Source: Methylacidiphilum sp.
Lineage (GTDB): Bacteria > Verrucomicrobiota > Verrucomicrobiia > CAIQCK01
Length of the DNA: 39,952 nucleotides
Reading direction: 5' to 3'
NCBI GenBank assembly: GCA_020718125.1
Contig: DYDC01000002.1
Location: forward strand, 1 to 39,952
The notes beneath the pieces are model-generated. The model saw nothing but the letters and a program-made list of their open reading frames with translations, was not told the DNA's origin and searched no databases. The translations under genes and the position numbers were made by a program. This document shows, piece after piece, positions 1-39,952 of the stretch (position 1 is the stretch's first letter; each line of letters begins with the position of its first letter).

Positions 1-533
1 TCTCGTCCGGCTGCGCGCCGGCGAGCTTGTCGGGGTCGTCGAAGAGGTCGCTGAGGATGACGATGAGGCCGCGTTTGCGGAACCGCTCGGCGAGGTCGTG
101 GAAGATGCGGCTGAGGTTGATCTCGTCGGCGAGGAGCAGGTTCGTGAAAATCGGGCCGGGCAGGAACGTGAACTTGCGGCGGCCGGTCTCGGGATCCTCT
201 TGGGATGATGTCGGTGCCGGTGATGTCGCTCGGCATGAGGTCGGGCGTGAATTGGATGCGTTTGAAGCTGAGCGAGAGCACGCGGCTGAGCGAGTTCACC
301 AGCATCGTTTTGGCGAGGCCGGGGACGCCCACAAGCAGGCAGTGGCCGCGGGCAAAGAGCGTGATGAGCAGTTCCTCGATCACGTTGTCATGGCCGACGA
401 TGACCTTGGCCAGTTCGTCGCGGATGAGGTTGAAGGCTTGTTTGAGACGCTCGACGGCGGCAACGTCGTCGGCCGGAGGGGGCGCGGCAGTTTGGCTCTG
501 GCCCGTTCCAACTACGCGAACGGCTCGTTGGCG
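1..533 (-). pseudogene. Degraded MoxR-family AAA+ ATPase gene (5' part) joined in-line to the 3' part of a DUF58-like gene; runs off the left window edge
   Basis: Hand translation of the minus strand (not in the ORF track): ..[70 protein letters not shown]. One extra base near 203 then shifts the frame to [29 protein letters not shown] (MoxR Walker B). This reads straight on (junction about 113-118) into [31 protein letters not shown], a DUF58-type C-terminal motif. There is no ATG/GTG/TTG between the in-frame stop at 534-536 and the Walker A. Confidence 0.55.
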
Positions 534-537
534 TCAA

Positions 538-1287
538 TCACTTCGACTTCGACTTTGCAGGCTTGGCGGAACCGGCAGCGCGGATGGTGATGGTGACCTT
601 GGCGCCGGGTTTGGGACAGACCTTCTCGTTGACGTTGTAGATGTAGTCGTTCGTGCCGTTGGCCATCGCATTGTCCACGACGGTGTCGGGATGGTGCATC
701 GTGACGATGAGGTCGCCGAGCACGTCGCCCATGTAGCGGCCTTCCACGATGCGTGAGCCGGTGAACGCCCAGGTGTGCGGGCGCATCGGCTTCTTGATCT
801 GCTCGTCGAACAGCAGTTCCTCGGCGCGGACACGCTTGTTCTTCTTGGTCTTCGGGTCGAGGTAGTCCACGTAAACCTCCATGGGGTCGCCGACAGCGGG
901 CTTGTCAGAGCCGACGGCGTCCACGGGTTTGCCGGGATTCAGACCGAGGGTGAGCAGCGCGAGTTGGAAGTAGAACGGACGGACCGGCGCGACGAGGAGC
1001 GATTCGTAGGCCCGGCCGCGGGGTGAGGCAATGAGAACCTCGATGTTGCGTTCCCACGTCGCGATCTCGCCGGGCATGGTGATCTCACGCTTTTCGGGGT
1101 CAATGACCATCGGCGCGATGAGGACCTGGCCGCTGGGCAGCTTCATGATCTTCGGCGGCGTGCGGTCCTTGCCGAGATCGAAGTCGTCGGTCTTGAGGTA
1201 GCTCTCGAGGCTGGTGGGCGGCTGGTTGGTGTCTGCCGCGCAGGCGAGGCTGGCGGCAATGAGCAGGGCGGGGAGGATTCGCTTCAT
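538..1287 (-). CDS. Secreted or lipid-anchored hypothetical protein (possibly YdjY-like domain)
   Basis: ORF 538..1437. The likely true start is MKRILPALLIAASLACAADT at 1287 (signal peptide with a Cys after LA). It lies 2 nt downstream of the stop of the upstream gene. The family call is a weak memory match only. Confidence 0.6.
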   Translation of the reverse strand: MKRILPALLIAASLACAADTNQPPTSLESYLKTDDFDLGKDRTPPKIMKLPSGQVLIAPMVIDPEKREITMPGEIATWERNIEVLIASPRGRAYESLLVAPVRPFYFQLALLTLGLNPGKPVDAVGSDKPAVGDPMEVYVDYLDPKTKKNKRVRAEELLFDEQIKKPMRPHTWAFTGSRIVEGRYMGDVLGDLIVTMHHPDTVVDNAMANGTNDYIYNVNEKVCPKPGAKVTITIRAAGSAKPAKSKSK

Positions 1288-1289
1288 GG

Positions 1290-2423
1290 TTATTTGCCGC
1301 GGGCAGCTTCGAGTGCGAGGACGGCGTAACAGGTGACGAGGACGGGGTCGGATTCCTGCCAGCGACCGGCTTCGTTGAGCCAGTGGTTGCCTTCCTTCTG
1401 GAAGTTCAGGAGCGCGCGGATGAACTCGGTGCGCCAATCATGGGTGACTCCCTTCTCGTCGGTGATGGTGGCTTCGCCAAAGGCGTCGAGGGCCTTGGCC
1501 ATCGCGTGCAGGTAGTAGTAGTGGCCTTCCCTGCCCATGCCGGGATTCTCGCTGAACGTCCAGTTGCGGCGGGCCCAGTCGAGGGCGGCCTGCGTGCGCG
1601 GGTCGTCCTTCTTGAGTCCGGCGTAGAGGAGGCTCTTGAAACCGGCGTAGGTCATCGAACCGTAGGACCGGAAGCTGACGCTGGCGTTGACGTTGGTGGT
1701 CACGGGGCCGCGCGTTTCGGTGGGGCCGTAAACAAAACCGCCACGGTCTTCGGCCGCCGTTGAGGCGTTGGTGTTGGCCGACGGCAGGTTCTGGCAGCGG
1801 GCGAGAAAGGCGAGGGCCTTGTCCCAATGCAACCGCGACTGCGTCTGCTCGGTCTCGCTGGCTTTGATGGCCTTGATCTGCTCGCTGACGTGCAGCGCCT
1901 CCAGCGCGAACGCGGTGTTGGACAAATCGGGGCGCTTGTTGCGCCCATACCCGATGCCGCCGTAGCGCGGGTCGTCCTTGCCGACGTCCTCGCTCTCGTC
2001 GAACTGCGAGTTCAACAGGAACGTCCGGGCCTTGGCAATGACGTCGCGATGTTCGGGCTTGTTGAGCGTGGCCAGCGTGGTCAGGCAGATGGCGGTCGAG
2101 TAGTTGGGGTAGGGGTCGGCGGGCGGGCCGCCGTAGATGGTGCCGTCGGGCTTGGCGCAGGTGAGGATGAACTTCGTGCCCGCTGCGATGCGCCTCCCGG
2201 CGTCGGGCGTGAGGCCACCGGGCGTCTGCGCGAACGCGAGCACGGCCAGGCCGGTGATGGCCGGATGCTTGTGCCAGGAACCGTCCTGTTCCTGCTGCTT
2301 GGCGAGGTAATCAAGGCCGTTGGCAATGGCGCGGTCGGCTTCCTGCTGGGTAGAGATGTCCACTGCCAATGCTGTGGCGATGGTGACGGCACAGGTCAAG
2401 GTGGCAACCAAGTGATTCTTCAT
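1290..2423 (-). CDS. Prenyltransferase/squalene-oxidase repeat (terpenoid cyclase-like) secreted protein
   Basis: 377-aa ORF with an N-terminal signal-like segment. It shows repeated QQxxDGSW/GG motifs (LAKQQEQDGSWHK, DGTIYGG, RYGGIGYG, RGGFVYG) typical of alpha/alpha-toroid prenyltransferase repeats. A GGTGG SD-like motif lies upstream. Confidence 0.7.
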   Translation of the reverse strand: MKNHLVATLTCAVTIATALAVDISTQQEADRAIANGLDYLAKQQEQDGSWHKHPAITGLAVLAFAQTPGGLTPDAGRRIAAGTKFILTCAKPDGTIYGGPPADPYPNYSTAICLTTLATLNKPEHRDVIAKARTFLLNSQFDESEDVGKDDPRYGGIGYGRNKRPDLSNTAFALEALHVSEQIKAIKASETEQTQSRLHWDKALAFLARCQNLPSANTNASTAAEDRGGFVYGPTETRGPVTTNVNASVSFRSYGSMTYAGFKSLLYAGLKKDDPRTQAALDWARRNWTFSENPGMGREGHYYYLHAMAKALDAFGEATITDEKGVTHDWRTEFIRALLNFQKEGNHWLNEAGRWQESDPVLVTCYAVLALEAARGK

Positions 2424-2506
2424 GATGATGGTTTTTCCACCTGCTTTAGTTGCGTTTCACGGGGCAAAAGTTGTCCGTGCAGAAGACGGCAGGGATTGGT
2501 TCCTCT

Positions 2507-4699
2507 TCAACGCGTCTCTGGCGCCGCCGGCGAAGCGGTGTTTGCGATCTTCGCGCCGCTGGTATTGCCTCCTGCCACAACGATGTCATTAAGGATGGAC
2601 AGCGCCTCTTGAAGCGTGGGGTCCAGAGAGGGTTTCTTCGGATCGTCCTCGTCATCCTCATCGGTGTCGCTGCTGTCATCCCGGGGGACCTTGGCGGCGG
2701 CAGTGGGCTTCGTCGTCGCAGCGGCAGTGGAGGCGGTTGGCGGCAAGGGATGCAGCACTATCTCGGTAAGTTTCGGTTCCGGCATGTTGCGCGACTTGCG
2801 CTCCTTCTTGCGGCTGTCGGTCCGGTTCTCGTCGGCTTTCTTCTCCTGTTGGCGCTTGGCGAGGTTCAGCGAGACGTAACCTTCTTTGATCTGTTGTGCG
2901 ACGCGGGCGATGTCGTCCTGGATGTAGGCGAAGTCACGGTCCTTTTGCAGCCGCTCCGTGGAGCGGCGGCGCAGCTCGGCCAGTTCCTGATGCCGGACGG
3001 GGTCGCGGGAGTAAACGGCTGCCGACACCTCGTCGTAGGGCATGGCGTTGTCGAGCGCCGACTCGCCGATTTCGCGGGAGTCGTAGATTGAAGGCAGGAT
3101 GATGTCCGGGATGACGCCGCGGTGCTGCGTGGAGCCGCCGGCGATGCGGTAAAACTTCTGCGTCGTGAGCTTGAGCGCCCCGGCCTTGGCGTCGCCGAAG
3201 GCCCAGTTGGCCATCGGCAGCATGGTTTGCACGGTGCCTTTGCCGAAGGTCTTCTTGTCGCCGACGACCATCGCGCGGCCGTAGTCCTGCATGGCTGCGG
3301 CAAAAATCTCGGAAGCCGAAGCGCTGAGGTGGCTGGTGAGCACCAGCAGCGGCCCGTCGTAGGCGACTTTCGGATCCTCGTCATCGAGAATCTGGATGCG
3401 ACCGCGGAAGTCCTTCACCTGGACGACAGGTCCTTGCTTGATGAAGAGGCCGGCCAACGCGACGGCCTCGTCGAGGAGGCCGCCGCCGTTGCGGCGCAGG
3501 TCGAGGACGATGCCATCCACGCGCTGTGCCTGGAGTTTCTCGATCAACATCGCGACGTGGCGCGTGGTGCTGACGGCGTTCGTGTCCGCGTTGCGGTCGC
3601 GATCGGTGTCGGCATAGAACGAGGGCACCTCGATGACGCCAAGCTTGCGGACGGGACCGGCCCCGTTGCTCCCATGCTCGATGACCTTGGCCTTCGCCTC
3701 CTGCTCCGTGAGTTTGATCTCCTCGCGGATGAGGGTGACGACCTTGCGGACGGAGGAATCGGGCGCGCTGGCGGGAATGACGGTGAGCCGGACTTTGGTG
3801 CCCTTGGCGCCCCGGATTTGCTCGACGACCTTGTTGAGCTTCATGTCCACGACATCCACTGGCTCGTCTTCGCCTTGCGCGACGGCGACAACGCGGTCGT
3901 CCACCTTGAGCTGGCGGCTCATGTCAGCCGGACCGCCTGGCACGAGGCTGACGATCTTGGTGTAGCCGTCCTCGGACTTGAGCACCGCGCCGATGCCGAA
4001 GAGCGAGAGCTTCATGGTGATCTCGAAATTCTTCAGTTCCGATTTGCCGAGGTAGTCGGAGTGCGGGTCATAGGCGTGGCAGAGCGAGTTGATGTAGGCT
4101 TCCCCGACATCGTCGGCGTCCATTTCGCGGATGGAGCGCAGCATCCGGTCGTAACGCCGCGTGATCAAGCGGATGGCCTCCTCGGGCTTGGTCTTGTTGA
4201 GGTGTTCCTGGAGCAGCTCGTGTTTTACGCGCAGGCGCCAGAGTTCCCTGGCGGCGGCCTCATCGGCGGGCCAGACCGCCTTGGTGCGGTCAATCTGGAT
4301 TTTCTCGTCGTTGCTGAAGTCGGGGGGTTGTTTGAGGAATTCCTTGGCCCAGCCGACGGCCTGCTCGACGCGCTGCTCGTAGCGCTCGAAGATCTCGAAC
4401 GCCGGGCTGGCGTCGTCGGCCAGTGTCCGGCTGGTCAGCATCGCACGGTAACGCTCGAACTCCTGGAGGTCGCTTTGCCGGAAAAACATCCGTGTATAGT
4501 CCAACGCCTCGATGTATTTCCGGAGAAACCTGGCCGCAAGGGCGTCGTCGAGTTTGTGGTGGTTGTAGTGGGCCTGCTCGAACAGTTTCGCGGTGAGGTG
4601 GGCGATGCGGCCGGCGTCAGGGGTCGGCTTGGGCGCGGCAAAGGCCTGCGCCGCGACAAAAACGGCTGTCAGCAAGAATCCAGATAGTCTCAACGTCAT
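2507..4699 (-). CDS. prc: Tail-specific (C-terminal processing) protease, peptidase S41 family
   Basis: ORF 2507..4816. The likely start is MTLRLSGFLLTAVFVAAQAFA at 4699 (signal peptide). It has a PDZ-like segment (FGIGAVLKSEDGYTKIVSLVPGGPA), an S41 core (IVLDLRRNGGGLL, LTSHLSASASEIFA), and an acidic low-complexity C-terminal tail. Confidence 0.9.
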   Translation of the reverse strand: MTLRLSGFLLTAVFVAAQAFAAPKPTPDAGRIAHLTAKLFEQAHYNHHKLDDALAARFLRKYIEALDYTRMFFRQSDLQEFERYRAMLTSRTLADDASPAFEIFERYEQRVEQAVGWAKEFLKQPPDFSNDEKIQIDRTKAVWPADEAAARELWRLRVKHELLQEHLNKTKPEEAIRLITRRYDRMLRSIREMDADDVGEAYINSLCHAYDPHSDYLGKSELKNFEITMKLSLFGIGAVLKSEDGYTKIVSLVPGGPADMSRQLKVDDRVVAVAQGEDEPVDVVDMKLNKVVEQIRGAKGTKVRLTVIPASAPDSSVRKVVTLIREEIKLTEQEAKAKVIEHGSNGAGPVRKLGVIEVPSFYADTDRDRNADTNAVSTTRHVAMLIEKLQAQRVDGIVLDLRRNGGGLLDEAVALAGLFIKQGPVVQVKDFRGRIQILDDEDPKVAYDGPLLVLTSHLSASASEIFAAAMQDYGRAMVVGDKKTFGKGTVQTMLPMANWAFGDAKAGALKLTTQKFYRIAGGSTQHRGVIPDIILPSIYDSREIGESALDNAMPYDEVSAAVYSRDPVRHQELAELRRRSTERLQKDRDFAYIQDDIARVAQQIKEGYVSLNLAKRQQEKKADENRTDSRKKERKSRNMPEPKLTEIVLHPLPPTASTAAATTKPTAAAKVPRDDSSDTDEDDEDDPKKPSLDPTLQEALSILNDIVVAGGNTSGAKIANTASPAAPETR

Positions 4700-4895
4700 G
4701 GTGTGATTCTTGCGTATCCCAGCCATTCCCGCAAGCCGAAGAATGGCACCGAGCGGGCAGGGGCAGGGCATCTGGACAGGCTGCCTCGCGACTGATGACT
4801 CTCTACGCGTGGACACGCTCCTTCCCCCTCCTCATCGGGCGAAGGTTGGTTCCATCCCGATCTTGGGCTGATCGGGTGGTGATGGCGGCTTGTTA

Positions 4896-5069
4896 CTACT
4901 TCCGGGTCGTGCCGGCGGCCTTGCGACTGAGGCAAACCTTGCCAGAAGCGACCAGCACCAGGATGGCTGCCAGACAGGCACCTTGTTCATACGTCAGCAT
5001 GCCGTCAAGGACTCCACGCGCGATGCCCGCCAGCGCCACCCCAACTACGACGTCCATTACTCGGTTCAT
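4896..5069 (-). CDS. Possible small (57 aa) two-helix membrane protein
   Basis: Hand translation; below the ORF-track size cutoff: MNRVMDVVVGVALAGIARGVLDGMLTYEQGACLAAILVLVASGKVCLSRKAAGTTRK*. It has an ATG start, two hydrophobic stretches, a basic tail and an in-frame stop 7 codons upstream. No clear SD and no family recognised. Confidence 0.25.
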   Translation of the reverse strand: MNRVMDVVVGVALAGIARGVLDGMLTYEQGACLAAILVLVASGKVCLSRKAAGTTRK

Positions 5070-5253
5070 AGAGCCACTGGACAGCAGCTATGAGGTCATG
5101 CATCAATCCAATTCACAACAGCATGGCGTTGCGGAAACAGGTGACAGAAATCTCCGGCTGGCGCGTCCGTTGCGCCGTTTTTGTCCGGCCCGTGTTCAAT
5201 TCTGTGCGAACCGAGGCTCGACGCCGTTGCCGCGCAGTGCTACGGATAATGCC

Positions 5254-6483
5254 ATGAGCGAACCCCAAACCGTGGCTGCGCCGAAGAAGGTCAACCTGCG
5301 CCGTCCCGAAGTCATGGAGCAGGTCCAGGCGCAGGTGGAGCAACACTACCGCAGCATCGTCGTCGAGAAACTGCGCGCTTCCGGCAACGTCCTTTTCGCC
5401 GGTGGCCTGACCGTCCGGCTGGCGAAGCAGTTCGGTTTCTGCTACGGCGTCGAGCGGGCCATTGACCTCGCCTACGCCGCCCGCAAGGTTTTCAAGGACA
5501 AGAAGCTCTACATCCTCGGCGAGATCATCCACAACCCCGAGGTCAACGAGCAGGTTCGCCGCATGGGCATCAAGACGCTCACCGGGGAGCGCCCCGAAGC
5601 TTCGCTCGACGACGTGACAGCCAGCGACGCGGTCATCATCCCGGCCTTCGGCGCCGAGGTCAGCACGATGGACCGCCTGAAAGCCATCGGCTGCCGGCTT
5701 GTGGACACTACTTGCGGCGACGTGCTGAGCGTGTGGAAACGCGTCACACAATACGCCTCCGACCAGATCACCTCCATCATCCACGGCAAGGCATGGCACG
5801 AGGAAACGAAGGCGACCAGTTCCCGCGCGCTCGCCAAAGGCCCCGGTCTCTACCTCGTGGTCTATAATCTCGAAGAGACCGACTACGTCTGCGACTACAT
5901 CCGCCGCGCCGGCAGCAAGGCGGAATTCCTCAAGAAGTTCGAGGGCGCGCACTCACCCGGATTTGATCCGGACCGCGACCTCCAGTGCATCGGACTCGCC
6001 AACCAGACCACGATGCTGCGCAGCGAGACGGAGGAGGTCCAGCGCCGCCTGCGCCAGGCCATGCGCGACCGCTACGGCGACGCCGAGTTGCCTCGGCGCT
6101 ACCAGTTCTTCGATACGATCTGCGGCGCCACACAGGAAAGGCAGGATGCCCTCGATGACCTGCTCCAGCAGCCGCTCGACCTGATGATCGTCGTCGGCGG
6201 CTACAACAGCAGCAACACCTCGCACTTGGTCGAGATGAGCGAGAAACGATGCCCCACCTATTTCATCAAGGCCGCCAGCAAGATCATTTCGGACACCCGG
6301 ATCCAGCACTTCGACCTCCACAAACAAGGGGAGATTGAAACTGCCGACTGGCTTCCCATGGGGCGTCCCGTCTCCATTGGCGTCACTGCCGGCGCCTCCT
6401 GTCCGAACAACCTCATCGAGGAAACCATCCGCCGCCTCTTCGAGTTGCGCGGCGTCACACTGGAGAATCTGCTGGAGTCGTAA
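5254..6483 (+). CDS. ispH: 4-hydroxy-3-methylbut-2-enyl diphosphate reductase, long (about 400 aa, cyanobacterial/plant-like) form
   Basis: ORF 4795..6483. The probable start is MSEPQTV at 5254. Motifs: FGFCYGVERAI, PAFG, DTTCGDV, HGKAWHEET, GLANQTT, DTICGATQERQ, VVGGYNSSNTSHL. Confidence 0.9.
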   Translation: MSEPQTVAAPKKVNLRRPEVMEQVQAQVEQHYRSIVVEKLRASGNVLFAGGLTVRLAKQFGFCYGVERAIDLAYAARKVFKDKKLYILGEIIHNPEVNEQVRRMGIKTLTGERPEASLDDVTASDAVIIPAFGAEVSTMDRLKAIGCRLVDTTCGDVLSVWKRVTQYASDQITSIIHGKAWHEETKATSSRALAKGPGLYLVVYNLEETDYVCDYIRRAGSKAEFLKKFEGAHSPGFDPDRDLQCIGLANQTTMLRSETEEVQRRLRQAMRDRYGDAELPRRYQFFDTICGATQERQDALDDLLQQPLDLMIVVGGYNSSNTSHLVEMSEKRCPTYFIKAASKIISDTRIQHFDLHKQGEIETADWLPMGRPVSIGVTAGASCPNNLIEETIRRLFELRGVTLENLLES

Positions 6484-6492
6484 ACCGGAGCT

Positions 6493-6975
6493 TCAGCCGG
6501 CCCGCTTGATTCTCTCGACGATGGAACTGGTCGAGTAGCCCGTCTTGAACTTCACCAGGCGGATTTTCGCGCCACGTGCCGCCAGCGCCTGCCGCTCGTC
6601 CACGTCCAACGTGGCCAGCGTGTAGTCGCCTCCCTTGACATAAACATCCGGCGCCAATGCGCGCATCACCGGCGTTGCCCGCGCGGTGTTGAAGATCACC
6701 ACGTAGTCCACAGCCGCCAATCCGGCCAGCAGTTCTGCGCGCGCCCGTTGCGACATGATGGGCCGTCCCGCGCCCTTGAGCGCTCGCACACTCCGGTCGC
6801 CATTGAGCGCCACCACCAGCACGTCGCCGAAACTCCTGGCCGTCTCCAGATACTCCACGTGGCCGGGGTGCAACAGGTCGAAGCAACCATTGGTCAGCAC
6901 GACCCGCTGGCCCTTGCGCCGCAGCTTGCGGCGGATGGTTGTGAGATTGGCGAGGGTCTGAATCTTGGCGCGCAT
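6493..6975 (-). CDS. rfaE2: D-glycero-beta-D-manno-heptose 1-phosphate adenylyltransferase (RfaE domain II, stand-alone)
   Basis: 160 aa. Cytidylyltransferase signature VLTNGCFDLLHPGHVEYL plus DYVVIF and VKGGDY. It is convergent with ispH, with only 9 nt between the stops. Confidence 0.85.
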   Translation of the reverse strand: MRAKIQTLANLTTIRRKLRRKGQRVVLTNGCFDLLHPGHVEYLETARSFGDVLVVALNGDRSVRALKGAGRPIMSQRARAELLAGLAAVDYVVIFNTARATPVMRALAPDVYVKGGDYTLATLDVDERQALAARGAKIRLVKFKTGYSTSSIVERIKRAG

Positions 6976-7041
6976 CAGTGGCGTGCTTTATGGGACAAGA
7001 GGGGCCGTTTCGTCAAGGCGGCTGCGGCGCGGCGGGCGGCG

Positions 7042-7620
7042 CTAGACAGCCTTCTTCTGCGCAGGCCGTTCCCAAGGCGCTTCTTTCTCACCCCGGCGCT
7101 TGCCGGTCCAGCGAGCCAGCACAAACAGCGCATCGCCGAGACGGTTCAGGTATTTCACCACGGTCTGTTCGCCCGGATGCGGTTCCTCGCGCGCGAGTCG
7201 CACGCAGAGCCGCTCAGCCCGCCGGCAGATCGTCCTTGCCAGGTGCAACAGCGACGGCGCCTTGCCGCCGTCGGGCAGGATGAACTCCTCCAGCGGATTC
7301 AATTCCGTCTCGCAGCGGTCCATCAGTTCCTCCAGCCGTGTCACCTCCGCATCGCCGACGGCTGGCATCCCGTCCATCCGGTCGGCGGGCGCAATACACA
7401 GGACGGAGCCGACGCTGAACAGCTCGTTCTGGAAGGCGCGCAGGATCGTCTCCAACTCCGGGTCGTCGTTGAACGCCCGCGCCACGCCGAGCGCGGAGTT
7501 CAACTCGTCCACCGTGCCGTAGCACTCGACACGCAGGGAGTCTTTGGGCACGCGCTGGCCACCTGCCAGCCCCGTCACGCCCTGGTCGCCCGTCCGTGTA
7601 TAGACTTTTGTGATTCGCAT
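7042..7620 (-). CDS. pduO: ATP:cob(I)alamin adenosyltransferase, PduO type
   Basis: 192 aa. It begins MRITKVYTRTGDQGVTGL....ECYGTVDELNS and also has FILPGG-like (FILPDGG) and ARTICRRAER motifs. Confidence 0.9.
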   Translation of the reverse strand: MRITKVYTRTGDQGVTGLAGGQRVPKDSLRVECYGTVDELNSALGVARAFNDDPELETILRAFQNELFSVGSVLCIAPADRMDGMPAVGDAEVTRLEELMDRCETELNPLEEFILPDGGKAPSLLHLARTICRRAERLCVRLAREEPHPGEQTVVKYLNRLGDALFVLARWTGKRRGEKEAPWERPAQKKAV

Positions 7621-7632
7621 CGTGTGGTCCTC

Positions 7633-8697
7633 CTATCGAAAACTCTGCCGCTTTTCCCTTCTCAAGAGCCAGATGAAGAAAGGCCCGCCGAGCAGCGCCG
7701 TCAAGACGCCCACGGGAAGTTCGAGCGGCGCCATCACCGTCCGGCAGACAGTGTCGCAGATGATCAGGAACCCCGCCCCGCCCAGCAGCGAGCAGGGCAT
7801 CACCAGCCGATGGTCCGCGCCGAACATCATCCGGACCGCGTGCGGCACGATGATGCCGATAAACCCGATTGGCCCGCTGAGCGAGATCACCGCTGCCGTC
7901 ACGATGGACGCGCCGAGAAACACGAGCTGTTTCACGCGGCGCACACTGACGCCGCGGCTGTGGGCGAGCGCCTCGCCGGTCGCCAGCAGGTTCAACGGCC
8001 GTGCCAGCGCCAGCAGCAGCGCGCTGCCGATGGCGAAGAAAATCGCCGCCCGCCACACGGGTCCGAATCCAGTCACGTCGAGGCTGCCCACCGTCCAGCG
8101 CATGATCTGGAAGGCATCCACGAAATCCGCGCGCCAGTAGAGCAGGAACAGGATGATCGCCGAGATGAAGTAGCTGATGATCACGCCCGCCAGCACCATC
8201 GTGGTTGTCGGCAACTGCCCGCGACCGCTCGCGACGAAATACACCAGCCCCACGCTCAACAGGCAGCCCGCAAACGCCGCCGCCGGCAGCGGGGAGACGC
8301 CGAGCGTGTAGAGCAGCGTGCCGATTGCGCTGACCTCGACGCCGCTGCGGATGGCGACGACAGCGCCGAGCGAGCCGCCAGCGGCAATGCCGAGCGTGTA
8401 GGGGTCGGCCAGCGGATTGCGCAGCATCGCCTGGAAGCCCGCGCCCGCCAGCGCCAGCGCCGCGCCGGTCATGGCCGCGAGCACGATCCGCGGCAGCCGC
8501 GCCGTCATCAGGATGAGCATGTCATTGTTGCCAGCCGGCCCGAACAACGCCGTGTGCATGTCAATCGTCGTCGGCCCGATGAACGGGCAGATGGCCGCCG
8601 CGATCACGAAGAACAGCGCCGACAGCGCGAGCGGCATCGCCAGCCGGCGTCCAGTGCTCGCCAGCGGCGCTTCGTCGGATGGGCGTGGCGCGGTCAT
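7633..8697 (-). CDS. btuC: FecCD-family ABC permease (cobalamin/iron-siderophore type, BtuC-like)
   Basis: 354 aa and polytopic. FecCD-like segments: LMTARLPRIVLAAMTGAALALAGAGFQAMLRNPLADPYTLGIAAG and GPIGFIGIIVPHAVR. 4-nt overlap with the upstream ATPase gene. Confidence 0.8.
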   Translation of the reverse strand: MTAPRPSDEAPLASTGRRLAMPLALSALFFVIAAAICPFIGPTTIDMHTALFGPAGNNDMLILMTARLPRIVLAAMTGAALALAGAGFQAMLRNPLADPYTLGIAAGGSLGAVVAIRSGVEVSAIGTLLYTLGVSPLPAAAFAGCLLSVGLVYFVASGRGQLPTTTMVLAGVIISYFISAIILFLLYWRADFVDAFQIMRWTVGSLDVTGFGPVWRAAIFFAIGSALLLALARPLNLLATGEALAHSRGVSVRRVKQLVFLGASIVTAAVISLSGPIGFIGIIVPHAVRMMFGADHRLVMPCSLLGGAGFLIICDTVCRTVMAPLELPVGVLTALLGGPFFIWLLRREKRQSFR

Positions 8698-9461
8698 GAT
8701 TCCAGTGATGGCAGGAAAGCGTCGGCACGGCGGACCTTCACGTCATACACCGAGGCCAGCAGGCGTTCATCAAGCACGTCGGCCGACATCCCGTCATGCA
8801 CGATCCGGCCGGCTTTGAGCAGCACCACCCGCTTGCAGCTCAACGCGGCGAGGTTCAGGTCGTGGACGGCGGCGACAACGGTCGTGCCGCGTTCCTGGTT
8901 GAGATGGCGCAGGAGGCGCATGATCTGGGCCTGGTATTTGATGTCGAGCATCGCCGTCGGCTCGTCCAGCAGCAGAACCTCCGGCGTCTGGGCCAGCGCG
9001 GAAGCAATCATGGCCCGCTGCCGCTCGCCGCCGCTGATCTCGTTGAAGGTGCGGTCGCGGAACTGAAGCGTGTCGGTCCGCAACATCGCCTCGCGCGCAA
9101 TCTCGATGTCCCGCGCCGTCTCGAACTCGAACGGGCCGAGGAATGGGTGCCGGCCCATCAGCACCCGTTCAGCGACCGTGAACCCGAACGTCTCTGGCGC
9201 TTCTTGCGGCACGACCGCGATGGCGCGGGCGATGGCGCGCTGCGGCAGTGTGCGCAAGTCGTGGCCGTTGAGGTGCACTTCGCCGCTGCGGGGATGCAGG
9301 TAAGCGTAGAGCAGCCTCAACAGCGTGGACTTGCCGGAGCCGTTCGGGCCGAGCAGGCCCACGAACTCGCCCGGCTGGATCGCGAGGTTGACGCCGCGGA
9401 TCACTTCGCGCTCATCGTAGGCAAAGGATAGACCGCGTGTTTCAAGGATCGGGGCGCTCAT
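8694..9461 (-). CDS. btuD: ABC transporter ATP-binding protein (BtuD/FecE-like)
   Basis: 255 aa. Walker A GPNGSGKST, signature SGGERQRA, Walker B LLLDEPT, H-loop AVHDLN. Confidence 0.85.
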   Translation of the reverse strand: MSAPILETRGLSFAYDEREVIRGVNLAIQPGEFVGLLGPNGSGKSTLLRLLYAYLHPRSGEVHLNGHDLRTLPQRAIARAIAVVPQEAPETFGFTVAERVLMGRHPFLGPFEFETARDIEIAREAMLRTDTLQFRDRTFNEISGGERQRAMIASALAQTPEVLLLDEPTAMLDIKYQAQIMRLLRHLNQERGTTVVAAVHDLNLAALSCKRVVLLKAGRIVHDGMSADVLDERLLASVYDVKVRRADAFLPSLES

Positions 9462-10309
9462 TGAAGGAGTTTGGCCAGGCCACGGACGGTGTCGCCGATG
9501 CGCGGGCCGGGAATCAGCGCGTGGTCGGAGAGCAGCACGCCCACGTGCCCTGCGGCGACAGCGGGCAGGCTGGAGAACCTGGCCCAGTCTTGTTTGCGGC
9601 GCGCGATGGCCTCCGATGACATGTCGTTGGTCATGCCTTCGCCCATCAACTCGACGATCGCGGCGGGTTTGCGGGCAAGGACGGTCTCAAGGCTGATCTG
9701 GGGCCAGGATTGGTTGACATCGGCCAGCACGTTGGTGCCGCCGGCGATGTTGATGAGGTCGTTGAGAAACCCGCGCGCGCCGACGGTCAGCATGCCTTGG
9801 AAACCGCCCAGCGGCCGGCCGATGACCAGCAATGTCCGCTGCGGAGGCCGGCCGGATGTTTGGGCGCGGACGGCGTCGAGTTCGGCGCGGATGCGGGCCA
9901 CAGCCTCCCGGGCGGCATCAGCGCGGCCGGTGACCTCGCCGAGCTTCTTCATGGCCGCCAGAATTTCCTCCACGGTGTCGGTCTTGAGGGGCAGGGTCGG
10001 CAGACCGGTGCCGCGGCATTGTTCCTGGAGGTGGCGGCTGTAGTCGGCCGTGACGATGAGATCGGGCCGGAGCGCGAGCAGCCGCTCAAAACTGAGGTCG
10101 GCGTAGCCGCCGATCTTCTCGCAGCGCGCAGCTTCAGGCGGATAGCGGCAGAATTGCGTAACACCGACGACCTGGCCGCCCGCGCCGATGGCGAACAGCA
10201 TCTCGGTCAGCGAGGGCACGGTGGAGACGATGCGCTGCGGCGGGCCGGCGTGGGCCGCGAGCGCGCCGAGGCATAGCGCGAGCGGGATGGATCGTGCGAA
10301 AGCGATCAT
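9458..10309 (-). CDS. btuF: Periplasmic binding protein, class III (BtuF-like cobalamin/corrinoid binding)
   Basis: 283 aa with a signal peptide (MIAFARSIPLALCLGALAAHA). Periplasmic-binding-protein type 2 layout: RIVSTVPSLTEMLFAIGAG, VVGVT, LRPDLIV. Confidence 0.75.
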   Translation of the reverse strand: MIAFARSIPLALCLGALAAHAGPPQRIVSTVPSLTEMLFAIGAGGQVVGVTQFCRYPPEAARCEKIGGYADLSFERLLALRPDLIVTADYSRHLQEQCRGTGLPTLPLKTDTVEEILAAMKKLGEVTGRADAAREAVARIRAELDAVRAQTSGRPPQRTLLVIGRPLGGFQGMLTVGARGFLNDLINIAGGTNVLADVNQSWPQISLETVLARKPAAIVELMGEGMTNDMSSEAIARRKQDWARFSSLPAVAAGHVGVLLSDHALIPGPRIGDTVRGLAKLLQ

Positions 10310-10313
10310 GGTG

Positions 10314-10862
10314 TCACGGCAACTTTCCCTTCAACACCATCGGCAGGCCTGCCGCCATGAACACAACCGTGTCGGCGATGGCGGCGATCTGCTGGTTCAG
10401 GCGGCCTTGTTCGTCGCGAAAGCGGCGGGCGAGTTCGTTCTCTGGGACGATGCCAAGGCCGACTTCGTTGGAGACGGCGATGATGTGCGCGGGCCGTTTG
10501 GCCAGCGCGTCGAGCAACGATTGGGCGCGGGCCGGCTCGAAGCGCGACGGCTGGCTGTGGTGCGGCGCGAGCAGGTTGCCCAGCCACACGGTGAGGCAGT
10601 CAATCAGCACGACATCGAACTCCAGGCCGCGCTGGACGAGCACGCGGGCCGGATCGTGGGCCTCCTCGATGGTGGTCCAGTCCGGCCCGCGCGCCATGCG
10701 GTGCTGTGCGATACGCTCCCGCATTTCGTCGTCAAGAGCTTCCGCAGTGGCGAGGAACAGCTTGCGCCGGCCGAGCCGCGCCGCGAACTGTAGCGCCAGG
10801 GTGCTCTTGCCGCTGCGGCAGCCGCCGAGGATGAGGATGCGTTGGTGCGGCGTGGTGGCCAT
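10314..10862 (-). CDS. cobU: Bifunctional adenosylcobinamide kinase / adenosylcobinamide-phosphate guanylyltransferase
   Basis: ORF 10314..11039. The likely start is MATTPHQRILILGGCRSGKS at 10862 (P-loop GGxRSGKS). Downstream motifs: LIDCLTVWLGN, VSNEVGLGIVPEN, FRDEQGRLNQ. Confidence 0.9.
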   Translation of the reverse strand: MATTPHQRILILGGCRSGKSTLALQFAARLGRRKLFLATAEALDDEMRERIAQHRMARGPDWTTIEEAHDPARVLVQRGLEFDVVLIDCLTVWLGNLLAPHHSQPSRFEPARAQSLLDALAKRPAHIIAVSNEVGLGIVPENELARRFRDEQGRLNQQIAAIADTVVFMAAGLPMVLKGKLP

Positions 10863-10864
10863 GG

Positions 10865-11401
10865 TCAGAACTTTACACCGACGCCGCCCTGCACGGCGAG
10901 TCCCGGCGCGGGATTGTAGGCCCGCCACCATGTCGGGTCGGTCCAGCCCGGATAGTGTGTGGTGGGGTAGTTCTCGTAGAGGCTGTCGAGGACGTTGTTC
11001 ACGGCAAGAAAGACGCGGGCGTGTTTGCAGGGCGTCCACGTCAGCTTGGTGTTGACGACGGTGTATTGGTTCCGACCGAAGTCGTTTCGCAGGTCATTGG
11101 TGGGGACTTGCTCGGCCGCGTGGAGGACTTCCCACGACCATGAGAGCCACTTGACCGGCATCCAAATGAGTCCGCCGCTGATCATGTGCTGGGGCACCTG
11201 CGGTATCTGGTTGCCGTCGTAGTCGCCGCCGTCAAAGCGCGAGTCTTGCAGCGTGTAGTTGAGATTCAGGTTGAGCCATTTCATCGGCGAGGAGTGCAGG
11301 CCCAACTCAATGCCGTTGCGGGTCTCATCGAAGTTTTGGTTCTGCGGCCACGGGTCGGCGAACGGGTCGAGCTGGATGTCGTCCTTCATTTGCATATTCA
11401 A
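10865..11401 (-). pseudogene. C-terminal beta-barrel remnant (178 aa) of a TonB-dependent receptor, probably the ancestral btuB-like gene
   Basis: The ORF ends in the typical TBDR C-terminus (..RVFLAVNNVLDSLYEN....GLAVQGGVGVKF, terminal Phe) but has no plug or N-terminal barrel. An in-frame TGA lies immediately upstream of its TTG. Its stop is 2 nt from the cobU start, which indicates native coupling. Confidence 0.7.
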
Positions 11402-11443
11402 TCACGGGGGCAGTATTCACTCTTTCAGATCATCGAAACTCAG

Positions 11444-14400
11444 CTATCGTTTCTTGAAGCCAAGCATTACCAGCCCGACTACCAGAAGGAACCCCAGGAC
11501 GAATAGCCATGGAATAGGGGCTGAAGATGCTGCGCTGCTTGGTGCGCCGGCTTCCTGCATTTCGAATCCTTCTACGGACTTGATCTCCGCCGTGACCTTA
11601 TCCGCGCCCTTTTCGTCAGGAGCGCGACTCTTTGACTCTTGGCTGTTTTGGGTAATAGACTTCGCCGGGTCTCCCGATTGTTGCTGCCGTGCCGGGGGTT
11701 GTTGGCCCTGTTCCGGTTTCTTTATGGTGTTCAAGGCCTTCATGAACCCCTGTTCGAGGGGGCGCAGGCCAGGGACGGACAGGAGCGTGCTGGCAGTGAA
11801 GCTGGTGAGCTGGGGGTTGTTGCAGGTGTGGTCGCAGCAGGCCAGCCCCTCGTTCTGGACGCTTTTGGCATACTCTTCCGCCAGGGCCTCCACTACCTTT
11901 TTATCCGGTTTCCAGTATTCCTTGCGTACCGTCTCCAGCATCCGCGCCACCACCGACTGGTAGGCCCACATATTTTTTGATTGCCGGAACAGCTCCTTGA
12001 TACCCAGGCCGTTTCTGTCCTGCACATAGGTTTCGTACATCTCCTGCCACTTGGCGGCATCCACCGCCTCCGGCACGGTGACCTGCCAGCCCCACAGATG
12101 TTCCGTCACCTTGTCCACGAAGCGCGCCCCGGCATAGCCTTCCTTCATCATCGCCTTGATCCATTCAGGATTCAGATAGCGGGAGCGCATTTCCCGGCCC
12201 ATAACCTTTTCCAAGGTCTCCTGTTTGGGCTGGGTGGGGTTGCTCATGTTGGTGACGTAAACCTCGGGGCTCTTGCCGTCCACGGCGCGGATCGCCATGG
12301 CGGTGCCTCCCAGATACTGGAAGAAATCGTCGTTATCCAGCGTTGCGAAGACATTGGAGGAGCGGCTGTGGATGGCGATCTTGCTACCGGACAGGGCGCT
12401 CTTCAGCAGGGTTTCCCCCAGCTTCTCCCGGCCATGTTCGCCGCTGTCCCCCCAGAACCCCTGGCCGTAGAGGTGGCTCATCCGCATGAAATAGACATCT
12501 GCCACCTGTTGTTCGTTGTCCCAACTGTTGGATGCGACGATCACCTTGTCCAAGTTGGGGCCATAGGCCCCGGAGGGCGTGGTGAATATGCGCACCGTGG
12601 CCAGCCGCCGGGCCTTCTCTTCCGGCATCCCTTTTTCCATCAACATCTTTTGGGTTCTTATGACATTGGTCCGCAGCAGGTTGTCCTCATCAGGCTGGTC
12701 CCGCGCCACGGTCACCGCCTGATCCAAAAGTGCCATCAGATTGGCAAACAGGTCGCGATAGAGGCTGGAGGGAACCATGGTGACGTCAATCCGTCCGCGC
12801 CCCAGCTCCTGCCGCGGGATCGCCTCGACCCCCTTGACGCGGCCCCGCTCGTCCCACTGGGGGCGCACCCCCATCAGATGCATGATCTGCGATTCCATCA
12901 CGCCTTCGTGACGGATGGTTTCAGTGGCCCAGATGTTGAAGGTCAGTTTGTCGGGGTAACTGCCGTGGCGCTTCCGGTATCCGTCAATCAACTCCTGGGC
13001 CAGTTTTGAGCCGGTGGCATAGGTGGCCGGAGAGGGCACCCTGGTGGGATCGAAAGCGTAGAAGTTCTTGCCGGTGGGAAGCGACTCCGGCGCACGGATC
13101 GGGTCGTTGCCCGGCCCGGAGGGGATATACCGTCCCGCCAGGGCCGTGACAAGGGAATCAAGCTCCCGCCGTCCGCTCTCGAGAATGGCCGCTTCAAGCG
13201 CAGCAATCCGTTTCTGCCGCTCTTCGGGTGTAAGCTTCTTCTCAATGGTCACAATCGCCTCGGCCGTGCTTCTCAGGTATGTCCCTTCCGGCGCCTTGCC
13301 GAAGGTATGCAGGCCGAACGGCGTGGTCTTTTCCCCAATATCCCTGATGTAGTCGTCCAGTTCCTCCACCTGTTCAGGAGTTGTGATGCCGGACAGCTTC
13401 AGGTCGGTCAGCAGTCCCCCCTTGCGGGCCAGCCTGTTGATCTCCTCCAGCTTGGCGCTTGCCAGTTGGGGCGATTTTTCCCGTGCGCTGTTGTGGTCGC
13501 CGATCAGCGCGGCCATCTCCTTCAACTCCCGGTTCATGCCGGCTTTGTCAAAGGGGGGCGTCATGTGGTCGATCACCACCCCCATGCCGCGGCGTTTGGC
13601 TTGGAGCCCTTCACCCACGTCATCCACGATGTAGGGGTAAATGTTGGGCAGCTCCTGAATCAGCAGCTCCGGCGGGTCTTCACGGGTAAAGCCCACCTCC
13701 TTGCCGGAGAGCCATTCATGGGTGCCGTGGGTGCCTATATGGGCCACGGCATCGGCCTTGAAGCCGCGCTTGAGCCAGAGATAGAACGCAACATACTGAT
13801 GGTGAGGGGCGATGGTGATGTCATGGTAGAGCTTCTTGACATCCTGTTCCCAGCCCCGCGACGGCTGCGGGGTGAAGAGGATGTTTCCGTATCGCACTGC
13901 GGGGATCACCAGGAACTTTTTCCCGTTCAGGTCATGCCAAGTCATGATGGAGGCGGTATCCGGCTCGCCCCAGTTTTTCACCACTGCCTTGCGGAAGCTC
14001 TCCGGCAGTTCCATGAACCAACTCTTATAGTCCGCCAGCGGGATCAGCACGGCCTGGCCGCTGTGGGCTAGCCGGTCTATCTCCGCCGGGGCCCAATTAC
14101 CGATATTGCGGCCATAGGTATGCAGATCCTCAAACAGACGGTCTTTGGCAAGGTCGGCGCTGCCGATGTCATAGCCTTCAGCCTTCAGCCTGGTGATGAT
14201 CTCATGGAGGCTTTCCGGCAGGACATTCAGATAGGCGGCGCCGATGTTCTGTTTTCCCGGCGGGTAGTTGTAGTAGATGAGGGCGACCTGTTTCGTGCTG
14301 TTCGGCTTCTGTTGCAGGGCCAGCCAGCGTGTAACCCGCGCCGTCAGCCGTTCGATCCGTTCCGGGATCGGGCGGGTCTCGACATATTCAAGGCCGGTGG

Positions 14401-15445
14401 CGCGGTCAACGGCCCGCTCCTTTGTCGCCACCACCGTCGGCTGGATGATCCCGGCCAGTTCCGGCAGGCCGATGGATGAGCTACGCTCGAAGATGTCCAG
14501 CCCGACCGGGGATTTTTCCCATTCCTCACGGGACTGGGAGCGCAGGGTAACGGCGTCAATCACCGGCACCCCCAGGCGGCTCAAGACCGGTATGGCCCGT
14601 TGGGGCGTGATCCCCACCTTGAGCGATACGCCGATCACCGCCTGCACCCTGCTGGCGCCGTTTTCATCAAAGAAATACTGCTCCACCGCCCGTTCCGAGG
14701 GGTAGCCGAAGACCGGCAGCACATTCATCTCCTGCCGCTCCAGCGCATCAATCAGGCTGTCGAGCAGGTCGGTTTCACCGTTGTCCATCATGGTCTTGTA
14801 AAAGGGGATGCCGATCCAGGGACCGGGCCGTTGGCGATAGAGACGACGGTAGTCGGCAAAGTCGGTCACGGTGCGGCGACCTTCCTTCAGGTAGATGCCG
14901 AACTGGGGGATCGCCGCCGGTTCCCGGTATGTCACCGCCAGACCGCAGTCCCGTTTCAGCAGATACAGGATCATGTTGACCGTATTCTCCAGCCCCCCCT
15001 CCTGCTGATAGCGGGCAACCGTGCGGTCATTCTGCAGTCCCAGAGCACGGTCATTCTGGCCGTACGCCCCCCCCACGGCATAGACCTTCATCCCGGCCTG
15101 CTGCATGCTAGTAATGGATGGTTTCAGCAACTCCAGCATCCGGCGATCCATGATATGGACAATGCCGAACCCTATTGCCCCGGCCGGTTGCCCTGTTTGA
15201 GCGGCGGCCTCCCGGCAGAGTCCCGCCTTGGTAACCACCTCAAAGTTGATTCGACGGACCAGTTCGGGATACTTCGTCCTGATGCTATGGACCGCCTGCA
15301 CCGCCTGGCGGGTGTTGAAATCCCCCGGCATCAGACAAACTCGCACCGGCCCTTCGGCGGCCTGGGCAGCAAACGGCAACGCCAGCGTTAGAACCATACC
15401 GGACAGGACGCGCAGCAGCCCAGTTCCAATACTATTCCGGCACAT
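11444..15445 (-). CDS. CobN/Mg-chelatase-family large subunit homolog with N-terminal signal peptide and C-terminal membrane anchor (HmuS-like)
   Basis: 1333 aa. CobN-family blocks: VALIYYNYPPGKQNIGAAYLNV, HIGTHGTHEWLSGKEVG, IPSGPGNDPIR, PTGKNFYAFDP. N-terminus MCRNSIGTGLLRVLSGMVLTLALPFAAQA/AEG. C-terminus is a low-complexity linker, then IPWLFVLGFLLVVGLVMLGF-KKR. Confidence 0.9.
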   Translation of the reverse strand: MCRNSIGTGLLRVLSGMVLTLALPFAAQAAEGPVRVCLMPGDFNTRQAVQAVHSIRTKYPELVRRINFEVVTKAGLCREAAAQTGQPAGAIGFGIVHIMDRRMLELLKPSITSMQQAGMKVYAVGGAYGQNDRALGLQNDRTVARYQQEGGLENTVNMILYLLKRDCGLAVTYREPAAIPQFGIYLKEGRRTVTDFADYRRLYRQRPGPWIGIPFYKTMMDNGETDLLDSLIDALERQEMNVLPVFGYPSERAVEQYFFDENGASRVQAVIGVSLKVGITPQRAIPVLSRLGVPVIDAVTLRSQSREEWEKSPVGLDIFERSSSIGLPELAGIIQPTVVATKERAVDRATGLEYVETRPIPERIERLTARVTRWLALQQKPNSTKQVALIYYNYPPGKQNIGAAYLNVLPESLHEIITRLKAEGYDIGSADLAKDRLFEDLHTYGRNIGNWAPAEIDRLAHSGQAVLIPLADYKSWFMELPESFRKAVVKNWGEPDTASIMTWHDLNGKKFLVIPAVRYGNILFTPQPSRGWEQDVKKLYHDITIAPHHQYVAFYLWLKRGFKADAVAHIGTHGTHEWLSGKEVGFTREDPPELLIQELPNIYPYIVDDVGEGLQAKRRGMGVVIDHMTPPFDKAGMNRELKEMAALIGDHNSAREKSPQLASAKLEEINRLARKGGLLTDLKLSGITTPEQVEELDDYIRDIGEKTTPFGLHTFGKAPEGTYLRSTAEAIVTIEKKLTPEERQKRIAALEAAILESGRRELDSLVTALAGRYIPSGPGNDPIRAPESLPTGKNFYAFDPTRVPSPATYATGSKLAQELIDGYRKRHGSYPDKLTFNIWATETIRHEGVMESQIMHLMGVRPQWDERGRVKGVEAIPRQELGRGRIDVTMVPSSLYRDLFANLMALLDQAVTVARDQPDEDNLLRTNVIRTQKMLMEKGMPEEKARRLATVRIFTTPSGAYGPNLDKVIVASNSWDNEQQVADVYFMRMSHLYGQGFWGDSGEHGREKLGETLLKSALSGSKIAIHSRSSNVFATLDNDDFFQYLGGTAMAIRAVDGKSPEVYVTNMSNPTQPKQETLEKVMGREMRSRYLNPEWIKAMMKEGYAGARFVDKVTEHLWGWQVTVPEAVDAAKWQEMYETYVQDRNGLGIKELFRQSKNMWAYQSVVARMLETVRKEYWKPDKKVVEALAEEYAKSVQNEGLACCDHTCNNPQLTSFTASTLLSVPGLRPLEQGFMKALNTIKKPEQGQQPPARQQQSGDPAKSITQNSQESKSRAPDEKGADKVTAEIKSVEGFEMQEAGAPSSAASSAPIPWLFVLGFLLVVGLVMLGFKKR

Positions 15446-15770
15446 AGACCACCTTCCCGTCCTTGAGCTGGTAGGCGGTGCCCAGCCGCACCCCCTCGCC
15501 GGAAAGCCGTTTGTCCGTCACCTTGCGCACCTTGATCTCCTTCCCCTTCTTGATGATCACCTCGATCTTGCCGTCGGCTGCCTGTTTGGTAATCGTCGTC
15601 TCGGATGTGGGGTCCATCAGGTCCAAAATGTTGTAGGCCATGAACAGGGCGATCATCATGCTGACGATAAAGACCACACTGGCGTCGAACAGGTTGGCCA
15701 CGCCGGAGATTGGGTCCTCCAGCGGTTCGTCGTACTTGTCAAAACGGTTGCGTCGTTTAAGGTGCCTCAT
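15432..15770 (-). CDS. DUF2149-like small bitopic membrane protein (ExbD/TolR-like topology)
   Basis: 112 aa. It has a basic N-terminus, one TM with an embedded Asp (ISGVANLFDASVVFIVSMMIALF), then a soluble beta-rich domain. It overlaps both neighbours by 14 nt. Confidence 0.7.
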   Translation of the reverse strand: MRHLKRRNRFDKYDEPLEDPISGVANLFDASVVFIVSMMIALFMAYNILDLMDPTSETTITKQAADGKIEVIIKKGKEIKVRKVTDKRLSGEGVRLGTAYQLKDGKVVYVPE

Positions 15771-16353
15771 GGTCGCGCTCCTCTTCCGCCGGTTGGGTGG
15801 GACCGCCCAGACGCTGTCGCAGCATCAGTTCGGTCAGGTACTCCATCTCCCGCATGTCGGCCCGGACCCATTTCTCCTTTACCAGCGACATCAGGTAGGC
15901 CGCGATACTGCACGCCAAACCTACAACCACGGTGGTAAAGGCTGTCACCATGCTGCCTGCCATCTTGGGCAGATCCCCTTGAGCAAGTGATGAAAGCGAT
16001 ATGCCCATCGGGATCAGGGTGCCCATTAACCCCAAAGCCGGGCCGACCCGGATCACGAAGCGGATCATGTCCAGCGATTTTACCTGCGCCAGCTCGGTGG
16101 TTTGCAGCAGGCATTCCATGGCGATATCCAGATTGGAGTTCTCCTGCGCATCCGCCAGTGCCGCAGTCAGCACTGTCCGGTAGCGTTCAAGGGGGGTGGA
16201 TATGCCCTGCCGACGTTCCAGCCACTCACGAAGAAATCCGCCAAAGAAGATGGTGACCCATCCCACCAGCAGCACCAGTCCAGCAGCCACCGGAAACAGC
16301 AGCACTGACGAAATCAGGTAAAGAACGGTTTCAAGTCCGGCTAGCAGGTTCAT
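15757..16353 (-). CDS. exbB: MotA/TolQ/ExbB-family proton channel protein
   Basis: 198 aa with three TM segments. Family signature region: IRVGPALGLMGTLIPMGISL....MAGSMVTAFTTVVVGL. Confidence 0.85.
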   Translation of the reverse strand: MNLLAGLETVLYLISSVLLFPVAAGLVLLVGWVTIFFGGFLREWLERRQGISTPLERYRTVLTAALADAQENSNLDIAMECLLQTTELAQVKSLDMIRFVIRVGPALGLMGTLIPMGISLSSLAQGDLPKMAGSMVTAFTTVVVGLACSIAAYLMSLVKEKWVRADMREMEYLTELMLRQRLGGPTQPAEEERDHEAP

Positions 16354-17108
16354 TTGATCTCTCCCTTGTTCCGAAAAAAGCCGATCAGCAGCGCCGCCAT
16401 CAGCAACACCAACAAAATCCCGCCTCCACGGCCGCTTCCGACTGTCGGCTGCAATTCCTTGAGAAATGAGCTGTACATGATTTTAGCCTGTTCAACCTTG
16501 GCCGGCAGAAAGAGGGAGGCGATGAAGTAGATCCCGATGGTGATCATGGCCAGCCCCAGTGAGGGGACTGAACGGCGTGGTGATCCATGTCTGGTAGCCA
16601 GCATCACCAGCAGGGTCATGATGCTGAAAGCGATGCCCAGCACCAGCCCCACGGCCCAAGGAAACAGGGGCAGGTTGTGCAGGGCGGTCCAGGTTGAAAA
16701 AGTCATGGCGGTCAGACAGACCGGGCAGGGGATCAGCAGGGCCAAGGAAGAGCCGGGGGCGGATACCGTCCCCGGTTTCATGATGGTTGCAACCCCCCAC
16801 AGAATCATGCCCAGCGCCATGACTCCATGCAGCCAAGGGCCTCCCCGCAGCAGCGGTTCAACGATCCCCAGCAGCCGGTCAGCAAGAAGGGCGATCAGTT
16901 CAAAGAGCGCCAGATAGAGGCCGAGGGTCAACAGCACCCCTTTTCGGCCAACCTGACCGTATCCCAAGCCTGAACCGACCTTGACGGCAAAGATCCCCAG
17001 GCTGAATAGGGCACCGACAGTCCAGAACATGATATTCAGGTCCTGCCATGAAATCCCCTGTGGGGGAATGGCCGACATTGGATCCAATGCTATCATACTA
17101 TTTACCAT
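16350..17108 (-). CDS. DUF2162-like polytopic membrane protein (predicted transporter) with intramembrane CPVC motif
   Basis: 252 aa with about 6-7 hydrophobic helices. LIPCPVCLTAM lies in a predicted TM. ATGA overlap with exbB-like and a 7-nt overlap with the TBDR stop. Confidence 0.7.
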   Translation of the reverse strand: MVNSMIALDPMSAIPPQGISWQDLNIMFWTVGALFSLGIFAVKVGSGLGYGQVGRKGVLLTLGLYLALFELIALLADRLLGIVEPLLRGGPWLHGVMALGMILWGVATIMKPGTVSAPGSSLALLIPCPVCLTAMTFSTWTALHNLPLFPWAVGLVLGIAFSIMTLLVMLATRHGSPRRSVPSLGLAMITIGIYFIASLFLPAKVEQAKIMYSSFLKELQPTVGSGRGGGILLVLLMAALLIGFFRNKGEIK

Positions 17109-19327
17109 TTGAGTGCCAGTTCAACATAGTAACTGCGTCCGCGGCCGATGTAGTAGGAGTAGTATTCCCGGTCGAACACGTTGTCCACGTAGAATGAGAC
17201 CTTCAATCGCTCGATGGGCTTGATCGTAAGGTGCGTGTCCCACAACCAACATTTCGTGTAGCCTCCGTAAACATCTTCCTCGTCGTTGTTGAGTTCCGTG
17301 GTGTAAATGCGCCCTGTGTAACGCCCGCTGATGCCGCATTGAATCCACTTGTAGCTGACATCGGCTCCGAGCTTGACCATTTCATCCGGCACGCTCGGAA
17401 GCCGCTGGCCTTCCGCATCAGGCTGGCGATCGTTCTTCAACACTTCCGAAAGCGTGTAAGTGTAATTGCCCCACAACCTCAGCCAGTCCCAAGGTTGGAA
17501 GGACAGTTCCGCCTCCACGCCGTCAAGTTGGGCGTTGGCGACGTTTTCCTTGTAGCTGTCCCTGGTGCCATAAATGTTGTTCGTGGTGTAGGAACTGATC
17601 ACGTTGTCCAGTATCGAGTGAAAGTAAGTCACGCCGGCCTTGATTTTGCGGTCCCAGAAATACTGGTCCACCCCACCCTCGAAGTTCCAGATGGTTTCCG
17701 GTTCGAGATTGGGGTTGGAGTGATACGTGGTGGTGCCAGAGAACCAGGTCCGATACATCTCGTATAGCGTCGGCGCGCGAAACGCCTCGCCGATAGAGCC
17801 GCGCACGTAGGTATCGTCCATCGCATGCCACACGGCGGAAAACTTCGGAGTCAAAGCCCAGTCGTCCGGTGCGTCAAACTTCTCCACCTTGGATACCGGA
17901 CCGGACTGTCCGTCGAAGGCAGACCAATGATCGAAGCGCAATCCGCCGTAAACCGTCAGGTTCTCCATGACCTTCCATTCATCCTGAAAATAAAGCGCCT
18001 GCGAACAATCTGCGCCATCCGTGAGATCGGTCTTAACGGTCTTGCTGTCGGGATCGCGATAGAAGCTCACGTCGTAGCCCTCTTGGGAAAGATCGTCGTA
18101 GCGAAAATAAACCCCGAACGTGACCGTGTGGTCGTCCAGAACCGGAATGGACCCCTGCCAATCGGCGAGCCACGCGCGCATGGTGGACTGACTGTAGTCG
18201 CCGGGAGAGGTGTAGTAGTTCTGATTGGTTGTTGCGCTGCTCGTGGCATACCAAGCATCCCTCGTTTGGAAACCCACGCGGGTCTTCATCACCAGTTCTC
18301 CGAATTTGTCATCGTAACCGATGCCCGTGATGACATAGTCCTCGCTTCCAGGCCCGGTGCCAGAGACGAAAGTAGATGGCGTAATGCTCGCGGTGGCATA
18401 GCCGTTGCCTACGTTCATTCTGCCACTCATCGCAGCATTGCCGGAGGAATCCATCATATAGGTGTGAGGCCGATCATAGCCATATTCGTGGTGCCCATAC
18501 TGGAAGTCCAGGAACACCGTGCCGGTTTTTGTTATGTCGTATCCGAGTTCCAGATTCGCGTTCCATTTCTGCGCCCAGTTGTCTCCCCTGTCGCCAATCG
18601 TCCATTGCGCCGCGCCGGTCGTGCTTTGGGTTGGATGACCTCCATGCAATTGGGTCGTGCCCCCGCCGATGGCGCTCTTGCTGACGTTGCGAGTTACAGG
18701 ATTCGCGACATAACCGTCGGTTTCCTCCATTTCATAGCCGACTCGAAACCAGAACTTCTCGTCTATGCGATCGCCCGCGTGAAACGAGTGGCGGATGGTG
18801 TTGTCCGACCCATAACCCGCCTTGGCCTCGATTTCCAGTTCCTGCGGCCTCGCCGTGATGATATTGATCACGCCGCCCATCGCATAGCCGCCGTAAAGGG
18901 CCGATGATGGACCGCGCACGACCTCGATCCGTTCAATGTTCTCCGCGCTGATCTCGTTCCAAGACACTCCGCCGTCATAGCCGCTGTTGATCGGCAGTCC
19001 GTTCATCAGAACCAGAGTTCGATTCTGACCATAAAGGCCGCGCATGAAAACACTGGCCATCGCATCCGCGAGACCTTTGGTCCGGCGAACATAGACCCCC
19101 GATTCGTGCTTGAGCGCGTCATCCACGGTTTGGACATGTTGTTGCTCGATCTGTTGCTTGGTCACGACGGTGGCGTGTGCGGGTGCTTCATCGAGTGTTT
19201 TCTCGCTTCGAGTGGCGGTTACCACCACCTCGTCCATCACGGGCGTTTGACTCACAACATGGGTCGTGTCTTGGGCGACGGCGCACGCTACGGCGAACGG
19301 CAATACGGCGATGGCGAACCTTTGCAT
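17102..19327 (-). CDS. TonB-dependent outer-membrane receptor (full length)
   Basis: ORF 17102..19489. The likely start is MQRFAIAVLPFAVACAVAQD at 19327. It has a TonB box/plug (DEVVVTATRSEKTLDEAPAHATVV), plug motifs (RGLYGQNRTLVLMNG, VVRGPSSALYGG), and a C-terminus ..YYVELALKW. Confidence 0.9.
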   Translation of the reverse strand: MQRFAIAVLPFAVACAVAQDTTHVVSQTPVMDEVVVTATRSEKTLDEAPAHATVVTKQQIEQQHVQTVDDALKHESGVYVRRTKGLADAMASVFMRGLYGQNRTLVLMNGLPINSGYDGGVSWNEISAENIERIEVVRGPSSALYGGYAMGGVINIITARPQELEIEAKAGYGSDNTIRHSFHAGDRIDEKFWFRVGYEMEETDGYVANPVTRNVSKSAIGGGTTQLHGGHPTQSTTGAAQWTIGDRGDNWAQKWNANLELGYDITKTGTVFLDFQYGHHEYGYDRPHTYMMDSSGNAAMSGRMNVGNGYATASITPSTFVSGTGPGSEDYVITGIGYDDKFGELVMKTRVGFQTRDAWYATSSATTNQNYYTSPGDYSQSTMRAWLADWQGSIPVLDDHTVTFGVYFRYDDLSQEGYDVSFYRDPDSKTVKTDLTDGADCSQALYFQDEWKVMENLTVYGGLRFDHWSAFDGQSGPVSKVEKFDAPDDWALTPKFSAVWHAMDDTYVRGSIGEAFRAPTLYEMYRTWFSGTTTYHSNPNLEPETIWNFEGGVDQYFWDRKIKAGVTYFHSILDNVISSYTTNNIYGTRDSYKENVANAQLDGVEAELSFQPWDWLRLWGNYTYTLSEVLKNDRQPDAEGQRLPSVPDEMVKLGADVSYKWIQCGISGRYTGRIYTTELNNDEEDVYGGYTKCWLWDTHLTIKPIERLKVSFYVDNVFDREYYSYYIGRGRSYYVELALKW

Positions 19328-19392
19328 GGACTGATTTCTCCACTGTTGCGAGGGACCAGTCATCCGGCGGAGACGAAGGCGGGAAAGCGTCG

Positions 19393-19436
19393 CAAATAAA
19401 AAGCCCTCAACTCCGCATCGGGAAGACTGAAGGCTT
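19393..19436 (-). terminator. Intrinsic terminator/attenuator in the leader of the TBDR operon (riboswitch expression platform candidate)
   Basis: Minus strand: AAGCCUUCA-(18 nt, itself partly paired)-UGAGGGCUU followed by UUUUAUUU. It lies 66 nt upstream of the TBDR ATG and about 140 nt downstream of the aptamer. Confidence 0.5.
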
Positions 19437-19459
19437 GTCGAAGACCCGGGCCATTGGGT

Positions 19460-19494
19460 ATTCCGCATTCCGCACTCCGCGTTCTGCATTTCCC
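19460..19494 (-). repeat. Degenerate tandem heptamer repeat (GCGGAAT)n in the TBDR leader
   Basis: The forward strand reads attccgc attccgc actccgc gttctgc atttccc. Confidence 0.6.
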
Positions 19495-19574
19495 CGTGGC
19501 CGCCCCCTCATCCTTCCTTCTTGCGAAGAAGTATGTTTCCCACGGCTCCTGTGAGCCGCGGACGATGAGCGCGC

Positions 19575-19740
19575 GTTGGCCGGTCTCCTGACTTCTGGCA
19601 TCAACCTTGACCTCGCCTTCCCAACCGTCTTGCGACGACCAGTGGCGTCTTGAGGTCTCGTAGCCAGTCACAGTGGCGCGACCGTGCCGGATTCACACCG
19701 GCTTCCCGTAAACATTCCGCATCCGCGGAACGCACCAACT
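19575..19740 (-). ncRNA. Cobalamin (AdoCbl) riboswitch aptamer
   Basis: Minus strand: GGGAAGCCGGUGUGAAUCCGGCACGGUCGCGCCACUGUGA ... GCCACUGG ... GGGAAGGCGA ... GAAGUCAGGAGACCGGCC (B12 box). P1 candidate GUUGG/CCAAC. Confidence 0.9.
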
Positions 19741-19839
19741 CGCGGCAGTATAAACTGTGTCAAAGAACCGCGCGCACTCTAGCGGCGCGGCGGCGCGCCA
19801 CTCAAGAACTTTCTTGCCGCCGCCGCTTTGACCGCATGC

Positions 19840-19869
19840 TTGACTCGGCTGTTGCCAGCCGCCTAGTAT
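19840..19869 (+). promoter_or_regulatory. Sigma-70-like promoter candidate for the B12 biosynthesis operon
   Basis: TTGACT (19840-19845), an 18-nt spacer, then TAGTAT (19864-19869). This places a start site just before the + strand riboswitch. Confidence 0.35.
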
Positions 19870-20030
19870 CGCCGTGACATGCAGGGAAGCTGGTGTGACT
19901 CCAGCGCGGCCCCGCCACTGTGACCGGGGACGAAAGCCGCTTGAAAAGCCACTGTCACAATGTGGTGGTTGCGATGGGAAGGCTGCGGTGAGTAGGCCGA
20001 TCCGGAAGCCAGGATACCAGAACGCGCGCT
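19870..20030 (+). ncRNA. Cobalamin (AdoCbl) riboswitch aptamer
   Basis: GGGAAGCUGGUGUGACUCCAGCGCGGCCCCGCCACUGUGACC ... AGCCACUGU ... GGGAAGGCUG ... GAAGCCAGGAUACCAGAA (B12-box-like). Confidence 0.9.
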
Positions 20031-20082
20031 TGTCGCGCTCCTTCGAGGGAAGGCCATGCCTGGCTTTGCCCGCACTGGCTTG

Positions 20083-20115
20083 AGCCTGTTCCTCGGAGAA
20101 CAGGCTTTTATTTTT
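20083..20115 (+). terminator. Intrinsic terminator/attenuator (expression platform of the + strand riboswitch)
   Basis: AGCCUGUUC-cucgga-GAACAGGCU followed by UUUAUUUUU. It ends 18 nt before the GTG start at 20133. Confidence 0.6.
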
Positions 20116-20132
20116 GCGGGCGAGGTCGAAGC

Positions 20133-22688
20133 GTGAATTTCGGTCATGGCGGTAACATTCGGGAGATGGCGAAGCGCGCCGGCTGCGACCGCGCCTTTCT
20201 GCTCGATTTCAGCGCCAACATCAACCCCCTCGGCCCGCCTGATTGCCTGCGCGCCGTCATCAGCCGCCACGTGGAGGCGTTGGTGGAGTATCCCGACCCC
20301 GACGCTGCCGAACTGACGGCTGCCATCGCGCGGCGTTACGGCGCGCCAGGAGAGCAGATCGTGGTTGGCAACGGCGCCAGCGAGTTGCTCGATGCCGCCG
20401 CCCGCGCGTTGGCCATCAAACGCGCCGTCATTCCCGTGCCGAGCTACCTCGACTACGTGCGCGCCGCTGGACTTGCCGGCGCTGAGATTGCCCGATTGCC
20501 ACTGCGTGAAGATGATGGATTCGTCCTCGATTGGGAGGCCCTGCGAGTTTTGTTGCACGGCAATGAGGCTGTGTTTCTCGGCCAGCCGAACAATCCCACG
20601 GGATTGCCGCTGGAATCCGAACGTCTGCGGCAGTTCGCGGCGGCACATCCCGCGACGACGTTTGTCGTGGATGAAGCGTTTGCTGAGTTCATTGAAGGCT
20701 GCGCGTCATTGATCCGCGATTGTCCCTCCAACGTGACCGTGTTGCGCTCGCTCACGAAGTTCTACGCCATCCCAGGTCTGCGACTCGGATTTGCGGTCGC
20801 GCCGCCGGAACTGGCCGCGCGCATCCGCCGCCAACTGCCGCTGTGGTCGGTCAACTCGCTCGCACAAGCCGTTGGCGTGGCCGTGCTGGCCGATGAAGAC
20901 TACGCGCGGCGAACGGTTGCGTTTGTTCAGGAGCGTCGGCAGGAACTTCAGCGCGCACTCGCGGCGATACCGGGGCTGCACGTTTACCCGGGCACTGCGA
21001 ACTTCCTGCTCGTCCGGCTGGACCGTGACGCGCAGCCGCTCGCTGAACGGCTGCTCGCCGACGGCATCGCCATCCGCATTTTCAGCCCCGCTGAACAACT
21101 CGACCGTCGTTTCTTCCGCGTTGCCGTGCGCGCCGCCGCCGACAACGAGCGGCTCCGTGAGGCGATTCGAGGCGCGCTCGGTGTCGCGTCGCCGAGGCCG
21201 CCACGGCGCAAACGCGCCGCGACGTTGATGTTTCAAGGCGCCAGTTCCAATGCCGGCAAGAGTGTGTTGACCGCCGCGATGTGCCGCATCCTGCTCCAGG
21301 ACGGCGTGCGCGTCGCGCCGTTCAAGGCGCAGAACATGTCGCTCAACTCCTTCGTCACCCGCGACGGTGACGAGATGGGGCGCGCGCAGGTCGTGCAGGC
21401 CCAGGCTTGCCGGCTGGAGCCGGACGTGCGGATGAATCCGATCCTGCTCAAGCCCAACAGCGACACCGGCAGCCAGGTCATTGTCCGCGGCAAGCCCGTC
21501 GGCAACATGCGCGTCGGCGAGTATGTGAACTATAAACCGCGGGCGTTTGAGGCGGTGAAGTCCTGCTTCGATTCCCTCGCCGCCGAGTTCGACGCCGTGA
21601 TTCTCGAAGGCGCCGGCTCGCCCGGCGAGGTCAACCTCAAGCGCCACGACATCGTCAACATGCGCATGGCGGAATACGCCGGCGCGCCGGTGCTCATCGT
21701 CGGCGACATTGACCGTGGTGGCGTCTATGCGTCCTTCGTCGGCACGATGGAAGTGCTCGCGGCGTGGGAGCGCGCGCTGGTAGCCGGCTGGATCGTCAAC
21801 CGTTTCCGCGGTGACGCGAGCCTGCTGGCATCGGCGCACGATTATACGCTGCGCCACAGCGGCCGGCCCGTGCTCGGCGTCGTGCCGTTCTTGAAAGACC
21901 TCGCCATCCCGCAGGAAGATTCGGTCGAGTTCAAGGCGGGCGTTTTGGATGACCGGCGCGCCGTCACCGACGCGGTGGAGATTGCACTGGTGGACCTGCC
22001 GCACATTTCCAACTTCACCGATTTCGACGCCTTTCGCGTGGAGCCGGACGTGCGTCTGCGCGTGGTGCGCTCGGCGGCGGAACTCGGCACTCCCGACGCG
22101 GTTGTCATCCCCGGCAGCAAGAACACACTCGGCGATCTCAATTACCTGAAATGTTCCGGCTTGGCGGCGCGCATTCAACAACTGGCGGACGCCGAGATTG
22201 TCGGCATCTGCGGCGGCTTCCAGATGCTCGGCCGTGAAATCCGCGACCCGCACGGCATCGAGAGCGGCGCGGGTCGCGATTTTGGCCTCGGTTTGCTTGC
22301 CGTGGACACGACGCTGGAGCGCGAAAAAACGCTCGTTCGCACGACGGCGACTCACGCGCTGTCGCGCTTGAGCGTCACAGGCTACGAGATTCACCACGGT
22401 CAGACGCCGTGCGACGAGCTTGCGGCGATCCTCAAGACCGCTAGCGGCGAGACAGTTGGCGTGGGGAGCAGTGATCATCGCGTGTGGGGCACGTATCTGC
22501 ACGGCGTGTTCGACGCGGACGAGTTTCGGCGATGGTTCATTGACCGGTTGCGCGTGCGGCGTGGCTTGGCGACTCTCGGCAGCGTCTGTGCACGCTACGA
22601 GATCGAAACGGCGCTCGACCGCCTCGCTGCCGTGGTGCGTGAGAGTCTCGACATGAAAGCGATTTACCGGCTGCTGAAGCTCGCATGA
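20133..22688 (+). CDS. cobQ: Fusion protein: L-threonine-O-3-phosphate decarboxylase (CobD) + cobyric acid synthase (CobQ/CbiP)
   Basis: 851 aa with a GTG start. The N-terminal half ([13 protein letters not shown]...[12 protein letters not shown]...[16 protein letters not shown]) is CobD-type class I/II aminotransferase fold. The C-terminal half starts [21 protein letters not shown] and carries the GATase part ([23 protein letters not shown]). Confidence 0.9.
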
Positions 22689-23638
22689 CGCTTGAACTGC
22701 AAATCCTCTGCGCTGTCGGTCTCGACCTGTTGCTGGGCGATCCGCGATGGCTGCCGCATCCGGTGCGGGGCGTTGCGTGGCTCGCTGCGCGGCTGGAACG
22801 GCTGACACGCCGGCTGTTCGGGGGCACGCGAGTGGCCGGTGTTGTGACTGCATTCGGCGTTTATGCGACGGCAGGGGCATTGACTTGGGCTGTCATCGTG
22901 CTGGCGGGACGGTTTCATCCGTGGGCTGGCGACGCTGTCGCGATTGTGGCGATCTACGCGACCATCGCCGCGCGCGACCTGGTTCAGCACAGCGTCGCGG
23001 TTTATCGGGCGCTTCGGGCTGGCGGTTTGGCCGAGGCGCGGCGGCGCGTTGCGATGATCGTGGGGCGCGACGCCGGGCAACTCGACGAAGCTGGCGTCTC
23101 ACGCGCGGCGGTCGAGAGTGTGGCGGAGAGCACGGTGGATGGAGTCACGGCGCCGCTGTTTTATGCGATCCTTTTCGGCCCGGTTGGCGCGGTGGTTCAT
23201 CGCGCGATCAACACGCTGGACTCGATGTTCGGCCACAAGGACGAGCGTCACCTGCATTTCGGCTGGGCGTCGGCGCGCGTGGACGACGCGGCCAACTTTT
23301 TGCCAGCCCGTCTGACGGCGGTGGCGATGACGGTGGCGGCGGTGCTGACTGGATTTCGCGGACGGGATGCCTGGCGCATCGTGCGGCGCGATGCCCGCAA
23401 TCACGACAGTCCAAACGCTGGTTTTCCCGAAGCGGCGATGGCGGGCGCGCTGGCGGTGCAACTCGGCGGCGCCAGCTACTACGACGGCCAGCTACTCGCG
23501 AAACCGACCATTGGCGACGCGCTCACGCCGTTGGTTGCCTCGCATATTCGCCAAGCAAACGCGCTGATGTTTGCGACGCTCGCGGTGTTTGTGGCGCTGG
23601 GACTGGCGTTGCGGGCGTTATGGAGGGCTGCGGCATGA
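22685..23638 (+). CDS. cbiB: Adenosylcobinamide-phosphate synthase
   Basis: 317 aa. Membrane protein with [50 protein letters not shown] overlap with the upstream gene. Confidence 0.9.
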
Positions 23639-24159
23639 ACGCTCCGCGAATCCTGTTGTTCACTGGAGACGGCAAGGGCAAAACCACCGCGGCACTCGGG
23701 ATGGCGTTGCGGGCGGCGGGCCACGGCATGCGCGTCTGCATCGCGCAGTTCATCAAACGTGACGATTCCGTTGGCGAAGTCGCGGCGGTGCGTGACATGG
23801 CGAACATCCGGCTGCTGCAGACCGGCCTCGGCTTCGTGCCGGAGCGCAGTTCGCCGAAGTGTGCCGACCACCGGCGCGCAGCAGAAGACGGTTTGCGACA
23901 GGCCGCGCAGGCGATGGATAGCGGCGAGTTTCAAATGCTCGTGCTCGACGAAGTGTGCGCCGCGATTGCGAAGGGCCTGCTGGAGGAGGCAGCCGTCATC
24001 GAGCTTGCGGGCCGCGCAAAACCAGGGATGATTGTCGTGCTGACCGGCCGCGAAGCAAGCGACAAGCTCATCGCGTTGGCCGACACGGCGACCGAGATGC
24101 GCTGCATCAAACACGCGCTGCAAACCGGCCGTGCGGCCGAGGAGGGGGTGGAGCGATGA
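23635..24159 (+). CDS. cobO: Cob(I)yrinic acid a,c-diamide adenosyltransferase, CobA/CobO/BtuR type
   Basis: 174 aa in the frame of ORF 22747..24159. Motifs: LLFTGDGKGKTTAALGMALRAAGHG, LVLDEV, VVLTGR. ATGA overlaps on both sides. Confidence 0.9.
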   Translation: MNAPRILLFTGDGKGKTTAALGMALRAAGHGMRVCIAQFIKRDDSVGEVAAVRDMANIRLLQTGLGFVPERSSPKCADHRRAAEDGLRQAAQAMDSGEFQMLVLDEVCAAIAKGLLEEAAVIELAGRAKPGMIVVLTGREASDKLIALADTATEMRCIKHALQTGRAAEEGVER

Positions 24160-25604
24160 GCGCGCGTTGCCCAGCGTCGGTCATTGGCGGCGCCGGCAGC
24201 GGTGTTGGGAAAACATCGCTGACGCTCGGTCTGGCGGCGGCGCTGAAGCAGCGGGGCTTGCGTGTGCAGACGTTCAAGGTCGGCCCGGATTTTCTGGACC
24301 CGACGTATCTGGCGCTCGCATCAGGCCGCACCTGCTACAACCTCGACGGCTGGATGGCCGGGCGCGATTACGTCGAGCGGTTGTTCGCGCGCGCAACGGC
24401 GGACGCGGACATCGCGTTGATCGAGGGCGTCATGGGCCTATTTGACGGCGCGTCGGCGACTTCGCTCGAAGGTTCCACTGCCGAGATCGCGACGTGGTTG
24501 GACGCGCCGGTCTTGCTGGCAATCAACGCGCATGGCGTTGCGCGCAGTGTAGCGGCGGAGGTGAAGGGGTTTGCCACGTTTGAGCCAGCGGTGCGGATTG
24601 CCGGTGTCATCGCGAACCAGATTGGCGGCCAGCGGCATCGGCGGATGTTGGGTGAAGCGCTCGCGACCGCTCAACTGCCGCCGCTGGTCGGGGCCATGCC
24701 GCGCGGTGCGCTGCCGGCGTTGCCGAGCCGTCACTTGGGCTTGGTGACGGCAGACGCGGAGGTGTTGCCGGAGGAAACGATAGAGCGGCTGGCGGCGGCG
24801 TGCGTGGAGCATTTGGATTTGGATGGGATTGTGAAGATGGGTGACTGTAGCCGCCGACGTGAGGAGGCGGTGGACGTGGCTCGACATTCCAATGTCGAGA
24901 CGGGCGGTTGCGATACGCTGCCACAGCCCACGATCTCGACATTGGAATGTCGAGCGACTACCGGCTCCAAGCACTTTCGTCTCGGCGTCGCTTGGGATCG
25001 CGCGTTCCACTTTTATTATCCTGACAATCTCGAGGCGTTGGCGGCTGGCGGCGCCGAGATCGTGAAGTTCTCGCCCATCGCCGACCGCGCTTTGCCGCCC
25101 GACCTCGGCGCGATCTGCCTCGGCGGCGGTTATCCGGAAGTCCACGCCGAGGCGCTCTCTGCCAACCAGCCGATGCGCGAGGCCATCGCGGCATTTGCGG
25201 CGAGCGGGCGAGCGGTCTATGCCGAGTGCGGCGGGCTGATGTATTTGGGCCGGACGGTTCGCGCGCTGGACGGCCGCGTGTGGCCGATGGCGGGCGTGAT
25301 CCCGATCGAGACGGCGATGCTGGAACGGTTGCGCGCGTTGGGCTACGTCGAGGTGGAGTTGGCGGCGGATTCGTTGTGGGGCAGGGCGGGTCAGGCGCTG
25401 CGCGGCCACGAGTTTCATTACTCGGAAATCCGCAACGACGACTCGGCAGCGCAGGGCTGGCAGAAACCTTACCGCGTGGCTCATCGGCGCGGCGGGTCCG
25501 CGGCGGATGGGTTTCAGAAGGGCAACATTGTGGCCAGCTACGTCCATCTACATTTCGCATCGCGACCCGAGGCGGTGCGGCACTTCATTGAGGAAAGTTT
25601 ATGA
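24156..25604 (+). CDS. cbiA: Cobyrinic acid a,c-diamide synthase
   Basis: 482 aa. N-terminal ATPase (GAGSGVGKTSLTLGLAAAL..KVGPDFLDPTY..NLDGW) and C-terminal GATase (YAECGGLMYL, GHEFHYS). It contains an in-frame palindromic insert in the interdomain linker. Confidence 0.9.
   Translation: MSARCPASVIGGAGSGVGKTSLTLGLAAALKQRGLRVQTFKVGPDFLDPTYLALASGRTCYNLDGWMAGRDYVERLFARATADADIALIEGVMGLFDGASATSLEGSTAEIATWLDAPVLLAINAHGVARSVAAEVKGFATFEPAVRIAGVIANQIGGQRHRRMLGEALATAQLPPLVGAMPRGALPALPSRHLGLVTADAEVLPEETIERLAAACVEHLDLDGIVKMGDCSRRREEAVDVARHSNVETGGCDTLPQPTISTLECRATTGSKHFRLGVAWDRAFHFYYPDNLEALAAGGAEIVKFSPIADRALPPDLGAICLGGGYPEVHAEALSANQPMREAIAAFAASGRAVYAECGGLMYLGRTVRALDGRVWPMAGVIPIETAMLERLRALGYVEVELAADSLWGRAGQALRGHEFHYSEIRNDDSAAQGWQKPYRVAHRRGGSAADGFQKGNIVASYVHLHFASRPEAVRHFIEESL
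24880..24954. repeat. 75-bp element bounded by two 20-nt self-complementary repeats, in frame inside cbiA
   Basis: ctcgacattccaatgtcgag (24880-24899) and ctcgacattggaatgtcgag (24935-24954) are exact reverse complements of each other. Each is a 9-bp-arm palindrome. 75 nt equals 25 codons. Confidence 0.65.
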
Positions 25605-26602
25605 CGAAACAAAACGATCCAGCGGGCATTCTCATCGTCGGCCACGGTAGTCCCAGGGCGGAGGCGAACGACGGGTTTGTGACGCTGGCGGGGCGGATCG
25701 GCGGTCGGCTGTGTGGCACGACGGTGCTGCCGGCGTTCTTTTCGATTGCACAGCCGGACATCCCGACGCAGTTGGGCGAGCTGCGCCGGCGCGGTATCCG
25801 GCGCGTGGTGCTGATGCCGTATTTTCTATTCCGCGGCCAGCATATCTCGAAGGACATCCCGACGTTGCTCGATGACTGCCGCCGGCAATATCCCGACATG
25901 ACCATTGAGTTGCTGCCGACGCTCGAGAATGAGCCGGCACTGGAGGACATCGTCGTGGACCGGCTGACGCCGTTCGCAGTGAACGGCCATGTGTTGCCGA
26001 CGGAAGGCGCTGCCATCGAGGGGCGCAGTTTCGAACTGATTGACGGTCATCTCCGCGGCATGGCGTGGCGCAACGAGCGGGAGGCGGCGGTCGTCCGGCG
26101 CGCGGTCCATGCGACGGCCGACGTCACATTCGCGCGCTCAATGCGGATTCATCCGGTCGCCGTCGAGCGTGGCGTGGCCGCGCTGACGGCGGGCAAGCCG
26201 GTGATTTGCGATATCGAGATGCTCAAGGCCGGCATCACGCGCAGCGCGGGGCCGGTGCTCTGCGCTGTGAGCGACGAGGATGTGATTGCGGCAGCGAGAA
26301 CCGAAGGCTGCACGCGCGCCGCGGCGGCGATGGAGAAGCTCGCGCCGCGGATGGACGGCGCGGTCGTGGCGGTGGGCAACGCGCCCACTGCGCTGTGGAA
26401 GATCATGGAGTTGGCGCGCAACGGCGGTCCGCAGCCGGCGGTGGTGGTGGGCCTGCCGGTTGGTTTGGTGGGCGCGCGCGAGTCGAAGCTGGCCCTGATC
26501 GAGAGCGGTTTGTGTTACGTGACGAACACGACGCCGCGCGGCGGCAGCCCCGTGGCCGCGGCGGCGGTGAACGCGCTGGCGTTGCTGGCAAAGAAAGCGT
26601 GA
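25601..26602 (+). CDS. cbiC: Fusion protein: short CbiX-type sirohydrochlorin cobaltochelatase + cobalt-precorrin-8 methylmutase (CbiC)
   Basis: 333 aa. The N-terminal about 125 aa (ILIVGHGSPRAEAN...LMPYFLFRGQHISKDIP) is CbiX-small-like. The C-terminal about 205 aa (RRAVHATADV..VICDIEMLKAGI..VAVGNAPTAL..VVGLPVGLVGARESK..GGSPVAAAAVNAL) is CbiC/CobH-like. Confidence 0.85.
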   Translation: MTKQNDPAGILIVGHGSPRAEANDGFVTLAGRIGGRLCGTTVLPAFFSIAQPDIPTQLGELRRRGIRRVVLMPYFLFRGQHISKDIPTLLDDCRRQYPDMTIELLPTLENEPALEDIVVDRLTPFAVNGHVLPTEGAAIEGRSFELIDGHLRGMAWRNEREAAVVRRAVHATADVTFARSMRIHPVAVERGVAALTAGKPVICDIEMLKAGITRSAGPVLCAVSDEDVIAAARTEGCTRAAAAMEKLAPRMDGAVVAVGNAPTALWKIMELARNGGPQPAVVVGLPVGLVGARESKLALIESGLCYVTNTTPRGGSPVAAAAVNALALLAKKA

Positions 26603-27444
26603 TGAAATCCGAAATCCGAGGCTCGAAAGCCGAAACCAATTCGAAGCAAGACACTCGAAAGCCGAAATCGGCAAACGCTGTGACTGCCGTTTCGGATTTC
26701 GGATTGCGAGCGTGTTTCGGGTTTCGGATTTTGTGCTTCGGATTTCTTCTTCTCGTCGCCGCGCCTTCAGCGTGGGCCATGCACATTTCCGAAGGCATCC
26801 TGCCGGTCGGCTGGGCGGGCGCTTGGTTGCTGGTGGCGCTGCCGTTTCTGGCTTGGGGCATCCGCCAGATCAAGCGGCGCGGCCAGACCGAGCCGCGTTA
26901 CCGGGCGTTCGTCGCGCTGGTCGGCGCGGCGGTTTTCATTATCTCGTGCATGCCGATTCCTGTGCCGACGGCGGGGACTTGCTCGCATCCGTGCGGCACA
27001 GGGCTGGCGGCGATTCTGATCGGGCCGGGGCCGACTGTGGTCGTGGCGAGCATCGCGCTGCTGTTGCAGGCGTTGTTCATGGCGCACGGCGGGCTGACGA
27101 CGCTGGGTGGCAACATCGTTTCAATGGGCGTGGTCGGCGCGCTGGTCGGGTTTGGCGCGTTCCGGCTGCTGCGCGGGGCGGGTGCGTCGGTGGCGGTCGC
27201 GGCGTTTGCGGCCGGTGCGTTATCGGACTGGGCGACTTACGCGACGACGTCGGCGGAACTGGCCTTGGCGCTTCATGGTGGAGGTTCACTTTGGAGCTTG
27301 CTGGGGGCGATCATGATGGCGTTCGTGCCGACCCAACTGCCGCTGGGCATCTTCGAGGGCATTCTCTCGGTTGGCGCGTGCCGGTTCGTAAGCTCACGCC
27401 GCCCGGAGTTGGTCGAGCGGTTGCTGGCGAGGAGTTCTGGATGA
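26602..27444 (+). CDS. cbiM: Cobalt ECF transporter substrate-capture component CbiM (precursor with cleavable leader)
   Basis: The mature part starts MHISEGILPVGWAG, immediately after a signal-peptidase-like site FLLLVAAPSAWA. The start is ambiguous: ATG 26602 (59-aa leader through the repeat element) or TTG 26704 (25-aa leader). The stop overlaps the cbiN ATG. Confidence 0.85.
   Translation: MKSEIRGSKAETNSKQDTRKPKSANAVTAVSDFGLRACFGFRILCFGFLLLVAAPSAWAMHISEGILPVGWAGAWLLVALPFLAWGIRQIKRRGQTEPRYRAFVALVGAAVFIISCMPIPVPTAGTCSHPCGTGLAAILIGPGPTVVVASIALLLQALFMAHGGLTTLGGNIVSMGVVGALVGFGAFRLLRGAGASVAVAAFAAGALSDWATYATTSAELALALHGGGSLWSLLGAIMMAFVPTQLPLGIFEGILSVGACRFVSSRRPELVERLLARSSG
26604..26750. repeat. 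Imperfect about 150-bp palindromic element built from heptamers (GAAATCC/GAAAGCC ... GTTTCGG/ATTTCGG)
   Basis: The 5' arm reads gaaatcc gaaatcc gaggctc gaaagcc gaaacca ... gaaagcc gaaatcg. The 3' arm reads gtttcgg atttcgg attgcga ... gtttcgg gtttcgg att..cttcgg atttc. About 20 of 29 positions are complementary in the central hairpin by hand alignment. Confidence 0.55.
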
Positions 27445-27734
27445 AACTAAGCGCGCTGATCGCAGTGACGCTGCTTGCGTTGGCGACATGGCCTGTGCCT
27501 GGCGCCGAGACCGGTAAGTGGCCTGGCGTGGACGAGACGGTAGTGGAGAAGTTCGCCCGCGAAGCCGTCCGTGAGCCGCGCGAGCCGTTCATCAACACCG
27601 ACCAAGGCGACTTGCTGTTGCCCGTGTTTCTCATCGCTGGCGCGGCGGGTGGATTTGTCGGCGGTTACTATTTTCACGCGCTGTTTCCGCCGCGCGAGAA
27701 GAAGTCAGCGCCATCGGGAGCCGGCCGCTCATGA
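27441..27734 (+). CDS. cbiN: Cobalt ECF transporter small subunit CbiN
   Basis: 97 aa in the frame of ORF 26712..27734. It has two TM helices (MKLSALIAVTLLALATWP ... LLLPVFLIAGAAGGFVGGYYF). Both its position between cbiM and cbiQ and its size are typical. Confidence 0.75.
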   Translation: MKLSALIAVTLLALATWPVPGAETGKWPGVDETVVEKFAREAVREPREPFINTDQGDLLLPVFLIAGAAGGFVGGYYFHALFPPREKKSAPSGAGRS

Positions 27735-28516
27735 CGCAGACCTTCGAACTGTTCTCCGACCTGTTCGCTTTGCGGAACAACGCGCTCTCGCGGCGCGACC
27801 CGCGCGCGAAACTGCTGGCGTGCGTTGCCGCGACGGTCGCGGCGGGCCTCTCGACGCGGGTGCATCTGCCGCTGGCCGTGATGGCGGTGGCGATGGGCGG
27901 CATGTTGTTGGTGCGCGTGCCGGTGCGGTTGATCGTCGCGCGATTGTTGCCGCCGCTGGGCATCGTGGCGTTGTTGGGATTGCTGCGGACGTTCTTGATC
28001 GGCTCGACGCCGCTGGGCCAGGTCGCGCTCGGCTCATGGACGTTGACGGCGACGCAGGAAGGATTCCACGAGGGCGTGTTGCTGCTGGCGCGGGTGTTGG
28101 GCGCGGTGAGCGCGTTGATTCTCTTGAGCCTGACGACGCCGGCGCACCGGGTGTTTGCGGCGTTGCGGTGGCTGCGCGTGCCGCAAGTGTGGGTCGAGAC
28201 GGCGATGTTGATGTATCGCTACGTCTTCCTGCTGCTGGATCAAACGGCCGACATCTTCGCGGCGCAACGGGCGCGACTGGGCTACGCGGGCGCGGCGCGT
28301 TCGCTGCGCTCGATGGGCACGCTCGGCGGGGCGGTGTTGCAACGCGCGTTCGATCAGGCCGACCGCGCACACGAGGCGATGATGGCGCGCGGCTACCGCG
28401 GGGAGATTCCGTTTGGCACACTCGGTCCGACGCCGGCGGGCGACATGCTGTTGCTGGGCGCGGTGCTGGCGTTGCTGGCGGTGGGGCTTGCGCTGGGGGA
28501 GGGCTGGCTCGCATGA
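27731..28516 (+). CDS. cbiQ: Cobalt ECF transporter transmembrane (T) component CbiQ
   Basis: 261 aa and polytopic. DPRAKLL near the N-terminus and an ARGY-type motif (MMARGYRGE) near the C-terminus. ATGA overlaps. Confidence 0.85.
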   Translation: MTQTFELFSDLFALRNNALSRRDPRAKLLACVAATVAAGLSTRVHLPLAVMAVAMGGMLLVRVPVRLIVARLLPPLGIVALLGLLRTFLIGSTPLGQVALGSWTLTATQEGFHEGVLLLARVLGAVSALILLSLTTPAHRVFAALRWLRVPQVWVETAMLMYRYVFLLLDQTADIFAAQRARLGYAGAARSLRSMGTLGGAVLQRAFDQADRAHEAMMARGYRGEIPFGTLGPTPAGDMLLLGAVLALLAVGLALGEGWLA

Positions 28517-29400
28517 ACGCGCCCGGCAAACCGTTCCTGATCGAGATGGAGAACGTCTCGTTCGCCTACGATGAAGGATCGCTGGCGTTGAAGAACGTCA
28601 ACTTCCGTGTCCGCGCGGGCGAGTTCGTTTCGATGCTCGCGTCGAACGGTTCCGGCAAGACGACGCTGATCAAGGTGCTGGCGAAGCTGTTGACGCCGCA
28701 GCAGGGGACCGTCCGCATCGCCGGGCGGGATGTGCGGGCGATGACGGCTGGGCATCTCTACCAGCAGATCGGGCTGCTGCTGCAAGACCCGAACGACCAG
28801 CTTTTCGCGCCAACGGTGGAGGACGACGTTGCGTTCGGCCCGCGGAACCTGGGACTGCCGGACGTAGAAGTGGAGCAGCGGGCGGAGGAATCGCTCGCGG
28901 CGGTTGGTGTGGCGGCGTTGCGCAAGCGGGCGATTCATCACCTGAGCTTCGGCGAGCGCAAACGCGTCTGCCTGGCCGGCGTGCTGGCGATGCGACCGAA
29001 GATTCTTGTGCTGGACGAGCCGACGGCCGGGCTGGACCCTGCGGGCGAGTCGCAGATGTTGCAGTTGCTGAGCCGGCTGAACCGCGAGCAAGGCATCTCG
29101 CTGGTGTTGGCGACGCATTCCGTGGACCTGCTGCCGCTGTTTGCCGACCGCATCTACGTGCTCAACCGCGGCGAGGTCGTGAAAGACGGCGCGCCGGAGG
29201 AGATTTTTGCCGATCAGGAGATGATGCATCGCGTCGGGCTGCGGCTGCCTTACATTTCGCGGCTCATCCACGAGATGCGCTGCTACGACGGCGTGCGGAT
29301 CGAAGGCTTGCCGTTGACGTTGCGCGAGGCGCGGCTGCGGCTGCTGGAACTGATTCCGCCGCAGTTGATCATGGAGTCGTTGAAGGAAAAAACGCCATGA
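28513..29400 (+). CDS. cbiO: Cobalt ECF transporter ATPase CbiO
   Basis: 295 aa. Walker A ASNGSGKTT, Q-loop, signature LSFGERKRV, Walker B ILVLDEPTAGLD, H-loop ATHSVD. Confidence 0.9.
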   Translation: MNAPGKPFLIEMENVSFAYDEGSLALKNVNFRVRAGEFVSMLASNGSGKTTLIKVLAKLLTPQQGTVRIAGRDVRAMTAGHLYQQIGLLLQDPNDQLFAPTVEDDVAFGPRNLGLPDVEVEQRAEESLAAVGVAALRKRAIHHLSFGERKRVCLAGVLAMRPKILVLDEPTAGLDPAGESQMLQLLSRLNREQGISLVLATHSVDLLPLFADRIYVLNRGEVVKDGAPEEIFADQEMMHRVGLRLPYISRLIHEMRCYDGVRIEGLPLTLREARLRLLELIPPQLIMESLKEKTP

Positions 29401-30452
29401 CCGAACTGCGCGGCGGCTACACGACCGGGGCGTGCGCGGCGGCGGCGGCCAAGGCGGCGGCGATGGTGCTTTGCGGCGCGGAACCGCCCGTGTGCGTGAC
29501 GCTGGAATTGCCGGATGGCGAGGCGGTGGAGTTCGGCATCATCAACGCGCGTCGCATCGAAGGCGGGGCCGAGGCGGCGGTTCGCAAGGACGCGGGTGAC
29601 GACCCGGACATCACGCATGGGGCGTTTGTCGTGGCGAGCGTGCGGTGGGCGGACGACGGCGCGCTGCGTGTCCTCGCGGGCGAAGGCGTGGGGACTGTCA
29701 CGAAACCCGGTCTTCAGGCGCCGCCGGGCGAGCCCGCGATCAATCCCGCACCGCGGCGGATGATCAAGGCGGCGGTGCGCACGGTGACGCCGCGAGGCGT
29801 GCAGGTGACGATTTCGATTCCCGGCGGACGCGAACTGGCGGCGAAGACGTTCAACCAACGGCTCGGCATCGAAGGCGGCTTGTCGGTGCTGGGCACGACT
29901 GGCCGCGTGCGACCGTTCAGTTGTCCGGTGCTGCGCGAGGCGCTCCGGTGCGCGCTCGATGTCGCGGCGGCTGCGGGCGTGACGGCGCCGGTGCTGGTGC
30001 CGGGCCACATCGGCGAACGGGCGGCGCAGCGGCATTTCCGGCTGCGCGATGAACAGGTCGTGCTGGTTGGCAATGAATGGGGCTTCATGCTCGACAGCGT
30101 GCGCGAACGGCCGTTTGAACGGCTGTTGGTGGTCGGTCACCCAGGCAAGCTGGCGAAGCTTGCCGCCGGGGAATGGGACACGCACTCGTCGCGCTCCAGT
30201 TCGGCTGTGCCGCTCGTGATGACGCTGGCGGCGCGCGTGACGGGCCGCCCTGCGCCGGAGAGTCCAACGGTGGAGGGCGTATTCGCCGCGTTGGCGCAGC
30301 CGGCGCGTGCGCAGCTTGGCGACGAGTTGGCGCGCGAGGTCCAACGCGCTTTGGAAGCGCGCGTCCGGCATGGTCAGGCCGTGACGGTGGGGTTGGTGAA
30401 CATGGAAGGCGACATCCTCGGTGGAGCAGGAGATTTCGGAGCATGGCAATGA
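29397..30452 (+). CDS. cbiD: Cobalt-precorrin-5B (C1)-methyltransferase
   Basis: 351 aa. Motifs: LRGGYTTGACAAAAAKAA, DAGDDPDITHG, GEGVGTVTKPGL, AINPAPRRMI, GGLSVLGTTG. Confidence 0.9.
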   Translation: MTELRGGYTTGACAAAAAKAAAMVLCGAEPPVCVTLELPDGEAVEFGIINARRIEGGAEAAVRKDAGDDPDITHGAFVVASVRWADDGALRVLAGEGVGTVTKPGLQAPPGEPAINPAPRRMIKAAVRTVTPRGVQVTISIPGGRELAAKTFNQRLGIEGGLSVLGTTGRVRPFSCPVLREALRCALDVAAAAGVTAPVLVPGHIGERAAQRHFRLRDEQVVLVGNEWGFMLDSVRERPFERLLVVGHPGKLAKLAAGEWDTHSSRSSSAVPLVMTLAARVTGRPAPESPTVEGVFAALAQPARAQLGDELAREVQRALEARVRHGQAVTVGLVNMEGDILGGAGDFGAWQ

Positions 30453-31087
30453 CACACCCCATCACCATCGCCGGCTGCGGGCCGGGCGCGGCGGAGTTCG
30501 TCACCCCGGCGGCGCGCGAAGCAGCGAAGAGCGCGACTGTTCTCGTTGGCGCAAGACGGTTGATGGAACTGTTCCCGGCGGCGACGGCGGAACGGATCGC
30601 GTGCGAAGGCGTGATCGAGCCATTGTTGGATCGCTTGGCAGAGTTGCGCGACGGTGGCGCGGGGGTGGTTGTGTTGGTCAGTGGCGATCCGGGTGTGTTC
30701 AGCCTGACGCAGAAGGTCGTGCAGCGGTTCGGCCGCGCCAACTGCCGGATCATTCCCGGCGTCAGTTCCGTGCAGGTCGCGTTTGCGCGAATCGGGCTGG
30801 ATTGGGCCGATGCGCGGATCATCAGCGCCCACGCGCGGACGCCGGCGGCGACGGCGGAGGAACTGGCGCGGCACGACCGGATCGCGGTGTTGGCGGGCAC
30901 GCGCGAGGCGATGGAGTGGATCGGCCGGACGGCGTTGAAACTCGGATTGGACTACGCGGCGTTTGTCTGCGAGAACCTGACGCTGCCCGACGAGCGCGTG
31001 AGCGAAGTGCGGGCGGCGGAACTGGCCGCGTGGCCGGCGGCGTCACGGACGGTGGTGTTGTTGGTGCGCGAGGAATTGTTGAGATGA
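30443..31087 (+). CDS. cbiE: Cobalt-precorrin-7 (C5)-methyltransferase CbiE (no CbiT domain attached)
   Basis: 214 aa. Motifs: ITIAGCGPGAAEFVTPAA, VLVGARRL, VVVLVSGDPGVFS, IPGVSSVQ. The start is either ATG 30443 or ATG 30449, the latter overlapping the cbiD stop. Confidence 0.85.
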   Translation: MAMTHPITIAGCGPGAAEFVTPAAREAAKSATVLVGARRLMELFPAATAERIACEGVIEPLLDRLAELRDGGAGVVVLVSGDPGVFSLTQKVVQRFGRANCRIIPGVSSVQVAFARIGLDWADARIISAHARTPAATAEELARHDRIAVLAGTREAMEWIGRTALKLGLDYAAFVCENLTLPDERVSEVRAAELAAWPAASRTVVLLVREELLR

Positions 31088-31818
31088 AACTCGGAACTCT
31101 ATACGGAATCGGCGTCGGCGTCGGCGACCCGGAATGGCTGACGGTGAAAGCCGTGCGCCTCCTTGGCGCGTGCCGCCACGTCTGCGTGCCGCGGGCGCGG
31201 GCGGCGGCGGACAGCACGGCGCTGGAGGCCGCGAAACCTTATCTGCGCGCCGACGCGGAGGTGCATCCGATCACGTTCCCGATGAGCGCCGACCGGAGCG
31301 TGCTGGAGGAGGGCTGGCGCAAGGCGGCCGAGGAGGTGCTCGCGCTGCTGACGCGCGGCGAGGACGTGTGTTTCCTGACGCTGGGCGATGCGTTGCTCTA
31401 CTCGACCTACATCTACCTGCTGCGGGCGTTGAAACGGCTCGCGCCCGACGCGCCGACCGTGACGGTGCCGGGCATCACGGCGTTCAGCGCGTGCGCGGCG
31501 CTGACGCAGTTCCCCATTGGCGAAGGCAAACGACTGGTGACCATCGTGCCCGGCTCGGACGATTTCGCCGAGTTCGCCGCGTCGCTGGATCGCGGCGGGA
31601 CGGTCGTGTTGATGAAGGTGGGCGAGCGGTTGCAGCGCGTGTTGCAGGAACTGGACGCGCGCGGCCTGCTGGAGCGCGCGGTGTTTGTCTCGCACGCCGG
31701 GTTGCCGGAGCAGCGGATCGAAACCGACCTGCGACGGCTGCTGGGGGCGGACGAGAAGACGGGCTATCTGTCGCTGCTGATCATCCAGGCCGGCGACGGC
31801 GCGGAGGGCAGGCGATGA
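31084..31818 (+). CDS. cbiL: Cobalt-factor II / precorrin-2 C20-methyltransferase
   Basis: 244 aa. Motifs: LYGIGVGVGDPEWLTVKA, FLTLGDALLYSTY, VPGITAFSA. Confidence 0.85.
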   Translation: MKLGTLYGIGVGVGDPEWLTVKAVRLLGACRHVCVPRARAAADSTALEAAKPYLRADAEVHPITFPMSADRSVLEEGWRKAAEEVLALLTRGEDVCFLTLGDALLYSTYIYLLRALKRLAPDAPTVTVPGITAFSACAALTQFPIGEGKRLVTIVPGSDDFAEFAASLDRGGTVVLMKVGERLQRVLQELDARGLLERAVFVSHAGLPEQRIETDLRRLLGADEKTGYLSLLIIQAGDGAEGRR

Positions 31819-32576
31819 AGGTCTGGTTCGTGGGCGCGGGGCCGGGTGATCCCGGTTTGCTGACGGTGAAGGCCGATCGCCTGCTCCGGTCGGCGCGTTG
31901 CTGCATCTACGCCGGCTCGCTGGTGAATCCGCAGTTGTTGGAACTGCTGCCGGCCGACGCGGAACGCCACGATTCTGCCGGCATGTCGCTGGAGGAGATC
32001 GTCGCGGTCGTTGAGCGCGCTCGGCAACGTGGCGTGGACGTGGTGCGGTTGCACACGGGCGAACCGGCCATCTACGGCGCGATTGGCGAGCAGATGGACG
32101 CGCTGGACCGGCTGGGCATCGCCTGCGAGATCGTGCCGGGCATCAGCGCGTTTCAGGCGGCGGCTGCGGCGTTGAAGACCGAATTGACCGCGCCGGAGGC
32201 CGCCCAGACCGTCATCCTGACGCGCACTGCTGGCCGCACGCCAATGCCGGCGACCGAAGAACTCTCACGCTTGGCCGCCAGTCGCGCGACGCTCTGCATC
32301 TTCCTGTCGAGCGACAAGATCGCCCAGATCGTCGAGGCGCTGACGCCGCACTATGGCGCCAACTGTCCGGCCGCGGCCGTCTGTCACGCGTCATGGCCCG
32401 ACCAGCAGGTCATCCGCGGGACGCTGGCGGACATTGCGCCGCAGATGCGCGAAGCCGGCATCACACGCACGGCGATGGTGGTGGTGGGCTGGGCGATGGC
32501 GCGACCGTTGCCGCACGCCTCCAAGCTCTACGACAAAACTTTCACCCACGGATACCGGGAGGGCGAGCCGCGTTGA
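31815..32576 (+). CDS. cbiF: Cobalt-precorrin-4 C11-methyltransferase
   Basis: 253 aa. Motifs: VWFVGAGPGDPGLLTVKA, IYAGSLVNP, RLHTGEPAIYGA, VPGISAFQAAAA. Confidence 0.9.
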   Translation: MKVWFVGAGPGDPGLLTVKADRLLRSARCCIYAGSLVNPQLLELLPADAERHDSAGMSLEEIVAVVERARQRGVDVVRLHTGEPAIYGAIGEQMDALDRLGIACEIVPGISAFQAAAAALKTELTAPEAAQTVILTRTAGRTPMPATEELSRLAASRATLCIFLSSDKIAQIVEALTPHYGANCPAAAVCHASWPDQQVIRGTLADIAPQMREAGITRTAMVVVGWAMARPLPHASKLYDKTFTHGYREGEPR

Positions 32577-33355
32577 AGACCGCAATCGTCACATTCAGCC
32601 GGCAGGGCGCGCGCGTGGCGAAGACGCTCGCGTCGAGCCTGGCCGACTGCCGCGTTTATCCGCACGCGGACGCGCCGGCGCTGAAGGGTGCGCGGCGCTT
32701 CGGGCGCGTCGCCGAGTTGGCGCCGCGGTTGTTCGCGGAGTGTCGCGGGCTGGTGTTCGTGGCACCGACGGGGATGGTGGTGCGGGCCATCGCGCCTTGT
32801 CTGAAGCACAAGACAGCCGACCCGGCGGTGGTGGTGGTGGACGTTGGCGCGCGGTGGGCGGTCAGCCTGCTCAGCGGCCACGAAGGCGGCGCGAACGAGC
32901 TTGCGCTGGCCGTGGCGAACATCCTCGACGCCGAGCCGGTCATCACCACGACAACGGAGGCGGCAAAGGACTTGATCGTCGGCGTCGGTTGCCGGCGCGG
33001 CGCGGCTTGCGAGGCGATTGTCGAGGCCGTCAGCGGCGCGTTGGAGCGTGCGAGGGTTTCGGTTGAGCGCGTGCGGTTGCTGGCGTCGGCCGACATCAAA
33101 CGGGACGAGGCGGGCCTGATCGAGGCCGCGCGCAAGCTGGCGTTGCCGTTGCGGCTCGTCTCGTCGGCTGAGATTCGGCGGTGCGCGCGGCCATTCTCCC
33201 GTTCGGCATTTGTGGAGAGTAAAGTGAAACTGCCCGCGGTGGCCGAACCCGCGGCATTGTTGGCTGGAAGGAGAACGCAATTACTACTGCCCAAACAAGT
33301 GATTCGAAGCGTGACGGTGGCGATCACGCGGGAAGACTGCTGGTCGTTGGCATAG
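32573..33355 (+). CDS. cbiG: Cobalt-precorrin-5A hydrolase
   Basis: About 260 aa with a TTG start forming a TTGA overlap with the cbiF stop. Motifs: GMVVRAIAP, DPAVVVVD, SLLSGHEGGAN, IVGVGCRRG, ASADIK. Confidence 0.8.
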   Translation: MKTAIVTFSRQGARVAKTLASSLADCRVYPHADAPALKGARRFGRVAELAPRLFAECRGLVFVAPTGMVVRAIAPCLKHKTADPAVVVVDVGARWAVSLLSGHEGGANELALAVANILDAEPVITTTTEAAKDLIVGVGCRRGAACEAIVEAVSGALERARVSVERVRLLASADIKRDEAGLIEAARKLALPLRLVSSAEIRRCARPFSRSAFVESKVKLPAVAEPAALLAGRRTQLLLPKQVIRSVTVAITREDCWSLA

Positions 33356-34059
33356 GCCCCGGCGGTCCGCTCGACCGGACGCGGCGGGCCGAACAGGCCA
33401 TCGCGCAGGCGCAGGTCATCGTCGGCTACAAACGCTACGTCGAGCACATTAGCGACCTCGTCGCGGGCAAGGAGATCGTCAGCACCGGCATGCGCGAGGA
33501 AGTGGAGCGTTGCCGGCTGGCTCTGCAACACGCCGCGCGCGGCGAGGTCGTCGCGCTGGTGTCGTCGGGCGACGCCGGCATCTACGGCATGGCGGGGTTG
33601 GCGATTGAGATGGCGCACAGCGAGGGCTTGAAGGCGCGGATTGAGATCATCCCCGGCATCACCGCCGCCAGCGCCGCCGCGGCACGACTGGGCGCGCCGT
33701 TGACGCTGGATTTTGCGGCGATCAGCTTGAGCGACCTGTTGGTGCCGTGGGAAATGATCCGCAGGCGGTTGGAGGCGGTGGCGGCGGCTGATCTGACGCT
33801 GGCGCTCTACAATCCACGCAGCAGCAAACGCGTCCAGCAACTGGAAGAGGCCGTTGAGATTCTCCTGCGTCATCGCCCGCCACAGACGCCGGCTGGCATC
33901 GGCGTGGCGGTCGGCACCGAGGAAGAGCGGATTCAACTCACGACTCTCGGCGAACTGCTGAAGCAGGAGATTGACATGCGCACCATCGTCATCATCGGCA
34001 ACAGCACGACGCAGGTGCTGGACGGCTGGATGGTGACCGCGCGCGGCTACCGCGTATGA
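33337..34059 (+). CDS. cbiH: Cobalt-factor III / precorrin-3B C17-methyltransferase; start codon unresolved
   Basis: The conserved N-terminus LLVVGIGPGGPLDRT..VIVGYKRYV..GMREEVER..VSSGDAGIYGMAGL begins at about 33337. That is upstream of the only canonical in-frame start (ATG 33490) and overlaps the end of cbiG. Only CTG (33337/33340) or ATT codons are available. Confidence 0.8.
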   Translation: MLVVGIGPGGPLDRTRRAEQAIAQAQVIVGYKRYVEHISDLVAGKEIVSTGMREEVERCRLALQHAARGEVVALVSSGDAGIYGMAGLAIEMAHSEGLKARIEIIPGITAASAAAARLGAPLTLDFAAISLSDLLVPWEMIRRRLEAVAAADLTLALYNPRSSKRVQQLEEAVEILLRHRPPQTPAGIGVAVGTEEERIQLTTLGELLKQEIDMRTIVIIGNSTTQVLDGWMVTARGYRV

Positions 34060-34862
34060 TCCTGCTCCTTGGCGGCACCAGCGAGACGGCCATGATCGCA
34101 ACGCGCCTGGCCGCGAGCGGCCATCGCGTGCTGATTTCGACGGCCACGGACGAGCCGCTCGACGTGGGCGGCGATGCGCGCATTGAGCGCCGTTGCGGGC
34201 GCCTCGACGAAGCCGGGATGGTTTCATTGGTGAAACATCGAGGTGTCACCGCAGTCGTGGATGCAACGCATCCCTACGCGGCGGTCGTTCACGGGACGGC
34301 GAGCCGCGTGGCGAAGCAGACGGGCGTTCCGCATTTTCGTTTCCAGCGGCCCGATTCCGTGCTCGGCGCGAGCGTAGTGGAAGCCGCCGATCATGCCGCA
34401 GCGGCGCGGGTGGCTTGCTCGTTCGGCAAGCCGGTCTTGCTGACGACCGGCTCGAACAACCTGCGGCCTTATGTGGAGGCGGCCCGGCGCGTGGGCGTGA
34501 GGTTGGTGGCGCGCGTCCTGCCGCGACCGGAGTCGTTGCTGGCGTGTCGCGAAGCCGGCATTGCGGACGCGAACGTCATCGCCGGCAAAGGCCCGTTTAC
34601 TGTCGAAGAAACCCGCGACCACATCCGGCGTTTTGCCGTTGGCGTGTTGGTGAGCAAGGAGAGCGGCGAGGCTGGCGGTGTGCCGGCAAAGATCGAGGCA
34701 GCCAGGCTAGAGCGCTGTAAAGTCGTGGTCGTCCGCCGGCCAGGCAGCAGCGCACGCAGTGGTTGTTCGGACGTTGCCGAACTGGTCGAGACTGTCGTGC
34801 TCGAACTGCGGGCGGCGCGTGGCTCTAAAACTGTCGTGCCGCTGACGCCGCGCGTGCCGTAG
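34056..34862 (+). CDS. cbiJ: Cobalt-precorrin-6A reductase
   Basis: 268 aa. Motifs: ILLLGGTSE, VVDATHPYA, PHFRFQRP, GPFT, LVSKESG. ATGA overlap with cbiH. Confidence 0.85.
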   Translation: MILLLGGTSETAMIATRLAASGHRVLISTATDEPLDVGGDARIERRCGRLDEAGMVSLVKHRGVTAVVDATHPYAAVVHGTASRVAKQTGVPHFRFQRPDSVLGASVVEAADHAAAARVACSFGKPVLLTTGSNNLRPYVEAARRVGVRLVARVLPRPESLLACREAGIADANVIAGKGPFTVEETRDHIRRFAVGVLVSKESGEAGGVPAKIEAARLERCKVVVVRRPGSSARSGCSDVAELVETVVLELRAARGSKTVVPLTPRVP

Positions 34863-34901
34863 CCTCTGCGCGAATTGATGCCGCGAAAGGACAGTCACAC
34901 C

Positions 34902-35375
34902 ATGAAAAAGCTGCTTTGCGCCCTCATGCTTCCCCTGCTGGTTGGCTGCGCTGATGCCGCCGACAAATCCGCCGCCGACAAGCTCGGCTGGCAACTGGCC
35001 ATCCACGCCTACACCTTCAAGGAGTTCCAGATCAACGACGCGATAGACAAGACCGCCGGCCTCGGCCTCAAGTATATGAGCCTCTCCGGCCGCGTGAACC
35101 TCGACGGCAAGAAGCCAGCGCCGACCCCCGGCATCTCCGCCGCCGACCTCGGCGCCATCAAGAAGAAGCTCGCCAGCGCCGGCATCAAGCGGGTCGTCAA
35201 CTGGGGCGTCGTCAAGCTGCCCCCTGATGAAGCCAAGTGCCGCGAGATATTCGAGTTCGCCAAGAAGATGGGCGCCGACACCCTCGTCTCCGAGCCGGAG
35301 CCGGCCGCCCTCGGCATCATCGAGAAGCTCTGCAAGGAGTTCCGCATGAAGGTCGCCATCCATAACCATCCCAAG
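34902..35375 (+). pseudogene. 3'-truncated lipoprotein of the sugar-phosphate isomerase/epimerase (xylose-isomerase-like TIM barrel) family
   Basis: MKKLLCALMLPLLVGC (lipobox) followed by WQLAIHAYTFKEF..AIDKTAGLGLKYM...KVAIHNHPK. Family-like sequence stops at about codon 158. The ORF then runs to 35660 as Arg/Ala/Pro-rich sequence antisense to the convergent MBL gene. Confidence 0.55.
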
Positions 35376-35397
35376 CGCGAGAAAGACCCCGCGCCGG

Positions 35398-36222
35398 TCA
35401 CGCGAACGGGTTGTGTTCGCGTTCGGCGGCCACTGTCGTCAGCGGCCCGTGGCCGGGGCAGAGGATCGTTCGCTCGCCGAGGCCGAGCAGTTGCTCGCGC
35501 ACCGATTTCAGCAGCGCGGCATACGAGTGCATCGGCCGCCCCGCCGAGCCGGCGAACAGCGTGTCGCCGCAGAAGCACACCGGCGGCAGGCCCGGCCCGA
35601 AACCGTCCACGCAGAACGACAGGCCGCCCGGCGTGTGGCCCGGTGTCGGAAACGCCTTGATGCTTGTCTGGCCGAGCGAGAACTGTCCGTTGCCAGCGAG
35701 CAGTTGGGCGTTGCCGAGGGGTTCGTGCTGGCTGCCAACCACCGTTGGTGACCAACGGTGTCGAGCTTGTTCGAGCGCGCCGATGTGGTCGCCGTGCGTG
35801 TGGGTGACGAAGACGTATCGGACCTGGAAGCCGTGCTGCGCCTGCAGCCGTTCCAGCGGCTCAAACTCCACGCCCGTGTCGAAGAGCGCGCCCTCGCCCG
35901 ACGCGGCGTCCCAGACGGCGTAGCTGTTGACGGGGCTGCCGCCGAAATCGCTTTGCAGCATCGCCGCCGTGCCGAGCTGATCGAACGCCGTTGGCGCCGG
36001 CTCGTAACGCTGGAGCGCCAGGTCGAGCAAAGGGCCGGCTTTCAGTCCGAGCAGTGTTGCGAGCTTGCGGACGGTGGCCGCGTCGGGTGTCCACTGATAT
36101 TGCTCAGCCTGCTCCAGCTTTGCCGGCGTCAGGCCGGTTTCTGCCGCGAACCTATCCAGAGACCGCCCCAGGCCGGCCCGCGCCTTGCGGATGACGTCGC
36201 CAAATTCGTCCTCAAGTTTCAT
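35398..36222 (-). CDS. HTH (XRE-like) domain fused to MBL-fold metallo-hydrolase
   Basis: 274 aa. The N-terminal about 70 aa is an HTH-like segment (IRKARAGLGRSLDRFAAETGLTPAKLEQAE). It is followed by THTHGDHIG, TPGHTPG, GDTLF and PGHGP motifs. Confidence 0.8.
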   Translation of the reverse strand: MKLEDEFGDVIRKARAGLGRSLDRFAAETGLTPAKLEQAEQYQWTPDAATVRKLATLLGLKAGPLLDLALQRYEPAPTAFDQLGTAAMLQSDFGGSPVNSYAVWDAASGEGALFDTGVEFEPLERLQAQHGFQVRYVFVTHTHGDHIGALEQARHRWSPTVVGSQHEPLGNAQLLAGNGQFSLGQTSIKAFPTPGHTPGGLSFCVDGFGPGLPPVCFCGDTLFAGSAGRPMHSYAALLKSVREQLLGLGERTILCPGHGPLTTVAAEREHNPFA

Positions 36223-36258
36223 GGGTGGAGCACTGACTCTGCCGATCGGGCGCAGTTT

Positions 36259-38844
36259 CTACGGTCGTGCCGGCTGCATCGCATCGGGATGCTCGGTCTG
36301 GATTCTCTGCAGCCGCTGCTTCGCGCCTTCCGCGCCCGCGAAGCCCGACTGGGCCAGCCGCGCATAGACCTTCGCCGCCTCGCGCCAGCGGCCGTCGCCC
36401 TCGAGCAGTTCGCCCGCGTCCAGGCCCGCGCGGCAGAACCACGCCGGCCCGGCCGCGATCCGGCCCTGTTCGTCGGCGTCATAGACGATCTCCAGATACC
36501 GCTCCAGCGCCTCGGCGCGTTTGCCGAGTTTTTCGAAACACTTGCCGATCTTGTAGCGCGCCTGGCTCTTGATGGCGCGGTCGGCGCGCAGGCTGTTGAG
36601 CACCTGCTGGTAGGCCAGCACCGCCTGCTGGTAGCGCTCCAGCCGCGGATTGGCCGGGTCCTCCGTCGCCAGCGAGAAGTGGCAGTCGCCCACGCGGCCC
36701 CACGCCTCGTCGGCGCGCGGGCTGTCGGGGAAATCCCGCGCGATGCTCTCGAACACCAGCAGCGCCTCGGCAAACTTGCTTTCCTCGGTGAGCGTCTCGG
36801 CCTCGAGCATCCGCGCGTCGGCCCGCCACGGGCTGGCGCGGTAGGCCGGATTCTGGAGCAACCCCTCCAGCACGTCCCGCGCTTCCTTGTAGGCCTGGCG
36901 GTTCATTGCCGCGCGGGCGGCCCAGAGGATTGCCGTGTCCGCCAGCCGGTGCGCCGGCCATTTCGCCGGGACCGTCATGAACAGTTTCTGCGCCTCGACC
37001 CATTGCTTGTTGTTGAACTGCTGCTGCGCCAGCCAGAAAAACGCCTCGGCCGCCACCGGCGAGTTCGGGTGTTCCTTCGCCACCTGCTCGAACGCCGCGC
37101 GTGTGGCGGCCTCGTCGCCCGCCTGCTCCACACACTGTGCCCGCGCGAACACCGCCTGTGCCGCGATCTCCGGCGGCGGCTTCGACGCGAGCAGTTCCTC
37201 GTAAGCCGTCATCGCCAGCCGCCACTGGCCCGATGCCTCGAGTGCCGCGGCCGCCGCCAGCCGCGCCCGCGTCGCCAGCGGGTCCGGCGCCCGCCCGACC
37301 CACAGCTTCTCGAACGTCTGCCATGCGCGCTCGTATTGCTTCTGCGCCACATAGGCCTGCCCGAGTTGCAGCCGCGCCTCGTCGGCGTGCGCGTGATTCG
37401 GGAACTGCGCCAGCATCTTCTCCAGCGCCGCCGCGCAGCGATCCATCCGGTCCGCGCGGCTCGACGCCAGCGCGAGCTGCCAGAGCGCGTCGGCCGCGGC
37501 CTGCCCGGACGGCTCGGCGTTGCAGGCGCGCTCGTAGGCATCGGCGGCCTTCACGAAATCCTTGTTCTCCAGCGCCAGGTCGCCCAGTTTGAACCACGCC
37601 GCCGCCACCAGCGGCGCGGCCTGCACCGTGGTCGTGATCTGCGCGAACATGTCGCCCGCCTCGGCCTTGCGGCCCAGCGCCAGCAACGTCCACGCCGCGC
37701 CCGACATCGCGTTGGGCGTCTCGGCGCTCTTGGGGAACAGCGCCAGCAGCCGTTGATATTCCGCCAGCGCCTCCTCGTGCTGCTTGACGCCGCTGAGCAA
37801 CTCGGCCAGCCGCAGCGACACCGGCGCGGTCATCGCGTCCCGCGGATGTTCGTCCACAAACCGGCGCAAAGACGGGATCACCTCGGCAGCCACGCCCAGC
37901 CGTTTTGCCAGGTCGCCAAGCTGGAGCGCCGCCGTGCGCTTGACTGCCACCACGGCCTCGCCGCCGGCCGCATTGCTGCCGGCCTGCTCGAACGCCTGCC
38001 GGAACGCCGCCACCGCGTCCTTCCATCGCTGCTGCGCCAGCCGGACCTCGCCGATGGCCAGCCATGCCTGGCCTTTCATCAAGGGCGGCAGCGCGGGGCC
38101 TTTGGCCGGCGCGAGCGCCCGCTCGAACGCCACCGCCGCCGCGTCGGCCTTGCCCTGCTCGCGCAACGACTGCGCCAGCCAGTAGGGCGCCGCCGTGGCC
38201 GCGCGCGTGCCGCCGTAGTGCGCCGCCACCGACTCGAACTGCGTGTCCGCCGTCTCGTGCTGTCTGCGCGCCAGCGCGATCCGCCCGCGCATCAACAGCG
38301 CGTCGGCCAGCACATCGCGCGTCGCGCCGGGCCGCGTCACCACGAGATTGAACGCCTCGTCAGCCTCGTCGAATTTCTTCTGCCCGAACAGCGCGTAGCC
38401 CAGCCCGTATTGCGACTGCGCGCGATAGCGGCCCGTCCCGAAAAACCGCCCGCTCGCCGCGCGGTAACTGGCCTCGGCCTCGGCCCAACGCCCGGCGTCG
38501 GCCAGCGCCTCGCCGTGCCAGTAGAGGAACGGCTCGGCGAACTTGCCGGCCGGGTATTTCGCCACCGCATCGGTGAGCCACTTCACCGCCGCCTCGGTCT
38601 GCCCGGAAAGCACCAGCGTCTCGCCCACCAGCAACGTCGCCTCCTCGGCCTCGGCGGCCCGCGGGAACTGCTGGAGCAGGGCGCACAACTGGCGTTCGGC
38701 GACATCATGGATGCCGTCGTTGAACGCCTTGCGGCCCATGCGCATCAACTCGCCCGCGCTGCGCGCCGTCTGGCCGGGAACGACCGGCGCGACGGCGAGC
38801 AGCGCAGCCAGCGCCGCGAAAATGGTTTGTTTCACCCAACGCAC
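36259..38844 (-). CDS. Large secreted tetratricopeptide-repeat (TPR) protein
   Basis: 861 aa with a signal peptide (MRWVKQTIFAALAALLAVAPVVPG). It shows repeated A/L/Y/W-rich 34-residue patterns (..A.Y.LG.A....G....A...F..V....P) throughout. Confidence 0.75.
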   Translation of the reverse strand: MRWVKQTIFAALAALLAVAPVVPGQTARSAGELMRMGRKAFNDGIHDVAERQLCALLQQFPRAAEAEEATLLVGETLVLSGQTEAAVKWLTDAVAKYPAGKFAEPFLYWHGEALADAGRWAEAEASYRAASGRFFGTGRYRAQSQYGLGYALFGQKKFDEADEAFNLVVTRPGATRDVLADALLMRGRIALARRQHETADTQFESVAAHYGGTRAATAAPYWLAQSLREQGKADAAAVAFERALAPAKGPALPPLMKGQAWLAIGEVRLAQQRWKDAVAAFRQAFEQAGSNAAGGEAVVAVKRTAALQLGDLAKRLGVAAEVIPSLRRFVDEHPRDAMTAPVSLRLAELLSGVKQHEEALAEYQRLLALFPKSAETPNAMSGAAWTLLALGRKAEAGDMFAQITTTVQAAPLVAAAWFKLGDLALENKDFVKAADAYERACNAEPSGQAAADALWQLALASSRADRMDRCAAALEKMLAQFPNHAHADEARLQLGQAYVAQKQYERAWQTFEKLWVGRAPDPLATRARLAAAAALEASGQWRLAMTAYEELLASKPPPEIAAQAVFARAQCVEQAGDEAATRAAFEQVAKEHPNSPVAAEAFFWLAQQQFNNKQWVEAQKLFMTVPAKWPAHRLADTAILWAARAAMNRQAYKEARDVLEGLLQNPAYRASPWRADARMLEAETLTEESKFAEALLVFESIARDFPDSPRADEAWGRVGDCHFSLATEDPANPRLERYQQAVLAYQQVLNSLRADRAIKSQARYKIGKCFEKLGKRAEALERYLEIVYDADEQGRIAAGPAWFCRAGLDAGELLEGDGRWREAAKVYARLAQSGFAGAEGAKQRLQRIQTEHPDAMQPARP

Positions 38845-38913
38845 GGCCGCGATGTTCGCAAACCGTCCGCAACGGGTCGAGGCAAAATCTCGGCACGGAT
38901 TGGCGGGCTGGGA

Positions 38914-39837
38914 TCAGTCGGCCCGTTCGTAGGCGCGCTCGAAGTCGGCAAAGGTCTTGAATTTGTCCGGGTAAACCGCCAGCACGGCGTCTTCGAACTT
39001 GGCCCCCTCGACGATCTTGTTGACGAGCGGCAGGAACCTCTTGCGGTCGAGCTTGGTGATCAGGAACCGCACCAGCCGCGCGCTGGTGGCGTAGAACTCG
39101 CTGACGTCGCTCCTGTCGTCAGGATACTCCGTCGCTGCCAGCAGTCTCTGGATCGGGAACTTCGCCGGCCCGTGGCGGGCGTTGGCGCGCGCGCCGCCGC
39201 CGATGCCCTTGAACTTCGCGTAGGCGTTGCCGCTCTCGAACTCCGCAAAGCCCTCGTTCAACCACATCGGGATGCGGTGCGGCACGAACCGGTGGAAGAT
39301 GCAGTGGGTGATCTCGTGCGCGAGCGTGCCGGTGGCGAAGCTGTCGTGCTGGCGGCTCAGGAAGAACAGTTCGCTGCGCGACGAGAAGCCGGCGGCCCAC
39401 TCCTGCACCTCCGCGTCCTTCACAAACGCCTGCCAGTCCTCCGGCTTCTCGAACTGGAACAAATGGTTCTTGCGGTCGAAACGGTCCTCGGTGGCCTGCA
39501 GGTCGCTCTTGATCTGCTGGTAGTAGAACTCCGCCTGGCGCGCCACCTTCTTTGCGTCAATGGCCTTTCGATAGTGGATGACGAAATGCGGCGTCTCGGC
39601 GTGCCGCCACGCATTGGGGTCCTTGCCCAGCGCCAACTCCCCCATCTCAAACAGTTTCTTGTCGGTGATCTTCTCCCAGGTGGTCTCCACCAGCGGCGTG
39701 TCCGCGCCGCGCGCCGCCGCCCCTGTCGCGCCGCTGCCGATGCCCATCCGTTGCCGTATCTCGTCAACGGTCTGGGCGGAGACAACGGCCGCCCCGACGC
39801 AGCCGGCCAGCAGAAGGCTCCCAAGTCGCGCACTCAT
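38914..39837 (-). CDS. Secreted HExxH metallopeptidase-like protein (MA-clan / DUF1570-like)
   Basis: ORF 38914..39888. The likely start is MSARLGSLLLAGCVGAAVVSAQ at 39837. It has an HEITH zinc motif followed by WLNEGFAE (gluzincin-type third ligand). Confidence 0.6.
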   Translation of the reverse strand: MSARLGSLLLAGCVGAAVVSAQTVDEIRQRMGIGSGATGAAARGADTPLVETTWEKITDKKLFEMGELALGKDPNAWRHAETPHFVIHYRKAIDAKKVARQAEFYYQQIKSDLQATEDRFDRKNHLFQFEKPEDWQAFVKDAEVQEWAAGFSSRSELFFLSRQHDSFATGTLAHEITHCIFHRFVPHRIPMWLNEGFAEFESGNAYAKFKGIGGGARANARHGPAKFPIQRLLAATEYPDDRSDVSEFYATSARLVRFLITKLDRKRFLPLVNKIVEGAKFEDAVLAVYPDKFKTFADFERAYERAD

Positions 39838-39952
39838 GGCGGCATGTTTATGGAATATCGCCGCGCCCGTCAAGCCTCCAGGAAGCACTGCCCCTTCTTA
39901 GGGCGCAACTTGACACACGCACCACGATCAAGTCCCGGAGGGACGGACGAGA

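Follow-up and report, generated by a model that had tools for sequence, protein, structure and literature searches.

HmuS, the CobN-like protein of the hmu operons, is a heme dechelatase with a predicted periplasmic topology (PMC12583661). The P. gingivalis hmuR/S/T/U/V genes encode, besides HmuS, a MotA/ExbB-like protein (HmuU) and a DUF2149 protein (HmuV) (PMC11681262). B12-regulated chelatase homologues, named BtuS, were described with a predicted role in metalloporphyrin salvage by Rodionov et al. 2003 (as cited in PMC6460266); periplasmic topology is also predicted for BtuS1/2 (PMC6460266), and Hmu-like operons preceded by riboswitches were noted in 2023 (PMC10100974). Here we describe a module from a member of the Verrucomicrobiota, located on a 39,952-nt stretch of DNA (the window). 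Given the BtuS homologues predicted in 2003 and the riboswitch-linked Hmu-like operons noted in 2023, its gene set is of a kind already known from publications, BtuS / Hmu-like; the verrucomicrobial host is new for such a module. As judged from sequence comparisons, its role is most likely B12-repressed scavenging of cobalt or corrinoids. An earlier, sequence-only reading of the locus had called such a role not established for the family, which holds for experiment but not for the hypothesis, already published according to the citation of Rodionov et al. 2003 in PMC6460266.

On the minus strand, the genes for the receptor and for the DUF2162, MotA/ExbB-like, DUF2149 and CobN-like proteins come, in this order, after a cobalamin riboswitch and a terminator-like hairpin (Table 1). 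All five family assignments of the sequence-only reading were matched by Pfam, and the Hmu-like gene content that it proposed agrees with the families of P. gingivalis hmuR/S/T/U/V. The successive ORFs, all found on the minus strand at the positions claimed for them, overlap by 7, 4, 14 and 14 nt, within the 4-14 nt reported before. The proposed adenosylcobalamin riboswitch was identified by a full-length Rfam match (gathering score 31.5); it is 86.8% nucleotide-identical to the leader in L081, a sister genome and the closest relative of the host, and is native to the host, outside the cassette described below. The proposed attenuator corresponds to a terminator-like hairpin with a stem of 14 pairs followed by UUUUUAUUU, conserved in sequence in L081. 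It was not called by the automatic terminator scan because its loop is longer than the limit of the scan.

Table 1. Coordinates of the module, its junctions and the surrounding native features
Feature	Position	Strand	Evidence
Cobalamin riboswitch aptamer	19561..19754	(-)	Rfam RF00174, 103.5 bits, full model 1-189
Terminator-like hairpin + U-tract, putative expression platform	19393..19436	(-)	fold dG -17.2 kcal/mol
Left cassette junction, at receptor start codon	19323..19327	(-)	L081 homology 19772 to 19323, gone directly after ATG
TonB-dependent receptor ORF	17102-19489	(-)	Pfam Plug + TonB_dep_Rec_b-barrel
DUF2162 (HmuT-type) polytopic membrane protein	16350-17108	(-)	PF09930, 193 bits
MotA/TolQ/ExbB-family proton-channel protein (HmuU-type)	15757-16353	(-)	PF01618, 46 bits vs cut-off 22.9
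DUF2149 (HmuV-type) bitopic protein	15432-15770	(-)	PF09919, 108 bits
CobN-family protein, 1333 aa	11444-15445	(-)	Pfam CobN-Mg_chel (PF02514), 1049 bits
Right cassette junction	11385..11395	(-)	L081 btuB homology restarts at about GACGACATCCAG
Native btuB remnant, last 178 aa, C-terminal end GVGVKF	10865..11401	(-)	Pfam barrel positions 297-436 of 436
Native corrinoid-salvage genes cobU, btuF, btuD, btuC, pduO-type adenosyltransferase	7042..10838	(-)	Pfam

In L081 the riboswitch is followed by an intact btuB and by cobU, btuFDC and pduO. Comparison with this genome shows that a 7.9-kb cassette of lower GC has taken the place of btuB codons 1 to about 540, which puts its transcription under the host's own promoter and riboswitch of btuB. 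The cassette is horizontally acquired and foreign to the host, as the sequence-only reading had suspected. The btuB remnant shares 84.5% nucleotide identity with the 3' end of intact L081 btuB and only about 28% identity with the receptor of the cassette. This 178-aa TonB-receptor fragment, between the CobN gene and cobU, had been overlooked earlier. The GC contrast reported from hand counts is real but smaller: a 60-nt line holds on average 35.2 G+C in the module (range 26-44) against 39.8 in the flanks (range 30-49; Mann-Whitney p = 3e-21), and gene GC is 0.56-0.60 and 0.65-0.68, respectively. The cobU-btuF-btuD-btuC-pduO block is 84-86% nucleotide-identical to L081 in unchanged order, and no terminator-like sites were found by the scan on the minus strand from 11444 to 10838. 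The single transcription unit claimed for module and block does not stand as an ancestral association; it is an accident of insertion into the native btuB operon, and relatives adjoin CbiMNQO, CbiK or BtuF-CbiZ far oftener than BtuCD.

Hydrophobic segments of the CobN-like protein span residues 5-23 (followed by AQA/AEG) and 1311-1329 (followed by KKR), matching the signal segment and single C-terminal membrane span described before; an export segment with a C-terminal anchor recurs in almost every one of about 70 relatives. The body is predicted to face the periplasm, anchored by the C-terminal membrane segment, a topology proposed earlier for this protein and consistent with the predictions for BtuS1/2 and HmuS. 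Active-site motifs are HIGTHG (569-574) and LDNDD (1036-1040), and further motifs are CCDHTC (1203-1208) and the anchor SSAPIPWLF...KKR, highly conserved in relatives as SAPIP[WY]LF..GF. Among solved structures the best match is HmuS (9d26, E = 4e-147). HmuS sensu stricto is ruled out by the residues that define it: His-254 is replaced by Val277 and LSLDH by LDNDD, of the CobN type (LDxDD), and the Met-rich insertion is absent; heme dechelatase activity is therefore not simply transferable to this protein. The scores of the protein also fall short of all CobN and BchH equivalog cut-offs in NCBIfam. The whole window encodes neither an AAA+ nor a vWA chelatase partner, in line with the absence noted earlier, and a biosynthetic chelatase is excluded by the anaerobic pathway of the host (CbiX, CbiD, CbiG, CbiJ) together with the lack of such a partner.

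The DUF2162 protein has about 7 hydrophobic segments and an invariant intramembrane PCPxC, kept as PCP[VIAC]C in homologues including those of Actinomycetota and Ammonifex. Its database gene call is 242 aa, and the actual start codon probably lies downstream of 17108; a natural DUF2162-MotA fusion occurs at locus L049. DUF2149, 79-90% identical across phyla, spans the membrane with a single helix, in which Asp29 (ANLFDAS) is invariant, and has a small domain on the periplasmic side. The ExbB/ExbD-like motor proposed by the sequence-only reading holds for the MotA/ExbB-like protein, which is related to canonical ExbB (hhalign probability 77%, E = 2e-5), but DUF2149 has no detectable homology to ExbD (hhalign E = 0.14). 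For the receptor, the most likely start is an internal Met at 19327 (MQRFAIAVLPFAVACAVAQD...), not 19489; in this form (17102..19327, minus strand) the protein carries a signal peptide as well as the TonB box DEVVVTA. It scores under every NCBIfam cut-off (TonB-B12, 205 vs 600; TonB-hemin, 206 vs 317) and shares only 33-37% identity with receptors from related modules. Relative to the nearest relative, the core DUF2162-MotA-DUF2149-CobN-like is 78-89% identical and the receptor only 33%; the conserved unit is these four genes.

Relatives occur in at least 8 phyla and are usually riboswitch-controlled. A cobalamin riboswitch, often tandem, lies upstream on the same strand in 31 of the 52 evaluable related loci and is absent from 21, whereas none was found at the 80 true HmuS loci. 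In the closest relative of the module (locus L161, 84% identical), the cobalamin riboswitches are its own and arranged in tandem. The B12 link proposed earlier is a property of the clade. Cobalt genes at related loci, mostly on the same strand, comprise CbiM (10), CbiQ (11), a CbiO-like ATPase (23), CbiK (9) and CysG (8), and in 13 a BtuF-CbiZ fusion is next to the module. The CbiM/N/Q/O and CbiX genes of the window are under a divergent riboswitch, with CbiMNQO 7 kb from the module. Genes of the B12 regulon may lie together in this way only because they are regulated together.

The MotA-DUF2149 pair always accompanies the CobN-like protein, including one Actinomycetota and one Ammonifex locus in which DUF2162-MotA-DUF2149-CobN-like stands without a receptor. 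In about 12 related loci DUF2162 is immediately preceded by a lone TonB gene, in L161 and L162 such a gene comes right after the CobN-like gene, and no canonical ExbBD was found near the module in these loci. A complete canonical ExbB-ExbD-TonB set is present in 18 related loci, in several within the same riboswitch-led gene string. On what the proton channel drives (chelatase, receptor or both), comparisons among the loci pull in both directions.

The explanation we favour, with a probability of roughly 0.45, is that the locus is a horizontally acquired BtuS / Hmu-like member acting as a cobalt/corrinoid-acquisition module, switched on when adenosylcobalamin is scarce. The receptor would bring a cobalt-bearing ligand, most likely a corrinoid or other cobalt tetrapyrrole or chelate, into the periplasm, where the central cleft of the CobN-like body, with the CobN-type ligand set His573 / Asp1039-Asp1040, would bind it and release or exchange the metal, as HmuS removes iron from heme. 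The MotA-like protein and DUF2149, with its membrane-helix Asp29, would form a proton-conducting stator-like unit, DUF2162 would transfer metal or reducing equivalents across the membrane by way of PCPxC, and this inner-membrane trio would be coupled to the chelatase via the conserved C-terminal anchor and/or to the receptor via TonB. Co2+ would then enter by CbiMNQO and supply the CbiX-dependent anaerobic B12 pathway, and the BtuFCD, CobU and PduO route would remain for intact corrinoids. Precedents for metal release or a metal link are the heme dechelatase HmuS and the paralogous, Zur-regulated PA1922-25 set. Against this explanation, cobalt in corrins is to our knowledge kinetically very inert and we know of no enzyme that removes it, LDxDD is of the CobN (insertion) type and not the LSLDH of HmuS, and 21 of the evaluable loci lack the riboswitch. 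BtuF-CbiZ adjacency and the replacement of btuB fit intact-corrinoid handling as well as cobalt release.

These two features are shared by a distinctly less probable explanation, dedicated corrinoid import, in which the receptor is a BtuB analogue, the MotA-like protein and DUF2149 are ExbB/ExbD equivalents that energise it with TonB, and the CobN-like protein is a periplasmic factor for corrinoid binding, hand-off or remodelling, with no metal removal or insertion. The cassette functionally took over from native btuB in a corrinoid-salvage operon, the BtuF-CbiZ fusions are periplasmic, the lone TonB genes occur without canonical ExbBD nearby, and the published Hmu model gives HmuU and HmuV an energising role. 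However, a second ExbBD would be redundant in the 18 loci with the canonical set, the four core genes occur without a receptor in two loci, the receptor has been swapped while the core is conserved, and a binding protein would not need a class I chelatase body of 1250 aa whose active-site motifs are intact. A forward periplasmic chelatase is improbable: its substrate would be a corrinoid or other tetrapyrrole imported without metal, into which it would insert cobalt, a proton-motive-force stator taking the place of the ATP-driven AAA+ motor. It would accord with the true CobN-type motifs (HxGTHG and LDxDD..Q..GG), the constant MotA-DUF2149 companions and the conserved anchor, but we know of no common source of metal-free corrinoids, the host inserts cobalt early, by CbiX, the adjoining CbiMNQO importers suggest that cobalt is wanted in the cytoplasm, and the sole characterised exported relative runs in the removal direction. 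Slightly less probable still is iron acquisition by an HmuS-type heme dechelatase, its B12 control an accident of the landing site: no solved structure is closer than HmuS, the operons share their families and the riboswitch in the window is the host's own btuB riboswitch, not cassette-borne, but the HmuS features and an HmuY gene are missing, the closest relative carries its own riboswitches, and the clade, not the HmuS loci, is riboswitch-linked.

Compared with CobNST / ChlHID, the module protein shares PF02514 over the whole body and the CobN-type motifs, but is exported, membrane-anchored and without an AAA+/vWA partner in the window, in a host that inserts cobalt by CbiX. With the ExbB-ExbD-TonB, MotAB and TolQR stators the module shares a MotA_ExbB domain and a small bitopic partner with an invariant membrane-helix Asp (ExbD D25, TolR D23, MotB D32). 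It differs in a third partner, DUF2162, MotA-fused in one case, in the lack of significant profile similarity between DUF2149 and ExbD, and in a pair that co-occurs with canonical ExbBD-TonB and persists in receptor-less loci. Pseudomonas aeruginosa PA1922-PA1925 likewise combines a receptor, CobN-like, MotA/ExbB-family and DUF2149 proteins in one operon, an order shared by the Rubrivivax loci L057 and L058, but lacks DUF2162 and belongs to the Zur regulon, induced by zinc starvation, whereas the module is B12-regulated. HmuS/hmuYRSTUV (B. thetaiotaomicron, P. gingivalis; PDB 9d26; PMC12583661) shares with the module protein the exported architecture and terminal membrane segments, the HxGTHG active-site His, Met-79 (M99 in the module protein) and a C-terminal Cys motif. 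It differs in its Met-rich insertion, His-254 (Val in the module protein) and LSLDHxxE (LDNDDFFQ, CobN type), in HmuY, in gene order (Y-R-S-T-U-V vs R-T-U-V-S), in control by iron instead of a cobalamin riboswitch, and in its occurrence in Bacteroidales, whereas the module is found in environmental anaerobes and Verrucomicrobiota. The motifs CCDHTCNNP and SSAPIP[WY]LF define the module clade and are missing from the Bacteroidota members of the set, BtuS1 being compared by description only. By that description the BtuS family (B. fragilis BtuS1) resembles the module protein: its members are related to CobN but set apart from biosynthetic CobN and ChlH, are regulated by B12 and linked to a TonB-dependent receptor, and have a predicted periplasmic location with a membrane anchor; the role proposed for them is metalloporphyrin or cobalamin salvage.

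The module consists of five minus-strand ORFs that overlap by 7, 4, 14 and 14 nt. Their positions agreed with the sequence-only reading, and Pfam placed them in the families named there: a receptor with Plug and barrel domains, DUF2162, MotA_ExbB, DUF2149 and CobN-Mg_chel. The BtuC encoded downstream is 88% identical to that of a groundwater MAG of the Verrucomicrobiota retrieved by a genome search (L081, the sister genome), and the two regions align in five blocks of 84-87% nucleotide identity. Positions 1-458 of L081, comprising the riboswitch and leader, match window positions 19772-19323 and are followed by an intact btuB of 700 aa, the 3' end of which, together with cobU-btuF-btuD-btuC-pduO, matches window positions 11354-7118. 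On the left side, homology extends as far as the ATG of the receptor, and on the right it restarts at about 11390; therefore, a 7.9-kb segment has taken the place of codons 1 to approximately 540 in the native btuB gene, whose remnant is the 178-aa fragment behind the CobN-like gene. Loss of the module from L081 rather than gain in the window was rejected because btuB is intact and full-length in L081 and truncated in the window.

Compared with the btuB of L081, 27 nt are deleted from the remnant. An in-frame ATG at its junction could still permit translation of the barrel fragment. Several relatives of the module have a second receptor after the CobN-like gene; descent of the remnant from a decayed receptor of this type was rejected, as its identity to the relatives' receptors is at most 32%, compared with 84% nucleotide identity to the native btuB of L081. 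The G+C content of the genes is 0.56-0.60 in the module versus 0.65-0.68 in the flanks, with 0.649 for btuB of L081, and 60-nt lines average 35.2 G+C in the module versus 39.8 in the flanks (p = 3e-21). The lower G+C content reported earlier from hand counts was thus reproduced, the size of the contrast having been overstated, and the horizontal acquisition proposed on that basis is now directly supported by the insertion within btuB. Because the cassette was inserted into the host gene, the riboswitch at this locus is the host's own and the transcript shared with cobU-btuFDC-pduO is secondary; the same-strand placement described previously stands, but not as an original association.

Features of the window and of related loci (coordinates refer to the window unless a locus is named)
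Feature	Coordinates	Strand	Remarks
TonB-dependent receptor	17102-19327	-	module
DUF2162 protein	16350-17108	-	module
MotA/ExbB-like protein	15757-16353	-	module
DUF2149 protein	15432-15770	-	module
CobN-like protein	11444-15445	-	module; 1333 aa
btuB remnant	10865-11401	-	178-aa ORF between the CobN-like stop codon and cobU; last third of TonB-receptor barrel; ends GVGVKF
Native cobU, btuF, btuD, btuC and PduO-type adenosyltransferase genes		-	same strand, 3' of module (Pfam)
Cobalamin riboswitch RF00174	19561-19754	-	103.5 bits vs gathering score 31.5; model positions 1-189 (Rfam covariance model)
Second, divergent cobalamin riboswitch	19884-20018	+	80 bits (Rfam); heads anaerobic cbi operon
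Clean terminator hairpin after divergent riboswitch	20082-20107	+
CobD-type class I/II aminotransferase-CobQ/CbiP amidotransferase fusion	20133-22688	+	851 aa; cbi operon
CbiX-CbiC fusion	25601-26602	+	cbi operon
IspH/LytB	4795-6483	+	N-terminal extension of ~200 aa without Pfam match
Helix-turn-helix domain joined to metallo-beta-lactamase-fold domain	35398-36222	-
DUF2162-MotA/ExbB-like fusion	L049 8445-9638		single ORF; Caldimicrobium MAG
BtuF-CbiZ fusion	L051 11468-13501
Group II intron catalytic domain (RF00029)	L016 62-217		upstream of riboswitch-less module

The predicted riboswitch was recovered by Rfam at full length. It lies back to back with the divergent riboswitch within one intergenic region of approximately 800 nt (about 19330-20130). 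The interval from the aptamer to the receptor start holds a hairpin of 14 pairs (dG -17.2 kcal/mol) with UUUUUAUUU behind it; the automatic consensus terminator scan did not call this hairpin, and the attenuator claimed earlier is assigned by manual fold. The receptor ORF bears a 54-codon non-receptor extension, and the likely translation start is an internal Met codon at 19327, behind which a signal peptide and the TonB box DEVVVTA are encoded. The riboswitch leader meets the receptor start codon without an intervening ORF, i.e., no HmuY hemophore gene is located upstream of the receptor. The receptor was not identified as BtuB, scoring 205 bits with the NCBIfam TonB-B12 equivalog model (cut-off 599.7); the NCBIfam heme-receptor model yielded the same score, PDB sequence matches to Cir, PhuR and BtuB were equally weak, and these NCBIfam and PDB searches did not discriminate between B12, heme and siderophore as substrate type.

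Hydropathy analysis of the CobN-like protein yielded exactly two hydrophobic segments, residues 5-23 (followed by AQA/AEG) and residues 1311-1329 (followed by KKR), and according to the positive-inside rule the body of the protein is predicted to be extracytoplasmic, in agreement with the first reading. This architecture of signal segment and C-terminal anchor recurs across nearly all of the approximately 70 relatives. A periplasmic, membrane-anchored topology has also been predicted for BtuS1/2 of the B12-regulated CobN-like family (PMC6460266), and terminal membrane segments with an extracytoplasmic body for HmuS (PMC12583661), the CobN-like heme dechelatase of the hmuYRSTUV operon. PF02514 matches across the body with 1048.7 bits (Pfam cut-off 24.5), and the HFG(T/A)HG motif is present as HIGTHG at residues 569-574, with H573 as the catalytic His, and is kept in essentially all relatives. 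Scores with all nine NCBIfam CobN and BchH models were below the cut-offs (best 916 vs 1619), i.e., the protein is not an equivalog of biosynthetic CobN or BchH, which argues for a separate subfamily that, judged by its sequence, combines an HmuS-like topology and operon with a CobN-like active-site ligand set. AAA+ and vWA partners of class I complexes were found neither among the genes of the window, as had been noted before, nor in clusters beside the 80 related loci surveyed.

[quoted passage not shown] 2025). Among solved structures, HmuS (9d26) is the best match of the CobN-like protein, ahead of CobN and ChlH. The insertion (about 120 residues; HmuS residues ~700-890) has no counterpart, query residues 733 and 714 abutting across the aligned blocks. 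Regarding the axial-ligand pair, Met-79 corresponds to M99, but His-254 aligns to Val277 (SLKVGIT), as it does throughout the clade. The place of LSLDHxxEFMGG is taken by ATLDNDDFFQYLGG, with Asp1040 for His-1209 and Gln1043 for Glu-1212, which is the pattern of bona fide CobN (LDSDDYYQFEGG). LDxDD is common to all of the approximately 70 relatives, whereas LSLDH occurs in 79 of 80 true HmuS loci. The clade is also marked by a nearly invariant CCDHTCNNP and a conserved anchor, SSAPIP[WY]LF..GF...R/K. The resemblance to Hmu loci noted in the sequence-only reading extends to the operon families, the topology and the terminal segments, but not to the insertion, His-254 or LSLDH.

The 80 related loci stem from Desulfobacterota, Nitrospirota, Thermodesulfobacteriota, Desantisbacteria, anammox Planctomycetota, Bacteroidota, Burkholderiales, Bacillota, Actinomycetota and Methanobacteria. 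The closest CobN-like relative (84% identical) is found in L161, in a genomic context unrelated to that of the window, where tandem cobalamin riboswitches precede the order receptor-DUF2162-MotA-DUF2149-CobN-like-TonB. Identity to the window is 78% for DUF2162, 86% for the MotA-like protein and 89% for DUF2149, versus 33% for the receptor; the cassette is mosaic, with the four genes DUF2162-MotA-DUF2149-CobN-like as its core. Most of the 80 loci keep this order. Where the contig extends far enough, MotA-like and DUF2149 genes are nearly always found with the CobN-like gene, two Methanobacterium loci being the exceptions, and DUF2162 is absent only from the Bacteroidota, Rubrivivax and most anammox versions.

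An nhmmer profile derived from aptamers confirmed by Rfam served for the riboswitch search and was compared with Rfam in 15 loci; it replaced a first regular expression (5 loci found) and missed one AdoCbl-variant riboswitch (RF01482, L020). For 52 loci the sequence ahead of the module extends over 1 kb or more and could be evaluated; 31 of these carry a cobalamin riboswitch there on the same strand, often in tandem, versus none of the 80 true HmuS orthologue loci used as a control set, and the B12 link proposed from this window thus holds beyond it. The riboswitch directly precedes DUF2162 in L008, L010, L026 and L031, the receptor being elsewhere or absent. The linkage of a B12 element with a TonB-dependent receptor that characterizes BtuS is present in the window. 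The combination of LDxDD, CCDHTC and riboswitch, as opposed to LSLDH, Met-rich insert and no riboswitch in HmuS, sets the clade cleanly apart from the heme dechelatases and can serve to mend the blanket annotation 'cobaltochelatase CobN'. Tandem riboswitches with two aptamers 100-1200 nt apart are common before modules (L002, L005, L008, L030, L038, L070, L161), and L002 has six cobalamin aptamers in 24 kb. Contig JBAYZR010000136.1 (L001), labelled Pedobacter sp., carries a Geobacterales-like riboswitch and a module 76% identical to that of the window, with motifs near-identical to those of L005; the label looks like a binning error.

The genes adjoining the module in the 80 loci were a CbiO-like ATPase (23 loci), a canonical ExbB-ExbD-TonB set (18), a signal-peptide-bearing BtuF-CbiZ fusion (13), a lone TonB immediately upstream of DUF2162 (about 12), CbiQ (11), CbiM (10), CbiK (9), CysG (8) and a BtuC-type permease (2). 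In the BtuF-CbiZ proteins (~680 aa), CbiZ (adenosylcobinamide amidohydrolase) is fused with a periplasmic binding domain of the BtuF type; these proteins are encoded beside or inside the module (L004, L007, L017, L025, L036, L037, L042, L046, L049, L051, L066, L068, L070), which suggests corrinoid trimming in the periplasm. In the window, CbiM/N/Q/O, the CbiX-CbiC fusion, CbiD, CbiG and CbiJ are encoded under the divergent riboswitch; the host therefore produces B12 by the anaerobic pathway (CbiX, CbiD, CbiG, CbiJ) and requires no CobN for its biosynthesis.

Cobalamin riboswitches switch genes on under B12 shortage, and the genes so controlled serve either the import of corrinoids or cobalt supply and B12 synthesis. 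The favored reading, with a probability of about 0.45, is acquisition of cobalt or corrinoids with release of the metal: the receptor would import a cobalt-bearing ligand, the periplasmic CobN-like protein, aided by the membrane trio, would free or exchange the metal, and Co2+ would then enter via CbiMNQO. It is preferred because cobalt importers and early cobalt-pathway genes often adjoin the module, because HmuS provides a precedent in stripping iron from heme in the periplasm, and because PA1922-25 of Pseudomonas aeruginosa, a Zur-regulated paralogous set, is likewise tied to metal starvation. However, cobalt in corrins is very inert, and the protein has an insertion-type active site. Moreover, the BtuF-CbiZ neighbors and the replacement of btuB fit the handling of intact corrinoids equally well, so that plain corrinoid import, though rather doubtful, has these two observations on its side. 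With btuB intact in L081 and replaced in the window, the two genomes form a natural experiment, which argues that the module can substitute for, or improve on, a B12 receptor. Forward chelation in the periplasm would agree with the insertion-type active site but appears improbable. Heme dechelation as in HmuS is the least credible reading, given the absence of the HmuS-defining insertion, His-254 and LSLDH and the riboswitch contrast between the two sets of loci.

Release of cobalt would involve the membrane proteins. The MotA-like protein is a genuine member of the MotA/ExbB family (PF01618, 46 bits vs 22.9; hhalign to ExbB, E = 2e-5). DUF2149, which consists of a single membrane helix bearing an invariant Asp (ANLFDAS) and a small domain in the periplasm, resembles ExbD/TolR/MotB in layout and membrane-helix Asp only: PF02472 (Pfam) did not match, and homology to ExbD was rejected because hhalign against the ExbD proteins of the same loci yielded no significant similarity (E = 0.14, probability 0.4%). 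Of the ExbB/ExbD-like motor suggested earlier, the ExbB homology thus stands, whereas homology to ExbD was not detected. DUF2149 is 79-90% identical between Verrucomicrobiota, Desulfobacterota and Nitrospirota, an unusual conservation compared with 58-84% for the CobN-like protein and 44-78% for DUF2162 in the same loci. The polytopic DUF2162 carries an invariant intramembrane PCPxC (PCPCC in the Actinomycetota and Ammonifex versions); motifs of this kind occur in membrane sites carrying soft metals or in thiol relays. AlphaFold2 models of DUF2162 (30-sequence alignment; pLDDT 60, pTM 0.35) and DUF2149 (25 sequences, all at least 79% identical; pLDDT 53) were of low confidence and were set aside. 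The fusion in L049, read as a Rosetta stone, is a hint that DUF2162 and the MotA/ExbB-like protein may form one complex.

The MotA/ExbB-like protein and DUF2149, possibly with DUF2162, could form a motor through which the proton motive force drives the exported CobN-like protein, extracting cobalt from, or inserting it into, imported tetrapyrroles in the periplasm, a proposal that we regard as unlikely. The motor would grip the C-terminal membrane helix of the CobN-like protein much as ExbBD grips TonB, and a class I (de)chelatase would run on the proton gradient, not on an AAA+ ATPase. That the channel may work with the chelatase homologue is favored by the retention of the MotA-like/DUF2149 pair in two receptor-less loci (Actinomycetota L075 and Ammonifex L074), by the complete canonical ExbB-ExbD-TonB of 18 loci, in several of them within the same riboswitch-led string (L009, L035, L069), by an exchangeable receptor beside four core genes that move as one, by the translational coupling of DUF2149 with the CobN-like gene and by the conserved CobN-like anchor. 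Conversely, a lone TonB adjoins the module in about a dozen loci that lack ExbBD, and the TonB of L161 follows the CobN-like gene, which favors the conventional role of energizing the receptor via TonB; the evidence points both ways. If the proton-channel proteins drive the chelatase homologue, the view of the class I chelatase energy source would change, and an enzyme working in the direction of extraction would be the first to recover cobalt from corrinoid-type ligands.

To our knowledge, it is not known how anaerobes obtain tightly complexed cobalt. The interest of the module lies chiefly in the long-standing question of how cobalt crosses the outer membrane, and in a possible chelatase driven by the proton motive force. 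A cobalt-specific outer-membrane uptake route has not been confirmed for any bacterium (PMC7689651); a B12-repressed receptor with a periplasmic chelatase homologue and a proton channel is a concrete candidate for it, and the gene set is widespread in Desulfobacterota, Nitrospirota, anammox Planctomycetota, Verrucomicrobiota and other phyla, often beside CbiMNQO.

Systems of this kind have been described before. The B12-regulated, btuB-linked CobN-like protein 'BtuS' was put forward in 2003 as a third type of CobN, with a predicted role in metalloporphyrin salvage (Rodionov et al. 2003, as cited in PMC6460266), and Hmu-like operons behind a cobalamin riboswitch were noted in 2023, with cobalamin suggested as the target (PMC10100974). 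The kind is therefore known, the function of its B12-regulated members having so far been predicted. Relative to these systems, the present analysis adds a documented replacement of btuB by the cassette in the Verrucomicrobiota, a quantified riboswitch association, the cobalt-transporter neighborhood, observations on the motor question, the four-gene core, and a sequence signature that separates the clade from HmuS.
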